Shown here piece by piece: positions 1 through 64,000 of a stretch of DNA of 64,000 nucleotides; within the stretch, counting starts at the first letter, position 1; the number at the start of each line of letters is the position of its first letter. The stretch comes from Chrysemys picta bellii (Eukaryota). Position numbers and translations under genes: made by a program. The notes beneath the pieces were generated by a model. It did not search any database and was not told where the DNA came from. It saw only the letters and a list, made by a program, of their open reading frames with translations. The stretch covers positions 101,742,001 to 101,806,000 of the forward strand of contig NC_088797.1 in assembly GCF_011386835.1 (NCBI RefSeq), written 5' to 3'.

Positions 1-1242
1 TTTCACCCTTCTGCTTTCAAACTTAGGGACAGAGCAGTTACTGTAGTCTTTGCTCTTTCATCCACACAGGGACCTGCCTCCTGTGAGTAGGAGAGAAGGT
101 CATAGTATGAGGCTTTCTAGGAAATGTGCCAAGACTGCAGAGTATAACAGTTTGAAGACATGCGTGGGAGGAATCCTCAACAAGAGTGTTATTTGATAAG
201 AAGATTTGTGCATCTTCAGTGCCAATTATATTTTAGGAGCTGAGTTTCCACATTTTGTTGCTTTAGAATAAGGGATATCATTTTTACAATTGGGCCCATT
301 CCTGATAAAGACTAGCTTCTTGCGCAGCTACATTTTTCAGCCTATGCCTCTCTGTGTGTCAGCGTGTAGGGCAGGTTAGCAGTGTGTGTCTGAGATGCAA
401 TGACATACTGTATCATGATGATGACTTTTGTGCTTTTGAAAATTTCTGTACTAGACAAACTGATTTGTTAGCAACTCATAAATAACGTCTTTCAAGAAGA
501 GTAATATATAGATTATCAGGTCAGCAGGACTGCTGGCAAAACAGAGGTACTTGAAGGTTGATTTTGGGGGCACCTACATTTTCACAAGTGAGGGCTTCTG
601 TCCAAAGGCTTTTAGAACCCAGACAACCTGTCATCCTTCATTAGTCTGCACTCCCTCATATAAGATATGTTCATTGTGACAGAATATTTATTAGTGCCCT
701 CAGATGGCAAAAATGACCTAATTTCTCAGTGGGATTCTCTTACCCTCAGCCTGTTATCATACCAGCACTCAGCTTTGTTCAAATCTCTCATCATGATATT
801 CTTGTTCTTTTGCTAGCCCCAAAGTTTCATCCACTGTACAGTAAATGGTGAGGTATGATAGATTTGCATAAATCAAAACATGTTTCTTCAGAAGCTAAAA
901 CCCCCAAAATGTATTTGCTGCTTTTCCTCCTGTGACAAATGTAACGTCATGCCCCTCTCTCTACACGTGAGTAGTTGCATGGATCTTACATGATTGGAGA
1001 TCCTTACAACTTTTCAGAGTACCTCAGATACTTTTCTATTTCCAGTAATCTCATTGTGTACTGGGTCTTGACTCATCCACTTCAGTGGGACTGAAACACA
1101 TGCTTGAAGTTAAGTGCTTGCTGAATCATGACCAAACTTTCACAATTCACCAAAACTCCAATTGCCTTTTTTGATACTGGCACAATAGTTTAGATAAACA
1201 GGGCGGTACTCTAGTACATAGATTCATCATGTTGAAGCCTGA

Positions 1243-1527
1243 GGCCTTGGCTACACTTACCCGCTAGTTCGACGGCTGGAAATCGAACTTCTGGGTTCGA
1301 CTTATCGCGTCTAGTCTGGACGCGATAAGTCGAACCCGGAAGTGCTCGCCGTCGACTGCGGTACTCCAGCTCGGCGAGAGGAGTACCGCGGAGTCGACGG
1401 GGGAGCCTGCCTGCCGAGTGTGGACCAAGGTAAGTTCGAACTAAGGTACTTCGACTTCAGCTACGTTATTCACGTAGCTGAAGTTGCGTACCTTAGTTCG
1501 AATTAGGGGGGTAGTGTAGACCAAGCC
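1243..1527. mobile_element. PIF/Harbinger-like MITE, 285 bp
   Basis: Imperfect TIRs (ggccttggctacact / agtgtagaccaagcc), 3-bp TSD TGA (1240-42, 1528-30), CpG-rich, with three internal hairpins. Confidence 0.85.
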
Positions 1528-2293
1528 TGAGTTATGGCAAAAGTATATTAAGATGCAAGAGCATCACTGTTTTTTTGGGGAGGGGGATTTACAAGAATTT
1601 GGGGAACAAGGCATTCAAAACGTTCATCATCAGAACAGAATATTTACTTGAGCAATTCTTCCTACAAAGTCTTAGACACCAGGGAAATGACATTTACATC
1701 AATAATATATAGCTATTCTTTCCATTTGCCTTGTAATTAGCACCAGATTGTTCACAGCTCAGGTCAAGTAAACATCAGTAGACAAAGAGAAGAGAGAAAT
1801 GCAGCATTTCAAGTTAACTGTACCATCTGAACACCTTACCTTGAGGATCGAGGCCCAAGAAAAGAAAGTTATGCCCTGGATATGTAGCAGTTAATGGTTA
1901 GCTGTTATGCTTGTCATTCCCTATTGAATCTGTGGTTGATTCTGGCATGGGATGTCCTTTTGAAATTCATTCTGGTGATCTCCTAATGTTTTCCTTCTGA
2001 GTGGGTTTTATGGCTCATTTACTCTTTAGAATGCCATGTAAAATCTTGGCACAACATTTAGCGTGTCGTGCTGGTACATAATAGCAGCCATGGTCCACTA
2101 CAAAGATGGTTCTGCTTCGGTTATTGCACATCTACTCATTTGTATGGTGATTGTGAAGATTTCTGAGTTTCTGTGATGAAAAGCTATATTTAAATAGAAA
2201 GAAGGTAATAATGTATGGGACACATTACCCCATTTAACAATCATTACACATAGAACCCAATTCTGATGTTCGTCATACTGGTGTAAATTCAAA

Positions 2294-2604
2294 CATGGCC
2301 TCCTGGGTGGGGGCAAAAGGGGCAGCTTGCCCCTGTTTGAGAGGGCCCCCAAACTAGTGGAGCTGAAACCAGGTCATGATGGAGAGGTGGCTGGGCCAAA
2401 CCTGAGTGGCACTGCAACCCTGTGCACCAAGTCACAATGCCCAGAGCAGGGAGCCAGTCCCAGTCCGCCCCCCTGTGGGGGGGACTGGGTGTATATGGGG
2501 TGGGCTCACTCGCCAACCCCTTACTGTAGGCCTCCTCTCAGTGGTAATTGGGGGGGCAGTTTAAAATTTTGCCCCAGACCCCGTAAAATCTCTGTGTGGC
2601 CCTG
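2294..2604. mobile_element. Degenerate hAT-like non-autonomous element
   Basis: Ends catggcc...ggccctg; GC-rich core with ggggcagcttgcccc and aaaattttgcccc motifs; TSD decayed. Confidence 0.5.
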
Positions 2605-2839
2605 AATTAATGGGAAAGCCATTGATTTCAGGAGAGTTGCAATAGATTTACACTAGCAGAATTTAGCTTTGTGTCTTTCATATTCCATCACAGGTGTCCA
2701 ATGCCATAACTTCATAAATTTTGTTGGAAAACAGGTAAATACATTTTAAAATCTAGCCTTGGCACAGGTGCACCACTATAATATTGAAATATAATATAAA
2801 ATAAAATTGAAGGTTGACCTGAATGGAGTATAATTTCAT

Positions 2840-2941
2840 GTGGGCTTGATGCTGAAATTACTGAGTGAGCTTCTGTGGCCTCTGTTATGCAGGAAGACAG
2901 ACTAGATCAGAATGGTCCCCTTCTGGCTTTAAAAATCTATA
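2840..2941 (+). mobile_element. CR1 LINE 3' end fragment
   Basis: ...gttatgcaggaagacagactagatcagaatggtccccttctggctttaaaaatctat resembles a CR1 3' tail. Confidence 0.6.
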
Positions 2942-4188
2942 CTTCAATCCAATTAACACATTTTAGCCATATTTAAACACTGGGTTACATAAGGTTAGTA
3001 GAATACTTATTAGACGGGAAGGCCTCTTCATGTGGAGTTTTCTGCTAAACGCCCTCCAAATTGCCTGGTCTGGGAAGTGGTCCATGCTTTCATGGTTTAT
3101 TAGTTCCTTCCTTCCAGCTAGGTTTTATAAGGGCACCCCATCACGGGGTATTTAAGCACTTTGACTGACTCAATCTTCTAAGTTTTCTATGGACAGAACT
3201 GGGCAGCCAGTCTCTTCTCTGTCCTTTTTACTCCTTTACTTGCAATACCCAGCCTCCTGTGTTTTCCCACAAAATTGATACCCCAGCAATATTCCAGGAC
3301 CAGATTTTAAAAGTCAGCTATTCCTCGAAAGCCCGAGCTATCGCGCGCATCTAAGCATAGCACTGTGAATTATCTTTTGGCACAGGTTGCTTTTTCAGGC
3401 CATAGCAAATGTTGTATAGCTTTTATACAGTTTGAAACAGAGAGGCCCATGCTACCTTTTTAACAGAGTGAAGAGCGAAGGGTTTAGTTGCTGCTGTGTG
3501 TGTTTTCTTTCTCTTAGGTCTTGTCTAGGTAGAGGATTAGTATGCAGCAATCTGGGGTGTTTATAGGATTAGGTCAGTGTGCAGTTGGGGAATTTTAGAG
3601 CACAGCAGCAGGATCCACACAGCCAGCTAGTGTACTGCCTGGTGTACACTATTAATTTACACCCCAGCGTGCCTCACACTAACACTCAAGCCCTTATTTG
3701 TTGTTGCAAGCAGAGAGTGGCTGTGGGTTGAGACACCTCCCTTGTGTGTTACCCAATCCTCCAATATCAGGGATAGCCGTTGCAGGAGGGGGGAAATGTT
3801 AGGATTAGTTTTCCACAGCTGCCTAGGGGATTTGGAGGCCCATTTCCCATTCATTTTAATAGAAATAGGGCATCCACACCAGAACCCCTAGATGGCATTG
3901 AAAATGTCAGCCTTAGCATATACTTGAGAGTAACTGGAGTTACAGAATGTTGAACCACTACTCACCACAATTTGTTTAATGTCATGGCTCTACTGAGGCC
4001 AATGGCAAAACTCCCATTTACTTCAATAGAACTGAGTCAGAAGAATTTCACCCCATTTCTTTCCTTAGCTGTGTTGTGTTACTGTGAGCCATTCTTACTT
4101 GCAGCAGGTACCTGCATTGAATGCCCCTCTCTCCTCTGGAATTGGAATTTAGCAAAACGAGGAAATAGGTGGCTTTCTTAATGTAATA

Positions 4189-4392
4189 CAGTGGCTCTCA
4201 AACTTCTTTACTGGTGACCCCTTTCACATAGCAAGCCTCCGAGTGCAACCCCCCTCCCCTTATAAATTAAAAACACTTTTTAGCATATTTAACACCATTA
4301 TAAATGCTGGAGGCAAAGCAGGGTTTGGGGTGGAGGCTGACAGCTCACAACCCCATGTAATAACCTTCCAACCCCCAGTTTGAGAACCCCTG
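4189..4392. mobile_element. hAT-Charlie-type MITE, 204 bp
   Basis: TIRs cagtggctctcaaac / gtttgagaacccctg; 8-bp TSD atgtaata/atgtaatg with central TA. Confidence 0.85.
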
Positions 4393-6452
4393 ATGTAATG
4401 GTTTTATATTGCCACAAGGGAGGGGCAGGAGCTGTTTCACCTGACCAGCAGAATTTCTCAATTGCAATAGTGCTGTATAATGTGACCCTCCAGCTTCATG
4501 TGGAAGCAGTTAAGGGCCCTCATTCAGCACATGCCTAACTTTAAACACATGGGTAGTCCACTGACTTTGATGGTGCTTAAGTACCTTTCTGAATCAGGGC
4601 CATTGTTAGGAAGATGTAGTGGTTTGGTTCGTTCTCTGGCCTTTCTCATGCATATTGTGGCTAAAGTAACTTAGAAAATAATTTTGCTACTACAAAAAAT
4701 AAAATAAATTAACATTTTCAGACTTGCTCTGTTTTTTCCTGCAAACATTCAATATTTGTTTGATAAAATCAGCAGCCTAGATTTTAAAAAAATGACTTGT
4801 ATTATTGAGTGCCTCAATTACCGGGTACCCAATTTGAGACAGCTTAAAGAGGGATGGTCATCACATCTGTAAATAAGGCAAAACTATTGTATATGTTTTG
4901 ACAATGTCTGGGGTTTTTAGAAACGATTAATGCAATTAAAGGAATGTGTCCCCCGACTGACATGCTATCCATCGCTCAAGACACTTTACAAGAGCAACAA
5001 AAATTCTCAATTATTCCAAATGCTGAATTATTGAAAGGAACTCACTCTGTTACTACCACTTGTATCTATCTTAGGGTTTTATACTGCAACTCATCACTAT
5101 TGTATCTGAGCATAAGGACGGGTAAAATAGTCCATTACGAATAAGTATTGGCCTCAGTCATTGCCCAAAACCTACAGGCCCAAAATCTATTGTGAAGTTA
5201 AAAAAAAATGCAGAAACTTCAGAATTTTTGGATTCTGGCAAGACATTGAAATACAGGCAATACACTGAAATACGGGAACAGCAGCTCTACCAAAGCTAAG
5301 AATTACTAGCAATTTCACAAGCCATTCTTTTGAGATTTGTTTATTGTGAATCAATGGAGTATGAATGTATGGTACAGAAAACCCACCTGGAAATGAAAAA
5401 GGTACAGTTACAGCAACATCTTATAACTTCATCACTTATCTGTGTGGCAGGTGGAGGTTTCAAAGCTCTGATCTTTTTCATGCTCTAATGAAGTTTGGCA
5501 TTCTAGCCAATGTGTTTGAGAAAGGTTGTCTAGAAGGCTGTGAGCTGAGGTAATTACACCCCTGGGAAAGATCATTTTGTTTTTTCAAGTACTTGGTGTG
5601 TATAGTTTCTGAAGACTTAGTCATTTTTCTGAAGAAGAAGGAAAAAAAAAAGTAGGGCTTTATTCTGGCCCAGCTTCATCCCCTGTACACTCAAACCCAA
5701 GGCAGTTTTTATATTTACTGCACATTTTTTACTCTTACATTTTAGGAAAGTGAAAAATGTTATCACCTAGGGAGGAAAGAATAGCCCCACAAAAGATTTA
5801 CTAGCTCAAGAGTTTCTTTCAGCTGAACTAGTGAAATAACAATAGGGCCATAAATAGAAGAAATAATTCCAAACAATGAAACACTCCATTCAAAGACTAT
5901 AATTTTGCTCCATCCAGATGAAATTTTTATTAAAACACAAATCTAAAATGAAAGTATGGGAAGATTTCATGTGTCTTTGCCACTGTAGCAAATCCTGAAC
6001 TGTTGTCGTTCCATAATTTTTATGTGTATCTTTACTTCCTAGTTTCAGATGGGGCTAAAAATGGAAGTACGGAAATAGTCCAAGAAAATTCATTCTCAAG
6101 GCTTTCACTAGTCTAGGAGAAACCAGGAAGTATTGGAAATCTAATGGAGAAGGCTGACTGAGCTTATAGTATTTCAGCCTGATTTACAGCTCAAAGAGTT
6201 TCAGGTAAGCACTCAAACTAGTTTGGGAACTATGAACAGTCTAGTTATAGAGCTCTTGGTAAGCCTTGGTATACAAGACCTGATCCAACGTCTCTGAAGT
6301 CAATAGGCCTCTTTCCCTTGATAAAGGGAATCAGATCAAACTCAAAGTGTATAAGTGAGTTTTATGATTCGCTATGGATAAGAGCCCATAGTAGGAGACA
6401 GTAGACAAAGATTAATCAAATGGCCTTATAATTTTGGTGATTTCCAACAAAC

Positions 6453-6458
6453 TTTATT
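6453..6458 (-). terminator. Putative polyadenylation signal AATAAA of DPYSL4
   Basis: Plus strand reads tttatt, at the end of the UTR-like AT-rich tract about 1.3 kb after the stop. Confidence 0.55.
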
Positions 6459-7436
6459 GAAAGCAATGAACAAAAAACAAAATAGTGATTTTGTTGACAT
6501 TACATGCATAGTTTTATGGAATGATACTGCATATAAGATCACCTTTACTGTACATAGCTTTAAATATAATAAACCTGTTGTATTAAGCTTTATAAAAGAG
6601 TCCATCAGATGCAACTGGCCTTCAAATGTGCCTCTGCTTGGTACTTGGAAAATTGTATAAATAATCTTTAAAAAACAAGTCTAACAAAAAGACTAAAATA
6701 CACTGGAACGTCCACTGTCATCTCTGTGTTCCAGAAATACAACTATGGAAAAAAAACCCAAAAAACTCAATGCATTAGTATGCCTATATCGACACTATGA
6801 CAACTAACTCCATGAACATTCAGACCACACTTCGATTTCTTATATTCATGCTGTCACATTGGTACAGAGTGACAATGATTCCCAAGGCATGTTCAAGGCC
6901 TGCGCAATGAGATAGTATAAATAGATGATTATTGATCATTTCAACCACAAGATATATATAACTAACTGTATTAAAAACATACAGAGTTGAGTGTTTACCA
7001 GTTAAAATTCCTTAGAGTACAAAGGGCAGTAGTTGTTATCGGAAAGGAAACAAAGAACCTATTAAACACAAAACATGTCTACAGCTTTGTCCTGATTACA
7101 AGACAGCCAGCAGCACTGCTGAACACATTTTTAAATGAACTTCATATTGTTTACATGCATGTGTTAAAGATCTGCTGAATATCTATTTGAGAGAGAAACA
7201 TATTTAAAATACTTGATGGTTGTTCTATTATCTTGGGTATTTTTAGCCTATTTTCCACTCAGAGAAAGATGGGGGGGGGGGGGGTAAACTGATGCATGGT
7301 TAATTTCATCCTGAGCTTGATGGCAGATCAATTTTATATTTCCATGGTGTCCACTCCACCCAAGCCCCTTGCACATGATAATTAATTGTTAAGGTTGCTA
7401 CTTAGAGCTGCACTTCTGTTGCTTACAGCTCATAAA

Positions 7437-7612
7437 ATCATAGAGTAACAGGGTTGGAAGGGACTCAGAAAGTCATCTAGTCCAACCCCCTACTCAAAGC
7501 AGGACCAATCCCCAATTTTTGGCCCAGATCTCTAAATGGTTCCCTCAAGGATTGAACTCACAACCCTAGGTTTAGCAGGCCAATGCTCAAACCACTGAGC
7601 TATCCCTCCCCC
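7437..7612 (-). mobile_element. tRNA-derived Pol III SINE with CR1-like tail (tortoise PolIII/SINE type)
   Basis: Minus strand: A box TAGCTCAGTGG, B box GAGTTCAATCC, then tail ...gggttggactagatgac...ccttccaaccctgttactctatgat; flanking direct repeat ctcataaa (7429-36, 7613-20). Confidence 0.88.
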
Positions 7613-7777
7613 CTCATAAAGCAAGGTGTTCTGGGTGAGTGTAAACAAGGCAATCTTTTAAGATACATTTTCTGTAACTGTGAAACTGATGTTGAAAAAT
7701 GCAGTTCTCCAGATCACCTGCTCCAGTGGAAACCAAGACTGATTGGCAAGGAATACAATACATCACATTTGGAATCA

Positions 7778-7869
7778 TTATGACAAAGATGTAATATTGG
7801 AACGTCCACCAGGGGGTGCGATGATTTTTTGAGCAGGACGTCTTGCAATATGGTCATCTGTTTGAGATC
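7778..7869 (-). CDS. DPYSL4: DPYSL4 exon 14 coding part [30 protein letters not shown]
   Basis: 92 nt, ttctcttctag|, ends TAA. The C-terminus RSNITSLS is CRMP3-type. Total short CDS is 1725 nt. Confidence 0.97.
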
Positions 7870-9139
7870 CTAGAAGAGAAGGCATAGAACTTGAAGAGCT
7901 ACAAACAAGTGACAGCCCCATTGATTTAAATACAGGAATTATTAAATGAAATGTTTTTGTTCATAACAATATATATGTACATGGGTAATCAATAGCAATT
8001 TATTTGTCTTTAATGCATATTGATTTGGAAACTGAACAATAAAATTCAAACAAAAATAAATACCTACACTTTTTATACTTTGGGACAACTTTATAAATAA
8101 GGTATGTAGCATGACATGACCAATGAACTGTATAATCTGTAGAATCTTGTAATTTTTAGTTAAAATGCTTTTGAATTTTAGCAACCCTTCTAATCACCAC
8201 TGAAGCTACAAACTATACTGATAATTTGAAGATCAAATAATATTATTATGTTTTCATGCTCAGACTGAGATAGAACCAAAGCATATTTCAAGCTTAGTAG
8301 TGGGGAAACTAAACATGCTACTATACATAATGAGAATAAATTAAAAGGGTTAATTATAGGAAATGCTGTCAAATGCAATGAAAGACTGTATTCTAATTGG
8401 AAGGAACTGGAAAATTCTAACTGCTTTCCTGGAAAGATCTTTTGCATATTCATTCTAGGACTTTTTTGTAATGATTTGTTTCTCCATGAATAAATAGTTT
8501 CCAGATAATAACATTTTGGGACTTCATTTCATGTAGAGCTGTCAAGGATCCATGTGATCTCAGCCAAGTAAGCGAAGAGTTTTATCAGTAACTGTATAAT
8601 GTGGCATTTGCTTTCAAAATTCTTCTTAGCTATGGTACACATGTTCATGCACCAAGTACAGTGTGACACAAAGCTGAGCAGCACATGCATGATGTCCATA
8701 TATGCCAAATGACTGAAGAACGTATGTGTGGTACTCCCATGATTCAAATAAGACTCAAAATTGCATCACTGTGGATAAAATAGCAGAAACTACACCTTTC
8801 ATGGTATGATTTTTTTTATGTAGAAGTCAAATTTCAACTTTATTTACACCAGGATTTATATCAAAATTAACATGAAATAAATTTAAACCTACTATTGTAC
8901 AAGTAGATATGCAGTACTCTTCCCATTCCTAATGGCTGTCATAACAACTAGTTTGAATCTTCAATTCAGGAAACTCACAAGCAGTAAATCATTTATGTGA
9001 GTGTATGATGCCTTTATAGAGATGTGACAGTCTCCACGCCATTGGTTGAAGCGCTGCTGTTCTGAGCATTTGTCATAAGATCTGGGTGACCATTCCCCCT
9101 TATATCCACTTCCACTATTAGCTACTAGTTTAGTTGTGA

Positions 9140-9700
9140 TTCTCCCCTTTTTAAATAAAATCTTGAGACAATCTTTTCATCTAGCCATTGACCTCCCCTA
9201 AAACAAGCTACTGTACATGAGCATTTGTCATCTCACCTCCACTCTAGCCATAGTACTGAATTCGTCCATAGCTGTATCTGTGCTTAGTAATTTTCTCTTC
9301 TGTAACTATGATTCCTTCTCACTCCCTCTCTCCCCATCTGCCTTGACCTTTGCGCTTTAACCATATAATACTACTTGATGCCTTTTCTTAGTTTGTTTGC
9401 ATCTCAGCCATCTTCCTCTCATAGGTTTCCTATATATCCAACCACTTATTTTATGGAATTGGAAAAGGACACAACTCAGGCTGATTTCCTGGCCTCAGTG
9501 AAGTTAATAAGAATTTTGCCATCAATTTCAATGGGGCCAAGATTTCAACCTCTGTTGTCAGACCTCATCAGTCTGATGCCTGTCCTTGGCTCTTTTGTCT
9601 TCTCTGTTTCATACCCATTGGCCACCTCAATTTTTAATTCAAACTTGACATGCATCCTCTCTGGTATCTTGTGACCTACATACTTTAATGTATTTGCATG
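9140..9700 (+). mobile_element. Highly decayed L2/CR1-clade RT remnant
   Basis: Scattered motifs LPFLNKIL, HSTE and VLGSFVFS correspond to the RT motifs LPFLSKIL, HSTETA and VLGPLLFS. Confidence 0.4.
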
Positions 9701-10144
9701 GATAGCTTTCAACCACCTGGAAGAATTTTGTGTTGCTTTTGTATGTAAGATACTATAGCTCTGCAAATTGTACTGTAGCGGGAAAAGTGATTTCTCAAAA
9801 GCAGCAAGGCAATCATCACATAAACTTAGTTGTTAATACATTTTGTCTTTTACATTAGCAGAAATTACTAATGCAATTCTATACCTCTATCATTTTCTTC
9901 TACTTGAGTAACATAACATAAGCTCTGACCCTGCTATTGAACTCAATTTGAATGTACCCCTGCATCCGTTTGGAGTTGCATTAACTTCAGCAGGGTTCCT
10001 CCTGGGTGCACAAGTCTGCCTGCAGGGAGCTCACTGCAAGACTGGGGTATGGTTTGTAAACAATATTTGCACTTCTCAGTCAGTCTAAGCTACCCATGTT
10101 CATCTCTACCTGCAAATGCTACTGTACCCACTGAGCAAACTTAC

Positions 10145-10316
10145 CAGACAAGCTGAATCCTGACAGATGCAGATTACGGACAGGAAAAGTTGGTATTTTG
10201 CCTGAGCAGGGAGCTATCCTTGAAGTAGGAGTGGGGGCTGCAGCTTTAGCAGTCACTATGACATCATGAACTGGCCCATCATAAAGCCCCCTTGGAACAC
10301 CATGAATTTCAGCAAG
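10145..10316 (-). CDS. DPYSL4: DPYSL4 exon 13 LAEIHGVPRGLYDGPVHDVIVTAKAAAPTPTSRIAPCSGKIPTFPVRNLHLSGFSLS
   Basis: 172 nt, ctcgctacag| ... |gtaagt. LAEIHGVPRGLYDGPVH is CRMP3-type. Confidence 0.96.
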
Positions 10317-13300
10317 CTGTAGCGAGATAGAGGATAAACATGTGAGCTGATTCTGAATGAAATGATGAGAAATTTGAAGCTGAAATCTGTTCCCTTACTG
10401 ATTTTTCTTCTCTCCGTCATACATATCCTGAGTTATTATTGTGGGGGGGGGGGGGGGCGGGTTGCACATAAGTTCAGGTTATTTGTTTGAGAAGAACGAA
10501 CATTAAACATTTGCTCTGGAAAATTATTTTACAAGGAGTTACGTAGATTTTGGCCGGCATAAAAAAGAAAATGGCAGGTCAGTTTTGGGCTCTATCATCC
10601 ATGTCAGTCTCCCGTAGAAAGGTCCCTTTCCATTAAATTGGCCACCTGGTGATGATATGGTAGCCTGGCTCCCGCAAAATATAATACCGAGAGATGAAAT
10701 AGGAAGTGTTTGCTGTCAGTGTATCTTGGACACAGTGAACATGGTTCTCATTTACATGAAGGCCCCATTACACTGCTCTCACCTTAAATTACAATAACAC
10801 CCAGTTTCAGGCCCCTTTACACTGCCAGAACTGTGTAAAGGGGTCTTAGGGAAAATCAGAATCAAGCCCAGTGTGTCTTCAGGGTTCGATCATTAATTTT
10901 ATTACTATTAATACTGTTAATGTCTTTATTTTTACAGTGCCTCGGTGCATGCTGAGCACTGTACACTACCACAGAAAGATATTGGCCCTTCCCTCAACAG
11001 CTTGCAATCCAGTTGATTCTTCAAACCAGTATTCTTCACCTCCTAACACTGAGATCAATATTTTCATCTCCAGGGCTAGATTGGCACTTTGCAGTGGCCA
11101 TGAGAAAAGAGCAGTGCATAATTTTGGCTTATTGGCAAAAGGCTTACTGTATTTTTATTTTTTGTTACAGAGAACACACAAAAATGGCATTTTTCCACCT
11201 CACATTCCATTCTGTTTTTCCTTTGGTATGTTGTGAGTTCTGATGTGACAACTCAACGGAACCTGACACGGCATGATTACAATGTCCTATTGCATCAGGT
11301 GCTACTTTAAATCATCCATCTTCTTGACTGGTAGAAAGATCTGAAGCTAGTGCAGAGAAATAGCTACATTACCAGTACTCCATTCACATTATTACCTGCG
11401 GCTAGCTAGTTCTCATCCCAAGCCACTTTATGTACCAGTCATTTTATGATCAAAAATTAGTACAGAGCATTTAGAAAATAGAAAAAGGTTTGGGTTTGAG
11501 CATAATGAAGTCAGGACAGATACAAATTGTAAAGAATAACTATTCTGCATTTTAAAATAGCATTTCAGTTTCACTGCTAACCTGTCATGCCATCTGATCT
11601 TCATCTCTGTAATACTGAAAACTGTGTAAAGTTGATATCCAATGCAATATTTTCCAACACCATTTTGGACCCTTTTCTCTCTCTCCAAAAAGCCATTGCT
11701 AGACAAGGGACCAAAAAATGTAATGCAGACAACCAGACTAACTGCCCATAATATCAAATGTGACTGCCCAAATGAATTAACTTCACAAGCAATCAACGAC
11801 CACCTGATCTGATGCCCAATTATTATTTAACTCGGAGTCTAGGAACCTCCAGCTTCATGTGAGCAAAAAGTTTATATTTAGCAAAGTGCCTTCCTTGGAT
11901 GATGAAAAATGACACAATGTTTTTACTTTCAAACATAACATAGATGGAGTTTGATTGGTAGCAAATAGCCTGGAGGCCTTTTGTCACATCGAGTGGGATC
12001 AACCAGACTTAGCAATCGTTTATCTGCAAGTTAAAGAAGGGTGCAAAATATGAGGGGAAAATGCAGGTAGGAGAGCATACAGGAGCAATTCTTCATATTT
12101 CAGGATAAGTGTCATTTTCATGGCCATACCAGAAAGTTAGGAAGGAGTGCAGGTGGGTGAGAGGGCAGGTAATATGGTCACTGCACTGATCATTGCTTCC
12201 ACTCTAGTTTTAAATGACCATAGGTGGCCGCTTTAAAAGCTAAGGCTAGCTACTATGAACAGGATTTATAGTTTTTACAAGGCTCTGTCAGTTTCTTTTA
12301 CTTATTCTGCCTTCCACTGGTGTGCCTCTATTACAGCAATGAATTCACAGAGAAAAGAAAAGCTACAGTAAATCATGTCATGTGGTTATTGCTGTAGTTG
12401 CCGATGTGCGTTGGTGTATTTGGGAGAAATGAAGTGGTTACTGATACTTGCCCTCCATACATCAAATAATGAAAACATCCACAAAACACATGGAAAAATG
12501 GAGGCGTGGTGCAGCTAAGAGATGATATAAAGATCCACCAAAGGAAGCTAGTGTAGAATAAGTCTTATTGGCCCTATAAAATGAAGGAACTACAGAAAAT
12601 ATTTCTGAGCTCCTTGTATTGACACCTTATCTATTAACTATTTACTTACAAACAGAAATAGATAATTCCTGTGACAGAATTGCCATACCAGTTCCTATAT
12701 TATCCCTTCTCCCAGTTGCCAGCATAGGGGATATGGCTAGCAGGAAGGGAACAATCCAGGGCACAAATGAGCAACCTAAAGAATAAGTCAAATCCGGAGA
12801 GGTATTGGGAACTCCCTGTTCCCCTGAAATCCCTATTGACTGACATTTTTTAGAATTTTCTCCAGTCTAAATATTCTTAGATGAGTACATACTTGCTACA
12901 ATCACATACATGTAACAGATTTAAAGTATTTGGCCAGAACATACTAATGACCAATTTGCACAATTGGAGGCAATAAGAGTGCCAACAATGGCTGAAAAGA
13001 CCTGTGAGAAGAAATTAATTAATTTCATTATGGGATATATCACCAAGTGTGGTTTCCTACATTGGCTATTTGAAATAAAAATATCAGAGACCCACTAAGC
13101 CCGGGACATCTCTAATGAGAAATATCTACAGTTAAATTGTAAAAATGTTGCCATCATTTCATTATAATGTATCATGTCATTGAGATTAAATATATTATTT
13201 TAACATCTTTTACCTTTCAAACTGAATTTAGAAGGACCATGTAATTAGATACATAATGCATCTTACGTCTTTGTACTTTTCCTGTATTGGATGATAAGGT

Positions 13301-13745
13301 ACTCTCCTGTAATTAGTAGTAGATTAGTTTACCTTTGAATCTCCTTGAAGACATTCTATTTGTCCAGGAAAACACACCATACCTTATCATCCAATACAAA
13401 ATATTTGATGGAACTGTATATAAAAATTCAATACAGTTTTCTTTTAGTTTCAGATGCATGTGAATTAATAAGTGGTATCAGGTGTAAGAATTGTCATTTG
13501 AACAGCAACACCGTTTATGCATAAGCCAGGCAATGCACAAGAGCAGTTATTTGATAGTTTTACACCTTTTCAAGGCCTACAAGCAGATAACATCAATAAT
13601 ATTTTTGCTCCTGTAAAGGGCCCCCTTTCCCTTCTCTGTCCTACCAGGAGGCTCTGGGATGCTGTAACACAACATTAATAGCAATAGGAGAACAGGGATA
13701 AATTAGAACAGAGATTGTTTTCTTGCAAATAAAAATTCTCCTTAC

Positions 13746-13925
13746 CCTGTTTCTTGCCTTTATTCTTTTATAAACAAAATCAGGGAATGTCTTTCTAGGA
13801 ACGAAGCGACCAGACCCTTGGATGACAAAGAGGTTTCCATCTTCCAGCACAACTTTTCCTTGACTTATAACAACAGTAGGTGAACCACGACACTCTGTTC
13901 CTTCAAATATATTATATTCCACATT
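13746..13925 (-). CDS. DPYSL4: DPYSL4 exon 12 [60 protein letters not shown]
   Basis: 180 nt, tttgtcag| ... |gtaagg. Confidence 0.97.
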
Positions 13926-14190
13926 CTGACAAATCCAAACCAGGATATTCAGAGTTAGTTTAGGGTTAAAAACAAAAATGCCATAAACCCACAGCCTACC
14001 CAATTATATATACACACACATTTTTGTAATACTTTCTTCATGTATAATTAATCATTCCTTAAATAATCCTTTAGATTAGATTTGAAAAAATAAGGATCTC
14101 TATCAATTTGGTGAGCTAAAGCAAACTGGAATGAACAAACAAAATTCATGAACATTTAGCACTAGCTTAAACCACACACTACACTACTTG

Positions 14191-14493
14191 CAGGGGCGGC
14201 TCTATGTTTTTTGCCGCCCCAAGCAAGGCAGTCAGGTGCCCTTCGGCGGCATGCCTGCGGGTGGTACGCTGGTCACGTGGATTCGGCGGCATTTCTGCAG
14301 GTGATCTGCTGGTCCCGCGCCTTCGGAGTACCCGCCACCGAATTGCCACCGATGCTGCGGGACTGGCGGACCTCCCGCAGGCATGCCGCCGAAGACTACC
14401 TGACTGCCACCCTCACGGCAACCGGCACGCCGTCCCCCGCGGCTCACCGCCCCAGGCATGAGCTTGCTGCGCTGGTGCCTGGAGCCACCCCTG
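14191..14493. mobile_element. hAT-like MITE, 303 bp, CpG-rich
   Basis: TIRs caggggcggctc / gagccacccctg; 8-bp TSD actacttg/gctacttg; internal IR cttcggcggcatgcctgcgg / ccgcaggcatgccgccgaag. Confidence 0.85.
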
Positions 14494-14540
14494 GCTACTT
14501 GTGAAGCAAACCAGAGCCCAATTATAGGTATGGATAAGTT

Positions 14541-14594
14541 CCAATTGCTTAACCTAGGTCCCCAGATCCAATTGCTTAACCTAGATCCCCAGCA
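14541..14594. repeat. 27-bp tandem duplication
   Basis: ccaattgcttaacctaggtccccagat / ccaattgcttaacctagatccccagca. Confidence 0.9.
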
Positions 14595-16067
14595 GGCTTC
14601 TGCTGAAACTCACCTTGGACTGACAGAATCTTTTTGCTATGTTTGTCAGGAAACCGCAAGTTCTCTAGCAGAACTGGTTGAAAAATTCCAGTTATATTTT
14701 GTGGGAAATTTGAAAACATTTCATTTTTCAAAACTTCCCATGGAGTTTTTTTCTCTTTTTAAAAATATTCTCCCCATCTCTAAATGAAAAATCTTCTTCA
14801 GCTTTCAAAAACAATTTTTGATACAAAGGTAATAATTTTTGGTTTCTGAAGAGCAAAAGCAAATTTTTCTTTATTGAAAATCAAACTGAAAACCATTTTT
14901 TAACTGAAAAACATCTGCTTCTGTTCAAACAAAATACCATAAAATTTCATTTTCAGAAAAATATTTCATTTTGGTCAAAAATAATTTTTTTGTCAAAAAT
15001 ATTTCAACAAAATAATTTAAAACAGTTCTACCCTCTACATTTTACTAATGTTACATGTAGTTTTACCACTAACCCTTCAAATGTTACTGTGCTTCTCAAG
15101 TTCCAGGTAGGAGTTCATTTTGGGATACCTATGAACTGGGAAACTCTAGAGAAGGTACAGTTTGAACAGACACTGAGGCTTTCCCCAGTGGAATATTACC
15201 AAAGAGAGAGTGACAAGCCTATTTGGGACCAGGGAAGGGGTAGGAAAGCTGGGTTTGGATCTCCACTAAGACTCGTGTTGTTGAAAGATTCCCTTTGGCA
15301 AATGGCTTTTGAGAGTGGGGGTAGTTTCTCAGCTGGTGAATCATTTGCAGAGATAAGGATAAGGAGATGTTCCTAAGTAGCTGATATTCATTCCCATGAG
15401 TTAGCCTAAAGTTCCAGTTGGTGAAATGGGAATTTACCTGAGAAAGGGCTGAGTAAACACTGAGTAAGGACCCCAGGGTTTGTTCCAGTATGAATGGCCC
15501 CTACACAGCTGTGCGAAATGGAATCAATCTTGCTTCCTCTTTTTAGTTTTACATTTGAAAGAGTACAGCCCTTGCATTTATCCAACCCTCGGGGAATATA
15601 TCAACAGTCCCAGTAATTTGCTAACTAAAACAAACTTTTATCTCAATAGTTCTGTTAAATCTTAATTACAGTCATAGCCCTTTAAAATTCCATGTTCAGC
15701 AATTCAAGGTTATTCAGTGGAATTCAGGAGAAATGCTGGGACAGGAAAATGTTCAGGTTAGGATTGTACATTTTTTTCTATGCCTATACAGTACATACTA
15801 ATAGTATCACATTTACAGCAAAAGAATGGTCATCATGTATTGTTTTGCTACTGCATATTCTATAGCATTACTCTACATATTTTTGGTGCCATTGCAGTAA
15901 ATGCCAATAACAAAAGGGATTTATTTCCCTTCCCCCACTCAGATTTAATAAACAACTATACTAATATTTTACCCAAATTCTCTGTTTCAATTTCTCTCTG
16001 ATTAAAGGGAATACATTATTTCACTAATACACCCTGGTTGCAAAATCCTATAAAGAAAAAAAAATTA

Positions 16068-16394
<327 letters not shown>

Positions 16395-17011
16395 TCACAT
16401 TTAATTCAAAAATTGGCTGTCCCTGCAGGACTAGTCATTAAAGACTGTTATAATGTCATACGTTTGAAAACTGATTACAGCTCCCATTTTATAGTCACTA
16501 TGTAGGTACTCCTATGACATGAATACAGCTCAACACTACAGACACTGCATCCCACAACACTGAATAATAAGTGTACAGGGTGAAGTGAGGCTACAGAGAG
16601 GTCTGTGGCAACTATTGTGTATCATCATCATTCATTTGGCAGCACTTTCATCTACAGGACTCATTTCTCTCAGCAATTACTGGGCTCACACCCAGAACTT
16701 TCTTTAATTGATACTGAAGTGAGTCAGTCTTTAGATTATATAATTTCTTCTCTTAGATAGAAAAATACCATGTTTATTGGAACCAGAGCTTTCTAAGTGT
16801 TATTGATCCTCAACATGCTACTAGGAGAAGGATACAAGAAACTGGAGGTACCAGAAGAAAGGGGTCAGATAGTATAATGATGGGTGAGGTATAAGAACCT
16901 AGACAGAGAAACAGAGCTCCAGTGAAGATGAAGATGAATATTTTCAAAGGTGAACATTGTTAGTATAGGCTAAACAATTAGTGCATCGTAAAAAGCACAG
17001 CTGACATAACA

Positions 17012-17102
17012 AACCTGAAGAGCTCTGTGTAGCTCGAAAGCTTGTCTTTCCCCAACTGAAGTTGGTCCAATAAAAGATATTACCTCACCCACCTTGTCTC
17101 TC
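17012..17102 (+). mobile_element. Penelope-like terminal repeat fragment with degenerate hammerhead-like core
   Basis: cCTGAAGA...agctcGAAAgcttgtc followed by ...gttggtccaataaaagatattacctcacccaccttgtctctc. Confidence 0.6.
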
Positions 17103-17599
17103 GAATAACAAACTACACTCAAGATTCACTGTGGACCTGATCCAAAGCTCATTGAAGTCAACACAGAGACTCACAACTTATTTTGAGGGTACTATAATGT
17201 TGCAGAAATTACAAATGAACAAATTCCATATAGTTTGCCCAGTCCTACAGGAAAAGAATACAAATGGAAACTCCATTTCTTGCCTTTCCAAAAATCTTCT
17301 GGATAGACTTATTTCTGATCACAGTTCAGACTGGGATAGAATATTCTTCTAATAAGGAGCTCTTTCAAGACATTTATATTCAAATGTTACATTTTCTCTC
17401 ATTAGGAAAGCTTTTTTAAGTAGCAGCCTAGATAATGTCACACAATGAGGCATTCAGCAATGTAAGATGATAATGTATCTCTTTCCCTTCCATTAAAATT
17501 TTTTTTGCTATTGTCTAAATCCTCATATCTGACAAAATGCCATTTGCATGCACTTGCATTGATAATTCAGCAAACATTTACACTTATTTAGTTACTTAC

Positions 17600-17741
17600 C
17601 ACACACTTCTCCCAAATTATTGACATTCTTTCTTCAATGCCATTTGTTCCCTCTGGAATAAGGGTAAAGTTATCCTTTCCTACTGCCTTCTGCGCGGTGG
17701 TAAATGTGCAGTGGGCACTGCCTGCAACCTGAAGATCCCCA
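17600..17741 (-). CDS. DPYSL4: DPYSL4 exon 10 [47 protein letters not shown]
   Basis: 142 nt, ttaactcag| ... |gtaagt. Confidence 0.97.
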
Positions 17742-18857
17742 CTGAGTTAAAACAAACCAAAATGCAGTTAATGGACAAAATTGATTGCTCAGTTTGTATT
17801 GTTCAGCGTAATAATTCAGGGGCCTTTTCTTTGCAACAATGTACTCTTTAAGAGTGAAATTATCTCCTGTGTAGCAGGTTAAGTGTGACATAAATGGCTC
17901 ATAGGTCTTGTGCTTAGCCCTCTGTGCAGCGGTGAATTTCATCCTTAGGGTAATATTTTCAAAGGTGCCTAGTTGATTTAAGTTCTTAGGTCCCATTGGA
18001 TTTAAGTGCCTAGATGCTTTTGAAAATGTTACCTTAAATGCCCAGTAATTGCACTCCTTAAATCAACATCCCAGTCTTGATCCATCCTTTTGGCCCTGAC
18101 AGCCTTTCAAGAAATGATTCTAAAGGACCTTTTATATCAGGGGTATTCCTGGCTATGGCCAGACCCAAGACAAAACCAGATTCTATATACCAGAATCTAT
18201 TATAACTCAACAAATCTGAGCCAGGCTGATAGGGATAGGAGAAGGAAAGGAGGGAGCTGAGGTGGTTCTCTAGAATGAGGCTCTCTAGGGACATCTGCTC
18301 ATGGAGCCCTGAAACACCCTTCCTGATTTATATCCAGGCTGTAATTCAAGATTGAATTATATGCATATTTTATTGTCTGTTTGTGGACATTATTCCACAG
18401 GACAAAGATTAATCAAATCAAATCAAATCTGTTTGCTTCCCTAGAGTCTAGAGAGAAGAATTTTGTGAAATCTCAGAGAATGCAAAATAATTCTCATCAG
18501 GAGACCTATTAGGGCAGAATATTTACTACTGTAGGTGCCCTTCTACAGGTCAATAGTCTCACCCTACACAGTCTTCAGGTGTTACTTTGGGGCCTGATTT
18601 TTCCATCCCTACTCAGACTGAATAGTAATTTACTCAACAAGGAGTCCTATTGAATGGTTCTACTCAGTGAGCTTTTTGGTGATGACTAGCAAAGACCCTA
18701 AGCCAAAACCCCAGATCCAGACAGTGTGGAAATTTAAGGAGATTGAATCAAAACTCCACTCTGCTCTTTGGGCCCATCTCTGAGGTTGAATAATAATAAC
18801 CCCAGGGACTGGGTTTTGTTCCGCATGCCACTGTCATTTACTCTCCTTGCCAACTCA

Positions 18858-19031
<174 letters not shown>

Positions 19032-20003
19032 CTAATACATAATCTGAAAATATGTAACATGCTCCTGATGGTGAACTCTCTTTTCCCACAGTGTAGACAA
19101 ATGCTAAGTAAAAGATCATTTGAGCCAGTTTCTCTGTGTTTCAGTTTTCTGAATTTCTGTCAGCCAATCAGATTGCTACAAAGTTGAACAGTATTCCTTG
19201 TAAAAGTACAAAGTACCAATCAGGAAACAGCCTTGGCCAAACCCCAGAGTCCTATTCGGTACTATTTTTGGCTGAGAAAGACCAAAGAAAGCAGAACACA
19301 CACTTCAGGACATGGCTCCTTATTTGTAATGGCAGGGAATGTGTCTAAAAATCCCTCTCAGTGGGATACCAAAAATTACACAAAAACTTTGGGCAAAATG
19401 CATGCTTCTGATGTAACTCCATTTAAATCAGTTGATTTACACCTGGGATAGACTCAGTATTGTATGTTTATGACTGGATATTTCTGTCTCTCACCCTTGT
19501 CACCCACGTCCACACACAGTGGGCCAGATCCCCACCCCAGTTGATGTAAATCAACACAGCTCCATTGGCTTCAATGGAGATACACCAGCTGAGGATCTGT
19601 CCGAATTACTATATTCTAGGTATTGTGTTACCTTGTTTCCTTGGAGGAATATTTCTATTTCTTCCCAGTGTGTCAGCAGTTTGAGTTCTCAGGCATTCCC
19701 AGGTTCATTTTTTTTCATTCAAAGCATGACAATAGGTTGGAAATGAATTCTTGATTTTTCCAACTCCACCTAATGAGACTTGTGTAGCAAAGTCTTCAGC
19801 CAATCTCTTTGACTCTTTTGAGTTCACTTCAGTGCAATTAAACTCAGGACACTTTGAAAACTGAAGCTAACATCAAGTGTTGTGCTTTTCAGATGTACCA
19901 GAAATTGCCTAATTATGCACTCTTAACTCCTTTTATTGCAGTGATACTCATGGAGACAAGTAAATAGTTTTAATTAGTGTGTAAATGTGAAGTGGTGTTT
20001 TAC

Positions 20004-20124
20004 CTTTTCGCTTTGCTTGAGCTATCACATCTGCGGCACCTTTGCTCATTACTTTTGTGACATACAAGGGGCAGTTGGCTTGTTTTGCTATTGTAATTGC
20101 ACGGTACACTGCCTCTGCTTCAAC
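20004..20124 (-). CDS. DPYSL4: DPYSL4 exon 8 [40 protein letters not shown]
   Basis: 121 nt, tttcccaag| ... |gtaaaa. Confidence 0.97.
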
Positions 20125-20243
20125 CTTGGGAAACAAGAACACAACCAGGCGACGTCTTACAACATCTCTTTTAGTTGAATGGACATGAATGGAGACTTCT
20201 TTAAAGCTCTAAACATGTTCATTTTACGAACTTAAGATATTAC

Positions 20244-20312
20244 CTCCTCTGGGTGGCTAAGAACATGCCCCTCTGGCCCAGTAATTCCAAGTTCCAACAG
20301 TCTCTTTTGCTC
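20244..20312 (-). CDS. DPYSL4: DPYSL4 exon 7 EQKRLLELGITGPEGHVLSHPEE
   Basis: 69 nt, cacttag| ... |gtaata. Confidence 0.96.
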
Positions 20313-23300
20313 CTAAGTGAATGTAGAAAAATGAGAAAAACAGTAAGTGATGGGAACAATCTAAAATAATGTGGGAATGGAACATCATGTCTAGAGGTAC
20401 TTGAGGGTTATGGAAATTCCTAAATAATATCCTGGAATACCATTTATATCCATGAAAATTAGAGCATCTTAACAGAGACTATGACAATAATAAACAAGAC
20501 ATTCTAGTGGGATTGGTCATACTACTCAACATACTACACTCTGGCGATTTGACAACATGTTGGTGGGGTTCACTTGCTCACAAACAATTAAGCAATCTGC
20601 AGTGATAACTATGTGCTTTTCCTGGGCTATTCATTCAGGCACTTCAAGCTCAGTGTGGAACAGGAGGGTGAAGGCTGGATAGCTCCATCACACAAGGCAT
20701 TCCTATCCTTTTAGAAGTGCAGTCATCTTGAGGGGCTTGTGAAGTCCCACACATATTCCTAGTGGCAATGATTTATGGAGGTCATCCCAAATGAGCATCG
20801 GAAAAGACTTTATACCACACTGCACTGTCCAGCATTCTGTGTATCCCCTCCCACACACACTTTCAGGGGAATGTTATCATCTTTATTAGTATTATTTTTT
20901 CATAGCCCTCAACCTATGGAGCCAGTTTTCTCTGTGACCTTATCCAGTGCTTAATTTGTAATTAAAGAGGTACCAGGGCTCAAGCAATGTTTCTACTTTC
21001 ATAACTGATACAGCAAGTCCAGAGGTGCCGGGGCTATGAACTGCCAAGCCAATGGGTGCTGGGGCTTGGCACTGGAAAGCCCTGGCACAAATTAAACACT
21101 GGCCTGATCCGATCCATGAGGTACTGAGCACATCCATAGCTGCCCTCAACTACTACTGAAGCCAATAGAGGTAGAGGGAGTTCAGCTCCTTTCTCTTAGC
21201 ATTAGGCCAAAGCATGGGCCTGAGAGAGAGAGAAAATTGTAAGTAACACCGGAGAAACATCTCTAGGGCTAGGAACAAATGCTGTGTGTTCCATCAGTGA
21301 GCTGGGAATCTTGCCATCCACCAATGATATAGAGCTCCCTTTGCCAGTTCTGCAGAGGCCACTAAAGATAATCTGCCACATTAGGAAAAACTTCAGTGTG
21401 CTGCTCACCTCTTCATAGGCTTAGGGTGGCAGATTTGGCCCAGCCACCTCTTTGTCATGATGGGGGCAGCCAGGCCAAATCTGCGGCCATAAGCAGCTGC
21501 CCAGAAAACTGCCACCCTAGGCAGCTGCCTAGTTTACCTATTGGTAGAGAAGCCCCGGCAGCTCTGAAAGAGAGCAAGATATACGATCCTAAACCTGTCA
21601 TTGCTGAAGGGCTGACTACTGCCTGTCCTGACCCTCAGGCCACTGTAATGTTTGTCACGAAAATCCCATGTTGCGGGGAGTGGGGAAAGATGAAGGAAAT
21701 GTTTCTTTAATAGCCTGTTCAGGGGCAGGAGGGAATGTGGCTGTTTGAAGCTGCTCACAGCATGGAATGTTGGAGGCATTCCCAGCAAAGATGGACTGGT
21801 GGGCAGAGTGCAGGTGCATGTTAAATGCCATTTTTCCACAACTAATCAAACAGATATAACCATGTATATTTTACACCTCCTTGTTCCATCTTGGCCCTCT
21901 GCATCATATGAGGAGCCACCCAAGAGTATTTCCATTGTTTGCCCTCTCTCAGGGTTTTTGCTGGGGAAGGACAGCTTTAAATTGCACAATTGCAATAATT
22001 GCTGTTGCTAATTATTCCCATCAGCAGAAGCTGTTCTGGGGATATGCTGAATCAGCACATTCTTTGACTTCTCCTGGCCCCACCCCTTCTTAGCTAGCAT
22101 CCACATTTTGTGCAGTGCTGACTCCTATCCATCATCAGTGGAGGGATGGATTCTGTAATTTTCTGCTGCCCTCTGTGGACAGTCTGCTGCCAAATTTATG
22201 GATTTTTTATTTCTGTACCATCCATGCTCCTTTTGCAGATATCCTGGAAGTTCACCTCCAGGGCTCTAATGTTATCACTTGCAGCTTAAATAAATACTTG
22301 TAAAGATATTAAACTGCTTGGGATCACATTATGTTTAACAGCCAGCTAAGGAGAATGAAAAATCCTAGTGGGGAAAACTGGTATTAAGTTCAGGCCTGTT
22401 CGGTACAAAAAGGCCACTTGAAGTGTTGAGAAATGGCATTTAATTATAAAGTCCTCTCTTATATAATACTGTGCATTCAGTTACCTGATTCTCATTTGGA
22501 ATGAATGACAGGTTTATTTCTATTCTGCATTGTATATTCCTAACATCTATTTCACATTTTTCTATGCTAGACTAGAGATAGGTAGAATGAAAATCAATAC
22601 AAATTTTGAATGCAAAATACTCCCTTGTTACTATTTGCCCCTACATTTGGAACTATATATCCAGCTGAAATTACGCTACTGTGAAAGCCTCAAATCTATT
22701 GAATGTTCAGGGCTAGAGCCTTCGATTTTTAAATAAAATGAGAATAAAACATCTCCAAAAGCGGGCACAGTTTAGAGAAGTAAGAAGCCCTAATTTTCTG
22801 CAGGTAGCTGTTATAAATGTACCTGTGATGATAACCAACTGGATGCAAACAGTCAGCATGATGCCTCTGCTTTTAGTAAGGACTCCAGAGATCCTTCCAA
22901 GCTCTTCTGCCAATATATGATGTCACAACAGGCTTTGCTGCCAGTCCACTCCCTCCAAAGCTCAGGTAATCAGATTATCCTAAAGGCCACATCCTGCCTA
23001 GTTGTGTGGGTGGGTGGACTAGGCAGGGAAGAAGATGTAGAGAGCACCCTCCCTCTACTCACCACATGCCTTAGCAGGGCAGAATACCGACCTAACACTG
23101 CAGGGAATACTGAGGAGAGAGACCAGCTTCTGCGCTGGCCACTACACTGCAGACCCAAGAAGGTTTGCTCTACAGGCAAATGTATGGAATTTTTATTTCT
23201 GTACCATCTATATTCCCTTTTGCAAATATCCTTGAAGTTCATTTCCAGGGCTCTCATGTTTCCTTAACTCAGCCACTGAAGTCAATGAAAGTTTTGCCAA

Positions 23301-23581
23301 TAATTTCAATAGGAGCATGAGCTGGGTGATACTATGACTGGCAGCATGCACTAGTGGAACATAGGATGATTCTTTTCACAGAAATAGCCAGGGGTCCCCA
23401 GCAATGTATGCCTCCTGGCCAGCTTTGTATCACTTGTTCCTGAGTTGGCAGGATGACTCAAATGCTGGAAATGTGTCTGGCACTGCTCTGCCCCCTACTG
23501 CCTGTTGTGCAGCCACTTCATTTCAGGGCAGCATTTTGGCCTAAATTAATATTGTGGCCAGTTTTTTATTTAAATGGATAC

Positions 23582-24247
23582 TGTGACAAAGTTCCTCCTC
23601 TAGCTTGGTGGGTCCTGCGCTTACTGGCAGATTTTCTTGCCTCAGAAATTCACCATGTGGATTGGGGAACAGCCCAGAGACCTTCCCCTCTGGAAGAACC
23701 CACAGTCCAGGTCAATTCAGAGGTTTGGGGGGAACCCAGGCCCACCCTCTACTCCAGGTTCCAGCCCAGGGCCCTGTGGACTGCAGCTGTCTATAGTGCC
23801 TCCTGTAACAGCTGCATGACAGCTACAACTCCGTGGGCTACTTCCCCATGGCCTCCTCCAAACACCTTCCTTATTCTCACCACAGGACCTTCCTCCTGGT
23901 GTCTGATAACGCTTTGCACCTCAGTCCTCCAGCAGCACACCCTCACCCTCTCAGTTCCTTGCACCTCTTGCTCCCAGCTCCTCACACTCACACCACAAAC
24001 TGAAGTGAGCTCCTTTTAAAACCCAGGTGCCCTGATTAGCCTGCCTTAATTGATTCTAGCAGCTTCTTCTTAATTGGCTCCAGGTGTCCTAATTAGCCTA
24101 CCTGCCTTAACTGGTTCTAGCAGGTTCCTGATTACTCTAGTGCAGCCCCTGCTCTGGTCACTCAGGGAACAGAAAACTACTCATCCAGTGACCAGTATAT
24201 TTGCCCTCTACCAGACTCCTGTACCCCACTGGTCTGGGTCTGTCACA
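23582..24247. mobile_element. Solo LTR (Gypsy/ERV-like), 666 bp
   Basis: TG...CA ends with inverted termini tgtgaca/tgtcaca; perfect 4-bp TSD ATAC (23578-81, 24248-51). Confidence 0.82.
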
Positions 24248-24262
24248 ATACATTTACTATAC

Positions 24263-24343
24263 CTCGTCAATGATGTCTCCATTTTCAGCATGCACTTGGG
24301 CAATGGCACCCAGGTCGCGAATAATGCTGAATATTTCATACAT
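24263..24343 (-). CDS. DPYSL4: DPYSL4 exon 6 MYEIFSIIRDLGAIAQVHAENGDIIDE
   Basis: 81 nt, ctgacag| ... |gtatag. Confidence 0.96.
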
Positions 24344-24444
24344 CTGTCAGGAAGGAAGGAAAGAATTTCCTAATGTCAGACTGGTCACAGTTTATAAAAA
24401 GTGTAGTTGATTACTTTTATTGCATTTCAGTTATTCTGTGTTAC

Positions 24445-24506
24445 CTGGGCATCAGTGCACTGGAGCTTGTCTTTATAAGCCATGAAAACTAGAAAGGAGT
24501 TCACAC
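24445..24506 (-). CDS. DPYSL4: DPYSL4 exon 5 GVNSFLVFMAYKDKLQCTDAQ
   Basis: 62 nt, tttttaaag| ... |gtaac. Confidence 0.96.
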
Positions 24507-26008
24507 CTTTAAAAAAATAAATTACATGTGTATTTATTGTCACAGCTGAAAACAAATCACTCATGTCTACTAGAGAGGGACGGAAAGAGTGGTATTCAGA
24601 TCTAGGTAAGGTTTTTAGACTAGTGTTGAGGATTGAGATTGAAGCAAGGCTAGGGTTCAGATTTGGACTAAAGGGCATGAAAACTTGTTCTTATGAGATT
24701 TGGGCCCCAAATGTTGTAGTTCATGAAAGATGCTGTACCGTCATTGGTTTTTGGATGCATTTAAACCAGAACCAATAAACAACCCATTTTTTAGTTTTAG
24801 ATCCAACTTGGAACCAAAACCACACAGGTGAGTTCAGTTTCATGGATCTGAATCTTAACCCTTTCCACAAACAGGTTTGAATTCTAAGCTGCAATGCTGG
24901 CTCATTTCTAGGTGCTATATTTGAATCATTTTATTAATGCTGAAAGTACAAATTAAAGCCAAAAGCACTACATTCAAAACAATGTCCTTTAGTTATAGAA
25001 CTACATATACAACACTTATGTATACTGCATTGCATAACAAAATGCATAACTCGTTTCTATCTAATGTGTACTCTGATTCACTTAGTGTTGGGGCCTAGCA
25101 TGTTAATTTCTATTGTATTGCTTTATACTGTTTTTATGTAGATAAAAACCACAATGGTTTTTAAATTATAGTCACACTATGAAATTCTCTCCATTTTATT
25201 ACTATATATGGGTAAGTATGAAAAATGTCTGGTTTCAGCTTTGAATAGCTGCTTCCTTGACTACCACTGAGAATTTTAATGGAAGATTAATTAACAATTT
25301 CTGTGTTAACTGACAAATTCTGTCCCTGAATGTATGACTGCAATTGCCATTGAAGCCAATTAGATTTGTGTAGGCACTTCTGAGCGCAAAAAAACCAGCC
25401 CCAAATATGTGACTAACGCGACATATTAGTGAAATGCATAATCCTGTGGTGGGTGAGTTCTTCAGTAGACAATGTCTACTGGGTAGATAGCCACGGGTTC
25501 TTATATACAAGAACTACAGGTGTAAGTTTTTGTGAAGGGACTGTCAGTGCACAAGAAATACACTTTATATTCAGTACTGCAGGCTGGGAATGGGCTGCTT
25601 TATTCCTATTATATTACAGAGTGGCTGGGAATGGGGAAGCACCCACTAACTAAACAAGAAGCGAAGCAGGTATGGAGCATGGCGCCAACCCATAATACTC
25701 TGAGTAACCCAGTTAATCCCTTGATGTCCACTTTATTACGCAAGTGAAGTAATGTTGCACAATTTGGCCCTGTGGGCCCAATCCTGAAATTCCGTACACA
25801 GATAAATCTCCAGTATAGTCAGTGGGAGTCTTAACAGTGTAAGGACTTCAGAACTGGGCCCAAGAATTTTGTCTTGCACTACCAACGGCGATTTCTTGAT
25901 GTTAGAGGCATGCATATTGCCCTAAAAAGTAGCTGATCTTTTTTCTTGTGTCAGCTTTCATTCTTGCTGGTAACTAGGTTAGTAGAACACTGGTCTTTTT
26001 GTCCTTAC

Positions 26009-26173
26009 CTTTGTCTTTCACTAGAGCTTCCAGTTCCTCTTTTATGCTCTCATGCCAGCGTGTGATGTCAATATGCAGTGAATAATCACAACAGGCTTTG
26101 TTATCAGCACACTCTCTCCATTGGTCATATGCAGCAAGCAGATTCATTCCAGAGTCAGGGAATACATGGTCAA
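26009..26173 (-). CDS. DPYSL4: DPYSL4 exon 4 [54 protein letters not shown]
   Basis: 165 nt, ttcttcag| ... |gtaagg. DHVFPD and [13 protein letters not shown] are CRMP3-type. Confidence 0.97.
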
Positions 26174-27142
26174 CTGAAGAAATAGAGCAGAGTGTCAGCA
26201 GCCTTTATATGATGGAGTAACACAGGGACATTATTATAATGCCCATAAATATGCATTTGTCTAACAGTTTTCTATGGTAGGAAGGAGACATTTTAATGCA
26301 AATTATTCTATAATTAAAAATGAGGAATATGAAAGCTTCCGAACTGTGTTTAACTACCATTAAGACTGAGACAAAAAACAGCAAAACAAGTCAATTCCAA
26401 GTTGTGGCTAACAGTACAACCTGAATTCATCCCCTTGTGTATAGATAATATGGTGATGTGAGACAGGTATGTGCTATCATATACATGCAAGGGGCCAAAT
26501 TCTGCTCTTAGATATTTGTGCACAGCTTCCTTTGACTTTAGCAATGGCAGTCATGCATAGGTATTGTATTTCCCACTACACCTACCTATGCTCATCAGTA
26601 TTAACCTGTGAGACCATTTATAGTTCAGTTCTGTGCCTCCAGTGAGCAAACACTGGACTGAACTGTGTGTTGGTTTTGTAAAGTCTACTTGGGATCAGAT
26701 TGAGTAAATCAAAATCATTTTTACTTTGAACCTCAAAAGTATTTGCTCTCACAACCCCAGAGCTGGAAACTAGTGCAATATTTGATTTCATAACCAAGTC
26801 ACTTTTCTTTCTCCACCTACAAAAAGCACGGTATATAAAGATTAATTTTCTGTGACCATCTGTTTAAAAAGGCCCAGGTAAAAAGGTGCCCTGTATTGCT
26901 TACAACGATAAAGGTGAAAGGGCCTCATAATAAGTAGAATCTTTATCTTTTAAAAAGGAACATATAACAAAACAGAGTTTATTAAAGGAAACTTAATACA
27001 TGGTACAATTGTAACTAACCTGGTCAGAACTAAAGTCTCACTCCTGTGTTAACTGACACTGAGCAATCTTTTCGATGGTGGGACACCGCGTTTGCTTTTT
27101 GAAAGATGTACTTCTTAGAGTCATTGCAATAATGCTACTTAC

Positions 27143-27327
27143 GTATCATGGTGGTTCCTCCTGCTAGGGCTGCTTTTGTGCCTTGATAGAAGTCATCAGC
27201 AGAGGTCATTCCCATCACAGGCATTTGTAGTCTAGTGTGGACATCTATTCCTCCTGGCATAACTAACTGGCCATAGGCATCAAGAGTTTTGACGCCACCA
27301 GGAACTATCAGGTTTTCTCCAATTTGC
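27143..27327 (-). CDS. DPYSL4: DPYSL4 exon 3 [11 protein letters not shown]...[10 protein letters not shown]...[10 protein letters not shown]
   Basis: 185 nt, tttttag| ... |gtaagt; overlaps ORF 27135..27377. Confidence 0.97.
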
Positions 27328-28150
27328 CTAAAAACAGCATTAAGAAGTTCTATTAGCTGCAAATAACATTTGAACAAAAATGTATTAACTTCCTGTTAAA
27401 AGTGAGTATGTGTGTGTGCTCATGTCCGTTTCTGTAAGCTTTTCCACACTGTGCTGCCAATGCACATCAGTTATGCTCTCCTTTGGGAAATGGGGGATAG
27501 TTGGGGTCCTCAGAACCCTAATGGAGCTCTAAGTTTCTCCCATTTTCTCCTTACTTAGATGCCCCTTCTCTTGTGAGGCCTCATATCACAGTCACCATCC
27601 TTCTGGCAATGGAAGATTGGATGAAATTTCATTGAGACCCATAGCTGTTGCTCTTGAGAATTGTGAGCCAGTCTCTCATCTCCACTTGCAAAGCACTGCC
27701 CCCAAAACTTTCTCAGCTCTAGGATGGGATTGAGCAGATCGACGTCTCCTGGATGGCAGTGCAGACCACCAATACCAGCCCCACAGGCCAGCCCATTTCA
27801 GGGCATCAAATGTGACCCCAACCTCTCTTCATTCATGTAGTCTTAGACCACTCAATTAGTACTAACAGTGACCATAAATTTGATAGTAACTACTAAGGAA
27901 GTAAGATCAATAGGGACTAAGATCATTTTACTTGTTGCCTTCAAGAACACAGCTAGAACTCAAGAAAGGAAATATTCCTTTCAGCTTTTTCTTCCAATGC
28001 CCTATGAACTATTGATTTTTTTCCAAAAGGATATTTTGAACATATTTCTGAGAAAATTAAAGGGGTCTCTGGAAATGATTATTCATATTAAATTGCACCA
28101 ACAATGTTAAGTATGGAAATTGTAATACAAAATATTTCTTAAGTAACTTA

Positions 28151-28240
<90 letters not shown>

Positions 28241-30814
28241 CTAATGGAAAAAAATATGTTTCCCAAAATTATTTTATTTAGAAGTTGTTTTACTCATTAC
28301 AGGCCTTCATGCATAATAATCTATAATTGCCTGCTGCAGTTAAAGTCTGAGACAAATTATTTTGCACGTCTATTAGTCCAATTTAGTTTAAAAAATACAC
28401 CCAAACTATTTTATAGCAAAGCCTGACTGTATTCCACATACAGAAGTATAAAAAGTATTAAAACTAAAATAACATATATTTTACATACAAATAGAGAATG
28501 TTTTAACATCTTTAAATCAACCAGAAAGGGGATTTAATCTATATTTTTCACAGCACAAGCCTAGAGAACTGTATGCCACACAGAAGATGTAAGGAGTAAT
28601 TTAAAAATAATATATTAAGGCAAAGTTACAATAAAACATTCACATACTACAGTGCACATTACTTATTACTCATTTTTTTTCATTAATTGCACATGCACAA
28701 TTCCCTTCACAGCTTTAAGTAGCTCTGCAAAACATTTTGTTCTCCACCTTCCAATATAAATGACTCCTGCCCAACATTAACAAGCAGAAGGCCATCTTGC
28801 TGGTTTTGGAGAGGGTTGATGTAATGACCCTTTTGGTAAACTTACACTTAACTGACTCATTTTATATAAGTAAGAGACAAAGGGCCACTACCAGCCTCCT
28901 TCTGCAGATGTGGAGACCAGTTATTTAAACTGCAGTCTGTGCATATTTGCCAACATTTTTAAAAGGGTTTGCAAGGGATAGTTGTGCACCTAAGCCATGG
29001 ATGTGGGGCTGCTTGGCCTCCCCCAAATGCTGGTACTGGCAGATTTTCTGTGCATTCGGATGAATTTTAGCACTTATATAAGTGACTTGAAAACATCAAT
29101 TCAATAAGTTATCATAACCTCTTTCTGAGGAAGGTAACTATTACTCTTCCTATTTCACTGATGGGAAGACTGAAGCAGAAAGTTTAAGTAGCTGACTGAG
29201 GCCACAGATGAAGTCAGTGTCAGAACTGGGATTGGAATGCAAGTGTTACTTGCTCTCAGTGCTGTGTTAGCCCACTACACCATGCTGTTTCTCATGACAT
29301 TGAGGTGCCTCATTGTGGCCAGTCTCCACTTTGACTGCTAAGCTGAGGAGCATCATATTTGCAGACAGCAGGCTGGGAGGCAGCTTGCACCTGGCCTAGC
29401 AATATTAGGGGCATCCAAAGTGGTACTGCCCTTCTACACATGGCAACTGGTCTGAGGTTCTCACAGAAACTGAGGAATCAATGTGAGTGTCACAGATCTT
29501 AAAGGCCAGCTTTAGAGGAGCTAATGGAGTGGCTGTGATCTTTTGGAAATCAATGAGAAATTTTCAACTCTAGCAACTGATTTGTAGCAGTTTACATTTT
29601 CTAGGTTCTCTTTGCAAGGAAAAGGACTAGGCGCCCACTGTTATAAAAGGAAGTGGAGATTAACTATAACATTTCCAGGTTCTCAAAATCAGATTTTCCT
29701 GCAGCCACGGGCTTCACAGATCCCAAAGGATTCTGACATTAGTCAAAGAATTCTTCACTAGTCACCATCATTTTCCACACTGGGCATTTTAGATGCATAA
29801 GAAAATATAGGATCAGGCTCATATTTTTAAATGTGAAACTGGAGCATAGTTGATAACATTTTTTTCTCCAACTGTGACCTCTACAGTGACTCTAGAGAAT
29901 TTACTCCCAGCCTACAATGGCCACTGCTAAGGATTCTGATGCACATTTAAAAATAATTGCTGGATGCAACAACATGTGACAATACAGTCTGGGAGAGTGG
30001 ATTACAGGACTGGAGAAATGTGTAATTATAAAATTAATCACAGAACACCACTTCTGGGCCTTGATTTTTTACTGTGGGCCAAAGGGGTATGAATAAAGCT
30101 ATGAAGCAATTTTGCTGTGTTTATGAAAACTCCAAAACATATTTCATTTATATTTCACAGCCCTTAGTCTTTTTTTCAACTATTTTTCTTGCTTCCCAGT
30201 CAAAAAGAGCCACCACATTCACTGACCCTGGGGAGCGCTATTGGCCTCCTCCACTATGCAAATATACAGGCCACTCCCTGCTCTGAGAGCACATCCACTC
30301 TGTAACAACTACAGAATGCCAGATGTTCTTAACGAGCTTTTACTGAACTCACCAAGTCCCTTACAACCTGTCACATATACAGGCTGATTCTCTCTGGCTT
30401 ACTCAATGTCACTTACTCAATGGACACTTTTAAAGGGGACTCAGGGTTATTTCGCTCTCCCTTTGAGTGGCTTTATTTTAGAGCCCACCAGCCAAGAAGA
30501 AGAAGAAATCATGCTGCCCAAAGGTATCTTCTCACCTCCACAAAAGTCCTGACAATCAGGGTAAGGAGGCTCCTATTACAACAGTGATAGGGATCTGAGG
30601 GGTAGCATATTCCTCCACAACACAACAGTGATGAGAGATGGAGGATGGAGTGAGGCCCACTGTAATGAATGAGCATGAGATCCCATAGCTACAGTATTCT
30701 CGCTTTTTAGTATTTTGGGTTTACAGGCTGGACCAGAGGATATGGGTTTATGAACCAGGAGTAAGAAGACTCTTGGGATCAGGGCTGATGGGGAAAGAAG
30801 ACAGTAAACATTAA

Positions 30815-30976
30815 AAAAAGAACAGGAGTACTTGTGGCACCTTACAGACTAACAAATTAAGAAGTGAGCTGTAGTCCACGAAAGCTTATGCTCTAATAAA
30901 TTTGTTAGTCTCTAAGGTGCCACAAGTACTCCTGTTCTTTTTGCGGATACAGACTAACACGGCTGCTACTCCGAAA
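30815..30976. mobile_element. Penelope-like terminal-repeat insertion with inverted arms
   Basis: ...gaacaggagtacttgtggcacctta.agactaacaaatt and its reverse complement; 12-bp direct repeat agtaaacattaa (30803-14, 30977-88). Confidence 0.8.
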
Positions 30977-31949
30977 AGTAAACATTAAGTCCCCATTAAA
31001 TATATCAAATCATATGTTGTTTAATTTTATTTCTGTTAATTTTCAAATACTGTATAAGCTGGCAATCCTGCAGAATAGACCCTCCAGACTCAAAGATGTG
31101 TGTGTTTGCCTTTCTTTTAAAAAGCAATATTTGTAGTCTTTTAGGTAACATGGCTGCCCTGGTGTGTGAAAGAGAATAAGCAGGTGTACACAAGAACTGA
31201 AAAGCAGATGCCTAATGTTGTACAAGGGCCTCTTCCTGAGAATATAATGCTGCATAAACCTCTCTGAGTTCAAGCCAGGTTATGTTCAACAAAGGACCAT
31301 GCTAATTCTCCAAAGGGCTTTCATAGGAAGCTTGTAGTAACAAAGGCCTAATGTCAACCCCAAGAATACTCTTTCAAACTCCTCCTGTTTTGCTCTACCC
31401 GGTCTGATTTCATTTCAGAACTAAAACCCACATCCCGTCTTGTTTAAGGAATAATGTATCTATAAATGATGCTTTAGAACTATATTTCAAAAATACTAAT
31501 TATTAATAATAATTATTCTTTTCCCAATCACCCTCAAATGTTATAGAACCAGGCAAAAATATGGCCCGGCAACCTAAACTGAGGGAATAAATACATGAAA
31601 TTCGAATAGACACTTCATCTTAGGCACATAAGCAAGTCCAAAGTTATCAAAGTCCATGCTTAGTCAATCATGTTATTTTTTATTTTCTGAACTCCTAGGC
31701 TGGGAGAAAAGATGTTGCTCTCTAACGACAGGCCATTCAAACTGCTGTGTCCTTCGGGCCCATCAACCCTTTATGAGAAATTAGGGCCTGAAAAGGCATG
31801 AGCTAGGAAACAAGGGAGTGCCAGCTTCTTAGCAGAAATAAAGCAGCTTCAATGGCCTGAATGATTTGCAAAGCTGCTGATCAACACACATTCTCCTCTT
31901 CCTCCCGGAGTCGGGAAAAGCCCCTACTCTCAGGCTTCTCTGGGACTTG

Positions 31950-33120
31950 GCAGGTATCTGCAACCTCACCATGCGCATTGTTTTCCTAACGTGTTTGCTG
32001 ACTGTCCGAGCTCCTTGCCAGGGACCCTTCTACTGGGGCATGATTGTCTCCGCTGAGATCTGGGGAATGCAGCAGAGAAATATTTGATACGGCCAGGCCA
32101 GCCCTCCTCCCCCCGCCGCCCAGACCCAGCGCCTGGATTACAGGGCACGCAGCACCGCCATGGCTGAGACGCAGTCACAGGACTCGCTAGAGAGCTGCTC
32201 CGCTAGCATCTCCTGCCGTCCCCAATCTTAAACGGAGCATGAACTAACCCCACCGCCCGCGTCTCCTTCTCCGCGCTGCCCGGGTGCCGCACGTTTGTCC
32301 TTTACTGCCCCTGTCCTCTGACCGCTGCCAGGGTGCTGGATAAGTTATTACGGCTCCATCACCCTCCCGCCTCCTGCCATGAAGCAAACCCAGCAGCTCC
32401 CGGCCGATGGTTGCTCGCAGCCCCCGGGCTGCTGCGAATCAAAAGGCCGCTCGGGGGGCTCGGCACAGAGAAATGCCCTTCTAAAAGGAAAGGGGAGCAG
32501 CTCCAGCCGCCACCCCGCCAGGCCCCGGGCTGCCTGGGCCTCCCTCTCACCGTGATCCGGGGGATGTTCTTCTTGCCTTGGTACGACATCTTCCCGCAAC
32601 TGCCTCCTTTCCGAGCGAGCGCAAGGGGCAGGAATCCACCCTCGGCAGGTGCGCTGCGGGGCCGGGGGTCCCTCCTGGCTCTGGGGCTGGCAGGCCGACA
32701 CCTCTCCGCGGCGGAGTGGCCGGAGCGGGCGGCTTTTCGTGGCGTCTGCGTGCGTCCCTCCCTGGCTGCCTGTTGTTCTTGGAGAGCTCGGTGGCTCCCC
32801 CTGCTCTGGCCGCCCCGCAGCCTCGCTTAGCAGCTGCCTGATTAGCATTCCAGGCTCATGCTTCCCCGACAGCAGCCGCCAGAGAGGCAGCCATGCAGAC
32901 AGCCCGCCGGGGCCTTTCCCCAGGCACCGGCCACTTCCCTGCTCTCCTGGCACCGCGAACAAAAGCCGGCTTTCCCCACCCCGCCACCAGCCTGCCTGCC
33001 AAGAAAGAGCCCGCCCGCCAGGGCCTGGGCCAGCAATGGCTGGGCTCTGTGTGCAGGGGCCCCAGGAGCCAGGGAGGGTGGGTGTCAGACAGAGCCTTGC
33101 CAGTGGCTCATTGTTTCCAT
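31950..33120. promoter_or_regulatory. CpG island over the short-isoform first exon
   Basis: Very GC- and CpG-rich against an AT-rich, CpG-depleted background; spans ATG 32589. Boundaries approximate. Confidence 0.85.
32551..32589 (-). CDS. DPYSL4: DPYSL4 exon 1 (short isoform) MSYQGKKNIPRIT
   Basis: 39 nt, canonical CRMP short N-terminus, donor ACG|GTGAG, phase 0. Confidence 0.96.
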
Positions 33121-33666
33121 CCTGCAACTCCCTTTTAGCCCCATATATTTCTGTGAATCTTTTTCTTAAGTCTGAAGATTGATGCTCTGCAGATTTCTAA
33201 ACTGCTTGATTTCATTTACTTCCCTGACATCTGACATCACGGAGTGGGGGGGGGGGGGGGTCACCCGGTAAACCAAGTTTAGGCTTTACACTTATTTGGT
33301 ACAAATCACTTGTCAGCACAAATAGGCCTTTCTTTCCTCTTCAAAGCCGCCTTCCAGCAATTCCCATCAGAGTCATAGGGAGTCGGGGCTTGTCCGCATC
33401 AGCACCCTGAGCTTCTACCCCGTTAGTGGCCTGATCGAGGGCTCCACCCTGCTGCCATTGAAGCACTCAGACTCGTTCATCAACTCCTTTCCAGACTCTT
33501 AGGGCGTCTTTCCCAGTGCTCCCATTGACTTTACTGGAACTGGTTTGGTCTCCAGTGCAGCAGGGACATGAAGACAGGTTTCAGAGTAGCAGCCGTGTTA
33601 GTCTGTATCCGCAAAAAGAAGAACAGGAGTACTTGTGGCACCTTAGAGACTAACAAATTTATTAGA

Positions 33667-33706
33667 GCATAAGCTTTCGTGGACTACAGCCCACTTCTTC
33701 GGATGC
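33667..33706 (-). ncRNA. Mirror copy of the hammerhead-like motif on the DPYSL4 sense strand
   Basis: Exact reverse complement of 33816-33855 in the left arm of the palindrome. Confidence 0.55.
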
Positions 33707-33815
33707 ATATAGAATGGAACATATATTGAGGAGATATATATACACACATACAGAGAGCATATATATATATATGAGAGTGTATATATATCTCCTCAATATA
33801 TGTTCCATTCTATAT

Positions 33816-33855
33816 GCATCCGAAGAAGTGGGCTGTAGTCCACGAAAGCTTATGC
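33816..33855 (+). ncRNA. Minimal type I hammerhead-ribozyme-like motif (U4C variant)
   Basis: GCAU-CCGAAGA-A-GUGGGC(UGUA)GUCCAC-GAAA-GCUU-AUGC: 4-bp stem I, 6-bp stem II, palindromic AGCU stem III. Confidence 0.55.
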
Positions 33856-34049
33856 TCTAATAAATTTGTTAGTCTCTAAGGTGCCACAAGTACTCCTGTT
33901 CTTCTTTTTTCAGGGACATGAAGTGGAACATGGACCCCTCCGCTTGGAAAGCCTCCCTGGCCTTTGGACAACAGGGGACGGGGCACTCCATAAATTGCCC
34001 TTTTCTGTTTACTCCCTCTGAAGCATCTGGCATGGCCACTATTGGAAGT

Positions 34050-34110
34050 CAGGAAACTGGACTAGATGGACCATTGGTCTGACGGAGCATGGCCAGACTG
34101 ATGTTCTTGT
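34050..34110 (+). mobile_element. CR1-clade 3' tail fragment
   Basis: ...actggactagatggaccattggtctgac...atggcc...atgttctt. Confidence 0.5.
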
Positions 34111-34809
34111 GACCGGGTAGCAGGCAAATGGCTCATTTGGTCGGTCTGTCTCTCTCTGTATAAAGCCTGGTGTGAACCCCTGCATGCCCCACCGGTGGCA
34201 GTTCAGCTGTGGGCTGGTTTTCTGGGCCAAGGGGCCATGGATGGGAATACATTTGGGCTGCACTTAAAAGTCAGAGGCCAATTGGTCGCCTGACAAACCC
34301 ATTAATCCTTTTGTAGTGAGGGAAAAAATCCATCTGCACCTGGCACCCGCTCCTCTGCTGAGGCTGCTATTGATTCAGGGGAATGAAATGGAGCCGCGCA
34401 GCAGACCCCAGAGCCACCCCAGCCTGGCGTGGCCTCGGAAAAGCAGCTGCCTCTGCCTGGATCCCCGTTTCCTGTAACATCACAGGCCAGGCTGGGCAGC
34501 GGCTTGCAGCTGGGATGTCCCAACCTGCAGCTGGTCCCGGCCAGTAGGGCAGCGGGCTTTGCCCAGCGCACGCCGAAGCCAGTGGTAACGCTCCCATTGA
34601 CTTTGAGCGTTTTGTCAGAGTCCCATTTGACTCTGTAGGGGCTCCCACGCTGAGCCCCCTACAGACTCCCCCCACCATGGCTGAATTGCTGGCGCGCGGG
34701 GTAACGCTGACTATAAAGTTTTGCAAACTAAAGTGCTGCTTCCCCGTGCAATGTGCTCGCTGCGCGGGCCGCCGCCTCTGCGCACAGCGCGCAGCCGCTT
34801 CCCGGTTAC

Positions 34810-35166
34810 CTGAGCGTAGCCATCGGGCGCGTCTCCTGCTGCCCCAGCAGCGGGCGGGGAAGGCTCCGCTCCGGCTGGGGTGAGGGCAGGGGCGCTGCGG
34901 CTCCCCGGCGCCTCGCCGCTCTCGCTCTGCCCTTGGGAGTCGCTGGGGCGCTGGCGGAGCGCCCCTCGCTCCGGGGTCTGGGCGCCTCTCCTGCCGCCGC
35001 TCAGCGCGTCCAAGTCCAGCGTTTTGTTTTCAAAGGCTCCTTCCACGCTGCAGAACATGCCACCGAATTTCTGTCTGGGCTTGGGGCTGCCCGAGCCCAG
35101 GGCCGCGAAGTAGGCGGGCAGGTCGGGCTCCCTCCGCTCCTGCTGCTGCTGCCTCTGCTCTGCCAT
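34810..35166 (-). CDS. DPYSL4: DPYSL4 alternative long first coding exon (CRMP-A type N-terminus, 119 aa)
   Basis: ATG in strong Kozak context (GCAGCCATGG). Reads MAEQRQQQQERREPDLPAYFAALGSGSPKPRQKFGGMFCSVEGAFENKTLDLDAL..., the CRMP long-isoform motif. Ends CAG|GTAACC after 357 nt (phase 0), compatible with exon 2. Confidence 0.9.
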
Positions 35167-35382
35167 GGCTGCGGGCGAAGGAGCCCGCCTGGGACGGCCG
35201 GGGACCGGGCAGTGGAGCGGTGCCCGCGGGAGGGCGGCTCACACAGCGCTGGGGGAGGAATGGCAGAGAGAGCAGGGGCTCAGCCTGGTCCCCTTGGCTC
35301 CAACGTGTCGCGTGTGGAAGCCCGGCCGGTGATTCGTTAGCCAGATAACGCCTTTGGGCTCTCCTGTGAGCCCGACAGACAA

Positions 35383-35409
35383 GGAGCTGTCCAAGGCGGT
35401 GGTGCTGAA
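35383..35409 (-). promoter_or_regulatory. Split (non-canonical) RE1/NRSE-like REST site
   Basis: Minus strand TTCAGCACC-ACCGCCTT-GGACAGCTCC: both RE1 half-sites with an 8-nt instead of a 2-nt spacer, about 220 nt upstream of the long ATG. Confidence 0.6.
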
Positions 35410-36471
35410 AGCATCCGCGCCACTGGAGTTCATGAGGACGACATCCCAGGGGGAGGCCACCTAGGACTTTGATCTGCTAGGGAAAGAGCCGCTAGAAAGC
35501 ACCTTTGTGGCAACTTGCTGATAGAGTGGCTTTACTAAAAGCTGAATCTTTCACAATCACCTCCCCTTTCCATAACCGTGTCCACAGTGTCACCGCTTCC
35601 CTTAGCCTCTGCCTGCCACGTTTCAGCCGATTAAATCTACCTTCAGTGTGATTTTTCCCTCCCTCGAAGGAAACCAACTGGCCTTTGGTAAATGTATGCA
35701 GAGCGTTTAGTGTCACCCCAATCCACACCACAGTGCAGCAAATGTGTCTTTGGGCTGCACTGAAAGTGAAGCGGAGTACAGTATAAGCTTCTTTAAGTAA
35801 TAACGAGGAGGGTGGACAGTGCCTGTAGTTTTCTAACGCTGGGAGTCAATAGCTGAAAGGCCTTTTCACCTTTTTTTGGTTCTAGAAATCTGCGAACAGC
35901 AATGCAATGGTGAATCTATCATGCCCGTTAAACATTCAACATGATTCTTTTACAGTGATAAACACTAAATGCCACTTCTGAAACTTAGTATTTCCTGATG
36001 TAAACTATCAACTGTGAAGAAGCCACCAACTTTTAATGGAGTGAAATTTACAGGCTTCTCTAGGTACTGAGCTTTTAATTTTCAGTCTCTTTATTCTTTC
36101 CAGTGAATAGTTCTGTTTTTCCTCAATAAAAAAACCCTCTCCTCTTTTGCATTATTATTCCAGCCAAAAGAATAATATTTACATATGCCGGGATAGAGTT
36201 TGTGTTGGTAATTTATTTCAACGTTCTTTCCTAATTGGAATAATATTTAAATTTGGGGAAAATTTATGAATAATTTCTAAACCATTAAGGATTTCAGAAA
36301 GCCAAGCACTAAATTATCTCTAGATGTCATCGGATCTCAGCCATATGGCAATACCAAATTTCATAGAATATTCTCTAGCTTATATGAGTTGAGGTAGGTT
36401 TGTAGTTTCTGAAAGGCATTGTCCTTTCTAAGGTTGAATAGAATTAAGTCATCATATAGAACTGCAAGCTT

Positions 36472-36543
36472 AGGACCTGATCCAACACTCATTGAATTCA
36501 GTGGAAAGACTCCCACTGATTTCAATGGGCTTTGGATCAGGCT
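36472..36543. repeat. Short palindromic MITE-like element (representative of a dispersed family)
   Basis: acctgatccaa...attgaattcagtgg..cccactgatttcaatg..ttggatcagg; related copy at 56311-56382. Confidence 0.6.
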
Positions 36544-36809
36544 TTTAGGGCCCAATCCTGCAAACATGTAAGCATGTGTTTAACTTTTACCCATGTGAGC
36601 AGTCTTATGGAAGTCAATGGGAGTAAGGTTATTCACATACTTATGGATTTGTAGAATCATTCTTTATGTATGATGTAGCCATGGGGGAGACTCAGGTAAT
36701 AATTTCACAATATTGCAGTAGAGTAAGTATTGCTATAGTTAATACAACAGATTCAAAGTCTTCCTTCTCACCACCACAAGAATAACAAAACACATTTTCT
36801 ATTTTGAAG

Positions 36810-39189
36810 GTTTAAAACAGACTTTTTTATTAAAAGTTTACAATAATTTATGTATTTTACAAATGAATAGAAAGTCTTTCGATATATATCATATGAATCA
36901 CAATACAAAAATATGTGTAAAATTTTGTAGTTGATCAACATACAGTCCTATTTTAGGCCTGTCAATTACCATTTCAGCACTGAACCAAACATTACATATT
37001 TAGGATATGGTTATTAAGAGATTACATTAGAGAACACAAATAACTCACGGCATGTTTGCCATAGGAGAAAACATTTTATATAATTTATATTTTCCATAAA
37101 TTTACAATAGATCTTTTTATAAAATGTACAATAAATAAATACATGGTTTAATACACATATTCACAATATGATTTCCTGAGTCTAAACTAAATCCATTACT
37201 GTGCTAAAACACACTACCTATTGTAAGGTTTTAATGGTAACATTATAGATGCAAAGCAATTTGGCATCAATCCACCAAGAATGACTCTCAGGTATATTGT
37301 TTGTCTTAACTACAAGTGTTTGTGTTAACAAGCTGTGTAAGGCACTCAAGGATATACTGAAGGCTACAGATATTACTAGAGTTGAACACTTTAAATAACA
37401 GCCACAGTCCTTCAACAGCTTGAACAATAGGTATAGGCCTGAAATACACAAAATACAGGTGTCAACAAATTAAGCTGCAATTCAAATGGATTTTAGTTTA
37501 GACAATCAAAAACATTTGTGTTGCTATGCGCATGCTGTCTAATCAATCAATATAATTAGTGTTATCTAGACAGTGAACATTTATGACTACTTCAGTGTCT
37601 CTTCAGAATCTCTGCTATTATGAGTCAATGCATTTACACATAATTTTCAAATTCTCATAGGCAAAACTTACCTATCATAATATATTAATAACCAACCTAA
37701 TGTTATACTTCTTTTTATCTGGCCCTCAATCTTGTAATAATTTGAAAGTAACATGCAAGATTTGGGGTATGCTAAGAAAACACGTAGAAATGATGGTTTA
37801 GATTGTTCAACCCTTACTAACATTGGTGAAAACTTATTCACTGGAATAGCCCAATGAGACTTACTTGTGTGAGTAGTAAGTGCTCACCAGTGTAAGTAAT
37901 GGTTGTGCAAACTAGCCTTATCTTTTAATTTCCAAGTTTTTCATTTTTATATTAAATCTATATGAAAAAAAAAACTTTATTACAAAAACTTAGATTTAGG
38001 CTAATGCCCCACCCTGTAATCCTATATTTTTAGGATCAGATTTTAAAAAGGTGCACAAGACCCATAAAAGAAAAAGATAGCAACAATCACAGGATCTGAT
38101 ACTGCCATCCTTACATAATGGCTTCAATGACACTGCAATTGGAACAAAGTGTTATTCAACATATGTTAAGTTGGTAGAATCAGGCCCAAAATGATTTAAA
38201 GTTGACAGTGAAATAAAATCTGTGTTTAAAATATGTAGCACATATGTGAATGCAACATCTGTGTAAAAGAAATATTTTAAAAACATTCATTGAGCCATTT
38301 TTTCTTTTCTATGTACACAACATTTTTTTTTACATATAAACATTAACATCTCCATAAGTATCATCACTTATTTACATGCTTCTTTGTCCTGTACATTTAG
38401 CTTTTTTTAAAGTGGGGTTTAAGAATATTTAATTTGGGGATGGAGAGAAGGGGAACTGAATTCTAGACATATATACAACATGCAAAACCATGGCCCAAGT
38501 AAACAAAAAATAAATGTATTCAAGCCAGTTTCAAATATGCCTGCCTTTACATTCTAAACTCCTAACCAGTGCATCAAATATTACCATGCATATCCACACC
38601 AGTAGCAGCATTTGAATTCCTAAGCTTACCTGGAACATTAGGTCTGTATAGTCAGGCATTTAATTTAAGGCATTTTTATAGATGCCTGCATAGTACATTC
38701 CATTAAACTTTAATCCAACAATTTCTTATTTAGAGTTCAGTAACATCTCAGATAGAAAGCGGTTATATTATTATGTGTCATTCTAAGTAAATAAAATATT
38801 TAAAGACAACATATGTTTAAGTAGAATTAAATTGTACATTTAGGATTAAACAATATTGTAAGCATGAAATGCAAAGGTAAAACAATTAAATCAGCTATAC
38901 AAATCCCAATATTGGCATCTGTATCTTATCCAACTGGAATTAGTTGAATTACTTCTATAAATTGGTCATATTTTCATATCAAAACTCACACTTCTTGATT
39001 TAAAAGGTCTTGACACACTAACAAATGCAAATATAACATTTTGATGAGAAACACATTTCCTCTTCTTTCTTATTTCCCCTTCTTTTTGTATGGTTGCTTA
39101 AAATACATGTATCCAGTTCAGTTTGGCACTAGATGTGCCAGCTTCTGGAGGACTTTCTAGAATTTAAATTCTGAAGATTTTCTTCTTAG
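36810..39189 (-). other. Putative terminal exon / long 3' UTR of the upstream gene
   Basis: AT-rich, ends at AATAAA. Possible acceptor after the pyrimidine tract ...ctcttttgtgtttgttttctacac...ctgaag| at 39189. Confidence 0.35.
36826..36831 (-). terminator. Putative polyadenylation signal of the upstream same-strand gene (JAKMIP3 by synteny)
   Basis: AATAAA on the minus strand at the distal end of a roughly 2.4 kb very AT-rich, repeat-poor, UTR-like block. Gene identity is inferred only from JAKMIP3-DPYSL4 synteny. Confidence 0.45.
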
Positions 39190-39778
39190 CTTCAGTTATA
39201 GAATAAATGTATGGAAGCAGTGTAGAAAACAAACACAAAAAGAGATGCTCTTTCCAGCATGTAATGATAGTCCAAACTGTTTGGGTGTTTCTATTTCATG
39301 AGATTTAGTAGGTTGTATTAGATAGCTATCAGTTAAAACCAGTTAGAAATGGCTGCATCCACTTGCTGTTTTCTCACTGGAAGAAAATTGAAAGATAATG
39401 TAATGTAAAATTTTGAAGCTATATTGTGGACTTCTTCATGCAGTATACAATCAATTTTTTTATCCACAAAAGTAATTAACAAAATAACTAAAGCAAAAGG
39501 AAAATATTAAAGTGACTGTAAAAATGGCACACTTTATTTGACAGATCTAGTACCTGTTTTTATGTGGAGACCTATAAACTTGCTGTAGCAACAAAAATAA
39601 GTTTTTACTACTTTAAATCTATCAGCACTGCAGAACCAGTAAACTATGGGAGAATTAATTAGATTCTTCTCTGGTTTGTGCTTCATCAAAGGAAAGGTTA
39701 ACTAAGTTCCAATTATCAACCCAAATTGTGCCTTGACATTACATCTGTGCAGTCCCATTTAAAACAATGTAAAGATGT

Positions 39779-39800
39779 AAAAAAAAAAAAAAAAAAAAAA
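39779..39800 (+). repeat. Poly(A)22 homopolymer
   Basis: Direct read. Confidence 0.9.
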
Positions 39801-42800
39801 GTCAGTCGGATTGCACAGGTGTAACCCAGGGCAGATTTGCGACAGTGGAATATTTATTACTGGAGATAATGTACAAGCCAGAAAGAACATAATTCAGCTG
39901 CCAGTTTGAGTCTGATGGTCTGGCATCAAGAAAAAAGTCTTCTATACTAAGCATATTTTAGTGTGGAAATCACTGTTTGATTCTGCAAACACTTATACAT
40001 GTGCTTAACTCTACACACCATAATACCATTAACTTCAATGGGATTACTCACAATGTGTAAAATTAAGCATGTGCATAAGTGTTTGCAATTCTAACATACT
40101 TCCTTTATTTTCTTTTAACCTTTTCAAATGTTGACAAGTGTAAGTCGGGATTGGCAGTGGTACAAGTGTAGTGGAATTTTCATGAAAAATAAGAGGGAAA
40201 CGGGGTGATATAAAAATGGGAAACATGAGATGATGTAAGGTAAAGACTCAGGAGAAGGAGCCAATTATTGTTGAGAAGATCAGCCCTATGTTGAGTGGAT
40301 GGTTGTCAGACAACCATTTGGAGAAAGGGATGGAATGGAAATGTTAACAAAATCTTAGATAAGTTGAGGATGAAGTGCCAAACATTTTATGGCTTATTTA
40401 AACCTTTCAAAATTTCAGAATTTGAGATAGGATAACTTTTTAATGTACAGTAGCTCCTATGATGTAGAACCACTAGTGATATATAAATATAGCTACACAT
40501 TTGCTACTGTACAGCCATTGAGAACATCCAGTGGCTACTTCGTGGAGGATATATTTTCCTTCACCCATCAAGTTCATGCTAAACCATTGAAAAATACATC
40601 CTTGCATCCTAAGTAAAAAAGCCATTGCCAAGCACGAACACATTCAAAAATACACACTAAAATGTATTTAGTATATCATTCCTTGAAAATGCAAACATTG
40701 CTGAGCAGTCATATTAGCCTAAAAGGCTGTTAACCATGTCAAACATTGTGTATGACACTTTCCTGTCTCAAATATTAGATGTTCTTTCCTGAATCTGGCA
40801 TGTGTGGCGGTATGGTTAAGACAATGACAGTTGGAGGAACTATGAGTCTGACTGATTGCAATGATGATCCACCCTTAGGTCACTATTATAGTGTGTTTGG
40901 TTTTGGTTTTTTGTTACCCATTGGATGTTAGAATAATAAAGCTTGTAAGTTGATGAAACAGCATTGTATAAGTGGATTACAGGCAAGTCTTCTTTCTCTT
41001 GTATACATATTATGCTGTATATGTGTTGCTTAGGCCTAGTATCCATCTCTGTCTTTGATATAAGCTGTGTGATGCTTTGGGAGATGTCATGAGTGGTCAG
41101 CTTAGAGAGCACATTGGTAAAGGGTGAAGCATTGTGAGTGAGGTGAATATTTCCTTAGAGATGTTGACGTGGCACAATTGGCTGAACTTCCTAATAGTAT
41201 ATGGGCGCTAGATGGCCCCCTTATCAGAGACTAAAGGAGCAAAAACTCACTGAGATGAATCTAGCAGAATTTTCTAGAACTCATCTCCACTAGGTTTTGT
41301 AACCTTGCAGATCAGGAAGCGAGCAGAGGCCTCCTAACTCTGTGGTTCAAGGCTATTTGTGGGGAAGTGATGCATAAGCAATTAATATAAATACACAGTA
41401 CTGTAGGGATCCCTGAAGAGATAAGATTTTGAGAAGGATTTAACTGAGGAGACAGTAGTGACTTGGTGGCCAAAGTAGGGAGTGGGGCTCCATCTGTAAT
41501 GGATGGCACAGAAAAACACATTGAGAGATTGGTAAAAAAACAAAAACAAATACAGCTGGCATCAAGGCTAACATACTTTTGGAGCAGAAGGGGTGGGAGG
41601 GTGACATGCTATGGGAAATTACGTCTGCACATTCGTTTCCTTTCTGTTAATAGCATTTTTTGCAACAAAGCATGGGGTATGATTAAGGATGTGCTGTAAA
41701 ACAGATCCTTTCCTTAGGTTTGCCAATGCATTTTGTGACTGATGTTTAATTTGTTTGATTGTAAGCTACTCAGGGAAGGGATCATATCTTGTACAATAAC
41801 AAGCACAATATTCAGGATTAACACATAATAAGTAAGCTCGAGATTCGAATTTCAATGAAGCTAGTACTCAACAGGAGTGAGAGGGGCTGAACTGAGACCT
41901 AAATAAATGAATAATAGTAAAATGCAACAGAAAATTGTGAAATGTTTGTAAGTGCTGTAGAGGCTAAACAACTAACTATATATTAAACTTGAAAAAATAA
42001 AGATATTACAAATTGATTGAACCGTAATCATATTTTTATGAAAACGTAGAGATACATGACTATGTCCATAGTAGTTACTATGACCCCCGCTATGATTGCT
42101 GGGATCTCAGTAACTGTACCTATTTTGAAAGTACAGTCAGTGAGCACTATCTCAATTGCTGGCCAGCACCTACACCATGAAAAAAGCAGTAGTACAGTAT
42201 CATGTTGACTTCCAGTTACTCCAGGGCATAAAGGAGATGGAATTCTTGTTGTCTGTTGTGGCACCAGGAATTATTATGGTTGTATATTAGATCAAGAGAT
42301 GGTGAGCTTTATCTGCTCTTGCAGCATGTTCTAAAGGCTTTCATTCTTTAAGTTCTGTGAGTTGTAAGGGTTGTTTTTTGGGGGGTTTCTTTTATTGGTC
42401 AGTTTCAGGAAAGACATTAAAATTGAAAACTTTTTGTGGTATGTCAGCTAGAGCAGGCAATATCTCTGCACCCCGAGGTGGATTTTAAACACATTTGTGG
42501 TGCGATTTATTTTAAAACAAAAGCAATTTGTGAAAAATGTCCTGACCCTTTAAAGGCCAAACATGAATTCAACACAGCTTCTCTCACCAAAGGCCAGGAA
42601 AGGTACAAGGCATGGTTTGCTTTAGCCAAGTCAAATACATATGTGTGGCTAAGTTCAACAAAGCTCCAGAGAGAGAGAGGAATTCCCCCTTTTCCCCCTC
42701 AGCCCCGCTCCAGCCAATTTTCCATTCCTCCTTGTAAAGATCCTTCCTCCAGGATTCTCACCAGCAGACTAAATCCCCAGCTCCCCAGAGCTGCCCTAGT

Positions 42801-43052
42801 CCTGCTATCCTGCAGCCATTGTAGGCAACTTCATTTCTGTAGAGGGAAAGGGTAACTAACCCCTTCCTAGCCAGTCTCTGGACAGGATTTATATAGCATA
42901 TGACATGGTAAAAAAACAAAAAGAAAAATAAGCAATCCCTAAAAAGATACAGAACTCAGAGAAATACAAAATGAATAAAGGTGGCTATTAATCATCACTT
43001 TCCTGTCTAAACTACTGGCACTCTAATCCAAACACCACCATGCTACTTAGAG

Positions 43053-43755
43053 CAGTGGCTTTCAAACCGACCAGGCCTTTAAAAGTCCCGTTGGCGGTGC
43101 TGCCTGGTTAAGGCAGGCTAGTTCCTACCTGTTCTGACACCGCGCTGCATCCCAGAAGCGGCCAGCAGCAGATCCGACTCCTAGGCAGGGGTGCCACGGG
43201 GCTCCACGCACTGCCCCCCGGCCTGAGCAGCCAATGGGAGCTGGCAGGGTCAATGCTTGCAGGCAACCGACACGCGGAGCCGCTTGCGCACCTCTGCCTA
43301 GGAACTGGACCTGCTGCTGGCCTCTTCCTGGGCACAGCACTGTCCATGGTGCCAGGAGAGGTGCCTGCCTTAGCCCCCCACTGTGCCACTGACTGGGAGC
43401 CACCTGAGGTAACCCCGTGCCCCATCCCCATGCCCGAATCCGCTGCCCCAGCCCTGAGCCCCTTCCTGCACCACAAACCCCTCATCCCTGGCCCCACCCC
43501 AGTGCCTGCATCCCCAGCCCAGAGCCCTGACCCCCTCCTGCACCCCAACCCCCTGCCCCAGCCCAGAGCATCCTTCCACACCCTGAACTCTTCATTCCCA
43601 GCCCCACCCCACAGCCCTCATCCCGCACCCCAACCCTCTGCCCCAGCCATGAGATCCTCCAACACCCGAAAACCCTCATCCCCAGGTCCGTTGGGTCGCG
43701 GGCATCAACAATTTTCTTCAAATGGGTTGTCAGAAAAAAAGTTTGAAAACCACTG
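43053..43755. mobile_element. hAT-Charlie-type non-autonomous transposon, 703 bp
   Basis: TIRs cagtggctttcaaac / gtttgaaaaccactg; perfect 8-bp TSD acttagag; internal C-rich degenerate repeat tract. Confidence 0.9.
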
Positions 43756-45279
43756 ACTTAGAGGACCTAATAACAAAGAGAAGCAGGAAGCGCCAGAGGT
43801 GGAGTCAAGATAATTGAAGTAATTCTACATAAAGCCAAATGATATAATTAACTGTGTTCACTGAGGACCATGTCCATACCAATTGAAGTGTCATCCTTCT
43901 GCTGTTTTGTGCTAACTTTTCTATGGAAGTGACTAGAGGATTTTTTGTTTATTCATTTTAAATGTTATTGTTTTCATCCCCGTTCAATTCAAAAACAGCT
44001 GAGGGGATTTTTGCTAAAATTTAATACACACACAAAAATCACCTTCCAAGCATGGAAAAATTCACCTGAAGAGGTGATTTTTTCAGAAGGTTCTAATTAT
44101 ACGAAAAAAGAATTTATCATGGAAAGTTTTTCAAAAATGAGGATAGTAGCAGAACAATGACAACTCTGTAAATGAGCTCTTGTTATTGATGACTCATTAC
44201 GATATCATTTAAAAATCAACCTTAAAATGGGAGTGATCAAAGATTATGGATAATAATTCACATTGAAAATGAACCATTGACTTAAATCGGTCAGTTATCA
44301 TATTACTGCATATCCCACTACGAATACTGTAATTCAAGGGCATATATAGGATAGCTAAAGGGATTTACTAGCAGTTTGCTTAAACACATCTCCCTGAGCT
44401 GAAAATCACATTTCACATGATCATGCCTTTAGTATTCTTCTAGTAGAAGGACAGGAGGATAATGGTTAATGGATAAGACCATTCCCAATTGACACTCAGC
44501 AGATGGTCCATCTGTCCTTACAGCCAACGTTGAACCAGGCATTAGTAGCATAAGCCACCATATGGCTTAGAGAAACAGACACTGTTAGCACTGCAAGTGG
44601 GTTATTTTATTATTCTTTGGGGAAAATAGGATGAAGTTTATATTGAAGACTGTAATGTCATTAAAACTTACATTGAGCAGCTGAATTAATGCTTTCCAGT
44701 ACTTTATTCTGCTTCTTTAGATATATAATTTTCATTTGGTTAGTTTTTCAAAGGAAGAAATGATTTGCACCAACTCAATTGTGTGATGCTGTTATCCTAG
44801 GCTAACAAAGAAAGTTAAAGAAAGGTAAAAACAAGTAATAGGAATGCTAGGTGAAATGTTGGAAACAGTGGAAATAAGCAATCACAGGGTAGTTTATTGA
44901 TGGGAATTACAACTGCAAAATAATGTCATCTTCTCTCTGATCTAAGTGGAAGGTATGAGACAGCTGCCAGAAACAGACATACTTTTCTCAGGGGAGGAAG
45001 AAAAAAAATTCAGAATGAAGTTAGGATGATGTCCCAACAGATAATTAAAAAACTGCTGTCATCAGCTGACTAAAAAACAAAAAACAAATCCCCTCAGTGA
45101 CTAGACAGGATCTATCCTGTGTGAAAGCCATAAGATAAATTCTTTCAGATATACTGAAAACCTCACTGGAGACAGGACAGGAGGGAAGGACTTATTGAAT
45201 TAGTAAGAAATTCACCTAAAGAAGGGTTCTAAAGGACTATGAAGCTGGAGTGCAAGTATGAAAAATACATCAGGGAGAG

Positions 45280-45470
45280 AATAAAGTTACACCTAGAACA
45301 TTTTGATTTAATTATAGTTAGTATGGATTCACATTAAGGCATCACAAAGTAAGAAAAATATTTTGAAGAAATAACTAAGAGATAACCAGGTGAAATCCAT
45401 GTATGGACTTAATTTAGCTGGATAGCTGGATAACATTTTGATATACTGCCATACCAAATATTACTCTATC
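45280..45470 (+). mobile_element. Decayed CR1 ORF2 fragment
   Basis: Remnant motifs YGFT, FEEITK and FDILPYQIL resemble CR1 RT motifs QHGF, FEKVT and FDTVPH. Confidence 0.4.
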
Positions 45471-48400
45471 TGGTGAGTTAGCAAGAGAGTGAACTCCTTA
45501 AAAGGCTAGACACCCCAAAACAAACCCAGTATCATAACTGGCATTAACTAGCAATTTTAACAGCGGTCTCAGCAAAGAGACAAAGGATGGAATAAGCACA
45601 GAGATTAAACAACCTTTTAACAGCTGGAGGTAATCTATCCAGAACTGGATCGAGGCTTATTTCTGGACAGTGAGCAAAATAAGTGACTTCTGGCTCCAGA
45701 ACCTGTCAATCTAATACTTTTCATGAGCTGAATTCACTTAAATACTGTTTCAAACCCAATGTCACATGACATAACAGCTATTGTGTAGGACTGGAAGAGC
45801 CTACACAGAATTCATGACCCCTTTCACCATGAATGTTTGTTCCTATTGCTACCGCTTGGCCTCACATTTGGTATCACCCAGTGTAGCTTTCTTCGGCTTT
45901 GTTCATGAAATGTCTTTGAAATTAAAATGCTAATTGAAAGCCTGAGAAAAGACCCTCAGCTGTATAGCAACTACTAATCAATTTCACTGTTAATCACTGA
46001 CTATAAACTATTCATCACAATGTTTGCTGTGAATTAAGTAATTCTAACAATGAGACATTCAGCCCAAGCAGGGTTCATCCTTCCTGAGAGAAAAGCAACG
46101 GACTACGAAGATTATAAGAGTATGAAACATAAAAAGAGATGGAACCCAGTAGCTGCCTTATCCCTAGATACAGAAGAGGCAATCAATCAATGAGAGGGGG
46201 ATTATTTATTATATACAATTGGAAACTATGGCTTTAGAGAAATATTATAGAAATAATACAAACACCATGGTTTCAGTTCTACTCCTTTTGACGTAAGTAG
46301 GACTTTTGCTGTTAACTTCAATAGAAAAAGTCTCAGGTCCTATCTTCCCAATCTTCAGTCCTGGCAAGAACGAAGACACTGAATTCCATTATAAAGGAAA
46401 ACCAGACAAGGCTGCCTATTTATAACCCTCCTAATTGCCCTATCGCTAGCAACTTATACAGTGTCGTTGAAAACCAAAAAGTGAAAGGAGTCAATTTATA
46501 ACATGTATGACTCACATTTTATCACATGTAGATAAGCTATTGCTCATTTTACATAGGGGAGGAGTCATCAACAACATGAGAAGAGGAAGAATTATGTGGG
46601 GAGAGGAATATGTCCATTTACACCACTTGAAAATCTGGCCACATAGTTATGTGTGTTTTAAAGCTTGTAGAAGCTATGACCACAGCCCATCCACAGGAGG
46701 CATTTCCCTTATCCTCTTTTTGAGGCTTTGCTATTACTAATATCTGTCTATTTGAGCCTTCTGAGCACCAGAAGACTATTCACACGCTTAAAGTTAAGCC
46801 CATAATTAAATGCTTTGCTGGATTGGTGCCCAATTAAACAAACCAAAGCTATAGAAAATTAAGAAACTGCCCTGGGGCATCATCCTGTTCAGGTCTAAAA
46901 CACAATTGATTACTAATGGCAAATATTTTTCAGATTTAAGAGCTCTGAGCTACATTCCATCCCTTGATGTTTACGTGTGACCTGATGAAATTAGTGTCTG
47001 TGCATGCATTCTCAAGAGCAGAATTTGGTTCACTTTTTCTTTTTTATTAAAAACTTTAATTTGCCCATTACTTAATCTTATGGTGAAATAAGGGGCCAGA
47101 CAAGGTGAAGTAAATGGGCCCAGCTATTGCGGATTTGGTCTAAGATTTTTCTAGAGAAAATAAATCTTTCACACCTTTATAAACACTAATGAGTAGAGCA
47201 CTTTCTGCATCTCAGGCATACGAGCTGGACCACAGAAAATCTAGGGAGAGGAACTGAAAGACTGAAACACTATTATATGGATATTCTACAGAGGGCATCT
47301 ATAGTCAGGGAAAAAAAATATTCCTCTGATATTTACACAAAATGAGTATTGGATAGCTCTGATGTCAGAGAGGTTTAACTATATTCCATTTTTGAAATAT
47401 AGCTAATGGCATCATAGAAAAAATATATAGGTCATTGGCAGTAGAACTTCTTTGAGATAGGAATGGGCTGCGCCGAAAGCAAGCGATTTTCAGGGGGATA
47501 TTTTTTACAATAGAAAACTATTTGGACTGTGTTGTAGCCCCATCCTTTCATGATCCCACCCTCTAGAGAGGTTTTTTCTTTTGATCATATACATTAAGGG
47601 ATAGATTGACCTTCAGAGCTCAGCCCCGAGCACAGAGTGGGGTATACCTGTGTCACCCAGGAGGTGATCTGGAGCTTCTCCTGTTTCCTGTTGCTCTTTG
47701 GGGGAAGAGGAGGGCACTTAGTAGGTTACTACAACCTCTTCTGAGGTGCAACTTACTCCCTCCTATCTTTGACTGCCAGCTCTGCTGGATGACACATGGG
47801 GAGTAGAGCCATGGAACTACTTGTTCCCCACTCACTCATGGGTGGGGGGATGAGTACTGGACACATCACTCTTGCTCTTCCCCTTGGACTCCAGCCACAG
47901 TTGGAGAAAATCCTACATGGACATGCAGTGGGTAAGGTTCATGGCCTTACTCCCTTGCACTGCTATGTAGGACCAGGGCACAATCTTGTTCTAAATATTG
48001 CACATTTAAACTAACATAAGTATATGCTTGTAGTAGCAGGGGCCAGATATGATATGGCTGCAGACTGTCTTGTATATTTTGGCCAATGCTGCACTAAAGT
48101 AAATAAATGAATAACTAAGCCAGAGTTATGTATCTTCTAAATAGTGTCTGTTAATATTTACTCTCATAAATAAGGTGTTTAGGATGAAATTGTCAAAAGC
48201 ACCTACACTTGGCCTAACTGCTCTCATTAAAGACAATGATGAAACTCCCAATAACTTCAGTGGGTGCAAAATTAGTCCAATGAGGAGCATTTTTGAATTT
48301 ATTTAGTTTATAACAAAATCAGATACTGATCCTGTAGATTATAATGATAACGTTCCCATTGCCTTCAGTCAGAGGTTTGTATAGTCTAAATCAGATGGAG

Positions 48401-51400
48401 AGGGGAGAGTTTGCATATCTGTAAATGAGAGCAGAATTTGGTCCTATGGAAGTCGGAAATCAAAGATTATGGATAGACCAAAATATAGCACATCAAACCA
48501 AACCAACTCTGCAGATACTGAAAATGATTTTGTCATGAAAATTTCTGCAATTCAGAGCTTGCAGATTGACATATGTGGAGATTGAAATCCTCTGCTAATT
48601 CCCAAAACAAAAATAGTTTAAAAAAGCAGTTAAGGATGCTATGTGATAATATCAGTTACAAAACCCAAACAGCTAAGAGCAAGGCAATCAGTAATTAAGG
48701 ACATAATAGATCTTATGTTACCCACATAATGAACTAACATTATTCTTCTCAAATATAAAGAAAGGTATCATCACAACACAACTCTCTTAAATCTCCACTG
48801 AATTGGTGTTTGGAATGTATTTTTATTATCTTGACTTTGGTATTTAAATATTTTCTTTTAAGGGATACTGTTACATGAAAAATATCAGTGAATATGTTTA
48901 TCAATTTATAGTGTTTTTTTGGTAAATTACTTATAATTGTTGCTGCTTGAAAATATTTTTATATTTCTTTCAATAGGAAAATACTATTACATTATCAATT
49001 AATCTCGTAAATACTTTCACACATGGCTACTGACATTGAAGTCAATGAGACAACTTGTGCATAAAAGTTTACCATTCACATGCATACCTGTAGGACCAGA
49101 GTTTAAATGTCAAATGCAAGCTCCGAACCCCATTGAAGTCAGTCTATTTTTCTCATATATAGTTGGCACACTAATTTAAAAAGGAGATTTAATACTAATG
49201 GAGTGCCATCAAATTCAACAGGGCTCTACATGGGGACAAGTTTCTGCCACTCACATTAGATTGCAGAATCGGGGGTATGGAGCTTTATAATGAAAGCCAC
49301 TTGCCTCTCTGTAATCCACAGATGAGATACTGATGTAGATGAGAGGGCAGTTTTGTCTCCAGGTTCAATCACTGTGCACTTTGCCGAGATTACTAATAAG
49401 GGTGATCATGAAGATATCTGCTTTTTGACTATTGTTATTCAGTCAGCCTTAAGGCTTTATACCATAAATGGACCCATCTATAAATGAAGACAATAAATTT
49501 CAACTCCTTTGGGTTTCTGAAATGAGCAAAACCATCAGGAAAAGTATAGCTGCAAAATGACATAGGTCCTTGCAGCATCGTTAAACCTACCTGCCTCTTT
49601 TTAATAGTGTCTTGAGAAAATCTAATGCAGACATGCTATAAAAATACTTTCAGTAAGATGACATAATGCTGATTCATTGATGCTCATCAGTAGCATTTTT
49701 AACAGCGATTTTTGTTCTATTAACATTGATTTAAAAAAAAAGTTAAAATCGTTCAGTAATTAACACTGCATATCATTAATTTTTTTTAGAAAGGGAGCAT
49801 GTAACATTTTCTTTTAAAGAATATTTTTAGCAGTCATACTACTTATAATCCTGTCTTGCAGTGATGCAAGATGGAACAGAAAAAAGAATTGTGGCTAAAA
49901 CTGTTGGAGGATCATACATCATCAAAACAGCAGCAATATAACAATATGGTTTTGGATTGTTATGCTTGTACCAAAGCATGAGTCACTGGATCTGTTCATC
50001 TTCATCATGTTTCATTCCAAGAATAATGGCTAATTCTGTATTGAGACAGCAATTTTGCAGCTTAGAAAACACTGGCCCAAATTCATCCCTGTTGTAACTC
50101 CCCTGAAGTCAGTGGTATTATATCAGGGGTAAATCTGGACTACTATGTATGCTTAACAGGAATACTCAGAAAGTCTGTGTCAAACCACAGTCACGGTTAA
50201 CAATCCTAAAGTAGGGTTATGGTGAGAAAAGAACTGGAACTTTCAGCAATCATTATAATCACTTTGCTAATTATGCTTGGGTTTCTCGTCCCTCCTTTGC
50301 CATCAGTCTGCATCTGATCTGGCTCCTTGTTGAGCTGGCCCCTTATAGCTAAAGGCCATATTTGCAGTTCAAAGAAGGAGATGGCTCAATTTCAGGTAGC
50401 TAGCTGATACCTAGCAGGCTTGTGATTTACTAGATGATATGAGGTCCCACACAGACACAAACTGGTCAAGGATCCCACCCACTCAAACTGGGGAATCTAT
50501 GGCTATGAGCTTCATGAATACTCAAGAAGTGGCCATCAGGGCTTAATGAGAATAACTCAGCCTTTCTAGGAAAAAAATCAGGGGCAAGGTCTTTCTATTC
50601 AGTCTGGTTTATCTTTCACCTTCCTTTTTCTCACCAGCTGCTCATCTTCAGCTTTCTTCCATATTTTGCTCAATTTTGAGACAATTCCCCACCACCCCAG
50701 GTATTGGACTCAAAATTTCATTGAATTTTGTTGAGACATTTCACAGTATCTCAGATGCCATTACCCCATAACCAAAATTCCATGGTGATGGATCAATTGA
50801 AATACTCTACATATGGACTGCAAAAATGATAAATGGAAGCTTATTATGCAATATTTTTAAATCAAAATGAATAACCAACACAATATTTTTGAACATTTTT
50901 ATGGGTGCTGATTGTTATGATGTGGTGAGTCATTATAATGGGGGCTTCATTCCTTTTTGGAATGAAATCAGTTTGGAATGAATTATAGATTTTTTAGAAG
51001 AAAAAAAATCTGCTAGGAAACAAAGATATTGGCTTTGTAATGGTATTTGGGAAAGGTAATGGTATTGTGTATAGAAAGCAATTTATGATGTTACTTCACA
51101 ATTTATTGTATATTTCTGGTAATATGTAGAATACATTACATTAGTCTGTTTCCTCAGCAAAGAAAAAGTAGTTTAAATGTTTATCTATTATAATTATTGA
51201 GGTTGTGGGGCTTTTATGAGTCTCTATAATCAATTCTTAACTTCTCTGCTCTACAGAAACATCCATTTTTAATGTATGTGCAATATGTACCTGTAGCACA
51301 CATGGCTGCCTATGCGGCCCCAATCCAAAGGGCATTCAAGTCTAACTGCACAGAGTTTTGACAGATAGCACAAAATGAATATTACATTTTGACATGCTAA

Positions 51401-52877
51401 AAATTCATGGGTTAGGAAACCACATTATGGAAACTCTGTGAAAACTCTGGATAGGGAATCCCCGAGGTCAAGCCTGCTTAGATATGTAGCATTGGATCAG
51501 TGTAAAAAGTGTGATTTCTGGTATATTTCATGAAGGGCCCAACTTTCAAAATTAACTTTCTGTAGAGCACAATGAGCCCTTTGGTGACAACAATGAGTAA
51601 TTTCACATCTAAGTGTGCATTTGCATGTGTAAATGAGGGATCTGTATGTGTATTTTAGGCATCAGCTTTTAAAAACTGGAACTGAATACACTCATCACTC
51701 ATTCTCTGGGCATTTTCGTAGTGGACATACAAGTTGAAATTTCTAAACAGTGCAGCAGATGTCACCACTTCCATTAAATTTTAATGGAGGATGTGTGGCT
51801 AAATACCCAGCACTGCTTTGAAAAAAGTACCTACTATAGTGGGATTCTGGCTCAATGACATAAAAATAAACCAGATTCTTGTATATTGTGTTGATCCTGA
51901 ATGAAAATAAAAATACACAGTCTAAACTGACCTGCAAGTACAGTGAGGCATGAAACAATAGAAGCAAGGCAATCCTTTTCAAGAATCTTGCTGCTGACAC
52001 GTATTACTTTTTATTACAGATCTCCAGGTCACTACTACAGGAACATTTGCTGCCTTAAAGTATGGCATTTAAAACAACCATACTTACACTGTAAATCAGC
52101 AAAGAGCTTACTCGAGCCAGAAATGTAGAGTAAATGCAGAAAATCCAGACTGACACTCTGTCCATAATTCACTCTTCTTTTGGGGAAAAATTGCCCTTAT
52201 TCTTGCCATTTGGCTAAGTGTCAGCCTTGATTTTCAGCCATAACATGGAATTCCCTTCCTCCTCTAGACAAGTGCTTAATCTTACTTATATGTAGTTCTC
52301 TTTTGTAGTTGACCTTTTAATGGTAGCTTTTTAGAGTATATACTTATAATTATTACATCCTTTAAAAACTTTATTATTAGATTTCCAGAAATTAATTCTG
52401 GGAAACATGATATTTACTCTGGCCTGATGAATTTCATCCATTTTACAATGCTCCTAACTCAGTGACCAGAGTAGTTTTATTAGTACATGCTAGTATCCTG
52501 TAGTTCATGCTGTTCATTCTAACTCTCTCTTTATCCATTCTCTAAATCTCAAATGCATTTTTGTACTTACAACAATTTAAGAGTAAAATTAACTATAAAC
52601 TTTGGAAAAACCCACGAAGAAGCAAAACTTCTTCAAAATCTCTGGTGGAGCTGCATGCTTCCTTCACAGTGGAGGGATTTGGGGAGGGAGAAGTAGACAC
52701 AGGATGAAAAACTGGTCCCATTGAAGTCAATGGCAAAACTCCCATTGGCTTCAGTGGGGCCAGCATTTCACTTATAGTCTGAAAACTGTGTGAAGACCAG
52801 GGTTCTAGGGGAAAGTACTCTGCTTTCCCCAAAGAATATTGGGCCATATTTGGAATAGTCTTTCCCTTTGCACTCAC

Positions 52878-52961
52878 TCTGGGTAGTTAACAGCCAGAGA
52901 GGAGTCTGAAAGCTGATTCTAGAAGACTTGACTGTTGCACAGATTTCCATTGAGAAATCTG
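52878..52961 (-). other. Candidate internal exon (DFSMEICATVKSSRISFQTPLWLLTTQ)
   Basis: ttctattggactcag| ... |gtgagt, 84 nt. The only open frame is phase 1 to phase 1. Confidence 0.3.
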
Positions 52962-54442
52962 CTGAGTCCAATAGAAGTGAGCCACAGAAAACAGATACTC
53001 AGTGCAGACAACTTCTGTTCTGTGTTAATCCCCAGAAATCTGCAGAACCCTGACTATGCAGAGCTCATATGGATGGTCTTCTGCTGGCTTGTAGGTGTTG
53101 TTGGAGTGAACATGCTGTCTTCACCTCACACACGTACTCTCTGGCCTGCTTAAATGCTAGTTTGTGCCCCTCTGTTATATTTGTAAAGTCCAATTTAAAT
53201 GTTACAAAGCCTATGCCTTTAATCATGGGATTTATAGTCATTGTAAGGTTAAATGTTGTCCTAGAATTAAATTAAGTTTGAACACTGCCTCTAAAAGAAA
53301 AATAGCCTTCTAAAAGTTTAAGAATCTGATCACCTAAAATTGCAACAAACAGTAATAGCAGATGGTAGGCCAAATCCTTCTTACAATGACATCTGTCAAA
53401 TCAGGATTCAAACAAAAATTAGCAGGATCTAAAATCTTGAGAATTAACAGTAACTTTCGATATTTCTGAAAAAAGCATTCCCATTATGGATATATTTTAA
53501 AATAGTATTAGAAAACATGCAGTGTGTTGTGACTGTGATAAAAGATGCTAAAATACAGTAAAAATATCATCTTACTATATTATTACAGATACCATATTCT
53601 TTCCCATTTTGTTGTTTATTGGGTATGTTTAAAAAAACAGGGTTGAATTCACAAAAAAGATTTGAATAGAGCTATGTGAACTATTCACTGCAAAACCCTA
53701 AACCAGGTGAATCTGTTTGGTTTTGGATTTACATTCAAAATTCAAACCAGTAAGGTTTCATTTAAGGTTATTGTTAAGCTCTCAATCCTTTCATCAAAAT
53801 TGGCAGGAACATATTCTTCTCTTTTTGCTGAGACAAGAATGTTTAGATCGATTACACTGGTTTATTTCAGATTTCATCCAGTTTCATTGCAACAAATCAT
53901 GTGGCAAGTCACAGGCTAGATTTTCTAAGTTTCTGATTGGCAGAGCCTACACACATGGGATTTAAAGGATCAGCCATGATGCCATTTACACTCAGGTGCT
54001 CAGAAAGGGAGGCTGTGACAAGCTGAGTTTTGTTCTTCCAATTTCTAAAAGGAAATACATTAGGAATCAATGAGTTAACCCAATATTTGGGAATCTGGTT
54101 TAACATATAGTGTATTTTAAAACACCTGGTGTGCAAACAATAATTCATGCATGCAACACATCTCTTCCTATGTATATAACTGGGGAACTCCTTTCACAGA
54201 CTCAGTGTCTCTGAAATGTTTAGTCTAGCTTATCCTCTGGAAGGTGTTAGGGAAGGAGTTTCCTAACCCCTACTGCTCCATGGTGAACCGCGTTGGGGCA
54301 GCCTTACATAAGCTCCTTCAGTATATTAGCAGCAGTTGGTAAATGTATCATATGACAGGTCTAATGAATAGCATTGCCAGAATTATCTTTAATATGTCCA
54401 AAAGCATTATATCCACCATAAGTAACCTGTTAATGTATAAAG

Positions 54443-54611
54443 AAGAACAGGAGGACTTGTGGCACCTTAGAGACTAACAAATTTATTAGAGCATAAGCTT
54501 TCGTGGACTACAGCCGCTTATGCTCTAATAAATTTGTTAGTCTCTAAGGTGCCACAAGTCCTCCTGTTCTTCTTTTTGCGGATACAGACTAACACGGCTG
54601 CTACTCTGAAA
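54443..54611. mobile_element. Penelope-like terminal-repeat insertion with inverted arms
   Basis: Same family as 33574 and 30815; flanking direct repeat ctgttaatgtataaag (54427-42, 54612-27). Confidence 0.8.
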
Positions 54612-55743
54612 CTGTTAATGTATAAAGCCCTGAATCTGCAACCCTTACTCATGATGAATACTAATTAGTCATACAATTAGTCCTGTTGAGCTAAATGGGA
54701 CTAGTCGCATGAGTTAGGTTTATAGGGTCAGGCCCTGAGGTAATGTGTCCAAATCACATTTATATTAGAAAGTATCAGAACATTGACTGTAATTGCACTT
54801 CAGAGTTCAACTATGTATGTTAATATGAACAAACTAATTGTACTTCCCAACAAAAGAATCAAAGCAAACAAAAAAAAGAGAGAGATCAGAGATTGCTCAG
54901 CAAACATGGTTAACATTCCAAAACAAACAAACAACCCCCAAAGTGATTGAAATGTAGGTATCAGTTTAATTATTTATTTCTTCATGGTTTGTGTTAAAGT
55001 AAATTGGATTTGTTCATTATAATCTGGATTTGAATGAACAGGCAGAGCTAATACTTTAGAGAATCATACACAAATCTCCCAAGCTCTGAAGTCCTATGGA
55101 CGCCCATTAAGATAGACCAGTGTTTGAACTTCCTCTAAAGCAATTTTCTCATTTCACTGCATGTATAATTTATGCTTTTTCTTAAAAAAAATGCCCCTAA
55201 GGTTTATCAGATATACTAAATTGTTTAAGGAGATTCTTATTTATATTTGTTAACTCAGAATGTCTGCCCCATTATGGAATTTATTTTAAATATGTCTTGC
55301 ACTGAAAAAGAAATGACACTCTTTAAACAGATGAGTCTACCGAAAAAACAAATATGATTTTAAAATAAACTCATTAGTTATGCATAGTTATGACATATGC
55401 AATAACAATAAATAGAATTAAAGGGCTCAGCAAACTGACAAATTATATTTTTCCATTCCCAGCACAAAAGTGAGACAAAACTGATTAGATTATAAATGAG
55501 ATTTCAAATCTCTTTCATCTTTGACCCTTAAAATGATTCAGGGGAAATTAAAAGTTCAGTAATTCATTAAAAAAAAAAAACAACAACCTTGACATAACCA
55601 CTAAATGCAAATAAAGGGGGGTGGGGACTATGTGAATAGTTTGTATTGACTGACCACTGTATAAGCTTTTTAAAGGATTTCTGCTAAGATCTGAAAGGAG
55701 TAAGAATCAATTGCAGGAGAGCTAACAAGAGGAGGAAGACAGG

Positions 55744-55911
55744 TAGGGTGACCAGATGTCCCGATTTTATAGGGACAGTCCCGATTTTTGGGTCTTTTTC
55801 TTATATAGGTTCCTATTACCCCCCACTCCCTGTCCCGATTTTTCACATATAGGTTCCTATTACCCCCCACTCCCTGTCCCGATTTTTCACACTTGCTGTC
55901 TGGTCACCCTA
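55744..55911. mobile_element. hAT (Tip100-like) MITE with internal 44-bp tandem duplication
   Basis: TIRs tagggtgaccaga / tctggtcacccta; perfect 8-bp TSD aagacagg; duplicated unit 55803-46 / 55847-90. Confidence 0.88.
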
Positions 55912-58900
55912 AAGACAGGACACTACAAACCTGTCACAAGCAAATATTAAAGACATGACAATTACAGATTCTAAAGTACTGGAGGCTTGCCTAGATTAGA
56001 AAAAGCACCTAAACTCAAGGCCAGTTAGTGATATCCTTACTCACACTGAATTGTACCTTACTCTACAAGTAGTCCCAGTTAAGTCAATGGAACTATTCAT
56101 GGAGTAAGACATTATTTGATGTGAGTAAAGGGGTGAAATCCTGGTTTCACTGAAATCAATAGGAGATTTGGCATTGACTTCAATGTGGCCAGGTTTCCCA
56201 ACCCACCAATATATCAGATCTGATCCTCTGGAAATAGGTATTTTTACCTATTTTTATGTGGAAATATGTAGTTTAAAACAATGTCTTTTAATATTTTAAT
56301 TTGTGAACTCAGGGCCTGATCCAATATCCACTACAGTCAATGGAAGACTCCTATTCACTTCAGCTGGCTTTGGATCAGGCACTAGGTGAATGAAGAGTTA
56401 AAGGGTATATTTATTTGTAAATATAGACACATTCTCTCAAGCACTCAGCATGAGGTGCCTAATGTGTTGGGAAAAAGAAAAGAAAAAGAAAATGCGGTTA
56501 CAAGATGATTATAAATGAATATAATTATGAAGTGCATGGTTTGGATTTATACCTGTAACTGAAATTGGAATTTGGGCCTGTATTTTCATTAGGGTCAGAT
56601 TCTGATGTCAGTTATACTGGTATAAATCCAAAGAGATTAGCTTGAGGTGTACCCTTGAATTCCTCTTACCCACATAATACCAACACAGCCATAATACTTT
56701 AGGGTTAGAAGCCATATAAATATTTGTTTGAATCCGGCATTCAGTGAGTAGCAGGTAATAATGTAAAATCAATAATCAATCTCAAAGTGCTTTAAAAAGT
56801 GAGTACCAATGTGCATTAATATTCCAATTTACAGATAAGGAAAATAAGATGCATAAAAGTTATGTGATCTAACCATTGACCACACTTCCTTCTTATTTAT
56901 AGAGATGAATATTATTTCCTATTTTAAAAAAAAGTTTAAGTACAATGTAAGTTAATTTCCATCTATTTCAAATATTTGCTGATGATTTGGCCCCTGGCTT
57001 TTTCTGTTTCATATGGACTACAATGATTTTTTAAACAATAGCCATACAAACAGGTTCCCTAAAAGTTTTAATACCCAAAAAACAGGACAGGAGAATCAAA
57101 CATGATTATATCTTCTTAGAAAAGGGGTGGATTAAGTGTCCATGTAGTAGATAAGATGTCTGTCCCTGTAGAAGTGTTTCTAATTTCTACAAAATGTAGA
57201 ATTCTGTTAGCATTGGGGGCAATATAGAGATACTTATAGTTCGTTTTGTTGTAGAAAGTGCAGGATCCTCACTTTGAGGATCTTCTCTTGAGGTTGCTAG
57301 AAGTGGAAAGTATTGTGTGTTTGACACTTCTAATGTCCCAGGGAGCACTGGGAGTTAAAGCTTTAAAATATGCATTGCCTTTCAGAACTTGACGTGAAAT
57401 ACGCTTCCTTGCAAGAGTTGTTTGTAGTGCAAATGTAACATGTGATTGTTGCGCTGTGAAGAGGGATATCAGTGTGATGAAGAGATCAGTGAAAGCTGAA
57501 GATCACTCCAATTGGACTGTAATGGAATGTAGAAATGCTGGTTCTGATTAGAGGGTGCAATGCAAAATGCTACTTAGATGACCAAGGCCACTGTCAGGAA
57601 CCAGATAAAAAACCCTCAATAATCTATGCATGTTTTTTTACTATTCATTGTTATAAGATGTCAATTTAATAACCTTTCTTTGATTGTTACAAGGCTTGGA
57701 AAGAAATATAATATTCAGCAAAAAGAATAAAAATTGGAATTACTGAGAAATAATAAGTAATATATCATTAGTGATTCACAAATGTAATGCTTTTAAAATT
57801 AAGTCATAGTATGATGTTAAACACAACAGCTTTAATAACTAATTAAACCTTTACTTCAGGCTAATACTGAGTTTGCTGTGTTCTGTATGGCCTTCATCTG
57901 CATAATGATAGTAGTTAAATCATAAAATATGCTGGTTTTACTTGTTATGTCACTGGGAACTGCCAGTGCTAAGAAGCAGAATTTTTTTAAAGCTTGAAAT
58001 ATTAAAGACTTGTGGGCCAATGGTTATTTTTTAAAAGAATTCAGTAAAAAGCCTGTGCTTATTCTAAAATATACTCACTGGCCTAGATTCATGAGAAGCT
58101 AAATACTGAACTGAGATGTGCTAAGAATGAGTTTGGATTCCATTTACGAAATGATAACCCATTGATTTTATCCTACAGAAAAGAATACCATATACCTCTT
58201 CCCCTAAAATAACACCCACATGAAGGAAAGCTGTTTGAGGCAGACGCAGTAGCAAAACAAGGACAGACACATACATGGAATTAAGTGGCAGACCACAACT
58301 TTTATTCAGCTTTAACACAGAGGAGGGGCACTACCCGCCCATCACCCACACTCTCCTATACCAGGCATTTAATTAGCATTACAGGTCACTTCACCATATA
58401 AATAATGCCGGGTAGGTTCTCTTTAGCCTATCCCTCAGGACTCTGCTCTCTCTGAGTCCAAGCACCACTCCTCTCGACTAGGGGGAGAGAGGCTGCAGAA
58501 GGGTGGGGACCTTGGCCTGCAAGGGCCACAAGGTCTGACCTCAGCATGCAAAGGCTGCAAGGTCTCACCTTAACCCATCACCAAAATCCCAGGTCTTTTA
58601 CCTCTGGAAACTGTTCATTTTGCTCTCTTAACCACACTGGCCACAAGTTGTGATGAATAAACAAAATCAGCCCAGTACCTCAGTTAGGTACTAAGCACAT
58701 TCCTACTTAATCCACTGTGGCTTGAAGGTGCTGCAAGGAAGGCAAAAAAACTCCCCTGTCCTATGCCAATTGGCCCATGAGAGAAAAATTCCTTCCTGAC
58801 CCCGAAACGGGCAATTGGCTAATCCTGCAGGATCTGTCTGTCCGGGTTCCCATTCCTAGCTCGGGTGGGAAAGGCGGGACTGTTGGAATGGAGCCGAAAG

Positions 58901-60700
58901 AGGCTCTAACTGGCCCCCATGCAAGGTTAAGTCCTGGGAGCTGGGGAATACTGACTAATCAGCACCCCTCCCCCCTAGCTGGCCAATGCGTGCCAGAGAC
59001 TCCAAGGGAGAGGTGCTACCTAGTGTCCCTTAGTGAGTGTCCCCCATCACAGTTGGCCCCATCAAGTTCCCCCCACATGCTGAGACAGATGTGAGACATA
59101 TCTAATTACACTGTAGCTTTTTAAAAAAGTGACTCATTGAAAACTGAGTCACTATCAGGCTGATCAGAACACTTTCCTCTTTTATTGTTCTCCGAGACAA
59201 CTCTGGAAACCCATTCTCCTTAACCCTTCTATTATTATTTGGAAACTTTTTCCCACTGCTGCAGCATTTGTTTAACCAACAAAGCATGTCAAGAATCAGT
59301 CATGTCATGTAGAGGTTATCTAGTCTCTTGGTATGCTAAAATGTCTCTACCAGCTAAGTTTTCTTCTTCAAATGACAATCTCTATCCTGAAGACATTTAA
59401 AGCTTTCTGGACTACAAACACAAATATGACTAAACAGAATAAACAAGAGTCTGTTATGTGCCTCATACCAAGGACATCACAGAGAATCACTGGCAGATGG
59501 GAACAATCAATTCTTTACCAATAAATACTGTAACTGCCTCAAATGCAACAGCTGTGAAGAAGCTTAACAGATGTAAGGACCCTTTTAAATGGTAATTGAG
59601 GTTTTAACCCTGTATTTTATGAAGGCCTGACACACCTGAAATTGAGTCTTTCGAGAGGAGGGATAGCAATAGGAGCTCATTGTGCTGTGACAGGGTAAAT
59701 AGGCACTGCAAAGAATCTGTGCCATTAATATGCACAACGTTTTACAGAACTTTAAATATGGAGGGAAGCTTTTATTGGTGAATTTAATGCCATCATAAGT
59801 GAAAGGACATTTATAAACTGGTCTTATACAAAACAGTCTTAGCAACAAATTAGAATGGATGTCTACGTGACTACTGAGATGTTTAAACAAATATAACATT
59901 GTACCGGGGATTGTCTAGTAGTTCTTAATCTGCCCAAGCACTGTAACAAGAAGAAATAGGCCTGAACCAAATATCAGATGTGAGCACCAATGAACTTCAG
60001 GAGAGTCCAGGTGTGCATCTGAGCTTTGCAGTCCAGGTCCATCTTTAATTCTAGCAATAATAATACCTCTCTTGTTGTGCTCTTTTCCGATGTGGATCTC
60101 AAAGTACTGTATCTCAGGTAAGATAAAGTAACAATAGTTTTCCAGATATTTTATTCTAGTCTAGACAGTTTAGTTTCCAAAGAGATGAGGCAAGAATGAT
60201 CTTGCCACAATCTTACTTTCACACTCAGGAAATAATGCTGAAAATAGTCTAGTAAAAGAACTTCCCAAAACCTTTACAGTGTGACTGGACACGGACATGA
60301 ATTTTTCCCTGGTTTCAAGTTTGGTTACCAATTCAAAACTCAGACTAAGATTATGAAAATATTTGCGATTCTTTCTGAGTGAATTCAGACCATGTTTTGC
60401 AAAACCCTGGATTGAATAATGGTTTTGTGTTGTAACTGTGTGAAGTTCATGGTGTCGCGTGCCTTTCATAGGAAAACAGGTAAAACTCAGCACCATTTAG
60501 ACTGAGTTTTACATTTATGTTTTGAGCTCATTTAACTCTAGAGTTCAAAGCAAAACTCACCATGGAATGAGAAACTGAACAGATAAAACACAAAGAAAAT
60601 GTCTGAACTGGCTTTTCTGTAGTGACATCACTGAGTTTCCAGTAGCTTCATTTAGTAGTATCCACTGCAGAATGTGCATACTACTGGACACAGCACATAC

Positions 60701-60798
60701 TGAGCGTTGAGGCAAAGTATGTGCTGCCATTTTCATCTTTGTTTCTAATTGAATGAGTGTTATTAGAACTCCCAGGGCCGTGCTTTCCAAGCGGGGTG
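60701..60798 (-). other. Candidate internal exon (open frame TPLGKHGPGSSNNTHSIRNKDENGSTYFASTL)
   Basis: gtatttctcag| ... |gtatgt, 98 nt, ends in phase 1. No homology recognised. Confidence 0.3.
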
Positions 60799-62809
60799 CT
60801 GAGAAATACATGCACATGTTCTGTAATTTATTTAGACGTATGCTCATCTCCTCTGTACTGGTCTGAAACAAGCCTCCCTCCCCGCACCTCGGGTTTATTT
60901 CACCTGGTGACTTTTGTCTGGTTGCATTTAGCATTCTATGCAATTTGATTATTTTTAAAAAAAATCAGTTGGAAGTACAGCTACATGACAACAGCTAGTA
61001 GAAATATTATCCATTAGCCACATAATGTACTACCCAAGCACAGACTTCAAAGCTTTAATTCCCAGACAGTTACATATAATCAGTGTAAGATACACTAATG
61101 ATCTGGTATATAGACACCAACAATTCTAAAGAATAGCATAGGATTGTATTGTTTTTGAGAGAGGCCCTCAATAAAATATTTTTGGTCTTGGCTTCTTAAC
61201 ATTTTAAGTACTATAGTTCATAGTCAATTAAAGTATGAAATTGCATATTTTTCAACTTTCGAATCACGTAGTAGCCATTTAAATGTTCTATTTTGTTTTT
61301 ACATATGTCAAGTTCAATTTAACAAACTGTCCTGTCATGAGGGTTTGTTTGGTACTGAGATAGCATCTTAAATGATGACAGTAATAAAACAAATGCTTAA
61401 ATTACAAGGAGAAATGCAGCAGGATCTTTTTCAAATTGTCTGCCAGTAGGAATCACTAAAATAGTAAATCGCAGCCTCTTATTTTATGAACTGAAACCTC
61501 TCCATGACCAAATAGCTTCCCCAGCTGTGCTTCAATTCTGCACTGTCCTCAAGCAATAATGATGTCATTATTCCCACCTCAGGACCTTTATCTAATCTCA
61601 TCTCTAGATGTTGTAAATTTAGGTCGGCATTGTCATCTCAATGCATTTCCGTTTGTTTAAAACGGCTGAAACACTGAAGCAGAAGTATTGTGCAGCCAGA
61701 CATCCTCTGCTTTTATACACATCGGCAGTTTTTTTTTTTATCTGTAGGAAAATGCTTTCAGAGTAATACAGTTCACATACTTAGAGCCAAATTCTGCTCT
61801 CTGTTGAGGTAAAAAAAGTTACTCAAGATTTACACCAGTGCAAAGGTGAGCAGAATTTGCCCCTGTAAAATAAGCTAGTTACAGCTATTTTTAAAAACAA
61901 AATGTATGGAAATTTATATAAGGAATGCAACTGATAAGATAATAAAGTGAAACTCAAGCACTTGTAGTTCAGAAATTCCCAATGCATAGGCACTGACTCT
62001 GTGGTGCTCCGGGACTCAAGCACCCACTGAAAAAAATAGGGTGCGTATGGGTTGGATTATTCTTTTGTGGGCCCTAGCACCCAGACAATGGCCCCACCTC
62101 CTGCTCTGCCTGAACTCAGCCCTGAGGCTCTGCCCCCGCTTGGTGTCTTCCCCCCAAGGCCCCACCTGCCACTCACAAAGAGGGGAGGGGGCAGACAGGA
62201 GCACCCATCAGCAAAAACAAAAAGCAGTGCCTGTGTCCCCATGGAGCTGCTATGGAACATTTTTCTTCCTGGCTTCCTAAAAACAACAACAAAATAATCA
62301 CTGCTGGAAATTAAGGCACAACAATAAAAAGGAACAATTTGATTGTCTACTAAACAAACCAATCTAAAGAAAGCTAATTATCTACAAAAAGAAATAGGGT
62401 CATAGGGACAAACTAAGCCCCAGTGTAAATGGCCAGGATCCCCTACAATGGTAGCCACATCTGTGTTCACTAGGACTGAGTGCAATCCATTGGCTTTCAG
62501 ATCACCTTTAGTGTAATACACCTCATTTAATAATAGTGTACAATATTCACTATAATGATCATAATTTAAATCGCAAAATGTATTATGCCCAAGATCCATT
62601 TAGAGACATTGTATGAAATAGATTCTTGTCAAATCCTTTCTTAAATGAAAAAGCTGAGTCCATACCAACATCCCTAATAGAATGTAGACCCATCTAACAA
62701 ATACAAGGACTAGAAGCTCTGAGGAACATGCAGTCTGCCATGTAGGATCCCTGCCCATGACAGGACCCAATTAGGACCTCTACTGATCAAAATTATTAAT
62801 GATTCTTTT

Positions 62810-63580
62810 TGGGAAAGTCAGATAACCACATTCCTGAAGCATGCAATAGTGCAGTCACTTCTCAAGAAACCAACAAGGAATGCCAATGACCTTGAAAATT
62901 TCTGTGATGTTTCCAACCTCCCATTTCTAGGCAAAAATCATTGAAAAAGTGTTCATAGCTTTGCTCCAGCTGGAACTAACCCCACCAATGTCATGAAGCC
63001 TCCATAATCATAATTCAGCTGTGGAACGAGGACATATCTCTATGCCCTTACAACTTCTCTTAAGTCAATCTTTGACATAGGCTACCAGAAAGTAGAACAA
63101 CCATCTTTGGCCTGGCAGGTGGATGACACAGAGCTCTAAACTGTCTTCAGTAATTTATCTCCAGCAGATCTTGGAGAGTAGTGATGAGCAGCTGTTCTTT
63201 CTCAAGAGCACGTGTATATAGACTCCCACGGGGGTCAATCTTCCCCCACTTCCTGTTCTATATATATATATATACTAAGACCTCAAGAGAAATCATTCTA
63301 TACCAAGGACTTCATTGTCATCACTATGTTGAAATACACTGGCCTGTGCTGAGCAGATGTGATCAACATCATTACACAGAGATCTCATTGGCTGTGAGAG
63401 CTAAGCAATTACTACCCCCATATTTGTTACCTAAAGACTGGACTGCTATAACTCTCTCTACCAAGACTATTCATCATGGTTAAGCAGAAATTCCAGCTTG
63501 TCCAGCACATGGCAGCCTGCCCTCTAAACAGGACTAGTTGTAGAGATCACCTCTCACCAGTCCTCTGCAACATCCATTCC
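62810..63580 (+). mobile_element. L2-type LINE ORF2 (RT) fossil
   Basis: Remnant translations LKHAIVQSLLKKP, SNLPFLGK, PRGSIFPHFLF, FQLVQHMAA and RDHLSPVL follow L2 ORF2 motifs in order, with frameshifts. Confidence 0.72.
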
Positions 63581-63782
63581 CAAGCAGGTCCAATTTGAGG
63601 CCCTGAGGCCCACCTCTGGGTCTGCTTCTCCATCCACATCCCTCAATACAAACAGACTATAATGTGGTCCTATGCATCAATTACGCCCCTCTTAAACTTC
63701 ATGTTAAGGTTTAAATGGGTATTCAGTAGTGTATAGAGTCTCACAAATTTCACTTTACATTGTTAAAGCTTATTGGTTACCC

Positions 63783-64000
63783 CAGGGGTGGGCAAACCTT
63801 TTGGCCCGAGGGTCACATCTGGGTATTGAAATTGTATGGTTGGCCATGAATGCTCACAAAATTGGGGGTTGGGGTGCGGGAGGGGGAGTGAGGGCTCTGG
63901 GGTGGGGCCAGAAATGAAGAGTTCAGGATGTGGGAGGGAGCTCTGGACTCGGGCAGAGGGTTGGGGTGCGGGAGGGGGTGAGGGCTCCAGCTGGGGGTGT
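63783..64000. mobile_element. 5' part of a hAT-Charlie-type element, truncated by the window end
   Basis: Starts caggggtgggcaaac, followed by a G-rich degenerate repeat tract like the reverse complement of the tract in 43053-43755. Confidence 0.7.

Follow-up and report, generated by a model that had tools for sequence, protein, structure and literature searches.

Does DPYSL4, the gene for CRMP3, have a long isoform of the kind found in its paralogues? The long forms of CRMP1, CRMP2 and CRMP4 have distinct roles, in localisation to distal axons, binding of RhoA and cell migration. Two recent reviews describe long forms for CRMP1, 2 and 4 and place CRMP3 among the short proteins only, as a single protein of 570 aa; among the RefSeqs they list, human DPYSL4 has 572 aa and the other three genes have long-form entries. 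The question is raised by a stretch of 64,000 nucleotides from the turtle Chrysemys picta bellii (hereafter the window). An earlier note on it, made from the sequence alone, had proposed that an intact long first exon lies upstream of DPYSL4, that it carries a Ser27-Pro-Lys motif known from CRMP2A, and that sauropsids keep an ancestral isoform which in mammals may be lost or overlooked. The note's statement that human DPYSL4 is generally represented by the short 572-aa form agrees with the reviews.

The proposed gene structure could be confirmed by direct reading and by a spliced model, i.e. there is a minus-strand exon of 119 codons (exon 1a) with a strong Kozak context and a phase-0 donor, which gives a 680-aa product when joined to DPYSL4 exon 2. 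Its ATG at 35166 (cgcagccATGg, with G at both -3 and +4) is the first in-frame start after an upstream in-frame stop, and its 3' end reads ...GGCTACGCTCAG, the final CAG at 34810 bordering on gtaacc. The acceptor sequence ttccattag precedes 28240, the first base of exon 2, and is in phase 0 as well, matching the donor of exon 1a. The first coding exon of the short form, exon 1b, lies between the two, and exon 1a is 2.2 kb upstream of it. The spliced model, guided by the long form of grouper CRMP1, contains 13 exons beyond the first exon, from 28240 to 7778, all with GT-AG borders. Its products are a long form of 680 aa and a short form of 574 aa, the former having 119 N-terminal residues in place of the 13 of the latter. 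The G+C content of the 32-36 kb stretch that holds both first exons is 0.57-0.58, and that of exon 1a is 71%. The open frame by itself is weak evidence, because 13% of the shuffled versions of the exon stay open at this composition; exon 1a stands above chance because it has homologues (125 phmmer matches), because its donor is conserved in other loci and because a spliced contig contains it.

The assignment of the gene to DPYSL4 was made with two of the 13 exon peptides, which were compared with all PDB chains. The best match of both is 5NKS, dihydropyrimidinase-related protein 4 (DPYSL4), which scores higher than DPYSL2 (96.5 vs 83.4 bits and 64.4 vs 51.4 bits, respectively), and CRMP1, DPYSL3 and DPYSL5 also score lower than DPYSL4 for both peptides. 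By this comparison the gene is identified as DPYSL4 (CRMP3), since its protein body appears closest to DPYSL4 among the five paralogues. There is no recognisable neighbouring gene among the open reading frames of the 36-64 kb part of the window. The coordinates of the features are collected in Table 1.

Table 1. Features of the DPYSL4 locus, in window coordinates.
Feature	Position	Strand	Basis
Transcribed 5' leader, at least this far	35167..35472	(-)	contigs of X1 and X5
Exon 1a, coding part, 119 codons, ATG to CAG	34810..35166	(-)	sequence, ORF, homologues, spliced contig
Exon 1a, conserved core, residues 14-56, LP.YF..LG..SP.PR.K.GGMFC.VEGAFENKTL...	34999..35127	(-)	dN/dS, alignment
Ser27-Pro28-Lys29 codons, inside LGSGSPKPRQKF	35080..35088	(-)	direct reading
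Exon 1a, variable low-complexity tail, residues 57-119	34810..34998	(-)	dN/dS; in-frame indels vs Mauremys
Splice donor GT of exon 1a (CAG/GTAACC), phase 0	34808..34809	(-)	direct reading; homologous donors
Exon 1b, first coding exon of the short form, MSYQGKKNIPRIT/gtgaga	32551..32589	(-)	direct reading, gene model
Exon 2, common to long and short forms, phase-0 acceptor	28152..28240	(-)	model; loose end of spliced contig
12 remaining DPYSL4 coding exons, overall span	7778..27327	(-)	model, all GT-AG
DPYSL4 exons	27327-27143, 26173-26009, 24506-24445, 24343-24263, 20312-20244, 20124-20004	(-)
DPYSL4 exons, continued	19015-18859, 17741-17600, 16259-16089, 13925-13746, 10316-10145, 7869-7778	(-)

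Contigs of public sequencing runs were compared with positions 33950-35900 of the window. Three small runs from three studies (X1 and X5 from organism A, X6 from organism B) cover 34809-35472 only and leave the intron (34148-34807) and everything upstream of 35533 bare. Coverage by the large run X15, in contrast, is even at ~40x over the whole stretch, as expected of DNA. A 118-nt contig of X1 lies on 34810-34898 and continues with 29 letters that are alien to the adjoining genome. These letters have a single match in the window, at 28212-28240, which is exactly the first 29 bases of exon 2, and therefore the junction 34810->28240 that the earlier note had predicted exists in RNA-like data, as one short contig of depth ~5 from a run whose RNA nature is a guess and is not on record. 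The contigs of two studies (X1 and X5) stop at 35472 and 35471, which gives a leader of at least 306 nt; this is a lower bound, as contigs cannot prove a start site. The leader holds three upstream ATGs on the minus strand (35444, 35433 and 35414), each stopped before 35166. The one at 35433 is in frame with the main ORF, and its stop is ~70 nt ahead of the main ATG. A scan for bacterial promoters and terminators found nothing, and its bacterial models are irrelevant to a vertebrate promoter.

The DNA around the exon has a few peculiarities of its own. Positions 34016-34147 are a high-copy repeat inside intron 1, where the summed contig depth reaches ~98,000 in the DNA run vs 40 alongside, and hundreds in the RNA-like runs. 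At 34607-34644 a contig of X15, a DNA run with the same species label, skips 36 bases and has one G instead, which is either an intronic length polymorphism or an assembly difference; X15 also differs from the window by single bases at 35062, 35074 and 35113 in exon 1a. In the intron between exons 1a and 1b, a segment of 337 bp (33574-33910) is without counterpart in Mauremys mutica, although the alignment with that locus is otherwise unbroken on either side. With the direct repeat CAGGGACATGAAG at its flanks and a palindromic interior, the segment has the look of a repeat insertion or of an artefact of assembly.

The 125 matches were obtained by a phmmer search of the 119 residues against 1.8 billion representatives, and CRMP2A-type, CRMP1-long (named as such) and CRMP4-long-type sequences are found among them with E-values of 1e-15 to 1e-10. 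The matches were grouped by sequence and by a tree on a 60-column core. In this tree the CRMP2A-type sequences form one clade (support 100/100) and the CRMP1-long and CRMP4-long sequences another (100/99), the CRMP1 members being named DPYSL1 or DPYSL1 isoform X1 by their sources. The DPYSL4-type group, which includes the window, is weakly supported on these 60 columns (85/58) and has the CRMP2A-type clade as its neighbour. It contains Mauremys mutica, sauropsid-like sequences from public assemblies, many teleosts and a mammalian set on a long branch (0.86), where sauropsid-like and mammal-like are labels given by similarity, with Mauremys, reindeer, goat, macaque, tree shrew and catfish as the species known by name. 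In the paralogues, the long forms join exon 2 at the same residue, ...S/T-D/E-R-L-L. A Pfam scan of the exon 1a peptide returned no family; the module is absent from Pfam.

Several members of the DPYSL4-type group are already present in databases under other guises. In Mauremys mutica (L005, 10001-10429) a protein 86% identical to the exon 1a peptide of the window is annotated as a separate 142-aa hypothetical protein (KIL84_003453), and its exon is directly upstream of a 574-aa Amidohydro_1 gene and has the same donor. The reindeer counterpart (L001, 10001-11141) is a separate 235-aa hypothetical protein upstream of a 572-aa Amidohydro_1 gene; the order there is exon 1a, exon 1b (MSFQGKKSIPRIT) and exon 2, and exon 1a, which is intact and has its ATG and donor, precedes exon 1b by 1.1 kb. 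A homologue in the catfish Tachysurus ichikawai is named 'DPYSL4 isoform X1'. Named full-length mammalian proteins were found with a mammal-like read-through ORF as the query, for the exon region only: the 721-aa 'PREDICTED: DPYSL4 isoform X1' of Macaca fascicularis has exon 1a spliced to exon 2 (...DPQQ/SDRLLIRGG), and the goat (P0167, 797 aa) and tree shrew (P0172, 773 aa) models read through intron 1, so that exons 1a and 1b are fused. There are at least 9 distinct mammal-like open copies of the exon. When spliced mammalian fragments (57-180 aa) were sought with the exon peptide of reindeer as the query, 3 matches came up, none of them spliced.

The donor CAG/GT(A/G) is conserved at the homologous place in 6 of the 7 other loci (L001-L006). 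At the seventh, a mammal-like public-assembly contig (L007, ~3447), the frame is intact and ...CAGCAG is followed by GCAGTG, not GT, which is perhaps a GC donor, or perhaps a sign that the species has a disabled exon. The ATG, frame and phase-0 donor of the exon are conserved from fish to mammals. We take the exon to be the DPYSL4 copy of the exon 1a that is common to CRMP1-4; judged from these homologues, it is at least as old as bony vertebrates, and it is present in mammals. The proposal that the long exon is ancestral is thus borne out by fish, sauropsid-like and mammalian copies. Its being old and present in mammals, the absence of a long CRMP3 from the reviews is therefore a gap in the literature and not a sauropsid speciality. 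The sauropsid-mammal contrast drawn by the earlier note does not hold, as the exon is upstream of DPYSL4 in reindeer, goat and tree shrew and the macaque model splices it to exon 2. That note had itself said that an equivalent expressed exon in therian DPYSL4 would remove the contrast; the analysis bears this out for the exon itself, which is there in these four mammals.

The selective constraint on the exon was estimated as dN/dS by the Nei-Gojobori method; the alignments behind all the ratios that follow are short, and dS is large or saturated in them. When the window is paired with three sauropsid-like loci, dN/dS is 0.10-0.27 in the core (residues 14-56) and 0.36-0.73 in the tail. Three mammalian loci show the same division (core 0.16-0.35, tail 1.0-1.3). 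The mammal-like DNA that was compared comes from the group nearest to reindeer, and no contig was taken for human. The comparison with Mauremys, with 23 differences and a dN/dS of 0.39, has little power, and the exon is no better conserved there than its flanks (93% vs 92% identity); two indels, of 1 and 8 codons, both keep the frame. In the mammalian loci 309 nt are without an indel, vs 20-60 gapped positions per 400 in the flanks, and over the whole exon the three codon positions have about equal shares of the differences. The core is thus under purifying selection in both sauropsids and mammals. These alignments suggest that a constrained module of 40-50 residues precedes a linker that is free to vary, and this agrees with the identity of 35-54% that is reported for the N-terminal regions of the known long CRMP forms (PMC7325199).

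The features of long CRMP1-4 isoforms, namely the exon 1a layout, the in-frame join to exon 2 and a homologous extension of ~100 residues, are all found in the turtle gene. The closest likeness is to CRMP2A, the long isoform of DPYSL2, which also has an alternative first coding exon upstream of 1b that joins exon 2 in phase 0. In CRMP2A the extension at the N-terminus is likewise ~100 residues, the 12-mer LGSGSPKPRQKF is identical with Ser at 27, and 31 of the 43 core residues are identical to a CRMP2A-type sequence (P0018, counted by hand). In contrast to CRMP2A, the turtle gene is DPYSL4, and the tail of its exon is unrelated, without the CRMP2A-type ...RKVEIRRASGKEALQN... end. The resemblance to LCRMP-1 (CRMP1A) and to the long form of CRMP4 (TUC-4b / L-CRMP4) lies in the exon layout, the ...PRQK.GGMF..VEGA.E.KT.DF... 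module and the residue at the exon 2 junction, but these form their separate clade and are without Ser-Pro at the homologous column (0/58). The RefSeq DPYSL4 isoform X1 models of Macaca fascicularis and Tachysurus ichikawai have orthologous exons, and the macaque junction is the same. Both are computational models of which the searched papers make no mention, and the macaque exon is without the Ser-Pro segment and has its ATG further upstream.

The Ser-Pro motif deserves separate consideration. In the window Ser27 is encoded by AGC (35088-35086), Pro28 by 35085-35083 and Lys29 by 35082-35080, and the motif lies in a context of 12 residues that is identical to CRMP2A-type sequences, as had been proposed. 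Ser-Pro is present at the homologous column in 62 of 64 DPYSL4-type and 27 of 27 CRMP2A-type sequences, and in none of the CRMP1-long or CRMP4-long types, so that it is a feature common to the CRMP2 and CRMP3 exons. The segment is kept in reindeer, goat and others. Macaque, tree shrew and another mammal-like sequence have lost it: a deletion of 13-16 residues takes out ..LP.C.G.LG.GSP.. and leaves ..ARPKLGGVFRCVEDAFENKTL.. and the rest of the core intact (P0170, P0171 and P0173, macaque-like; P0172, Tupaia; P0164). As far as these alignments go, the loss of the segment in the macaque and tree-shrew sequences is the only demonstrable lineage difference.

The account of CRMP2A on which the earlier note drew has held up, in that Ser27 of CRMP2A is a Cdk5 site, Pin1 binds the form phosphorylated there and Ser27 is needed for this binding (bioRxiv 10.1101/2025.01.13.632804; PMC7325199). 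Pin1 binding of CRMP2A also needs Ser623 (Ser522 of the short form), about equally (bioRxiv 10.1101/2025.01.13.632804). When the turtle protein is aligned with human DPYSL2, the equivalent of Ser522/623 is Ala (..RIAPC..), and so is that of Thr514. Because the 12-residue context is identical, it is reasonable to suppose that Ser27-Pro may be a proline-directed phosphosite, as in CRMP2A, and we would put the chance that Ser27 is phosphorylated in the long DPYSL4 of the turtle at a little below even. A stabilisation by Pin1 in the manner of CRMP2A, which is stabilised in distal axons, seems improbable, because the turtle protein lacks the second of the two sites on which CRMP2A depends for Pin1 binding; a two-site Pin1 clamp of the CRMP2A kind should probably not be read into this protein.

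On balance we consider, with a probability of about 0.8, that the stretch is exon 1a of DPYSL4 (CRMP3), an alternative first coding exon of a 680-residue L-CRMP3/CRMP3A. Lying 2.2 kb upstream of exon 1b, exon 1a would be served by a CpG-rich promoter of its own; transcripts from this promoter would leave out exon 1b and run on from exon 1a into exon 2 in phase 0, and the product would carry the conserved module and the loosely constrained linker at its N-terminus. The long-form protein is presumably made and, like other isoforms of this class, would be of about 72-75 kDa. The exon would predate the duplication of CRMP1-4. It could be argued instead that the open frame is a separate small gene, the 151-aa read-through ORF at 34711-35166, since this is how the ORF is annotated in two GenBank genomes (Mauremys mutica, 142 aa, and reindeer, 235 aa). 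The chance of this is negligible: similarity between species ends at the donor, the residues after ...Q differ and the read-through is short, 34148-34807 is uncovered in the RNA-like runs, and the X1 contig stops matching the adjoining genome at precisely 34810, its remaining letters being those of exon 2. Another thought is that the exon is transcribed and spliced as the leader of an alternative promoter and that its frame is a relic, with no working N-terminal domain translated. The frequency of open frames among shuffles (13%), the upstream ATGs in the leader, the near-neutral tail, the even spread of mammalian differences over codon positions and the fact that long CRMP forms are minor in most tissues (PMC7325199) are compatible with this. 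It is made very unlikely by the strong Kozak context, by a core dN/dS well below 1 in two vertebrate classes, by indels that keep the frame, by the conservation of ATG, frame and phase-0 donor from fish to mammals, and by the paralogous exons in CRMP1, 2 and 4 that are known to be translated. Both of these readings were set aside.

A reading that accepts the long isoform with its Ser27 switch as ancestral, and differs in having it kept in sauropsids and lost in mammals, is that of the earlier note, and we give it an equally poor chance as the relic leader. Reviews that give long forms for CRMP1, 2 and 4 only, with human DPYSL4 as a 572-aa RefSeq, and the searched literature, in which a long CRMP3 was not found, are what a loss would lead one to expect; so are the long mammalian branch (0.86) with its neutral tail, the loss of Ser-Pro from the macaque, tree-shrew and P0164 sequences, and the GC in place of GT at one mammal-like donor. 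These have to be set against the intact reindeer exon 1.1 kb upstream of exon 1b, the at least 9 distinct mammal-like open copies, the macaque RefSeq isoform X1 model with its splice to exon 2, and a mammalian core with a dN/dS of 0.16-0.35 and 309 nt free of indels, the flanks having many. Our preferred reading, an exon 1a of DPYSL4, can be extended to a functional CRMP3A in most jawed vertebrates that the field has overlooked because the short form is the only one given in reviews and reference sets. Ser-Pro would then be ancestral, shared only with CRMP2A, and secondarily deleted in the primate/tree-shrew lineage with the rest of the module kept. This extension is tentative, and we would sooner bet against it than for it. 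If it is true, CRMP3A would be a natural experiment on an N-terminal proline-directed switch.

A full-text literature search for a long CRMP3 or DPYSL4 isoform found no mention of one, and prediction pipelines already model it in at least a macaque and a catfish. The long DPYSL4 form is real and unremarked in the literature, yet predictable and partly in databases, and the advance is an incremental one: the architecture was known and the isoform had been modelled in some species. Its practical use is that mis-annotations can be corrected, i.e. the exon that is split off in Mauremys and reindeer and the read-through fusions in goat and tree shrew. For the family as a whole, a fourth long form that is transcribed in turtles and conserved between fish and mammals would complete the CRMP pattern, and work on CRMP3 by knock-out, antibody or expression analysis may then have overlooked an isoform or failed to tell it from the short one.
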